A DNA stretch of 28,122 nucleotides, from assembly GCA_041910415.1 (NCBI GenBank), contig JAYRQX010000462.1, positions 1-28,122 on the forward strand. Direction: 5' to 3'. This DNA is from Acetobacteraceae bacterium (GTDB taxonomy: Bacteria > Pseudomonadota > Alphaproteobacteria > Acetobacterales > Acetobacteraceae). Made by a program: the position numbers and the translations under genes. This document shows, piece by piece, positions 1 through 28,122 of the stretch. Positions within the stretch are counted from its first letter, which is position 1. Each line of letters begins with the position of its first letter. A model generated the notes under the pieces. That model saw nothing but the letters and a program-made list of their open reading frames with translations. It ran no database searches and was not told the origin of the DNA.

Positions 1-1
1 G

Positions 2-502
2 AGCGATGCCGGCGGCGTGCGGCTGCGCCTGCCCGATGCCGCATCCGTCGCCGCGGCGCGCGACGCCATGGCCACCGCGCCCGCCATCGCGCGGCACGCG
101 GTCGAGGGCTTTCTCGTCGAGGAGATGGCGACCCCTGGCCACGAGTTGGTCATCGGCGGCACGCGTGACGAAAAATTCGGGCCGGTGATCATGCTGGGCC
201 TCGGCGGCATTTTCGTGGAGGTGTTCCAGGATGTCGTCTTCCGCCTCTGCCCGATCCGGCGGCATGAGGCGCGCGACATGCTCGCCACCCTCCGCAGCCT
301 GCCCGTGCTGCGTGGCGCGCGCGGTGGCGTGGTGGCGGATGAGGACGCCATCGTGGAGGTGCTGCTGCGCGTGGGCGGCGCCGACGGGCTGCTGATGCGG
401 CGCCCCGATATCGCGGAGCTCGACATCAACCCGCTGATCGTCGGCGCGCGCGGCGCCGTCGCCGCCGATGCGCGCATCCTGCTGGCGGAGGCCGCGGCGT
501 GA
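2..502 (+). CDS. ATP-grasp (beta-type) subunit of an NDP-forming acyl-CoA synthetase, 5'-truncated by the window edge
   Basis: Frame is open from base 2 (SDAGGVRL...). Motifs ELVIGGTRDEKFGPVIMLGLGGIFVEVFQD and ELDINPL are typical of the ATP-grasp domain of acetate/acyl-CoA ligases (ADP-forming). The stop overlaps the next start (GTGA). Confidence 0.85.
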   Translation, partial: SDAGGVRLRLPDAASVAAARDAMATAPAIARHAVEGFLVEEMATPGHELVIGGTRDEKFGPVIMLGLGGIFVEVFQDVVFRLCPIRRHEARDMLATLRSLPVLRGARGGVVADEDAIVEVLLRVGGADGLLMRRPDIAELDINPLIVGARGAVAADARILLAEAAA

Positions 503-1941
503 CGGACCCGCTTGCGATCTTCGCGCCCTTGTTCACGCCGCGCAGCATCGCCGTGCTCGGCGCCTCGCCCAGCGGCACCGGCCAGGGCAACAATTTCATC
601 CGTGCGCTGCGCGCCTACGGCTTCGACGGCGTGATCCGCCCCATCCACCAGACGGCGGAGCAGGTCGAAGGCCTGCCGGCCTTCCCCAGCCTGGCCGCGA
701 CGCCGGAGCCGATCGACTACGCCTATGTCGCCATCGGCGCGGAGCGCGTTGCGGACGCGCTTTCCGCCGGCGCCGGGCGCCTGCGCTTCGCGCAGGTGAT
801 GTCGAGCGGCTTCGCGGAATCAGGCGGCGGCACGGCGCTGCAGGACCGGCTGGTCGCGGTCGCGCGCCAGGCCGGCATCCGCGTGCTCGGCCCCAATTGC
901 CTCGGCACCCATTCGCCGCGCGGGCGCATGAGCTTCGTCCCCGGCGCCTCGGCGGAACTCGGCAGCGTCGGCATCCTGGCGCAGAGCGGCGGTCTCTCGC
1001 TCGACATGCTGAGGCGCGGGGAGCGGCGCGGGCTGCGCTTTTCGGGCCTGGTGACCATCGGCAATTGCGCCGATCTCGGTCCCGCCGAGTTGCTGGAATT
1101 CTTCCTCGCCGACCCCGCGACGCGCGTCATCGGCCTCTACCTGGAAGACGTGCGCGACGCGCGCGCGCTGTTCGAGGTGCTGCGGCGCGGCACCAAGCCC
1201 GTCGTTTTGCTCAAGGGCGGGCAGACCGCGGAAGGCCAGCGTGCCGCCGCATCGCATACCGGCTCGCTCGCTTCGGATCATCGGCTCTGGCAGGCGCTGG
1301 CGCGGCAGACCGGCACGGCGCTGGTCAACACGCTCGACCAGTTCATCGACGCGCTGCTGGCCTTCCAGGTGCTGACGCCGCGCCCGCAAAGCCCGCTGCG
1401 CGATGTCGTGCTGTTCGGCAATGGCGGCGGCACCAGCGTGCTCGCCAGCGACGCGTTCGCGCGCCAAGGCCTGCGCCTCACGCGCTTCGGGGCCGAGGTG
1501 CAGACCGCGATGGCCGAGCTGAAGGTCCCCGCCGGCTCCTCGCTTGCCAACCCGATCGACGTGCCCGCGGGATCGCTGCGCGCCGAGGATGGGCGCATCG
1601 GCGAGCGCATCCTCGCGAACCTCTACGATCTCGCGGCGCCCGACGCCGTCGTGATGCACCTGAACATGCCCGTCATCACCGCCTATCCCGGCTTCGACCT
1701 GCTCGGCCGGCTGATGGAAGCGGCGGTGCAGCAGCGCGCGCGCCACCTAGGCGCCGGCCATTTCGTGCTCGTCCTGCGCTCGGACGGCGAACCGGAGATC
1801 GAAGCCCGACGCCAGGCCTATCGCGAACGCGCCATCGCGGCCGGCATTCCCGTCTTCGACGAGATCCCCGCCGCCGCCGGCGCGCTGGCGGCGCTGGCGG
1901 CCCACGAAGCCTGGTGCCGCGCGGAAACCGAGGAGGACTAG
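499..1941 (+). CDS. CoA-binding (alpha-type) subunit of an NDP-forming acyl-CoA synthetase
   Basis: N-terminal PRSIAVLGAS, GPNCLG, AQSGG, GLYLE, the phospho-His motif AASHTGSLA and NPIDV. 4-nt overlap with the upstream gene. Confidence 0.88.
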   Translation: MTDPLAIFAPLFTPRSIAVLGASPSGTGQGNNFIRALRAYGFDGVIRPIHQTAEQVEGLPAFPSLAATPEPIDYAYVAIGAERVADALSAGAGRLRFAQVMSSGFAESGGGTALQDRLVAVARQAGIRVLGPNCLGTHSPRGRMSFVPGASAELGSVGILAQSGGLSLDMLRRGERRGLRFSGLVTIGNCADLGPAELLEFFLADPATRVIGLYLEDVRDARALFEVLRRGTKPVVLLKGGQTAEGQRAAASHTGSLASDHRLWQALARQTGTALVNTLDQFIDALLAFQVLTPRPQSPLRDVVLFGNGGGTSVLASDAFARQGLRLTRFGAEVQTAMAELKVPAGSSLANPIDVPAGSLRAEDGRIGERILANLYDLAAPDAVVMHLNMPVITAYPGFDLLGRLMEAAVQQRARHLGAGHFVLVLRSDGEPEIEARRQAYRERAIAAGIPVFDEIPAAAGALAALAAHEAWCRAETEED

Positions 1942-1944
1942 CCC

Positions 1945-2904
1945 ATGCTGCGGCGCCGGCATTTCTACCCGCTGCTTGCCGCCCCGGTCTTCGCACAAGG
2001 CGCATTCGCACAGGGCGACTGGCCCGCGCGCACGGTCCGGCTCGTCGTGCCCTATCCGCCCGGCGGCACCAGCGACATCCTCGCGCGTCCCTTCGGCGAG
2101 TTCCTGCGCCAGCGGCTCGGGCAGACGGTGGTGCTCGACAACCGCCCGGGCGCCTCGACCAACATCGGCAACGAGGCCGTCGCGCGCGCCGAGCCCGACG
2201 GCTACACGCTGCTGTTCGGCCAGGCCTCCATGATCGGCAACGTCTTCACAGGCCCGGTGCCGAACTACGATCCGCGTCACGCCTTCGCGCCGATCAGCCT
2301 GGTGGCGCGGGTGCCCTATATGCTCGCCGCCAACACCGCCTTCGCCGCGCGGGATGTCGAATCCTTCCTCCGTCTCGCCCGCGCCAATCCCGGGCAGTAC
2401 AGGATCGCCTCGGCGCAGCTCGATTTCCAGGTGGCGCAGATGGCGCGGCGCGCGGGGATCGAGATCGAGCACGTCGCGTATCGCGGCGGCGCGCAGGCCA
2501 CGGGCGACTGCATCGCCGGCCAGGTGGAGATGGTCTTTGCCCTCGTGCCCGTGCTGCTGCCCTTCATCCGCGACGGCGCCCTGCGCGCGATCGGCGTCAC
2601 CAGCGCGGCGCGCAGCCCCGTGCTGCCGGAGACACGGAGCTTCCGGGAAGGCGGCGTCGCGAACCTGGATTCCGGCACCTGGTACGGGTTGTTCGCGCCG
2701 GCCGGGACACCGCAGGCCATCGTGCAGCGACTGGCATCGGACGTGGCGGCCTTCGCTTCCGATGCCGCCATCGTGGCGCGGCTTGGCGCCCAGGGCTACC
2801 GGCCGGAAAGCTCGTCGCCCGAGCAGCTCACGCAGATTTTCCGGCGCACGGCCGAGGACTACGCGCAGGTCGTCCGCGAGCTGGACTGGCGCCCCGCCCG
2901 CTGA
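1945..2904 (+). CDS. Bug/TctC-family tripartite tricarboxylate transporter substrate-binding protein (Bug-1)
   Basis: Signal peptide (MLRRRHF...AFAQ), WPARTVRLVVPYPPGGTSD, DNRPGA, PDGYTLL, YRGG and WYGLFAPAGTP. Confidence 0.92.
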   Translation: MLRRRHFYPLLAAPVFAQGAFAQGDWPARTVRLVVPYPPGGTSDILARPFGEFLRQRLGQTVVLDNRPGASTNIGNEAVARAEPDGYTLLFGQASMIGNVFTGPVPNYDPRHAFAPISLVARVPYMLAANTAFAARDVESFLRLARANPGQYRIASAQLDFQVAQMARRAGIEIEHVAYRGGAQATGDCIAGQVEMVFALVPVLLPFIRDGALRAIGVTSAARSPVLPETRSFREGGVANLDSGTWYGLFAPAGTPQAIVQRLASDVAAFASDAAIVARLGAQGYRPESSSPEQLTQIFRRTAEDYAQVVRELDWRPAR

Positions 2905-2913
2905 GGCGGGGCG
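2890..2913. terminator. GC hairpin between convergent genes (possible bidirectional terminator or RNA-stabilising stem)
   Basis: Perfect 9-bp stem CGCCCCGCC-cgctga-GGCGGGGCG with the Bug-1 stop codon in the loop. No U-tract on either strand. Confidence 0.45.
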
Positions 2914-2919
2914 GCGAGG

Positions 2920-3528
2920 TCAGCCCAGCAGCGCCTGGCGGAACCGCATGCGCTGCGCGGGCGGATCGAGCAGGCGCTTGACCTGTGGCGGCGGCGTCGG
3001 CCGCACGCGCATCAGGATGAAGGCGGTGCCGTCGGTCTCGCGCAGCATGCGGCGGCCGACCGGGATTTCCTGCGTGTGGGTGATGGTCGTCGTCGTGCGG
3101 ATGCCCGAACCGATGGCGATCTTCTCGATATCGACGCCATAGCCCGTGTGGCTGCGCTGGTAGCCCGTCTCGCCGAAATGGCCGTTGTCGATGCAGATGA
3201 TGCGCAGGTTCTTCGGATCGCGCACGGCGATGGTGGCCAGCGATCCGACATTCATCATCAGCTCCGCATCGCCCGTCAGCACGATGACCGTCCGCTCCGG
3301 CTGCGCGAGCGCGAGGCCGAGGCCCATCATCGCCGCGGCGCCCATGGTGCCCGCCATGGAGAAATGCGTCGGTCCATCGTTCAGCAGCGACGCCGCATCG
3401 CGCGAGGTGCCCGCGAGGCCGCCGATGAACAGGAAATCCCTGGGATCGCCGATCAGGGCCGGCACCGCATCGCAGCGGTCCAGCACATAGTCGGGAAGCT
3501 CGATGGCCCGGGGTGGCAGCGTCTTCAT
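2920..3528 (-). CDS. ThDP-binding (beta) subunit of a sulfopyruvate/phosphonopyruvate decarboxylase-like enzyme (ComE-like)
   Basis: GTMGAA...GLGLALAQPER followed by the ThDP/Mg motif variant GDAELMMNVGSLATIA...IDNGHFGETG. Confidence 0.82.
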   Translation of the reverse strand: MKTLPPRAIELPDYVLDRCDAVPALIGDPRDFLFIGGLAGTSRDAASLLNDGPTHFSMAGTMGAAAMMGLGLALAQPERTVIVLTGDAELMMNVGSLATIAVRDPKNLRIICIDNGHFGETGYQRSHTGYGVDIEKIAIGSGIRTTTTITHTQEIPVGRRMLRETDGTAFILMRVRPTPPPQVKRLLDPPAQRMRFRQALLG

Positions 3529-3549
3529 CTCGGTCTCTCCCGCCGTGTC

Positions 3550-4095
3550 CTAGAATTTCTTCGCGCCGAGAAGCTTCTGCGTCAGCAGGATCGCGATCCC
3601 CTCGCCGCTCTGGAACGCCATCGTCGTGGCCGCCTTTGCGGTGGGCACGACATCCTCCGGCCGGTCCACGCGCAGGCACTGCACGCCCATCGCGTTCAGC
3701 ACGGGCTCGACGGCCTTGCCCATCGGCATCTGCCAGGGATTCCCCTCCCCGAAATCGCCACGCATGCTGACGATAGTGAGCAGCGGAAAGCGGCAGCCGC
3801 TGACGAAGGAGAGGAAGTTGATGCAGTTGCCGACGCCGCTGCTCTGCATCATCACCACGGACCGCGCCCCGCCGAGATCGGCGCCCGCGGCCATGGCGAC
3901 GCCTTCCTCCTCGGTCGTCAGCGCGATGGATTCCACCGCCGGGTCGGCGATCGACTCATCGATCAGGATGGCGTGGCCGGCATCGGGCACGTAGGAGAAT
4001 TGCGTGACCCCGGCTTCGCGCAGCGTCCTGTAGAGGTCGTATTGCCAACCCGTCTTCGCGGCCTTGCCGCCCGCCGCGGCTGCACCTTCGGCCAT
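3550..4095 (-). CDS. Pyrimidine-binding (alpha) subunit of a sulfopyruvate/phosphonopyruvate decarboxylase-like enzyme (ComD-like)
   Basis: YVPDAGH, TTEEEGVA (conserved ThDP-activating Glu), MQSSGVGNCIN and RGDFGEGNPWQ. Strong SD (GAGGAGGA) upstream. 21 nt from the beta subunit. Confidence 0.85.
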   Translation of the reverse strand: MAEGAAAAGGKAAKTGWQYDLYRTLREAGVTQFSYVPDAGHAILIDESIADPAVESIALTTEEEGVAMAAGADLGGARSVVMMQSSGVGNCINFLSFVSGCRFPLLTIVSMRGDFGEGNPWQMPMGKAVEPVLNAMGVQCLRVDRPEDVVPTAKAATTMAFQSGEGIAILLTQKLLGAKKF

Positions 4096-4197
4096 GCCAT
4101 TCCTCCTCGCCCACCTCGCCCGTCGCGCGAGCGCGCAAGGCCGAGTGTGCCTGCTGGCGCGGAACTGCCAAGCCCCTTTCCGCTGATGCGCGTGCCC

Positions 4198-5160
4198 TCA
4201 GCCGCCCTCGCGGATGCCGGCCGAACGGATGACCGGCTCCCAGATCCGGCGCGTCTCCAGGATCTCCGCCCGGTAGGCCGCGGGCGAATTATAGGCGGAC
4301 TGCCAGAGCAACTGGCGCATCCGCTCCTGCACCGCGGGAACCTCGAGCGCACGGCCGATCGCGCGGTGCCAGAAGGTGACCCATTCGTCGGGCGTTCCGG
4401 CCGCGAGCACCATGCCGTAGGTCACGTCGCCCACGAAGCCCGGCAGCACGTCGCGCATCAATCCGACATCGGGCAGCACGGCTTCGCGTTCGGCAGACGC
4501 GGACGCGATCGGACGCAGCCGCCCGTCGCGAATGAAGGGCAGCGATTCCGGCAGCAGGCTGAAATAGAGATGCGCATTCCCGGCCATGATGTCCATCAGC
4601 GCCGGCGTGCCGCCGCGATACTGCACGCTCTCCATCGTGATCCGCGCTTCCATCATCATCCGCACGGCCAGCAGATGCGTCATGCCGCCGGCACCGGAAT
4701 TGCCGATGTTGAGGCGGCCCGGATTGGCCCGGGCATAGGCGACGAGCCCGGCAAGGTTCGTGTAGGGGGCTCCGGGCTGGCCCACCAGCACCATCGGCAC
4801 GCGCACCAGGTTGGTCAGCGGCAGCAGCGCACGGTCGGGGTCGATCGGCAGGTTGCTGCCAGGAATGATGGGCGCATTCGCGAGATTGGCGGTGGCGGAC
4901 AGCGCGAGGGTGTGGCCGTCGGGCGGCGCATTGGCCACGGCCTGCATCGCAATGAAGGTGCCGGCGCCGCTCCGGTTCTCGACCACCACCAGGCGCCCGC
5001 CAAGCATGGGCGTGAGGTGCTCCGCGAGCAGCCGGCCCAGGATATCCACCGTGCCGCCGGGTGCGAAGGGAACGATGAGACGGACATTCTGCGTGAGCGT
5101 CTGCGCCTCGGCGCGGAGGCCGAACAGCATGACCAGCACAACGACAATGGCGCGCATCAT
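4198..5160 (-). CDS. Bug/TctC-family substrate-binding protein (Bug-2)
   Basis: Signal peptide, VRLIVPFAPGGTVD, VENRSGAG, PDGHTL, GNSGAGGMTHL and YRGG. Confidence 0.9.
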   Translation of the reverse strand: MMRAIVVVLVMLFGLRAEAQTLTQNVRLIVPFAPGGTVDILGRLLAEHLTPMLGGRLVVVENRSGAGTFIAMQAVANAPPDGHTLALSATANLANAPIIPGSNLPIDPDRALLPLTNLVRVPMVLVGQPGAPYTNLAGLVAYARANPGRLNIGNSGAGGMTHLLAVRMMMEARITMESVQYRGGTPALMDIMAGNAHLYFSLLPESLPFIRDGRLRPIASASAEREAVLPDVGLMRDVLPGFVGDVTYGMVLAAGTPDEWVTFWHRAIGRALEVPAVQERMRQLLWQSAYNSPAAYRAEILETRRIWEPVIRSAGIREGG

Positions 5161-5340
5161 CCCAGCATCCCCGGCAGCGGTGGCGCGGAAGGCTAGAGCA
5201 TGGGGCGCGCGGCGTGCGACAGCTTTCTGTCGGGGCTGCGCCTTGCTTTCACGCGTGCCGGAGGCCGTCCTGGCCTGCAGCGCCTCAGCCCTGGGCAGAG
5301 CCGCCGCGACGATGGGCAGGACAGGCGGCCCGGTGCTGCG

Positions 5341-6987
5341 TCATGCGGCGGCGCGGTCCGCTGCTGCCGCCGCCGAGGCGAGGATCATGGCGGCGCATTT
5401 CTCGCCGATCATGATGCAGGGCGCGTTGGTGTTGCCGCTGGTCAGCGTCGGCATGATGGAGGCATCGGCGATCCGCAGCCCCGCGATCCCGTGCACGCGG
5501 AGCTCGTGATCCACCACCGCCATCGGATCCGACCCCATCCTGCAGGTGCCCACGGGGTGGAAGGTGGTCTCGGCGTTGTGGCGCACCCACTCCACCAATT
5601 CCGCGTCAGTCTGCAGGTGCCGCCCCGGCGCGATCTCCTCGCCGGTGATCTCCTTGACCGGCGACGTCGCCATCAGTTCCCGCGCCTTGCGGATCGCGGC
5701 GACGACACCGTCGCGGTCATGCTGCGTCGACAGGAAATTGAAGCGGATCGCCGGCGGCGCGGACGCATCGGCGGATGTCACATGCACGGACCCCGTGCTC
5801 TCCGACCGCAGGACATTCACATTCATGGTGATGCCCGGCCGGCGCGACACGCGACGCTCCCGCCCGATCATCTCGTAGAGGAAAGGCAGGACCGAGACGG
5901 TCGCATCCGGCGCCTCCAGCCCCGGCCGCGTGCGGAAATACATGCGCAGGGGAACCGCCGTCGAGGCCAGGAAGCCATCGCCGCTCAGCGCGTAGCGGAT
6001 CGCCTCGCGCGCCAGGCGCCAGCCCCGGCCCTGGTCGCTCCGCGTCGCGAGCGGCTCGGTGATCGCGAACTTGATGCGGGGCGAGTAGTGGTCGCGCAGA
6101 TTCTCGCCCACGCCCTTCAGCGTGTGCATGGGCTCGATCCCGAGCCCGCGCAGCACATCCGGCTGGCCGATGCCGGAGAGTTCCAGCAGCTTGGGCGAGT
6201 TGATGGAACCGCTGGAGACGATGACCTCCCGCGCCGCCCGCGCCGCCCGCCTGTCGGTGCCGACCGCGTAGCGAACGCCGACGCAGCGCCTGCCGTCCAG
6301 TAGGAGCGTCTCGGCCAGGGCTCCCTGCTCGATGACGAGATTCCGCCGCGACCGCGCGGGGTCGAGATAGGCGTAAGCCGTGCTCTGGCGACGGCCCTTC
6401 GCGATCGTCACCTGCGACATCGCTATGCCATCCTGGGACGCGCCGTTCAGGTCGTTGTTGTAGGGAAGGCCGATGCGCGCCGCCGCCTCGATCATCGCCT
6501 CCAGCACCGGCACCTCGCCCCGCGGCGTGTCGGTCACGCGCAGCGGTCCGCTGCGGCCGCGGTACTCGTCGGACCCGCCGTCATAGCTCTCCATGCGCTT
6601 GAACAGCGGCAGCACGTCATCCCAGCTCCAGCCGCGATTGCCGAGCTGCGCCCAGTGGTCGTAGTCCTGCCGCTGGCCGCGGATGTAGACCATGCCGTTG
6701 ATCGCGCTGGACCCGCCGAGCATCCGCCCCCGCGGCACGTCGATCCGCCGCCCGCCCGAGCCTTCGTCGGGTTCGGCGGAGAAGCACCAGTTCACCGCGG
6801 GATTGTCGATCATCTTCGACACGCCGACAGGGATGCGCGACCAGAAATAGCCCGATCCCTCGGTGCCGGCTTCGAGCAGGAGGACGCGATACGCGCCGCT
6901 CTCGCTCAGCCGGCTCGCCACGACCGCGCCGGACGAGCCTGCGCCGACGACGATGTAGTCATAGGTGGCAGGCGCTGCAGACGACAT
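5341..6987 (-). CDS. GMC-family FAD oxidoreductase (choline dehydrogenase-like, substrate unknown)
   Basis: YDYIVVGAGSSG Rossmann motif, RGRMLGGSSAINGMVYIRG, and the catalytic His/Asn pair (FHPVGTCRMG, GNTNAP). The start could instead be ATG 6996. Confidence 0.92.
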   Translation of the reverse strand: MSSAAPATYDYIVVGAGSSGAVVASRLSESGAYRVLLLEAGTEGSGYFWSRIPVGVSKMIDNPAVNWCFSAEPDEGSGGRRIDVPRGRMLGGSSAINGMVYIRGQRQDYDHWAQLGNRGWSWDDVLPLFKRMESYDGGSDEYRGRSGPLRVTDTPRGEVPVLEAMIEAAARIGLPYNNDLNGASQDGIAMSQVTIAKGRRQSTAYAYLDPARSRRNLVIEQGALAETLLLDGRRCVGVRYAVGTDRRAARAAREVIVSSGSINSPKLLELSGIGQPDVLRGLGIEPMHTLKGVGENLRDHYSPRIKFAITEPLATRSDQGRGWRLAREAIRYALSGDGFLASTAVPLRMYFRTRPGLEAPDATVSVLPFLYEMIGRERRVSRRPGITMNVNVLRSESTGSVHVTSADASAPPAIRFNFLSTQHDRDGVVAAIRKARELMATSPVKEITGEEIAPGRHLQTDAELVEWVRHNAETTFHPVGTCRMGSDPMAVVDHELRVHGIAGLRIADASIMPTLTSGNTNAPCIMIGEKCAAMILASAAAAADRAAA

Positions 6988-7066
6988 CAGGACCATCTTC
7001 CCCGGAAGCATTCGCCGCAGAGACTACCAAGCGCGGCGCGGTGCACCAAGGGAGCGCGCCACGGGA

Positions 7067-7807
7067 TCAGCCCGTCGATCCACCCTCATTGGGCTGGAGG
7101 TGTTCATGAAGCCGGGCGCGGGCGGCGTTGTGGACATGCCGCGTGGCGAGAAGGGCGGCCAGTTCCTCGTCCCCCTCGGCAACGGCCCAGAGGATCATGG
7201 CGTGTTCCTGCCAGTCCTGTACGGCGCGACGCCGGCTGTTGCGGCGGAAGACGAGTTCCGTGCGCTCGCGCAGCGGGCGCATCAGCTCCTGCAGCACGCG
7301 GTTCGCGCCGGCATCCACCAGGAGATCGTGGAAGCGGGCGTTGAGCCGTGCGAGTTCCTCCGCCTCCCCTGTCGCGGCGACGGCCTGGCCCTGTTCCAGC
7401 AGGCGGCGGATGCCCGCCAGTGCCTCCGGCTTGCGATGACGGGCCGCGAGGCGCGCGTTCAACCCTTCCAGAACCGCGCGCACTTCAATGAGGTCGCGGG
7501 CGAAATCGGGCGTGAGCGCCGCGACCTGCGCGCCGCGCTTGCCCGGCCCCTGCTCGGACGGCACGGCGAGGCCTTCGGCGACCAGTTGCTTGATCGCCTC
7601 GCGGATCGGCACGCGGGACATGCCGAAATCGGCGGAGAGCCGTTCCTCCACCAGCCGCTCCCCAGGCCGCAGCGCGCCGGAGAGGATGGCGCGGCGCAGC
7701 CTGCCGAGCGCCTGCCGGCTCAATGGCTCGCGTGAGGCCTCGTCACGGCGGTCCGGGTCGGTATCGATGGCTTCGCTGGGGGACATGGGCTCCGTACGAC
7801 CGGACAT
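7067..7807 (-). CDS. GntR-family (FadR/FCD-type) transcriptional regulator
   Basis: wHTH LRRAILSGALRPGERLVEERLSADFGMSRVPIREAI plus an FCD-type C-terminus (NARFH...EH..I...HV). The start could instead be ATG 7786. Confidence 0.93.
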   Translation of the reverse strand: MSGRTEPMSPSEAIDTDPDRRDEASREPLSRQALGRLRRAILSGALRPGERLVEERLSADFGMSRVPIREAIKQLVAEGLAVPSEQGPGKRGAQVAALTPDFARDLIEVRAVLEGLNARLAARHRKPEALAGIRRLLEQGQAVAATGEAEELARLNARFHDLLVDAGANRVLQELMRPLRERTELVFRRNSRRRAVQDWQEHAMILWAVAEGDEELAALLATRHVHNAARARLHEHLQPNEGGSTG

Positions 7808-7849
7808 GGCATGTGGAAGCAAGGACGCCAAGGGTCTTCGCTCGGCTTA

Positions 7850-7861
7850 TTTGCATACGAA
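7850..7861. promoter_or_regulatory. Candidate GntR operator, copy 1 (TTTGCATACGAA)
   Basis: 10/12 match to the perfect palindrome at 7999-8010. On the minus strand it lies immediately downstream of a TACTAT -10-like hexamer (7862-7867) pointing at gntR. Confidence 0.6.
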
Positions 7862-7998
7862 ATAGTACTTGGCTGCCTCCAGGGAAGGCACGCAACCAGC
7901 CCGGTATGCCGCCATTACCGATCATTTCTTCGTTCTATATGATTCTGCATGTTCTTTTTGATCGAAAACCCTCCCCCGAGAGGTTGACCTTTGCCGAC

Positions 7999-8010
7999 TT
8001 CGTATACGAA
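7999..8010. promoter_or_regulatory. Candidate GntR operator, copy 2 (perfect palindrome TTCGTATACGAA)
   Basis: Perfect 12-bp AT-rich palindrome with a GTATAC core in a GC-rich window, 9 nt downstream of a TTGACC -35-like hexamer (7984-7989), upstream of the transporter gene. Confidence 0.68.
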
Positions 8011-8102
8011 ACTCCCTCCCGCACCCGAAACCGGGTCGCCACGAAATCTGCCGCGCCGGGAGGCCGGCCGCACGCGTCGAACCTTTGGGGAGTGCTGGCT
8101 GA

Positions 8103-9665
8103 ATGGCTGTCCAGATCGGAGCGGTCCACTACGTCTATCTCGTGGGTGTCGTCGCGATCGTCCTGTCGATGATCCTGCGCGCGAATGTCGTCGTGCCCGC
8201 GATCCTCGCGACCTTCGCCGTCGCCGCGACCTTCTCGGGCAGCCTGATCGGGGCCACGATCTCGGTCTTCAACGGCTCGCTCGTCGCCGCCAAGGAGCTT
8301 TTCAACATCTTCCTGGTCATCGCGCTGATGACCTCGCTGCTCAACGCGCTGAAGGCGCTGGGCGCGGACCAGAAGATGGTGCGGCCCTTCCGGCGCATCA
8401 TGACCAACGGGCAGATCGCCTTCGCGGTCGTCGTCGCCATCACCTATGTCATCTCGCTGTTCTTCTGGCCGACGCCGGCGGTGCCGCTGGTGGCCGCGAC
8501 GCTGCTGCCGGCCGCGATCGCGGCGGGGCTGCCGGCCATCGGCGCCGCGGCGGCGATCGCCATCGCCGGCCAGGGCATGGCGCTGTCCTCGGACTACGTG
8601 ATCCGCGTGGCCCCGGGCATTTCCGCGCGCGCGGCCGGCGTCGCCGATCAGGCGGGCGTCATCGCGGACAAGGCGCTGGTGCTGTCGCTGGTGACCGGCA
8701 TCATCGCGCTGGGGCTTGCCTACCTCTCCATCCGCAAGCGGATCGTGGCGCCGAGCCAGGCGCATCTGCATCGCTGGATGGCAGGCGCCACGCTGCAGGA
8801 AAGCCTGGCCGAGCAGCGCGAGCATGTCGCGCCCAACATCGGCTCCTTCGACAAATCGGTGATCGCGCTGCGCGCCGCCGAGGGCGAACCCGAGCAGGAC
8901 CCGGCGCTGGACCGCCCCGCCATCACGCCGAGCGGCGCGGTGACAACGGGGCCCGCTTTGCCCTGGTCCGGCATCATGGCGGTGCTGACCCCGGTCGTGT
9001 TTGGCTGCCTCATCCTGTTCATGCTGGCACCGAAGGTCGTTCCGGGCTGGCACGTGCTGCGCGGCGGCGACGCGGCGGCGCTGGTGGGCGGCACGGCGGC
9101 GCTGATGATGCTGGTCGCGACCTTCGCCGCCGATGGCCGCAAGGCCATGCACACCGCGGCCGACCATGTGGTGGACGGCTTGGTCTTCTCCTTCCGTGCC
9201 ATGGGCACGGTGCTGCCGATCGCGGGCTTCTTCTTCCTGGGCGCGGGAGAGTTCTCCGCCTCCATCCTGGGCTTGCCGTCCGGCACGCAGGGCCCTGACC
9301 TTCTGTTCGAGGTGATCCGCGCCTCCGACCACCTGATCCCGCACAACCCCGCCATCGTCGCCTTCGCGGTGATGATCGTCGGCATGATCACGGGCATCGA
9401 CGGGTCGGGCTTCGCCGGCCTGCCGCTGACCGGCGCGCTGGCCGGCGGCCTCGGCCCCGTCGTGAACATGGACCCGACGACGCTCGCCGCCGTCGGCCAG
9501 ATGGGCGCGGTCTGGACCGGCGGCGGCACGCTGATCGCGTGGTCCTCGCTGATCGCCGTCGCCGGATTCACCCGCGTGCCGGTGCTGGACCTGGTGCGCC
9601 TGCTCTTCGGCCCGGTCTGCGCCGGGCTGATCGTCTCCACCCTGCTGGCCGTCGTGCTCTGGTGA
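8103..9665 (+). CDS. Multi-pass membrane protein, probable secondary transporter (ion-transporter-superfamily-like, family unassigned)
   Basis: 520 aa with more than ten hydrophobic segments in two halves separated by a hydrophilic loop. Gly-rich hairpin-like motifs (AGQGMALSSD, GIDGSGFAGLPL, WTGGGTL). SD GGGGAG upstream. Confidence 0.75.
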   Translation: MAVQIGAVHYVYLVGVVAIVLSMILRANVVVPAILATFAVAATFSGSLIGATISVFNGSLVAAKELFNIFLVIALMTSLLNALKALGADQKMVRPFRRIMTNGQIAFAVVVAITYVISLFFWPTPAVPLVAATLLPAAIAAGLPAIGAAAAIAIAGQGMALSSDYVIRVAPGISARAAGVADQAGVIADKALVLSLVTGIIALGLAYLSIRKRIVAPSQAHLHRWMAGATLQESLAEQREHVAPNIGSFDKSVIALRAAEGEPEQDPALDRPAITPSGAVTTGPALPWSGIMAVLTPVVFGCLILFMLAPKVVPGWHVLRGGDAAALVGGTAALMMLVATFAADGRKAMHTAADHVVDGLVFSFRAMGTVLPIAGFFFLGAGEFSASILGLPSGTQGPDLLFEVIRASDHLIPHNPAIVAFAVMIVGMITGIDGSGFAGLPLTGALAGGLGPVVNMDPTTLAAVGQMGAVWTGGGTLIAWSSLIAVAGFTRVPVLDLVRLLFGPVCAGLIVSTLLAVVLW

Positions 9666-9714
9666 TCGCGGCGGCGTCGCTCTCAACCCCGACTGCACCC
9701 CGAAGGAGGATGCC

Positions 9715-10446
9715 ATGACCAAGCTCATGAACCGCGACGAATTCCGCACCGCGCTGGAACAGGCCATCGCCGGCAAGAGCGCCAACAAGTCGCCCTTCAG
9801 CATCGGCTGGGCGAGCGGCAAGCTGACCCGCGCACACCTCTCGCGCTGGGCCGAGAACCACTTCCACTATGTCGGCCCCTTCGCCGAATACCTCGCCTAT
9901 GTCTATGCGCGCATGCCCGCGCAGTACCAGGAAGCCAAGGACTTCCTGCTGCAGAACATGTACGAGGAGGAGATCGGCGGCGATCGCCACACCGACCTGC
10001 TGATCCGCTTCGCCGAGGCCTGCGGCACGACACGCGAGCGGGTGATGGACCCCGAGAACATGTCGCCCACGACGCGCGCGCTGCAGAGCTGGTGCTACTG
10101 CGTCGCCATGCGCGAAGACCCGATCGTCGCCGTCGCCGGCCTGGTCGTCGGGTTGGAGTCCCAGGTGCCCAGCATCTACCGCCGCCAGACGCCGACGCTG
10201 CGCGAGAAATACGGCTTCACGGACGAGGAGGTCGAGTTCTTCGACCTGCACATCGTCTCCGACGAGATCCATGGCGAGCGCGGCTACCAGATCGTGCTGG
10301 AACACGCGGACACGGTCGAGTTGCAGCAGCGCTGCCTGAAGATCTGCGAAGTGGGCGCGCAGATGCGCCTGCTCTACACGACGGCGCTCTACAACGACTA
10401 CGTGGCGAGCGAGATTTCCCTGCGTGAACTCGGCATGGCCGCCTAA
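9715..10446 (+). CDS. Heme-oxygenase-like diiron (HDO) protein, CADD/PqqC/TenA structural family
   Basis: Complete CADD-type ligand spacing: E85-x6-H92 (NMYEEEIGGDRH), E148 (LESQVP) and H179-x3-D183-x2-H186 (HIVSDEIH). Strong SD AAGGAGG at 9703-9709. Confidence 0.88.
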   Translation: MTKLMNRDEFRTALEQAIAGKSANKSPFSIGWASGKLTRAHLSRWAENHFHYVGPFAEYLAYVYARMPAQYQEAKDFLLQNMYEEEIGGDRHTDLLIRFAEACGTTRERVMDPENMSPTTRALQSWCYCVAMREDPIVAVAGLVVGLESQVPSIYRRQTPTLREKYGFTDEEVEFFDLHIVSDEIHGERGYQIVLEHADTVELQQRCLKICEVGAQMRLLYTTALYNDYVASEISLRELGMAA

Positions 10447-10455
10447 TTTGTGAGG

Positions 10456-10479
10456 GCGGGGCCCTCGATGGGGCCCCGC
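10456..10479 (+). terminator. Intra-operon hairpin after the HDO gene
   Basis: Perfect 9-bp stem GCGGGGCCC-tcgatg-GGGCCCCGC starting 9 nt after the stop codon, followed only by a weak pyrimidine run (atgtctctctg). Confidence 0.55.
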
Positions 10480-10504
10480 ATGTCTCTCTGGAAACGCACA
10501 AACA

Positions 10505-10828
10505 ATGCCGCTGGTGACCTTCCGCAAGGGCAATGTGACGGTCGAGGAGGAGGTGGCGGACAACACCAACCTGGTGGTCCGCGCCGGCATTCGGAAGTTT
10601 CCCCACCCGCATCTGCGCTACGGCTGCGGCATGGGGAAATGCGCCAAATGCGCCTGCCAGGTGCAGGCGGGCGCCGAGCACCTGCCGCCGCCCAACTGGA
10701 AGGAGAAGAAGCAGCTCGGGGCGTATCTGGAGCAGGGCTACCGCCTCTGCTGCCAGCTCTGGCTGCATCACGACATCACGCTGGAACAGCCCCTGCAGGA
10801 GCTGCCGGGCGCCGGCGGCCAGAGCTGA
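10505..10828 (+). CDS. [2Fe-2S] ferredoxin (Fd-1)
   Basis: C-x4-C-x2-C (CGMGKCAKC) with the distal RLCCQ; 107 aa. Confidence 0.9.
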   Translation: MPLVTFRKGNVTVEEEVADNTNLVVRAGIRKFPHPHLRYGCGMGKCAKCACQVQAGAEHLPPPNWKEKKQLGAYLEQGYRLCCQLWLHHDITLEQPLQELPGAGGQS

Positions 10829-10841
10829 AGGAACCCCCACG

Positions 10842-11156
10842 ATGTACGTCATCCTGACCAGCAAGCCCGGGCAGTTCCGCACCGAGCTGGTGCCCGGCCT
10901 GCTGCCGGTCGAAGCCTATGACTACCTGTTCTACGGGAAGAAGAAGGCGCAGTTCGTCATCGCCGAGATCGCGGGCGAGACGAAGGTGCGCGTCATCGAC
11001 GAGGTCTTCCCACCCGTGCTGAACCTGGTGCCCTCGAAGTTCCTGGAGAAATTCGACAGCGTCACCGCCGCGCGGCGGGAGCTTGAACACCTCACCACCT
11101 TCGGCAACATGCAGGTCGAACTGCAACCCATCCCGCTGCCGCAGCCCGTTTCATGA
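10842..11156 (+). CDS. Small protein of unknown function (104 aa, no Cys)
   Basis: SD AAGGA upstream, host-like GC3-rich codons, protein-like composition, and an ATGA overlap with Fd-2. It fills the gap between the two ferredoxins. Confidence 0.85.
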   Translation: MYVILTSKPGQFRTELVPGLLPVEAYDYLFYGKKKAQFVIAEIAGETKVRVIDEVFPPVLNLVPSKFLEKFDSVTAARRELEHLTTFGNMQVELQPIPLPQPVS

Positions 11157-11497
11157 TCACGATCACCTTCGTCACCAATGACGGCAAGCAGGTGCAGGCG
11201 GCCGAGAACAGCAACCTGCTGCGCGTGTCGCTGCGCGAGAAGGGCGGCATTCCCTTCAAGTGCGGCGCGGGCCTCTGCGGCACCTGCCGCTGTCACTTCG
11301 ACGCGGGGCTGGAGCACGCGGATGCCGTGAAAACCAAGGAGCGCAAGCACCTGACCGACGCCGACATCGCCGCCGGCTACCGCATGGCCTGCCAGACCTT
11401 CGTGAACGGCGACGTCGCGATTTCCTGGGACCCCAGGCAGCCCATCAAGGCCGCGCCCGTGCGGCCGGCTGCCACTGTCAAAGAGACGAGCGAATGA
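11153..11497 (+). CDS. [2Fe-2S] ferredoxin (Fd-2)
   Basis: CGAGLCGTC with the distal RMACQ. ATGA overlaps at both ends. Confidence 0.92.
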   Translation: MITITFVTNDGKQVQAAENSNLLRVSLREKGGIPFKCGAGLCGTCRCHFDAGLEHADAVKTKERKHLTDADIAAGYRMACQTFVNGDVAISWDPRQPIKAAPVRPAATVKETSE

Positions 11498-11973
11498 AGA
11501 GCTTTTTCCGACTGGAAGCGCATGAGGCTCGGACCATGGTGGCCGCGGCGCTGGCAGAGGCAGCGCGAATAAAAGTGCCGGAGACCGCCTGCGTGGTGGA
11601 TGAGGGCGGCTATCCGATCTGCCTGGAACGCATGGACGGCGCGCGCGTGACCGGCCCGCAGATCGCCTGGAACAAGGCCTTCACCGCGGCCGGCCACAAG
11701 CGATCGACGCATCTCTTCAACACGCCGCCCAACGGCCCCGCGCTGCCGGGCAACGAGGCCTTCGGCATCCAGTGGAGCTTCGACGGCAGGTTCGCGATTT
11801 TTGTCGGCGGCTTCCCGATCGTGGTGGATGGCGAGGTCGTGGGCGGCATTGGCCTGTCCGGCGGCAATGGCGAGCAGGACATCGCCTGTGGCGTGGCCGG
11901 CCTGCAGGCGCTGGCCGACCTGCTGAAGCCGCAGGGCCGGACCGTGCTGGTGCAGGCCGACATCAAGAAGTAG
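11494..11973 (+). CDS. GlcG/HbpS-family (heme-binding-type) protein
   Basis: True start is the ATG at 11494 (159 aa). Motifs CVVDEGG..ERMDGA, IAWNKAFTAA and GGFPIVVDGEVVGGIGLSGG..EQD. Confidence 0.88.
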   Translation: MKSFFRLEAHEARTMVAAALAEAARIKVPETACVVDEGGYPICLERMDGARVTGPQIAWNKAFTAAGHKRSTHLFNTPPNGPALPGNEAFGIQWSFDGRFAIFVGGFPIVVDGEVVGGIGLSGGNGEQDIACGVAGLQALADLLKPQGRTVLVQADIKK

Positions 11974-11978
11974 CGCGC

Positions 11979-12980
11979 ATGGCCTTTCGCATCCTCGTAT
12001 CAGGCGCGGCGGCCGAGTTCACGGCCGAGGCGGGCGAGACGCTGCTGGAAGCCGCGGACCGCGCAGGTGTCGCGCTGCTGCGCGACTGCCGGACGGGCGG
12101 CTGCGGCACCTGCCGCATCCGGCTGCTCGAAGGCAGCGTGGCGTATGAGGAAATGCCCTTCGCGCTGACCGAGGAGGAGGCGGCGGAAGGCTTCGCGCTG
12201 GCGTGCCAGGCGCGCGCGACCTGTGACCTCGTGATCGAACCCGCGCGCAGCGGCCCCGACCTGCCCCCATCCGCCATGCACCAGGCGGTGGTCATCGGCA
12301 CGGAACGGCTGGCGCATGACGTGACCGCGCTGCGCCTGTCGCTGCCTGAGCCGCTGGACTATTTGCCCGGGCAATATGCGAACCTGCTGCTGCCGGATGG
12401 ATCGTCGCGCAGCTTCTCGATGGCGACGGCGCCGGGCGGCGACCTCACCTTCCACATCCGCCACATCGAAGGCGGCCGCTTCACGTGCGGCATCCTGCCC
12501 AGGCTGGCGCCAGGCGCGACGCTGTCGCTGGAAGCGCCGCTCGGCGCCTTCGTCCATCGCCCCGCGGATTTCCGGCCGCTGCTGTTCCTGGCGACGGGCA
12601 CCGGCATCGCACCGATCCGCGCCATGCTGGAATCGCTGCTCGACGACGGCGACTGCCCGCCGGTCACGCTCTACTGGGGTGGGCGCAGGCTGGCGGATCT
12701 CTATCTGCGCGACGAGATCGCCTCCTGGACGGACCGCCTGACCGAGTTCCGCTTCGTCCCCGTGCTGTCGCGTGCCGGGGATGGCTGGGGCGGCGCGCGC
12801 GGCCACGTCCATCACATCTGCCTGGCCGAGATGCCCGACATGCCTGATTGCGCAGCCTATCTCTGCGGCTCGCCCGCCATGATCCGCGATGCGCGTGCCG
12901 CGCTGCTGGCCAAGGGCGCGAACCCCGCCTTCGTCTACACGGAAGCCTTCACCGCCACGCCGCCCGTCACTGCGGCCTGA
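11979..12980 (+). CDS. [2Fe-2S]/FAD/NAD(P)H oxidoreductase (oxygenase reductase-type)
   Basis: True start is the ATG at 11979 (333 aa). N-terminal CRTGGCGTC...LACQ, then PGQY, RSFS (FAD), ATGTGIAP (NAD(P)) and YLCGSPAMI. Confidence 0.92.
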   Translation: MAFRILVSGAAAEFTAEAGETLLEAADRAGVALLRDCRTGGCGTCRIRLLEGSVAYEEMPFALTEEEAAEGFALACQARATCDLVIEPARSGPDLPPSAMHQAVVIGTERLAHDVTALRLSLPEPLDYLPGQYANLLLPDGSSRSFSMATAPGGDLTFHIRHIEGGRFTCGILPRLAPGATLSLEAPLGAFVHRPADFRPLLFLATGTGIAPIRAMLESLLDDGDCPPVTLYWGGRRLADLYLRDEIASWTDRLTEFRFVPVLSRAGDGWGGARGHVHHICLAEMPDMPDCAAYLCGSPAMIRDARAALLAKGANPAFVYTEAFTATPPVTAA

Positions 12981-13959
12981 TCCCGGCCCGCGCGATCAGC
13001 TCCGCCCATTTCGCGAGGTCGCGCGCCATCACCGCGCGGAAGGCGGCTGCGCCGAGATCGGGAAGATCGAAGCCGGCGCCAATGAGCCGCGTACGTGTCT
13101 CCGGCACGCGCAGCGCCGCCAGGATGGAGGACTCCGCGCGGTCTGCGATGGCCGACGGCAGCCGTGCGGGACCGAGCACCCCATACCAGGAGAAGGCCTC
13201 GAACCCCGGATAGCCAAGCTCGGCGATGGTCGGCACGTCAGGCAGGTCGCGCCAGCGCGATGGGCCGGTCGTCGCCAGCGCGCGCAGCCTGCCGTCGCGG
13301 ATGGCCGCGACGGCCAGGATCGGATTCTGGAACACCGCATCGACCTGCCCGCCCAGCACCGCCGCCTGCGCGGGGGCCGTGCCGGCAAAGGGCACATGCG
13401 TCAGCTCGACGCCCGCCGAGACGGCAAGCAATTCGCCCGAAAGATGGCTGGCCGCGCCGACGCCGCCCGATCCGTAGCTGACGGGCCTGGTGCGCGCGAG
13501 TGCGATGAGCTCGGCCAGCGTCGTCGCGGGCACCGAGGGATGCACGACAAGGATGTGCGGATGCTGGGCAACCAGCGCGATCGGCGTGAAGTCGCGCAGT
13601 GGATCGAAGGGCAGCCGCTGCACGAGCGCCGGCGCGGTGACCAGCGTGTTCGCCGCGACGACAAGCGTCAGCCCGTCAGGCGGCTGCCGCGCCACGTAGT
13701 CCGAACCGACATTGCCGCCGGCCCCTGGCCTGTTCTCGACCACGACCGGCTGGCGCCAGCTTCGCCCCAGCTGTTCGGCAAGCGCGCGCGCAATGACGTC
13801 CGAAGGCCCCCCTGGCGCGAAGGGAGCGACGAGGCGCACGGGCCGGTCGGGCCAGTTCGCTTGCGCCGCCGTCCGTGATGCGGCGGCGACGGAGGCCACG
13901 AGCCCCGCGAATGCGCGGCGCGTCATGGCGCCGGACAAGCCGCATCCAGAGCGTGCCAT
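12967..13959 (-). CDS. Bug/TctC-family substrate-binding protein (Bug-3)
   Basis: TRRAF signal, WPDRPVRLVAPFAPGGPSD, ENRPGAGG, YGSGGVGAASHL and WYGVLGP. Start is 13959 (SD-like AAGGGA) or 13926. Its 3' end overlaps the reductase 3' end by 14 nt. Confidence 0.9.
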   Translation of the reverse strand: MARSGCGLSGAMTRRAFAGLVASVAAASRTAAQANWPDRPVRLVAPFAPGGPSDVIARALAEQLGRSWRQPVVVENRPGAGGNVGSDYVARQPPDGLTLVVAANTLVTAPALVQRLPFDPLRDFTPIALVAQHPHILVVHPSVPATTLAELIALARTRPVSYGSGGVGAASHLSGELLAVSAGVELTHVPFAGTAPAQAAVLGGQVDAVFQNPILAVAAIRDGRLRALATTGPSRWRDLPDVPTIAELGYPGFEAFSWYGVLGPARLPSAIADRAESSILAALRVPETRTRLIGAGFDLPDLGAAAFRAVMARDLAKWAELIARAGIRPQ

Positions 13960-14031
13960 CGCGTCTTTTCCCTTCGCTTCGTCCCGTGCCAGGATCAGCA
14001 AAACCCAACTGCATAAGGGTGGGAAGCGTCC

Positions 14032-14997
14032 ATGTTGTTGCTGCGCCGCACACTGACCGCGAGCGGGCTTGCGCTCGCCATCCCGCCCCGATCGCGCGCC
14101 CAGGCCTATCCGGCGCGGCCGGTGCGCGTCGTCGTCGCCTTTCCGCCAGGCGGACCCACGGACACGATCGCGCGCGTGCTCGCCGCACCGCTGGAGCAGG
14201 CCTGGGGGCAGCCGGTGGTCATCGAGAACCGCGGCGGCGCGGGCGGCAATATCGGCACCGCCCAGGTCGCGCGGGCCGCGCCGGATGGCTACACGCTGCT
14301 GCTCTGCGCCAGCTCGCACGCGATCAACCCGAGCATCTTCCGCAGCATGCCCTACCACCCCGTGCGCGACTTCGCGCCGGTGGCGCTGCTGACCTCCTCG
14401 CCCTTCGTGCTGGTCGTGCATCCCTCGATGCCCGTGCGAACCTTCGCGGAGTTCCTCGCTTATGTCCGCGCGCGCCCGGGGCAGGTGAACTACGCCTCGG
14501 CCAGCAACGGCAGCGGCAACCACCTGGCGATGGAGATGCTGAAATCGGCGGCCGGGCTCGACATGGTGCATGTCCCCTATGCGGGTGCGGCGCCGGCGAC
14601 GACGGATCTGCTGGCGGGCCAGGTCTCCGTCATGTTCAACAACATGGTCTCCGCCGCGCCGCATATCCCGACGGGGCGGATGCGCGCGCTCGCCACATCC
14701 GGCCTCACGCGTCCGCCCTCACTGCCGGATGTGCCGACGGTCGCCGAGACGATCCCGGGCTTCGATGCGACCACCTGGTATGGGGTGCTGGCACCCGCCA
14801 GCACGCCGGCACCGTTGGTGACCGAGCTCAACGCACGCTTCGTCGCGGCGCTCGCCAGCCCCGCGGTGCGGGAGAGGCTGGTCGCCCTCGGCCTCGACGC
14901 CACGCCGAGCACGCCGGATGCCTTCACCCGCTTCATCGAGACCGAGATGGTGAAGTGGGCCGCAGCGGCGCGCGCCGCGAACGTGCAGATGGATTAG
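14032..14997 (+). CDS. Bug/TctC-family substrate-binding protein (Bug-4)
   Basis: YPARPVRVVVAFPPGGPTD, ENRGGAGG, PDGYTLL, YASASNGSGNHL and WYGVLAPA. Confidence 0.92.
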   Translation: MLLLRRTLTASGLALAIPPRSRAQAYPARPVRVVVAFPPGGPTDTIARVLAAPLEQAWGQPVVIENRGGAGGNIGTAQVARAAPDGYTLLLCASSHAINPSIFRSMPYHPVRDFAPVALLTSSPFVLVVHPSMPVRTFAEFLAYVRARPGQVNYASASNGSGNHLAMEMLKSAAGLDMVHVPYAGAAPATTDLLAGQVSVMFNNMVSAAPHIPTGRMRALATSGLTRPPSLPDVPTVAETIPGFDATTWYGVLAPASTPAPLVTELNARFVAALASPAVRERLVALGLDATPSTPDAFTRFIETEMVKWAAAARAANVQMD

Positions 14998-15010
14998 GGG
15001 AGCCGCCGCC

Positions 15011-15850
15011 ATGCCGCTGCTGCAACGCAAGGGAAAGCCCTCGATCCACTACGTGATCGACGACCACACCGATCCCTGGAAGAAGGCGCCGACCATCCTG
15101 CTGCAGCACGGCTATGGGCGCTCCACCGAATTCTGGCGCGGTTGGGTGCCCTATCTCTCGCGCTTCTATCGCGTGGTGCGCGCGGATCTGCGCGGCTTCG
15201 GCCGCTCGCCGCTCGACTTCGATCCGCACAAGGAGTTCAGCGTTGCGAATTTCCTGGAAGACATCACCGCGGTGATCGACCAGGTCGGCGGCGGGCGCGT
15301 CCATTACTGCGGTGAATCCCTTGGCGGCATTTTTGGACTTGTGCTCGCCGCGACGGTGCCGGAGCGGCTGCGCACGCTCTCCGTCGTCTCGTCTCCCGTC
15401 ACGGTGCCGAAGCACACGCAGACCGTCTTCGCCTTCGGCCATCCCAGCTGGCAGGAGGCGCTGCGCATCATGGGCAGCGAGGCCTGGGCCGCGGCCGGCA
15501 ACGGCACCACGCGCTTCCCGCCCGGCACGGACCAGGGGCTGCTCGACTGGTATGCGGCCGAGATGGGCAAGACCGACGTCGAATCCCTGATCGCTCTGTC
15601 GCGCATCGCGGAGACGGTGAACATCGCCGACCATCTCCCGAAGGTCGCCGTGCCGACGCTCGGCCTCTATCCGCGCGGCGGCACCATCACGGGCTTCGAG
15701 GAGGAGCAGATTCGGAAATCCGTGCCGGGCATCCGCGTCATCGGCCTGCCGACGCGCTTCCATTCCATCCAGGTCCTGATGCCTGCCGCCTGCGCCAAGG
15801 CCGTTCTGCATTTCTGCGGCGAGCATGACGGCGTCGCGAACCACGAATAG
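15011..15850 (+). CDS. Alpha/beta-hydrolase fold protein
   Basis: LLQHGYG oxyanion loop, RADLRGFGRS, nucleophile elbow GESLG and C-terminal His (RFHSI). 13 nt after Bug-4. Confidence 0.88.
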   Translation: MPLLQRKGKPSIHYVIDDHTDPWKKAPTILLQHGYGRSTEFWRGWVPYLSRFYRVVRADLRGFGRSPLDFDPHKEFSVANFLEDITAVIDQVGGGRVHYCGESLGGIFGLVLAATVPERLRTLSVVSSPVTVPKHTQTVFAFGHPSWQEALRIMGSEAWAAAGNGTTRFPPGTDQGLLDWYAAEMGKTDVESLIALSRIAETVNIADHLPKVAVPTLGLYPRGGTITGFEEEQIRKSVPGIRVIGLPTRFHSIQVLMPAACAKAVLHFCGEHDGVANHE

Positions 15851-15875
15851 GACAGAGGTGCGGCAGGCGGATGTT

Positions 15876-15914
15876 ATACCTGCGGCACGAGTCAAAGCCT
15901 CGTGCCGCAGGTAT
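15876..15914. repeat. Perfect 16-bp inverted repeat between convergent genes
   Basis: ATACCTGCGGCACGAG-tcaaagc-CTCGTGCCGCAGGTAT, with all 16 pairs checked. The last base is shared with the SDR stop codon. Confidence 0.9.
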
Positions 15915-16678
15915 CACGTGCTGCCCGCGCGCATCAGCGGGCGCCCGGTCAGGAAGCCGCCATCCACCGGCAGCACCGTGCCCGTGATGAAATCCGCGGC
16001 GTCCGAAGCGAGATAGGCCACCGCGCGCGCGACATCCGGCGCCAGGCCAAGCCGGCCATAGGGGATCATCGGCAGGAAGTTGCGCTTGTAATCCGCGCTG
16101 ACGCGCTCGCCTTCCACATCGATCAGCCCGGGGGCCACCGCGTTCACGCGGATGCGATGCGGGCCGAACTCCATCGCCATGCATTTGGTCAGCATGACGA
16201 GGCCGGCCTTGGACGCGCAATAATGCCCGGCACCCACGCGCGCCGAGAAGGCCGCGGTCGAGGCGATGTTGACGATCGCCCCGCCGCCGCCCACCGCGAC
16301 GCGCCGCTTCACGAAGGGCTGCGCGCAGAGCAGCGGGCCCTTCAGGTTCGTGTCGATCACCGCATCCCAGACCGCCTCGCTGAGATCGGTCAGCGTGTTG
16401 TCGGGATAGATCCCGGCGTTGTTCACCAGCACCGTCGGCGTGCCGAGCGCCGCCTCCACCTCGGCATGGAGCGCCTCGATGGCCGCGGCATCGCGCACGT
16501 CGAGCCGCCAGGCCCGCGCCGCGCCGCCAGCCCGAGCGATCCCCGCCGCGACACGTGTCGCGGCGTCCAGGTCGATGTCCGTGACGGCGACGGCGACGCC
16601 GTCGGCCGCCAGGGTCTCGGCGATGGCACGGCCCAGCCCGGTGGCCGCGCCGGTCACCACGGCAACGCGCTTGCTCAT
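15914..16678 (-). CDS. Classical short-chain dehydrogenase/reductase (SDR), probably NAD(H)-preferring
   Basis: TGAATGLG, acidic residue after beta-2 (VTDID), NNAG, S...YCASK catalytic residues, and VNAVAPG. Confidence 0.93.
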   Translation of the reverse strand: MSKRVAVVTGAATGLGRAIAETLAADGVAVAVTDIDLDAATRVAAGIARAGGAARAWRLDVRDAAAIEALHAEVEAALGTPTVLVNNAGIYPDNTLTDLSEAVWDAVIDTNLKGPLLCAQPFVKRRVAVGGGGAIVNIASTAAFSARVGAGHYCASKAGLVMLTKCMAMEFGPHRIRVNAVAPGLIDVEGERVSADYKRNFLPMIPYGRLGLAPDVARAVAYLASDAADFITGTVLPVDGGFLTGRPLMRAGST

Positions 16679-16712
16679 GAGACGATCTCCTCCCCTGCCG
16701 TGGCGCGTCCTG

Positions 16713-17765
16713 TCACCGCCGCGCGATCTCGCGGTTCCAGCGGTCGGTCCATTCCGGCCGCTGCGTGTTGACGTAGTTCCAGTCCGCGGTGACCAGGCGG
16801 CGCAGCGTCGCCTCCCCGGCCGGCAGGCGCTGGGCGACGTCGGCCGGCAATTGCACGGTGCGATTCACGGGCACCAGGTAGGTATGGCGCGCATTGGCCG
16901 CCTGCGCCTCCGGCCCCAGCACGTAGTTGATGTAGCGCTGCGCCGCGTCCAGCCGCCGCGTGCCGCGCGCGATGCCGATCGTGCTGTCGATGATCTGCCC
17001 GCCTTCCTGCGGGATCACCCAGCCGATATTGCCGCCCTGGTCGATCAGCCCCTGCGCGCGGTCGCTCGTCCAGGTCGTGATCCAGATGTCGCCCTGGGTG
17101 AACAGCTGAGAGACCTGTGCGTGCTGGTTCCAGAAGGTCACGGCCCCTGGCGCGATCTCCCGCAGGCTGGTGAAGCCGGGGTTGATGTTGCGCTCGTCGC
17201 CGCCGTTCATGCGCGCGGCCATGATCAGCAGCATCACGCCATGCGAGGTGTCGATGCCCGGCAGCGCCAGCCGGTTGCGGTATTCCGGCCGCCACAGGTC
17301 GCGGAACGAGGTCGGCGGCGTGCGGATGCGGCTGCGGTCATAGGCGATGACCTGCGAGACGTACATGAACTTGGTGTAGGGGTCGCCCTGGATCCGGAAC
17401 TGCGGATAGAGGTCGTTCATGTTGGGGATGGCGGCCGCCGTCAGCGGCTCGAACAGCCCCTCCGCATGGGCCTGCGCGGCACCGACCTCATCCATCATGA
17501 TCACGTCGATGCGCGGGTCGTTGCGCTGCGCGCGCATCATGGCGACGGTCTGCATGGTCAGGCCCGTCGCGATGCGCACGCGGATGCCCGGGTTGGCACG
17601 CTCGAAGGGCTCGATCACCGCGCGGCGCCAGCCTTCCTCGAAGGAGCCGCCATAGACGATGACGGTCAGTTCCTGCGGCGCCTGGGCGCGCGCGGGGACG
17701 ATTGCCAGCAGCGCGGCTGACATGGCGAGGCACGCGGCCCAGCCGGCTTTCCACACTCTCCGCAT
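16713..17765 (-). CDS. ABC transporter substrate-binding protein, PotD/PotF-like
   Basis: Start ATG 17765 with SD GAGGAGG. Signal peptide MRRVWKAG...ARAQ, then YGGSFEE, IDVIMMD, SFRDLWRPEY and AQRYINYVLGPEAQ. Confidence 0.88.
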   Translation of the reverse strand: MRRVWKAGWAACLAMSAALLAIVPARAQAPQELTVIVYGGSFEEGWRRAVIEPFERANPGIRVRIATGLTMQTVAMMRAQRNDPRIDVIMMDEVGAAQAHAEGLFEPLTAAAIPNMNDLYPQFRIQGDPYTKFMYVSQVIAYDRSRIRTPPTSFRDLWRPEYRNRLALPGIDTSHGVMLLIMAARMNGGDERNINPGFTSLREIAPGAVTFWNQHAQVSQLFTQGDIWITTWTSDRAQGLIDQGGNIGWVIPQEGGQIIDSTIGIARGTRRLDAAQRYINYVLGPEAQAANARHTYLVPVNRTVQLPADVAQRLPAGEATLRRLVTADWNYVNTQRPEWTDRWNREIARR

Positions 17766-17793
17766 TCCAGCCTCCTCTCGTTGCGGCCGGCGC

Positions 17794-18857
<1,064 letters not shown>

Positions 18858-18861
<4 letters not shown>

Positions 18862-19625
18862 GCGTGCCGGATATCCAGGAAGCGGCGGTAGAGCGGCACG
18901 CCGACGACCAGCCAGACCAGGATCAGCATGGTGGAGACCGCCGAGACCGACGGGCGGGAGGAGTATTCCAGCGAGGTGAAGATGCGGATCGGCAGCGTCT
19001 GCATGCCCGGCCCCGCGAGGAACAGGGAGACCACCAGCTCGTCGAAGGAGAGGATGAAGGCGAAGACCGCGCCGGCGACAACCCCGGGACGGATCAGGGG
19101 CAGCGTCACCTGGAAGAAGGTGCGCGTGGCGCTGGCGCCCAGATTGGACGCCGCCTCCTCCACCGCCGGATCGAACTCCGACAGGCTCGCCATGACCATG
19201 CGGATGACGAAGGGCGTCGTCAGTACGGCATGCGCCGCGATCATGCCGTGCAGCGTCCCCGCCAGCCCGACCTGGTTGTAGAAGATCAGCAGCGCGAGCC
19301 CGAGCACGATGGCCGGGAAGAAGATGGGCGACAGGAACAACGCCGCCGCGGCCGCCTTGCCCGGGAAGCGCCCGCGCGCGAGACCGAGCGCGGCCGAGGT
19401 GCCGAGGATCGTGGCAATGAGCGTGGAGGAGCCGGCCAGGACGGCGCTGACGCGCATCGCCTCCATGTATTCGCGGCTGCCGAGGACGTCGGCGAACCAG
19501 CGCAGGGTGACGCCGCGCGGCGGGAAGACCGGATAGGCCGTGGTCGTGAAGGAGGTCGCGACGACGACAAGCACCGGCGCCAGCAGGTAGAGCGCGATCA
19601 GCGCATTCACCGCCCAAAGGATCAT
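18858..19625 (-). CDS. ABC transporter permease, PotC-like
   Basis: Hydrophobic, with EAA loop EEAASNLGA and FILSFDE. Confidence 0.93.
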
Positions 19626-20461
19626 GCGCCCCGCTCCTGCCGCGCGAGGCGCATGGCGATCAGGAACATGGCGACGACGGTCGCCAGCATGACGAAGGCG
19701 ATCGCGCCGCCGAAGGGCCAGTTCAGCAGGCTCATCCCCTGCTGATAGATCAGCGTGGCCATGACCGGCACGCGCGGTCCGCCGATCAGGCTCGGTGTCA
19801 CGAAGGCGCTGACGGCGAGCGTGAACACCAGCACGGATCCGGAGAGGATGCCCGGCACCGTGAGCGGCAGCGTCACCTGCCAGAAGATCCGCGCGCGGCC
19901 CGCGCCCAGATTGCGCGCGGCCTCATAGAGTCGCGGGTCGATATTAAGCAAAGCGGCGTCCAGCGCGAGCACCATGAAGGGCAGCAGCACCTGCGTCAGC
20001 GCGATGATGATTCCCGTCATGTTGTACATGAACCGGATGGGATCCTCGGTGATGCCGAGATCCATCAGCGTGCGGTTGATGAAGCCGTTGTTGGACAGCA
20101 GGATCATCCAGCCGAAGGTGCGGACGACGGCACTCGTCAGCAACGGCAGCAGCACGACGAAGTAGAGCAGCGCGCGCGCAAAGCCGCGCAGCCGCGACAA
20201 TCCGTAGGCGAGCGGAAAGCCGAGCACGAGGCTCCACAACGTCACCTCGAGCCCGAGCCGCAGCGTGCGCCACAGGATCGCCAGGTGATAATCGTCGGTC
20301 AGGAAGGCGGTGTAGTGCGCAAGCGTCCAGCTGTCCTGGATGCCGCGCCCGGCCTCGTAGCCACGGAAGCTCAGAACGAAGAGCGTGATCAGCGGCCCGA
20401 GCATGAAGAGCGCGAGCCAGACGGCGTTCGGCAGCAGCAGCCTGGCGCCCGTGCCACGCAT
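19622..20461 (-). CDS. ABC transporter permease, PotB-like
   Basis: PLLTSAVVRTFGW, EAA loop YEAARNLGA and PSLIGG. ATGA overlap with the next permease. Confidence 0.93.
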   Translation of the reverse strand: MRGTGARLLLPNAVWLALFMLGPLITLFVLSFRGYEAGRGIQDSWTLAHYTAFLTDDYHLAILWRTLRLGLEVTLWSLVLGFPLAYGLSRLRGFARALLYFVVLLPLLTSAVVRTFGWMILLSNNGFINRTLMDLGITEDPIRFMYNMTGIIIALTQVLLPFMVLALDAALLNIDPRLYEAARNLGAGRARIFWQVTLPLTVPGILSGSVLVFTLAVSAFVTPSLIGGPRVPVMATLIYQQGMSLLNWPFGGAIAFVMLATVVAMFLIAMRLARQERGA

Positions 20462-20640
20462 CAGGGAACGCCATTCGCCACGGCCATCGCCGTGCTGTGT
20501 GCAGTTCCGTCCATGTCGCAGCCCTGGCCGGGAGGCGCGCAGGGCGCCTCTCCCCGGTCAGACTAGGGTGATGTGGCGGCGCTTGGGAAGCGCTGCGTTC
20601 CCGGCACGCGTCGCGTCGCCATGTCCATGACGGCAGGCGA

Positions 20641-21846
20641 TCAGCGGCGCTCGAAATCAACCATGTCATCCACCGGCAAGCCGAGCAGCCGCCGCCGCAG
20701 GACATCCAGCCCGAGTTCGGCCGCGCCGAGCCGCACCCATTCGCGGTTGCCGACCAGCCGCGCCTCCCGCGTCACGTCGCCCGCCGGGTCCACCAGGCCG
20801 ATCTCGATGCGGCCGCCTTCCGTCGCGTCGTCCGCCAGGGTCACCAGCACGGCCAGCGCGTGCGTCGCACCGCTCTCCGCCCGCAGCGCGGCAGCCCGCG
20901 CAACCGCACCCGTGTCGCTGCCCGCGGGTGGCAGCACCAGGCCGCGCCGGAACCGCGCCTCCGCCCCCGGCACCTGCAGCAGGCGCTGCGCAATGGCGCC
21001 GCCCGTCAGCGTCTCGGCAACGGCGAGCGTGCCCTCCCCGAGCGCACCGATCACCACGCCTTCGAGGGATTGCGCATCCTCGGCGACGATGAAATTGCCA
21101 AGGCGCTGGCGGACGGCGGCTTCCAGCGGCATGAGGATCGCCTCCAGCGCCGCGGCATCGGCCGCGCGCACCGAAAGCTTCGTCTCGAGTTGCGGGTAGT
21201 GCGCCTGGAAGCCCAGCTTCACGGCGCCCGGCGGCGCGCGCTCCTCAAGGCCCGCCAGCATCTGGTCGGCCCGGCTTTCGCCGATGCCGAAGGAGTGGAA
21301 CCGCTTGAGGCGCATCACGCCCGCGCGTCCCGCCTTCGCCAGCAGCCGGGGGATGATCTGCTCATCCAGCATCCGCAGCATCTCCCGCGGCACGCCCGGC
21401 GTGAAATAGAAGCGCGCGCCGGCGATCGTCACCGCGAAGCCGCACGCCGTGCCGATGGGGTTGTCGATGAACTCCGCGCCATCGGGCAGCATCGCCTGCT
21501 TGCGGTTGTTGGGCGGCATCACGCGGTTCCGCCTGGCGTAGAAGCCTTCCATCCGTTCCAGCCAGGGTCCGTGCAGAACCAGGGGAACGCCCGCCACCTC
21601 CGCCGCGATCTCCTGGCTGAGATCGTCCACGGTCGGTCCCAGCCCGCCATTGACGATGACCACATCCGCGCGCTCCGCCGCCTGGCGGAAGGCTGCGCGA
21701 AGGGCGTCGCGATCGTCGCCGACCATGGTGCCCCAGACGACGCCGAGATCTTCCTCGAACAACCGCCGGGCCATGTGGCCGTAATTGGTGTTGATCGTCT
21801 TGCCGGAGAGGATCTCGTCGCCCGTGCAGAGGATCTCGATGCGCAT
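20641..21846 (-). CDS. cinA: CinA-family protein (COG1058 N-terminal domain plus a degenerate PncC-like C-terminal domain)
   Basis: Start ATG 21846 (401 aa). GDEILSGKTINTN, GGLGPTVDD and PGVPREM. The C-terminus has AETLTGG in place of AESCTGG. Confidence 0.87.
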   Translation of the reverse strand: MRIEILCTGDEILSGKTINTNYGHMARRLFEEDLGVVWGTMVGDDRDALRAAFRQAAERADVVIVNGGLGPTVDDLSQEIAAEVAGVPLVLHGPWLERMEGFYARRNRVMPPNNRKQAMLPDGAEFIDNPIGTACGFAVTIAGARFYFTPGVPREMLRMLDEQIIPRLLAKAGRAGVMRLKRFHSFGIGESRADQMLAGLEERAPPGAVKLGFQAHYPQLETKLSVRAADAAALEAILMPLEAAVRQRLGNFIVAEDAQSLEGVVIGALGEGTLAVAETLTGGAIAQRLLQVPGAEARFRRGLVLPPAGSDTGAVARAAALRAESGATHALAVLVTLADDATEGGRIEIGLVDPAGDVTREARLVGNREWVRLGAAELGLDVLRRRLLGLPVDDMVDFERR

Positions 21847-22007
21847 GCCTGTCGTGCCCCGAAGCGGAATCCGGCCCTGGCCGGGCCGATCGTGCCGGGT
21901 TCCTGTAAAGACAGCGGCGGCTTCGGGCGCAAGGGCGGCGTGGCCCACACGCCGTCGAGACCGGTGCGGGCGCGACCTCGCCGGGTCGATCGGTGTGTGA
22001 GGCCAGG

Positions 22008-23345
22008 CTAATCCCAGGGCGAAGGACGCAGCGCCGTGCCATCGACGAGACGCGCATACCGGAAGGGCGCCGGATCGACGATCGGCGCAGCGCCGGTGAC
22101 GAGATCGGCGGCCAGGCGTCCGCCGCCTTGCCCCATGCCGAAGCCATGGCCGCTGAAGCCCGTCGCGACGAACAATCCCGCATGGCCATCGACGGCGGAG
22201 ATCACCGGCCGCGCATCCGGCGTGGAATCGATCAGCCCGCCCCAGGCCTCCTCGACGCGCAGCTCCTGCAAGAGCGGATAGTCGGCGCGGAAATGGGCCA
22301 TGGCGCGGTCGATCAGTTCCATGTTGGCGGGCGGATCGAGCACGCGCGTGGCCTCGAAAGGCGTGGGCCCGTCGAAGGACCAGCGCGCGAAACTCTCGGG
22401 CCCCTTCAGGAAGCGCGTCCCGAGCGTGAGCTTCACCTTGCCGCGCCGCTTCCGGAACAGCGGCAGGAACTTCATGGCGTAGAGGATGTTCTGCGGCGTC
22501 AGCTCGACGCGGCCGCCGCCCGCGATCGCGACGGTGTAGGCGCCGTCGTCGCGCCGGCGGAAGGCGTAGCTGTCCGTGGTGATGCCCCCGGCATTCACCT
22601 CGGGCGCCGCGTTGGTCCGGCACGCCGCGGCATAGACGCCCGCCTGCGGCAGCGGGATGCCGTGGCGGCGGAAGAACATCGAGGTCCAGGCGCCGCCGGC
22701 GCACAGCAAGGCGCCCGTGCGGATGCGCCCCTTTTCCGTGATGAGCGCGGAGACGCGGCCGCCGGTCGTCTCCATCCCGCGCGCGGCGCAGTCCTGATGG
22801 ATGGTCGCGCCCAAAGCGCGCGCAGCCTCCGCGATGGCCGGTGCGGCCTTGGTGGGTTCCGCGATCGCGTCGGTCGGCGAATAGAGCCCGCCCGCCCAGC
22901 GCGCGCCGCGCGCATTGGGCAGCATCGCCGCAAGATCGGCCGGGCGCAGGATGCGGCCGTCCATCTGGAACTCGCGCGTGCGGTCGAGCCACTGCTCCCA
23001 ATAGGCGACCTCGGAGGGGTTGGCCGAAACGGCGAGCAGCCCGCATTGGCGGTAGCCGACATCCTGCCCCGTCTCGCGCGACAGCCCACCCCAGATCCTG
23101 AGGCTTTCCCGCGCCAGCGGCACTTCCGGCAAGGACCGTCCATGCAGGCGGCACCAGCCCCAGTTGCGGCTGGATTGCTCGGCGCCGACCAGGCCCTTTT
23201 CCACCAGCGCGACGCGGATGCCTTTCTTCGCGAGGAAATAGGCAGCAGAGACGCCGACGATGCCGCCGCCGATAACGACGGCATCGGCCTCGGCGGGCAG
23301 GGTTTCGTCGGAGGCGATGCGCGCCAGCGCCGGCAAGGCAGGCAT
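22008..23345 (-). CDS. DAO-family FAD-dependent oxidoreductase (amino acid/amine oxidase-like)
   Basis: VIGGGIVG, GAEQSSRNWGW, WGGLIDSTPD and TGFSGHGFGMG. Confidence 0.92.
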   Translation of the reverse strand: MPALPALARIASDETLPAEADAVVIGGGIVGVSAAYFLAKKGIRVALVEKGLVGAEQSSRNWGWCRLHGRSLPEVPLARESLRIWGGLSRETGQDVGYRQCGLLAVSANPSEVAYWEQWLDRTREFQMDGRILRPADLAAMLPNARGARWAGGLYSPTDAIAEPTKAAPAIAEAARALGATIHQDCAARGMETTGGRVSALITEKGRIRTGALLCAGGAWTSMFFRRHGIPLPQAGVYAAACRTNAAPEVNAGGITTDSYAFRRRDDGAYTVAIAGGGRVELTPQNILYAMKFLPLFRKRRGKVKLTLGTRFLKGPESFARWSFDGPTPFEATRVLDPPANMELIDRAMAHFRADYPLLQELRVEEAWGGLIDSTPDARPVISAVDGHAGLFVATGFSGHGFGMGQGGGRLAADLVTGAAPIVDPAPFRYARLVDGTALRPSPWD

Positions 23346-23349
23346 GATG

Positions 23350-24729
23350 CTACGCGGCCCTGACTTCCATGAGCGCCTCGTCGAGCGCGCGGCGCAGCCG
23401 GTCGGCCATCTCCGTGATCTGCTCGGCCGTGATGATGAGCGGCGGCGCGAGCGAGATGCGGTGCTTCGTCGTGCGCAGGATGAGGCCGTGCTTGCGCGCG
23501 AGGCGGTCCATGATCGGGCCGACCTCCTTGCCTTCGGGAAAGGGGCGGCGCGTCTTCTTGTCGGCCACGATCTGCAGCCCGCCCATCAGCCCATGGCCGG
23601 AATAGTGGCCGATCAGCGGGTGGTCCGCCAGGCCTTCGAAGGTCGCGCGGAAATGCGGATCGAGCGCCTTCACGTGCCCGAGCATGTCCATTTCCTCGTA
23701 GATCGTCAGCACCTCGTTCGCGACGGCGCAGGCGACGGGATGGCCGCCATAGGTGAAGCCGTGGACGAAGGCACCGATGCGGTCGGACTGGGTCAGGATG
23801 GACTGGAAGACCTTGTCGCTGATCAGCACGGCGGAGACCGGCTGCATGGCCGCCGAGAGGGCTTTGGCGCAGGTGACGAGATCGGGCTGCAGCCCGCAGG
23901 TCTGGCTGCCCCACATGGCGCCGGTGCGGCCGAAGCCGCAGATCACCTCATCGGCCACCAGCAGAATGTCGTATTTCCGCAGGATCGCCTGCACACGTTC
24001 GAAGTAGCCCTTGGGCGGCGGCAGGGCGCCGGCGCCACCGCCCTGGATCGGGTCGCAGAAGAAGGCGCCGATGGTGTCCGGGCCTTCGCGCAGGATCAGC
24101 GCTTCCAGGCTGTCGGCCATGCGCTGGGAGAATTCTTCTTCGCTCTCCCCATCCACGTGGTCGCGGTACCAGTGCGGGCATTCCGCGTAGACATAGCCTT
24201 CGTACGGCATCCCGAATCCCTTGTGGAAATCGGGGATGCCCGTCAGGCAGATCGTGCCGATCGTCGAGCCGTGGTAGCTCTCCAGCCGCGAGATCACCTT
24301 GCGCTTCTGCGGCCTGCCCTGCGCGTTCCAGTGATACCAGACCAGCTTCAAGGCGGTGTCGTTCGCCTCCGACCCCGAGCATTGCAGCAGCACCTTCGAC
24401 ATCGGCACCGGCGCGATGTCCAGCAGCTTGTCAGCCAGTGTCACCGCGGCCTCGTTCGAGGCGTGTCGGAAAATCTGGTAGTAGCCGAGGCGCTTCATCG
24501 CATCGTAGGCGACCTTGGCCAGCCTTTCGTTCGCGAAGCCGAGCGAGCAGCACCACAGCGCCGATGCGCCTTCCAGATAGCGGTTGCCGGCATCGTCATA
24601 GATGTAGACGCCATCGCCGTGATCGAAAACCTGGGGGCCCGTGGTCAGATGCGCGCGCGCATTGGTGGAGGGATGCAGCAGCGCGGCGATGTCGCGCTCA
24701 TGCACGCTGTTCGAGAGCATCCGCGTCAT
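23350..24729 (-). CDS. Class III (omega-amine) PLP aminotransferase
   Basis: SALWCCSLG, SGSEAND, SYHGST, ADEVICGFGRTG, PLP lysine in TCAKALS, and HGFTYGGHP. Confidence 0.94.
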   Translation of the reverse strand: MTRMLSNSVHERDIAALLHPSTNARAHLTTGPQVFDHGDGVYIYDDAGNRYLEGASALWCCSLGFANERLAKVAYDAMKRLGYYQIFRHASNEAAVTLADKLLDIAPVPMSKVLLQCSGSEANDTALKLVWYHWNAQGRPQKRKVISRLESYHGSTIGTICLTGIPDFHKGFGMPYEGYVYAECPHWYRDHVDGESEEEFSQRMADSLEALILREGPDTIGAFFCDPIQGGGAGALPPPKGYFERVQAILRKYDILLVADEVICGFGRTGAMWGSQTCGLQPDLVTCAKALSAAMQPVSAVLISDKVFQSILTQSDRIGAFVHGFTYGGHPVACAVANEVLTIYEEMDMLGHVKALDPHFRATFEGLADHPLIGHYSGHGLMGGLQIVADKKTRRPFPEGKEVGPIMDRLARKHGLILRTTKHRISLAPPLIITAEQITEMADRLRRALDEALMEVRAA

Positions 24730-24746
24730 CGGTCTTCCCCATTGCC

Positions 24747-25625
24747 CTAGTCGTTCATGCCGCGCGGGTCGAAGGCGTCGCGCAGCCCGTCGCCCACGAA
24801 ATTGAAGCTCGCGACTGCGAGCGTGATCGCGATGCCGGGCAGGATCGCGAGGTGCGGCGCGGTGGTCAGGTACTGCTGCGCCTTCTCGAGCATGTTGCCC
24901 CAGCTCGGCACCGGCGGCTGGATGCCGTAGCCGAGATAGCTGACATAGGATTCCAACAGGATGCCACGCGCGACGATGAGCGTCGCGACCACCATGATCG
25001 GCCCCATGACGTTGGGCAGCAGCTCGCGGAACATGATACGCAGCGGGCGGGAGCCGGAGGCGATCGCCGCCATCACGAACTCCCGCTCCCGCAGCGACTT
25101 GATCTGCCCCTGCGTGATGCGCGCGACCTCCATCCAGGCGGTCAGCGCGACGATGACGATGATGGTGGTGACCGAAGGCGCGATCAGCGCCGCCAGCGTC
25201 AGCAGCAGGAAGATCGTGGGAAAGCAGAGCACCGCGTCCACGAAGCGCATCAGCGCATCGCCGACCACGCCGCCGCGAAACCCGGCCACGATGCCGACGA
25301 CGGTCCCCACCACCACCGCGATCACCATGGAGAGGATGCCGACGGAGAGCGAGATGCGTCCGGCCATCAGCAACCGGGCGAGCTGGTCGCGGCCGAGTTC
25401 GTCGGCGCCCAGCATGTGTGGCCCGGCGAAGGGCCGCTGGAAGCGGTTGCGCATGTCGAGCTGGAGTTCGGTGTAGGGCAGCAGGGACGGCCCGATCACG
25501 CAGGCGATGACCAGCAGCACGATGACGCAGGCGCCGAAGACCGCCAGCCGGTTCCGGCGGAAGCGCCGCAGCGTCTCGAAGCGCCGTTGCGGCGGGGTGT
25601 CGGTCGCCTCGGTCGTCGCGCTCAT
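24747..25625 (-). CDS. Peptide/nickel-type ABC permease, DppC-like
   Basis: Start ATG 25625 (ATGA overlap). LGADELGRD, GRISL, REFVMAA..SG and PSWGNML. Confidence 0.93.
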   Translation of the reverse strand: MSATTEATDTPPQRRFETLRRFRRNRLAVFGACVIVLLVIACVIGPSLLPYTELQLDMRNRFQRPFAGPHMLGADELGRDQLARLLMAGRISLSVGILSMVIAVVVGTVVGIVAGFRGGVVGDALMRFVDAVLCFPTIFLLLTLAALIAPSVTTIIVIVALTAWMEVARITQGQIKSLREREFVMAAIASGSRPLRIMFRELLPNVMGPIMVVATLIVARGILLESYVSYLGYGIQPPVPSWGNMLEKAQQYLTTAPHLAILPGIAITLAVASFNFVGDGLRDAFDPRGMND

Positions 25626-26572
25626 TGCAGCCGCACCCTGGGATCGGCGGCGACGTGCAGGATATCGGCCATCAGGTTGCCGACGATGACCATGATGGCG
25701 GTCAGCATCAGCACGCCCATGATGACGGGGTAGTCGCGATAGCCGATCGAATCGAGGAAGAGCCGTCCCATCCCGGGCCAGGTGAAGACGGTCTCGGTCA
25801 CCAGCGCGCCGCTCAGCAGGGTGGGAAATTCCAGCCCCGCCAGCGTGATCATCGGCAGCAGCGCGTTGCGCAGCGCATGGCCCGCCAGCACCGCACCCTG
25901 CGACAGTCCCTTGGCCCGCGCGGTGCGGACATAGTCCTGCGACAGCACCTCCAGCATGGCCGCGCGCATGAAGCGGCTCCAGATCGCGGTCGTCACCAAC
26001 CCCAGCACGAGGGCCGGCCCGATCAGGTGGTGGAGCGAGACCCAGAATCCTGCATCGCCGACGGGTGCGATATTGCCCGGCGGCAGCCAGCGAAGCTCGA
26101 TCGAGAACACATAGATGACGACCAGCCCGAACCAGAAGGTGGGAATGGACAGCGCGATCATCGCCCCGATCGTCGCGACCTGGTCCATGAGGGAATAACG
26201 CCTGATCGCGCTCAACACACCGATGGCGCAGCCGAGCAGCACGGCGAAGAGCAAGGCCGTCAGCATCAGCCGGAAGGTCGCCCCGATGCGCGATGCGATG
26301 ACCAGCAGTACCGGCATGTCGTCGCGGTAGGACCGGCCCCAGTCGCCGCGCAGCAGCCCCCAGGCCCAATCCGCGTATTGCACGACGATCGGCCGGTCGA
26401 GCCCCATCTGCGTTGCCAGCCGGCGCAGATCCTCCTCGTTCATGCCCGGGGTGTTGGCGAATTGCGACATCGGCCCGCCCGGCGTCAGGTGCAACAGGGC
26501 GAAGCCGATCATGGAGACGAGTACCACAAGCAGCACGCCTTGCGCGAAGCGCCGGATCAGGAAGCGCGTCAT
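25622..26572 (-). CDS. Peptide/nickel-type ABC permease, DppB-like
   Basis: FLIRR, GDWGRSY, SIPTFW, DYVRTARAKGL, ETVFTWPGMG and RDYPV. Confidence 0.94.
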   Translation of the reverse strand: MTRFLIRRFAQGVLLVVLVSMIGFALLHLTPGGPMSQFANTPGMNEEDLRRLATQMGLDRPIVVQYADWAWGLLRGDWGRSYRDDMPVLLVIASRIGATFRLMLTALLFAVLLGCAIGVLSAIRRYSLMDQVATIGAMIALSIPTFWFGLVVIYVFSIELRWLPPGNIAPVGDAGFWVSLHHLIGPALVLGLVTTAIWSRFMRAAMLEVLSQDYVRTARAKGLSQGAVLAGHALRNALLPMITLAGLEFPTLLSGALVTETVFTWPGMGRLFLDSIGYRDYPVIMGVLMLTAIMVIVGNLMADILHVAADPRVRLQ

Positions 26573-26582
26573 ACCGCCGGGC

Positions 26583-28121
26583 TCAGGGCGCCCAGTACCA
26601 TTCTCGCATGTTCCAGCAGTTCGAGCGGTAGTTCACGTTGGCCCTGAAGCCATGCAGGTTCGCCTTGGTGCCCTCGCCCAGGTTGGTCTGGAACAAGGGG
26701 AGGTAGGGCAGGTCGCCGCGCACGATCTCCTGCACGCGCAGGTAGTTCCGCTTGCGCTGCTCGCGGTCCAGCAAGCCGACGCTGTCGCGGACCAGGGTGT
26801 CCACCTCCGGGTTGGAATACTGCATGGTGTTGGAGCCGCTTCCCGTCCGGACCGGGATCGCCCAGCTGCCCAGGCGGTCCGACACGTCGGGGTCGCCCGC
26901 GACGGGGAAGATGGCGCCGACAATCGTCGTCTGCCACTGGCTCTGGCGCCAGAAATCGCCCCACATCACGGCGGCGGGGAAATTGCGGATGCTCATCTGC
27001 ACGCCGAGCGGCTGCCACATCTGCTGCAGGAATTGCTGCATCTGCTCGCGCAGATGGCTGCCGACCACGGTGGAACACTCGAAGGACAGCCGCACGCCGT
27101 TCTTCTCCCGCACTCCGCCCGCACCGCGGCGCCAGCCTGCCTGGTCGAGTACGCGCCCCGCCTCCGCCATGTCGAAGCGATGCGCCGGCAGGTTGCCGTG
27201 GAACGCCCAGTTCTCGTACGGCAGATACGTCTCGGTTGGACGGTTGACGTTGTAGAACAGGTCGCGAAGGATCGTCTGCTTGTCGAGGGCGAGGTAGAGC
27301 GCCCGGCGCACCGCCGCGTCCTGGAACACCGGCAGGCCGTTGTTGAACATAAAGCTCTGGAGAAAGGCGGTCGGCGAAACGTGCAGCGTGACGCCGCGCG
27401 CGCGGCGCACTTCCTCGTGGTTGTCGGCGGTGATGCCGTCAATGCCGACGGCATCCACCGAGCCGGCGACGAACTGGGTCTTCATCACGGTCGGGTCGGG
27501 GACGTATTTGAAGACGATGCGCTCCACGTAGGGGCCGTCCCCATGGTAGCGCTCGTTGGCATCGAGGCGGATATAGTCCCCCGGCCGGCGCTCGCCCCAC
27601 TTGAAGGCGCCGGTGCCGATCGGGTTGTTGTTGAAACCGGCGTCCCGCGTCATCGCCCCCGCGCCCGGGACGTGCTTCGGCACGATCATCGTCCAGGCGA
27701 GGATGTTGAAGTAGGGCGCGAAGAAGCGCTCCATGCGCCAGGTGATCTCGGTCGCGCTCACCACCTGGATGTCGCGCACCAGGCTGTGGCCGTTGCGGGT
27801 GAAGGCCGGGAAGTCCCGATTCTGCAGCAATTCGATCGTGAACTTCACGTCCTCGGCCGTGAAGGGGTGGCCATCGTGCCAAGTCACGCCGGGGCGCAGC
27901 TTGATCCGCCAGGCCAGGCCATCGGCGGAGAGTCCGCCATTCGCGACGGTCGGGATCTCGGTGGCCAGGTTCGGCGAGAGGCTCCCATCCGGCTCGACGC
28001 GCCACAGCGCGTCGAAGACATTGAGCATCACGCCCTCGTCCACCTCGATCCTAGCTTGCAGGGGATGGAAGCGCGTGGGTTCCTGCGTCAGGCCGAGCAC
28101 CACCTGGCCGCGCCGGCCGCT
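26583..28121 (-). CDS. Peptide/nickel-type ABC substrate-binding protein (family 5), 5'-truncated by the window edge
   Basis: Frame is open to the window end. LRPGVTWHDGHPFTAEDVKFT family-5 signature, PIGTGAF, VRRALYLALD, A..LDQAGW and LPYLPL. Confidence 0.93.
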   Translation of the reverse strand, partial: SGRRGQVVLGLTQEPTRFHPLQARIEVDEGVMLNVFDALWRVEPDGSLSPNLATEIPTVANGGLSADGLAWRIKLRPGVTWHDGHPFTAEDVKFTIELLQNRDFPAFTRNGHSLVRDIQVVSATEITWRMERFFAPYFNILAWTMIVPKHVPGAGAMTRDAGFNNNPIGTGAFKWGERRPGDYIRLDANERYHGDGPYVERIVFKYVPDPTVMKTQFVAGSVDAVGIDGITADNHEEVRRARGVTLHVSPTAFLQSFMFNNGLPVFQDAAVRRALYLALDKQTILRDLFYNVNRPTETYLPYENWAFHGNLPAHRFDMAEAGRVLDQAGWRRGAGGVREKNGVRLSFECSTVVGSHLREQMQQFLQQMWQPLGVQMSIRNFPAAVMWGDFWRQSQWQTTIVGAIFPVAGDPDVSDRLGSWAIPVRTGSGSNTMQYSNPEVDTLVRDSVGLLDREQRKRNYLRVQEIVRGDLPYLPLFQTNLGEGTKANLHGFRANVNYRSNCWNMREWYWAP

Positions 28122-28122
28122 C

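Follow-up and report, generated by a model that had tools for sequence, protein, structure and literature searches.

A predicted compact dip operon for dipicolinate hydroxylation in an Acetobacteraceae genome

[quoted passage not shown] DPA (pyridine-2,6-dicarboxylate) is a spore compound. The initial annotation had described a catabolic oxygenase of the heme-oxygenase-like diiron (HDO) fold, fed from NAD(P)H through a reductase and ferredoxins, acting on an imported small solute under GntR control, and this interpretation was upheld. It had also known of no described system of this composition, and had suggested a literature check. However, the dip cluster is published (PMC11472048) and corresponds to this locus gene for gene, and the system is thus already known rather than new.

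Open reading frames and Pfam matches gave seven co-oriented genes and a divergent GntR/FCD gene (Table 1), confirming the orientation originally described. The spacing was also as claimed, with gaps of 49, 58 and 13 nt followed by two 4-nt overlaps and a gap of 5 nt, and the overlaps were read directly in the sequence as ATGA at 11153-11156 and 11494-11497. The spacer between dipR and dipB is 271 bp. The locus is predicted to be a single operon, dipBDJKLFG, which together with the regulator includes the importer and the whole hydroxylase module.

Table 1. Predicted features of the dip locus, with coordinates in the window
Feature	Coordinates	Strand	Description
dipR	7067..7831	-	GntR/FadR-family repressor, DipR ortholog; Pfam GntR + FCD
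probable dipR-proximal second DipR operator	7850..7861	.	imperfect core GCATAC; predicted from alignment
DipR operator near operon promoter	7999..8010	.	palindrome TTCGTATACGAA, GTATAC core at 8002-8007
dipB	8103..9665	+	520-aa permease, probable dipicolinate importer
dipD	9715..10446	+	heme-oxygenase-like diiron oxygenase component (dipicolinate 3-hydroxylase); Haem_oxygenas_2, PF14518, 8.9e-37
dipJ	10505..10828	+	plant-type [2Fe-2S] ferredoxin; Pfam Fer2
dipK	10842..11156	+	Cys-free 104-aa accessory protein; no family
dipL	11153..11497	+	second plant-type [2Fe-2S] ferredoxin; Pfam Fer2, 3e-12; start overlaps dipK stop (ATGA)
dipF	11494..11973	+	GlcG/HbpS-like (DUF336) accessory protein; Pfam HbpS-like, 2.5e-33; start overlaps dipL stop (ATGA)
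dipG	11979..12980	+	NAD(P)H-dependent reductase; Pfam Fer2 + FAD_binding_6 + NAD_binding_1; N-terminal [2Fe-2S], FAD, NAD domains

In the published account, the dip cluster of Alcaligenes faecalis JQ135 is responsible for the uptake and hydroxylation of DPA (Jiang 2024 NAR, PMC11472048; after Mu 2022 AEM), with dipD essential for the conversion of DPA to 3-hydroxydipicolinate (3HDPA) and the hydroxyl oxygen derived from O2, as reported from 18O2 incorporation (PMC11472048). The cluster is widespread, occurring as 30 types that vary in composition, with Belnapia assigned to type 6 (PMC11472048). The reference used for comparison was L094, an Alcaligenes (Alcaligenaceae) locus that carries both published DipR footprints. 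The 24-mer footprint was found as an exact match in 5 of 301 Alcaligenaceae-family genomes, and in L094 both it and the 23-mer footprint are exact and lie between the permease and TauE homologs. L094 has the gene order GntR, TauE, permease-GGT, HDO-aldehyde dehydrogenase-GlcG-reductase, small ORF, and ferredoxin 1-small protein-ferredoxin 2-OCD, with five perfect GTATAC promoter sites placed as in PMC11472048, and the GAATAC site of that paper is the 23-mer footprint. That the HDO gene would be dipD is indicated by the order of the genes, the positions of the operators and an indirect citation rather than by an accession-level match, which weighs against the dip assignment.

The window carries all of the hydroxylase, electron-transfer, accessory and transporter genes dipB, dipF, dipG, dipJ, dipK and dipL. 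Amino acid sequence identity to L094 was highest for DipD (83.5% over 243 aa) and DipF (78.6%), followed by DipJ (69%), DipL (61%), DipB (55% over 519 aa), DipG (48%), DipK (45%) and DipR (43-44%).

DipR, its operator and the role of DPA as effector were established in A. faecalis JQ135, where the binding motif GWATAC, including a variant core GAATAC, was defined via EMSA, footprinting and mutagenesis, and where mutagenesis showed R63 and R67 to be essential for DNA binding, and H196 and H218 for effector binding (PMC11472048). All four residues are retained in the GntR protein of the window, in invariant columns of the alignment (A1). The sequence GTATAC occurs once in the 28-kb window, where 0.33 occurrences are expected, and this single copy is in the dipR-dipB spacer. 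GTATAC was also present upstream of dip units in 17 of 17 other loci checked. The copy in the window lines up with the GTATAC nearest the permease gene in Acetobacteraceae relatives, in which it follows a TTGAC -35-like box, and a consensus scan of the spacer found no sigma-70 consensus promoter. The GCATAC site aligns with a perfect GTATAC in loci L018, L059, L024 and L029 and, as in those loci, is ~150 bp from the first site. It is therefore probably a second DipR operator with a degenerate core, to which binding may be predicted from the alignment, though GCATAC falls outside the tested GWATAC consensus, as the published variant core is GAATAC.

The initial annotation considered the substrate not predictable from sequence. 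However, as both footprints are exact in L094, DipD is 83.5% identical, the four DipR residues are kept and the only GTATAC is in the spacer, dipicolinate is the most likely substrate, which would be hydroxylated to 3HDPA. Points against the dip assignment are that no DPA phenotype is known for this organism or for any member of the Acetobacteraceae, that the second operator has the core GCATAC and that the spacer shows no sigma-70 consensus promoter.

In the proposed working of the system, a DipR dimer bound to the operator at 7999-8010, and probably also to that at 7850-7861, would repress dipR and dipBDJKLFG when DPA is absent. DPA would bind the FCD domain of DipR through the equivalents of H196 and H218 and cause its release, and the DPA dianion would be brought into the cell by DipB. 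Hydride from NAD(P)H would pass to the FAD of DipG, and electrons from the [2Fe-2S] cluster of DipG would then pass one at a time via the ferredoxins DipJ and DipL, in an order that we infer, to the dimetal site of DipD, where the metal is presumably iron. DipD and O2 would then hydroxylate C3 of DPA, with DipK and DipF the likely accessory proteins of the hydroxylase. The analysis established the orthology and synteny of every gene of the locus with the published cluster, the conservation of the operator and of the DipR residues, and an intact dimetal ligand set; use of DPA by this organism is predicted.

In nearly all of 80 alpha- and betaproteobacterial loci, the HDO gene is accompanied by those for the two ferredoxins, the small protein, GlcG, the permease and the regulator, and such co-occurrence indicates that their grouping is not due to chance. 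The same gene set is carried by three more loci, of which one is gammaproteobacterial. The reductase is encoded in ~44 of the 80 loci (dipG is absent in Belnapia, Dankookia and Roseococcus), and gene order is shuffled. In A. faecalis dip as in the window, the regulator gene diverges from the structural genes, and both have the GTATAC operator and the key DipR residues, whereas the hydroxylase genes, which are in three units in A. faecalis, are fused into one operon in the window, where the second operator is degenerate (GCATAC). The presence of dip clusters in metagenome-assembled Acetobacteraceae widens the range of possible DPA recyclers.

The window lacks dipA (TauE family), dipC (GGT family), dipE (aldehyde dehydrogenase), dipH and dipM (OCD family), and no close orthologs of dipE, dipM or dipC were found in the genome to which it belongs (82% complete), the best matches being 39, 33 and 35% identical. 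A full route beyond 3HDPA is therefore not visible in this genome, which also counts against the dip assignment. As the published clusters fall into 30 types of varying composition (PMC11472048), the missing downstream genes are not disqualifying.

A paralogous system with the same architecture and regulator family but a different substrate, such as another pyridine or aromatic dicarboxylate, would account for the lack of dipE, dipC, dipM and dipA in the Acetobacteraceae version, the further lack of dipG in the three genera named above, the DipR identity of just 44%, and the two copies of DipD that occur within one locus in Aminobacter. However, DipD proteins of alpha- and betaproteobacteria share 83-89% identity and have 149 of 243 positions in common, leaving little room for an altered pocket, the effector residues of DipR and the operator core are retained, and Belnapia is listed as a holder of dip (PMC11472048), making a different substrate improbable. 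An undescribed multicomponent HDO oxygenase for some other solute, as originally proposed, is less probable again. Full-text searches of the literature on HDO or diiron enzymes with ferredoxin, catabolism, degradation or sulfonate found nothing relevant, and a 2026 review of HDOs does not mention DipD, dipicolinate or ferredoxin, but the gene-for-gene correspondence with dip and the exact printed footprints in the orthologous locus L094, together with the DipR residues, refute this proposal unless the published dipD is another gene.

Desulfonation of an organosulfonate to sulfite and an aldehyde was also considered, as Achromobacter loci include a TauE/SafE-family gene within the cluster and an adjoining gene for a SorA-like molybdenum sulfite dehydrogenase, an aldehyde dehydrogenase gene is present in 57 of 80 loci, and TauE is also found in the Aminobacter cluster. 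However, the SorA adjacency is restricted to Achromobacter (19 of 80 loci), the window has neither a TauE-family nor a SorA gene, and the TauE-family gene corresponds to dipA in the cluster published for DPA. Desulfonation was abandoned once this gene had been identified and is the least probable of these alternatives, at the edge of what we would entertain. Two further literature matches, P. aeruginosa PA3519 and A. baumannii ABUW_2437, are unrelated to the dip system.

With dip retained as the preferred assignment, DipD can be placed among the HDOs. It has both the heme-oxygenase-like helical fold and the E, H, E, H, D/E, H ligand set that define membership, with the predicted dimetal ligands E85, H92, E148, H179, D183 and H186 invariant in 89 homologs. 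An O2-activating dimetal cofactor at this predicted site would be consistent with the 18O2 incorporation reported for JQ135. A second homolog search did not bring up the A. faecalis DipD, the family being too uniform for ranking. The best matches in the PDB were structures of CADD/4-aminobenzoate synthases (1e-18 to 5e-17), with the metal ligands aligned. The self-sacrificing 4-aminobenzoate synthases CADD (CT610) and NePabS (PDB 1rcw, 8va9, 9pj4) share the HDO fold and the six dimetal ligands, but DipD differs in having an external substrate, a dedicated electron supply and a catabolic role. The residues sacrificed in CADD, which donate the product atoms, are a Tyr and a Lys. The CADD segment TFYVKW aligns with PFSIGW in DipD, placing Ser at the Tyr position, and the Lys following the ESQ motif is replaced by Gln; DipD thus lacks the sacrificial pair that marks a CADD-type self-sacrificing synthase.

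MboA/MboB of mangotoxin biosynthesis (PMC13185094; reviewed in PMC13108848) is likewise an HDO system dependent on a dedicated redox partner encoded alongside it. However, that system serves biosynthesis, forms an alkyne by desaturating the side chain of an amino acid and uses a single partner protein, whereas dip combines two ferredoxins and two accessory proteins with a reductase and would hydroxylate a heteroaromatic ring. In soluble methane monooxygenase (sMMO) and the toluene/phenol hydroxylases, as in dip, electrons reach a diiron site with carboxylate and His ligands from an Fd-FNR reductase of the MmoC/BenC type, with small cofactor-less accessory proteins and O2-dependent ring hydroxylation, but their catalytic fold is a ferritin-like four-helix bundle unrelated to the heme-oxygenase-like fold of dip. 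DipD could found a distinct HDO subclass, though we put this forward tentatively and at slightly less than even chances. Such an enzyme would be without precedent among HDOs in hydroxylating a (hetero)aromatic ring and in drawing its electrons from three [2Fe-2S] clusters in a dedicated chain. It would in addition depend on two obligatory accessory proteins, namely DipK, whose fold has no solved counterpart, and DipF, a DUF336 protein.

The dip system links two literatures, DipD being described genetically in papers on DPA degradation and unlisted in the HDO field. Some novelty remains in this omission, in DipK, which has no fold match, and in the downstream genes dipC, dipE and dipM, of which this genome has no close copies; no in vitro reconstitution of the DipD system was found in the literature searched. 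If reconstituted, DipD would extend the HDO repertoire to aromatic hydroxylation and to electron supply by several components, and the compact Acetobacteraceae operon, with its seven parts in one predicted transcript, would be a handy minimal set.

The remaining components were compared with known families. The DipB permease had no Pfam or NCBIfam match, and its neighbours by language model and structure are anion carriers of the DcuC, GntP and DctM types. For DipG, the nearest NCBIfam models are BenC, AntC and MmoC, all scoring below their cutoffs. DipK also had no Pfam or NCBIfam family match. Its AlphaFold2 model (pLDDT 93.4) is a mainly beta fold for which a Foldseek search of the PDB returned no match (best E-value 0.21), including none to MmoB/DmpM. 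The 85 DipK homologs have 0-2 Cys each, apart from three that are DipK-DipL fusions. A search of the atlas recovered only the family of DipK itself, which is automatically named 'ferredoxin' although it has no Cys ligands.

All of the genes that the initial annotation had placed at 7067-12980 were found by ORF calling and Pfam (Table), and are named here after the published cluster for catabolism of dipicolinic acid (DPA), dip. The tight spacing was confirmed: successive operon genes from dipB to dipG are separated by 49, 58, 13, -4, -4 and 5 nt, and the ATGA overlaps at dipK/dipL and dipL/dipF were read from the sequence itself. In the window, a single operon combines the importer with all parts of the hydroxylase module, and none of dipA, dipC, dipE, dipH or dipM was found.

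Coordinates of dip genes and other features in the window and in homologous loci (L-numbers)
Feature	Coordinates	Strand	Basis or remark
GntR/FCD regulator (dipR)	7067-7831	-	ORF calling and Pfam
Permease (dipB), 520 aa, no family match	8103-9665	+	ORF calling; Pfam/NCBIfam
Haem_oxygenas_2 protein (HDO, dipD), 243 aa	9715-10446	+	Pfam
Fer2 ferredoxin (dipJ)	10505-10828	+	Pfam
Small protein (dipK), 104 aa, no family	10842-11156	+	Pfam/NCBIfam
Second Fer2 ferredoxin (dipL)	11153-11497	+	Pfam
HbpS-like/GlcG protein (dipF)	11494-11973	+	Pfam
Fer2-FAD-NAD reductase (dipG)	11979-12980	+	Pfam
GMC oxidoreductase beside dipR	5341-7011	-	choline-dehydrogenase-like, 582 bits vs cutoff 605
Three TctC (Bug-family) solute receptors	1945-2904, 4198-5160, 12967-14664		window
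DipK-DipL fusions	L038:5590-6252, L060:7472-8137, L066:7431-8171		in-frame fusion

The initial annotation had read these genes as a candidate new catabolic, NAD(P)H-fed multicomponent oxygenase built on a heme-oxygenase-like diiron protein (HDO), with a substrate that could not be predicted. This was right in kind but wrong on novelty, since the cluster has been characterised as dip (Jiang et al., PMC11472048). In that study, dipD, termed 'the monooxygenase component', is indispensable for DPA conversion to 3-hydroxydipicolinic acid, the oxygen added to DPA originates from O2, and what the remaining dip genes do is said to 'still remain unclear'. The cluster is widespread, with 30 organisational types, and occurs in Belnapia, Achromobacter insuavis, Cupriavidus necator and Bordetella, among others. 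Two DNase I footprints are printed there for the dipA-dipB spacer.

The 24-mer footprint matched exactly in 5 of 301 genomes, from the family around Paenalcaligenes, and one of the five, represented by the Alcaligenaceae locus L094 (GC 56%), has both footprints, between a TauE gene and a homologue of the window permease. The genes of L094 run GntR; TauE; permease, gamma-glutamyltranspeptidase (GGT); HDO, aldehyde dehydrogenase, GlcG, reductase; an 83-aa ORF; ferredoxin, small protein, ferredoxin, OCD. Because of this order, and because every one of the six promoter regions named in PMC11472048 contains GTATAC or GAATAC, the published units appear to map one to one, which fits dipD as the HDO, dipE as the aldehyde dehydrogenase, dipF as GlcG, dipG as the reductase, dipJ/K/L as ferredoxin, small protein and ferredoxin, dipM as OCD, dipB as the permease, dipC as GGT and dipA as TauE. 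The window proteins share 83.5% (DipD), 78.6% (DipF), 69% (DipJ), 61% (DipL), 55% (DipB), 48% (DipG), 45% (DipK) and 43-44% (DipR) identity with those of L094. In their abstract, Mu et al. 2022 reportedly propose that a multicomponent DPA monooxygenase includes dipF as a heme-binding protein, dipG as a ferredoxin reductase and dipJ/K/L as ferredoxins. It is very likely that the window system belongs to the dip family, and would thus be already known, substrate included; dip orthology points to DPA as the most likely substrate.

A sulfonate substrate was suggested by TauE and SorA neighbours in Achromobacter, where a gene for a SorA-like molybdenum sulfite dehydrogenase and a small partner gene lie directly upstream of dipD, divergently, in 19 loci (e.g. 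L044:6713-7948). This pointer was misleading, as the SorA adjacency proved lineage-specific and TauE is dipA.

The window HDO shares 84-95% identity with its 120 best matches, from alpha-, beta- and gammaproteobacteria, and its relatives were found in at least 567 genome stretches. The six dimetal ligands, and 149 of 243 DipD positions overall, are invariant in 89 homologues. Among 80 fetched loci, the HDO, two ferredoxins, small protein, GlcG, permease and GntR recur in several gene orders; the reductase is present in ~44. A KGSADH-like aldehyde dehydrogenase, absent from the window, is present in 57 of the 80, and further recurrent neighbours in homologous loci are a TauE/SafE-family permease, a gamma-glutamyltranspeptidase-family protein, an amidase and an OCD/mu-crystallin protein. 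Cross-class identity is 84-95% for DipD and 73-85% for DipF, far above that of their partners (ferredoxins mostly 51-76%, regulator 42-70%, reductase 46-58%), a pattern that would fit a tight DipD-DipF complex. Aminobacter aminovorans (L081) carries two DipD-like HDO genes 9 kb apart (10001-10759 and 19215-19943), one with ferredoxin, DipK, ferredoxin, aldehyde dehydrogenase, TauE and OCD genes and the other with GlcG and reductase genes; genes for an ECF sigma factor, a peptidase and a toxin lie between them.

The operon order of the window is common to Belnapia, Dankookia and Roseococcus. No dipG ortholog was found in the genomes of Belnapia mucosa (L029), Dankookia rubra (L018) or a Roseococcus MAG (L057), where the best matches were 27-33% identical, so the window carries a dipG, starting 5 nt past dipF, that its nearest relatives are without. 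A close dipE match (E <= 1e-100) was likewise not found anywhere in these three genomes, and the window's own genome (82% complete) has only distant matches to dipE (39%), dipM (33%) and dipC (35%).

In the proposed mechanism, DipR would repress dipR and dipBDJKLFG until DPA binds DipR. DipB would bring DPA into the cell; it is most closely related to DcuC/GntP/DctM-type anion carriers, which suits a dicarboxylate as cargo. DipG would oxidise NAD(P)H, and single electrons would reach the dimetal site of DipD via the [2Fe-2S] clusters of DipG itself, DipJ and DipL; this site would activate O2 and hydroxylate C3 of DPA. It has been published for Alcaligenes faecalis JQ135 that dipD is genetically required, that the oxygen stems from O2 and how the genes are regulated (PMC11472048); we infer the electron path, the metal identity and what DipK and DipF do.

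The regulator DipR, a GntR/FadR repressor, binds six sites of core GWATAC and is released by DPA, and mutagenesis showed R63, R67, H196 and H218 to be essential (PMC11472048); all four are kept in window DipR when aligned with DipR homologues. The 28,122 bases contain a single GTATAC (0.33 expected in the whole window), at 8002-8007, within the palindrome TTCGTATACGAA in the 271-bp dipR-operon spacer. Acetobacteraceae relatives have two GTATAC sites in this spacer, 74-169 bp apart (mostly about 160 bp). Window positions 7850-7861 align with the second of these but read GCATAC, and are a probable second, dipR-proximal operator.

The closest structural relatives of DipD are the self-sacrificing CADD/PabS enzymes, and among solved structures the window HDO matched those of CADD/4-aminobenzoate synthase (1e-18 to 5e-17), with the six metal ligands aligned. 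At what we take to be the sacrificial Tyr and Lys positions of CADD, DipD has Ser and Gln. In its mode of working the dip system resembles the ferritin-fold multicomponent diiron monooxygenases, although its catalytic fold is unrelated to theirs. An HDO with a dedicated redox partner has been described in MboA/MboB (PMC13185094; PMC13108848). DipD, dipicolinate and ferredoxin go unmentioned in a 2026 HDO mini-review (PMC13108848), and no in-vitro reconstitution of the dip hydroxylase was found in the literature searched. The remaining novelty is the link from DipD to the HDO literature, together with the unexplained DipK and DipF.

Of 85 DipK homologues, 82 carry 0-2 Cys, so DipK, judged by its sequence, cannot hold a [2Fe-2S] cluster, although its family is automatically named 'ferredoxin'. 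Its AlphaFold2 model is confident and mostly beta (pLDDT 93.4), and a Foldseek search of the PDB gave no match (best E-value 0.21, TM < 0.35). Two Ramlibacter loci and one Burkholderiales MAG encode DipK and DipL as a single in-frame fusion (220-246 aa), suggesting that the two work as a pair.

On the strand opposite dipG, one of the window TctC genes ends 14 nt into the dipG stop region. TctC genes also occur within dip clusters or next to them in several betaproteobacterial loci (L012, L038), thus some lineages may import DPA by a tripartite carrier. A GMC gene with 44-45% identity directly follows the GntR gene in L063, L072, L076 and L079 (three Bradyrhizobium and one MAG labelled Bordetella parapertussis), and Belnapia L029 has a 61% copy ~4.5 kb from dipR; the GMC oxidoreductase is possibly a lineage-specific accessory to the dip regulon.

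Follow-up and report, generated by a model that had tools for sequence, protein, structure and literature searches.

A heme-oxygenase-like dimetal oxygenase in an Acetobacteraceae operon is very probably DipD, the oxygenase component of a multicomponent dipicolinate 3-monooxygenase

In the window, by which we mean the whole 28,122-nucleotide stretch of Acetobacteraceae DNA analysed here, one open reading frame raises the question of which reaction is carried out by a protein that has kept the metal ligands of CADD, a self-sacrificing 4-aminobenzoate (pABA) synthase, with other residues in place of those that CADD sacrifices. The first-pass annotation had described it as a distinct turnover enzyme for an external substrate, likely to be auto-annotated as TenA or PqqC. 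We judged the reading frame to be real: it runs from an ATG to a stop codon over 243 codons with a GC3 of 0.90, and a Shine-Dalgarno sequence, GAAGGAGGA, lies upstream with 4 nt between its end and the ATG. The G+C content of the window is 69%.

A CADD-like ligand set and the two sacrificial positions

The encoded protein is a heme-oxygenase-like dimetal oxygenase (HDO). It matched Pfam family PF14518 (Haem_oxygenas_2) with an E-value of 9e-37, and the TENA/THI-4/PQQC family more weakly. In public sources, its family is named 'TenA family transcriptional regulator', 'pyrroloquinoline-quinone synthase', or 'iron-containing redox enzyme family protein', as had been anticipated for TenA and PqqC, and the curated cutoffs of all three candidate families were missed. 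The protein scored 95.4 bits on the CADD model TIGR04305 (cutoff 200), 52.1 bits on the PqqC model TIGR02111 (cutoff 240), and 16 bits on the TenA model TIGR04306 (cutoff 130). The best match among PDB sequences was a solved pABA synthase (E-value of 1e-18), the identity to CtCADD/PabS was about 25–27%, and no solved TenA appeared among the PDB sequence matches with E-values up to 1. An AlphaFold2 model of the protein (pLDDT 96.8) was matched best by CtCADD (8va9) in a Foldseek search, with TM scores of 0.82/0.93 and an rmsd of 1.8 Å, followed by PqqC, UndA, HrmI, FlcD, and BesC. The Pfam match and the AlphaFold2/Foldseek results place the protein on the heme-oxygenase-like helical bundle.

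We then mapped its residues by HMMER alignment to CtCADD (1rcw, 8va9) and to a second solved 4-aminobenzoate synthase (9pj4). E85, H92, E148, H179, D183, and H186 aligned to E81, H88, E142, H174, D178, and H181 of CADD, whereas S29 stood at the position of Tyr27, Q158 at that of Lys152, and F175 at that of Tyr170. A 37-row MAFFT alignment, with relatives drawn from a search of 1.84 billion representatives, agreed with this mapping, and its six ligand columns were invariant or nearly so. Tyr at column 29 together with Lys at column 158 was found in all 14 rows of the CADD clade and in none of the remaining 23. Rows of the CADD clade that bear the pair scored 241–281 bits on the CADD model (six scanned), and relatives outside the clade failed it with 95–137 bits (four scanned). 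Across 120 cluster representatives of the protein's own family, S29, Q158, and the six ligands were all invariant. The three-His/three-carboxylate site is therefore intact as judged from the alignments, and is probably a dimetal site.

These results uphold what had been noted by eye, both for the six ligands and for the loss of the sacrificial Tyr27 and Lys152 to Ser29 and Gln158. The third replacement, of Tyr170 by Phe175, is real as such. It lost its diagnostic value because true pABA synthases carry Phe there too: Phe occupies column 175 in 8 of the 14 CADD-clade rows, and the Nitrosomonas pABA synthase NePabS has Phe at the place of Tyr170 (PMC13108848). Many orthologs have a Lys at position 157, adjoining the Lys152 column; it is not conserved, since the window protein carries Arg there.

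That the gene encodes a self-sacrificing pABA synthase of the CADD/PabS type, or the PqqC or TenA of its database names, is scarcely conceivable. The resemblance on which such an assignment would draw is considerable, as CtCADD is the best fold match, a pABA synthase the best sequence match, and the ligand set identical to that of CADD. However, the sacrificial Tyr and Lys are absent, with Ser and Gln invariant in their place, the scores on all three curated models fall far below their cutoffs and, on the CADD model, below the range of the six scanned proteins with the Tyr and Lys pair, and the gene belongs to a catabolic operon that also encodes a redox chain, with no folate, PQQ, or thiamin genes found nearby.

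Orthology to DipD and the compact dip operon

An abstract by Mu and colleagues from 2022 is said to describe dipF as encoding a heme-binding protein, dipG a ferredoxin reductase, and dipJ, dipK, and dipL ferredoxins, and DipD reportedly resembles no known oxygenase. In Alcaligenes faecalis JQ135, dipD encodes a 'monooxygenase component' that is essential for converting dipicolinate (pyridine-2,6-dicarboxylate, DPA) into 3-hydroxy-DPA, and 18O2 is the source of the hydroxyl oxygen (PMC11472048); the hydroxylation of DPA by DipD is thus based on A. faecalis genetics and 18O2 labelling. The dip genes of this strain form six transcription units, in which dipA/dipB and dipH/dipJ are divergent pairs, and dipA belongs to the DPA-induced regulon controlled by DipR (PMC11472048). 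DipR binds to sites with the core GWATAC, the GTATAC motif being required for binding, and its key residues are R63, R67, H196, and H218. Named hosts of dip clusters include Belnapia and Achromobacter insuavis (PMC11472048).

To connect these genes with the window, dip letters were assigned from gene order, footprints, and intergenic sizes. Both published DNase footprint sequences of DipR were found as exact matches in two genomes, G176 and G197, of the family that holds Paenalcaligenes. In the G176 locus (L099), the footprints fall within the 260 bp that separate a TauE gene from the gene of a 520-aa carrier. The order of genes in L099 is GntR and TauE (both leftward); carrier and GGT-like; HDO, aldehyde dehydrogenase, HbpS-like, and reductase; ferredoxin, 104-aa protein, ferredoxin, and OCD; and GTATAC was found in each of the published intergenic regions. 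Since this order reproduces the published dip units, the HDO gene of L099 is dipD. By the same comparison of gene order, the HbpS-like gene is dipF, the reductase gene dipG, and the ferredoxin, 104-aa, and ferredoxin genes dipJ, dipK, and dipL, and the TauE gene is dipA by position. No gene of L099 could be matched to the published dipH. The DipR of G176, numbered from its start, shows the L27, F28, R63, R67, V89, M100, H196, H218, and A222 of the published protein.

The window HDO was 84% identical (92% similar) to the DipD of L099 over all 243 residues without gaps, and was single-copy in its own genome as in the reference genome. In a phylogenetic tree, the window HDO, the reference DipD, and the proteins of Belnapia and Achromobacter insuavis fell into one clade with support of 100/100 on a long stem. 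The DipD family forms one 50%-identity cluster among the 1.84 billion representatives, with identities of 84–95% across Alpha-, Beta-, and Gammaproteobacteria and with 120 of the 243 positions invariant (120 representatives). We conclude that the product of the open reading frame is very probably orthologous to DipD, which serves as the oxygenase component in the multicomponent DPA 3-monooxygenase. Because DipD has been published, the function of the window HDO would already be known. The earlier proposal of a distinct enzyme accordingly stands with respect to CADD, PqqC, and TenA and falls with respect to novelty, enzyme and cluster having been published as DipD and dip. The proposed turnover of an external substrate gained support from the orthology to DipD and from an operon that also encodes an importer, ferredoxins, and a reductase.

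Table 1. Features of the putative dip operon in the window
Feature	Position	Strand	Description
dipR	7067..7831	-	GntR/FadR-family repressor; Pfam GntR and FCD
Imperfect copy of the operator palindrome, TTTGCATACGAA	7850..7861		19 nt from the dipR start
Perfect 12-bp palindrome, TTCGTATACGAA	7999..8010		holds GTATAC (8002-8007); 96 nt before dipB
dipB	8103..9665	+	520-aa membrane carrier, probable dipicolinate importer
dipD	9715..10446	+	HDO-fold, probably diiron oxygenase component, 243 aa
dipJ	10505..10828	+	plant-type [2Fe-2S] ferredoxin; Pfam Fer2
dipK	10842..11156	+	Cys-free 104-aa partner protein
dipL	11153..11497	+	second plant-type [2Fe-2S] ferredoxin; Pfam Fer2, E 3e-12; 4-nt overlap with dipK
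dipF	11494..11973	+	HbpS-like/GlcG (DUF336) accessory protein; Pfam HbpS-like, E 2e-33; 4-nt overlap with dipL
dipG	11979..12980	+	BenC/MmoC-type Fer2-FAD-NAD reductase; Pfam Fer2, FAD_binding_6, NAD_binding_1

The gene lies in a compact plus-strand operon, dipB-D-J-K-L-F-G (8103–12980), with dipR divergent (Table 1). By its gene content this is a compact dip cluster, which would confer the same activity on this organism. Identities to the genes at the corresponding positions of L099 were 55% for dipB, 69% for dipJ, 79% for dipF, and 48% for dipG. The cysteines of the two ferredoxins are well kept: C41, C46, and C49 of DipJ in all 74 distinct homologs and C83 in 73 of them, and C37, C42, C45, C47, and C80 of DipL in 67 of 67. 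In DipF, C33, H68, and H73 were invariant among 69 distinct homologs. The nearest NCBIfam models of DipG were BenC, AntC, and MmoC, each below its cutoff. DipB had no match in Pfam or among PDB sequences; its protein-language features resembled those of the DcuC, GntP, and CitMHS acid carriers, which we treat as a lead only, and it is a probable dipicolinate importer. Orthologs of dipC, dipE, dipM, and dipA were found neither in the window operon nor in the 82%-complete genome, which leaves no route for 3-hydroxy-DPA here and counts against the DPA reading. Genes for a ComDE-like split TPP decarboxylase are present upstream in the window.

Inspection of the dipR/dipB intergenic region revealed the only GTATAC of the 28-kb window (0.33 expected), in a palindrome that stands just after a TTGACC hexamer. 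The core of the imperfect palindrome, GCATAC, is one base off the published GWATAC motif, and this site may serve as a second operator copy. A scan of the same region with the sigma-70 consensus found no promoter-like site. The window regulator retains all four key residues of DipR, with R73, R77, H210, and H232 corresponding to R63, R67, H196, and H218. Its overall identity to the DipR of the Alcaligenes-type genome G176 is only 44%, and this value and the imperfection of the second operator copy count against the DPA reading.

From the published genetics and the gene content of the operon, a working scheme can be proposed. DipB would import DPA, and DPA would free the GTATAC operator from the repressor DipR, so that dipB-D-J-K-L-F-G could be transcribed. 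NAD(P)H would reduce DipG (FAD and [2Fe-2S]), from which electrons would probably pass through DipJ and/or DipL to the putative dimetal site of DipD, held by three His and three carboxylates on the heme-oxygenase-like helical bundle. The reduced site would activate O2, one atom of which would be transferred to C3 of the pyridine to yield 3-hydroxydipicolinate. DipK, on the outer side of the ligand-bearing helix of DipD, may have a structural or a coupling role. DipD would need neither a sacrificial Tyr nor a sacrificial Lys because the substrate would be external and the electrons resupplied, which fits the Ser and Gln found at those positions.

Alternative substrates and the distribution of dip loci

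The same architecture could in principle act in this lineage on another native substrate, such as an isomeric pyridine dicarboxylate or another pyridine or aromatic dicarboxylate. The modest identity of DipR would agree with this, as would the lack of dipC, dipE, dipM, and dipA in an operon of the window type and a patchy occurrence, 2 of 24 genera of the same bacterial family among those searched. The identity to DipD and the 120 positions invariant across classes leave little room for a changed pocket, however, and the effector-domain residues H196 and H218 of DipR are conserved together with the operator core. Furthermore, clusters of the Belnapia type have been counted as dip clusters (PMC11472048). 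We therefore regard a different substrate as unlikely, and DPA as the substrate to be expected.

Synteny was examined in 59 related loci, each 17 kb or longer and taken from named genomes, among them Belnapia and Achromobacter insuavis. The HDO, both ferredoxins, the 104-aa protein, and the HbpS-like protein occurred together in all 59. The regulator was present in 54, an aldehyde dehydrogenase in 49, the membrane carrier in 48, the reductase in 40, and the TauE permease in 37. In 17 of 26 Achromobacter loci, a SorAB sulfite dehydrogenase was encoded beside dipD (SorA 697 bits, cutoff 600). The TauE permease (dipA) and SorAB do not fit as neighbours of an enzyme with a sulfur-free substrate, and were counted against the DPA reading.

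These neighbours could instead point to an organosulfonate monooxygenase, which would hydroxylate the sulfonate-bearing carbon and release sulfite and an aldehyde. Besides TauE/SafE permeases and SorAB, the frequent aldehyde dehydrogenase and the ComDE-like genes upstream in the window would suit such an enzyme. Yet the TauE gene is dipA and lies within the DPA-induced, DipR-controlled regulon, the hydroxylation of DPA needs dipD (PMC11472048), SorAB is limited to Achromobacter, and the ComDE-like genes occur in none of the 59 loci. Nor did our literature search yield a sulfonate link: queries on catabolic HDOs with ferredoxins, on sulfonate HDOs, and on PF14518 returned nothing on the DipD-type family. 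An organosulfonate oxygenase is therefore most improbable, and it was dropped once the dip link had been verified by footprints and gene order. Hydroxylation of DPA remains the preferred assignment.

DipK and comparison with known oxygenase systems

DipK, auto-named a ferredoxin, has no Cys and only a partly conserved His; it is not a ferredoxin of the usual type, since it lacks Cys. It had no match in Pfam, NCBIfam, or PDB sequences. Its AlphaFold2 model (pLDDT 93.2) shows a mostly beta domain with one helix, for which no structural relatives were found in the PDB: the best Foldseek E-value was 0.5, and VIA-align against 48,161 chains gave a best Z of 3.6, with none reaching Z 5. A search of the AlphaFold DB retrieved its own unnamed family only. 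We also considered DipK as an MmoB-like effector by homology, and rejected this because none of 19 DipK homologs matched the MmoB/DmpM Pfam family even at an E-value of 10, and PDB sequences and folds gave no support.

Complex prediction paired DipK with DipD at an ipSAE of 0.80, compared with 0.02 for the best control. For calibration, 58 of 80 solved complexes attain the ipSAE mark, and so do 2 of 110 mismatched pairs; this calibration is rough here, our own alignments having been used. In the predicted complex, residues 59–64 and 84–91 of DipK would contact residues 152–163 and 177–196 of DipD, and the interface would also include DipD residues 24 and 33, which flank S29. The DipD side would thus comprise the outer face of the helix that bears H179, D183, and H186 and the stretch around Q158. 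At this predicted interface, 18 of 28 DipD residues are invariant, versus 102 of 215 elsewhere. The labile part of HDOs is this core helix, which has been connected with assembly of the cofactor (PMC13108848). Because of this lability, a clamp that steadies the core helix of DipD for repeated turnover is a reasonable reading, and the predicted clamping of the ligand helix by DipK is a lead rather than a finding.

A wider reading is also conceivable, which we consider nearly balanced with a slight lean towards doubt. No HDO before DipD would have been shown to hydroxylate an aromatic ring, and none would have worked as a true multicomponent system, served by a reductase, ferredoxins, and a small docking protein. 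DipK would be a subunit devoid of Cys, its fold having no solved relatives, and would clamp helix 177–196 of DipD and the Gln158 stretch, where CADD has its sacrificial Lys, thereby stabilising or gating the dimetal site for repeated turnover.

As DipD, the enzyme would be the entry point of the bacterial breakdown of dipicolinic acid from spores, and more than a thousand protein clusters would receive this function in place of misleading names such as 'TenA family transcriptional regulator' and 'PQQ synthase'. Still of interest are the assignment of DipD to the HDO superfamily, the lead on DipK, the TauE/SorAB association, and the absence of downstream genes from this genome.

Compared with known systems, the window most resembles the dip cluster of JQ135 in having dipB, dipJ, dipK, dipL, dipF, dipG, and dipR, the GTATAC operator core, and the key DipR residues. 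It differs in that a single compact operon, without dipA, dipC, dipE, dipH, and dipM, takes the place of the six transcription units. Judged by PMC11472048, the dip literature does not put DipD in the HDO superfamily, whereas the present analysis does. Conversely, an HDO review of 2026 covers about a dozen characterised members, biosynthetic or self-sacrificing and none catabolic, and the dip system seems to have escaped the HDO field. Recognition of DipD, called a novel monooxygenase in the dip papers, as an HDO joins two literatures without mutual citation.

Among HDOs, MboA of mangotoxin biosynthesis likewise has a dedicated NAD(P)H-flavin-[2Fe-2S] reductase, MboB, for turnover, and MboAB has been called possibly the first dedicated HDO-redox pair (PMC13185094). 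[quoted passage not shown] PqqC and TenA share the fold superfamily with DipD (TM about 0.7–0.85), but are metal-free, and DipD differs from both in operon context and by scores far below their curated cutoffs.

In toluene-4-monooxygenase and soluble methane monooxygenase, an NADH reductase (FAD and [2Fe-2S]) passes electrons to a ferredoxin and on to a diiron hydroxylase, which is joined by a small cofactor-less docking protein. The dip system would follow the same component logic as these ferritin-like diiron monooxygenases and share aromatic hydroxylation with them. The hydroxylase folds are unrelated, heme-oxygenase-like in DipD and a ferritin-like four-helix bundle in the others, and DipK falls outside the MmoB/DmpM Pfam family and lacks a match among solved folds.

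The closest structural counterparts of DipD are CtCADD (CT610; 1rcw, 8va9) and NePabS, which share the heme-oxygenase-like seven-helix fold and the three-His/three-carboxylate ligands at matching positions. DipD nevertheless stands outside the CADD/PabS family, because two defining features are lacking: it fails the family HMM cutoff, and it has Ser29 and Gln158 for the sacrificial Tyr27 and Lys152. DipD would turn over many times, given an external substrate and electron donors of its own, and its predicted DipK interface includes the surface surrounding these two positions. A CADD-like scaffold without the sacrificial Tyr and Lys, and with an electron chain and a candidate clamp protein, thus offers a natural comparison between single-turnover and catalytic HDOs.

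Conserved residues and flanking genes of the dip cluster

DipL, one of the [2Fe-2S] ferredoxins, has a fifth invariant Cys (C47) located two residues past the third cluster ligand. In the HbpS-like protein DipF, C33, H68, and H73 are invariant, and these residues may coordinate heme or a different cofactor. Downstream of dipR lie genes for a GMC oxidoreductase, a TctC receptor, and a two-gene split TPP enzyme, which fell below both the alpha and the beta cutoffs of sulfopyruvate decarboxylase. None of these minus-strand genes (2920-7011) was present in any of the 59 related dip loci. Within the 28 kb of the window, genes for receptors of the TctC (tripartite tricarboxylate transporter) type occur four times. 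The remaining window genes are for ordinary metabolism and ABC transport, among them an SDR, a DAO-type oxidoreductase, a class-III aminotransferase, and a peptide-type ABC system.

Coordinates of the features discussed
Feature	Locus	Position	Strand	Remark
TctC receptor	window	1945-2904
Split TPP enzyme, two genes	window	3550-4095 and 2920-3528	-	nearest to sulfopyruvate decarboxylase alpha/beta
TctC receptor	window	4198-5160	-	downstream of dipR, same strand
GMC oxidoreductase	window	5341-7011	-	choline-dehydrogenase-like; downstream of dipR, same strand
dipL	window	11153-11497	+
dipF	window	11494-11973	+
TctC receptor	window	12967-13959
TctC receptor	window	14032-14997
DipD paralogs	L001, Aminobacter aminovorans	10001-10759 and 19215-19943		9 kb apart
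SorAB next to dipD	L004, Achromobacter	7798-9355
Amidase and MFS transporter	L016, dip cluster	15268-18196
P0128 and neighbours	L090	37-1221

Downstream and sulfur-linked genes

Orthologs of dipC (GGT-like), dipE (ALDH), dipM (OCD family), and dipA (TauE) were not found in the source genome of the window, which is 82% complete; the best ALDH match was 41% identical. The dip clusters of Cupriavidus and Azospirillum contain an MFS transporter gene and an amidase gene, the latter scoring 688 bits as PRK06170 type. In other lineages, their place is taken by the GGT-like dipC, a swap that hints at amide bond cleavage downstream of ring opening.

In Achromobacter, SorAB sulfite dehydrogenase directly adjoins dipD (17 of 26 loci), and is bona fide as judged by the scores of SorA (697 bits, cutoff 600) and SorB (98 bits, cutoff 93). 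A TauE/SafE permease is dipA of the reference Alcaligenes-type cluster (L099). Dipicolinate, being sulfur-free, does not account for the association of SorAB and TauE with dip genes.

Paralogs and relatives of DipD

Aminobacter aminovorans possesses two DipD paralogs, one followed by dipJ-K-L, ALDH, TauE, and OCD genes and the other by dipF and dipG. Of the full-length relatives that fall outside the DipD family, P0128 is the nearest, with 50% identity. Its gene is followed by a Rieske ferredoxin gene and an HbpS-like gene. A sister clade with a different kind of ferredoxin thus also pairs its HDO with iron-sulfur and HbpS-like proteins.
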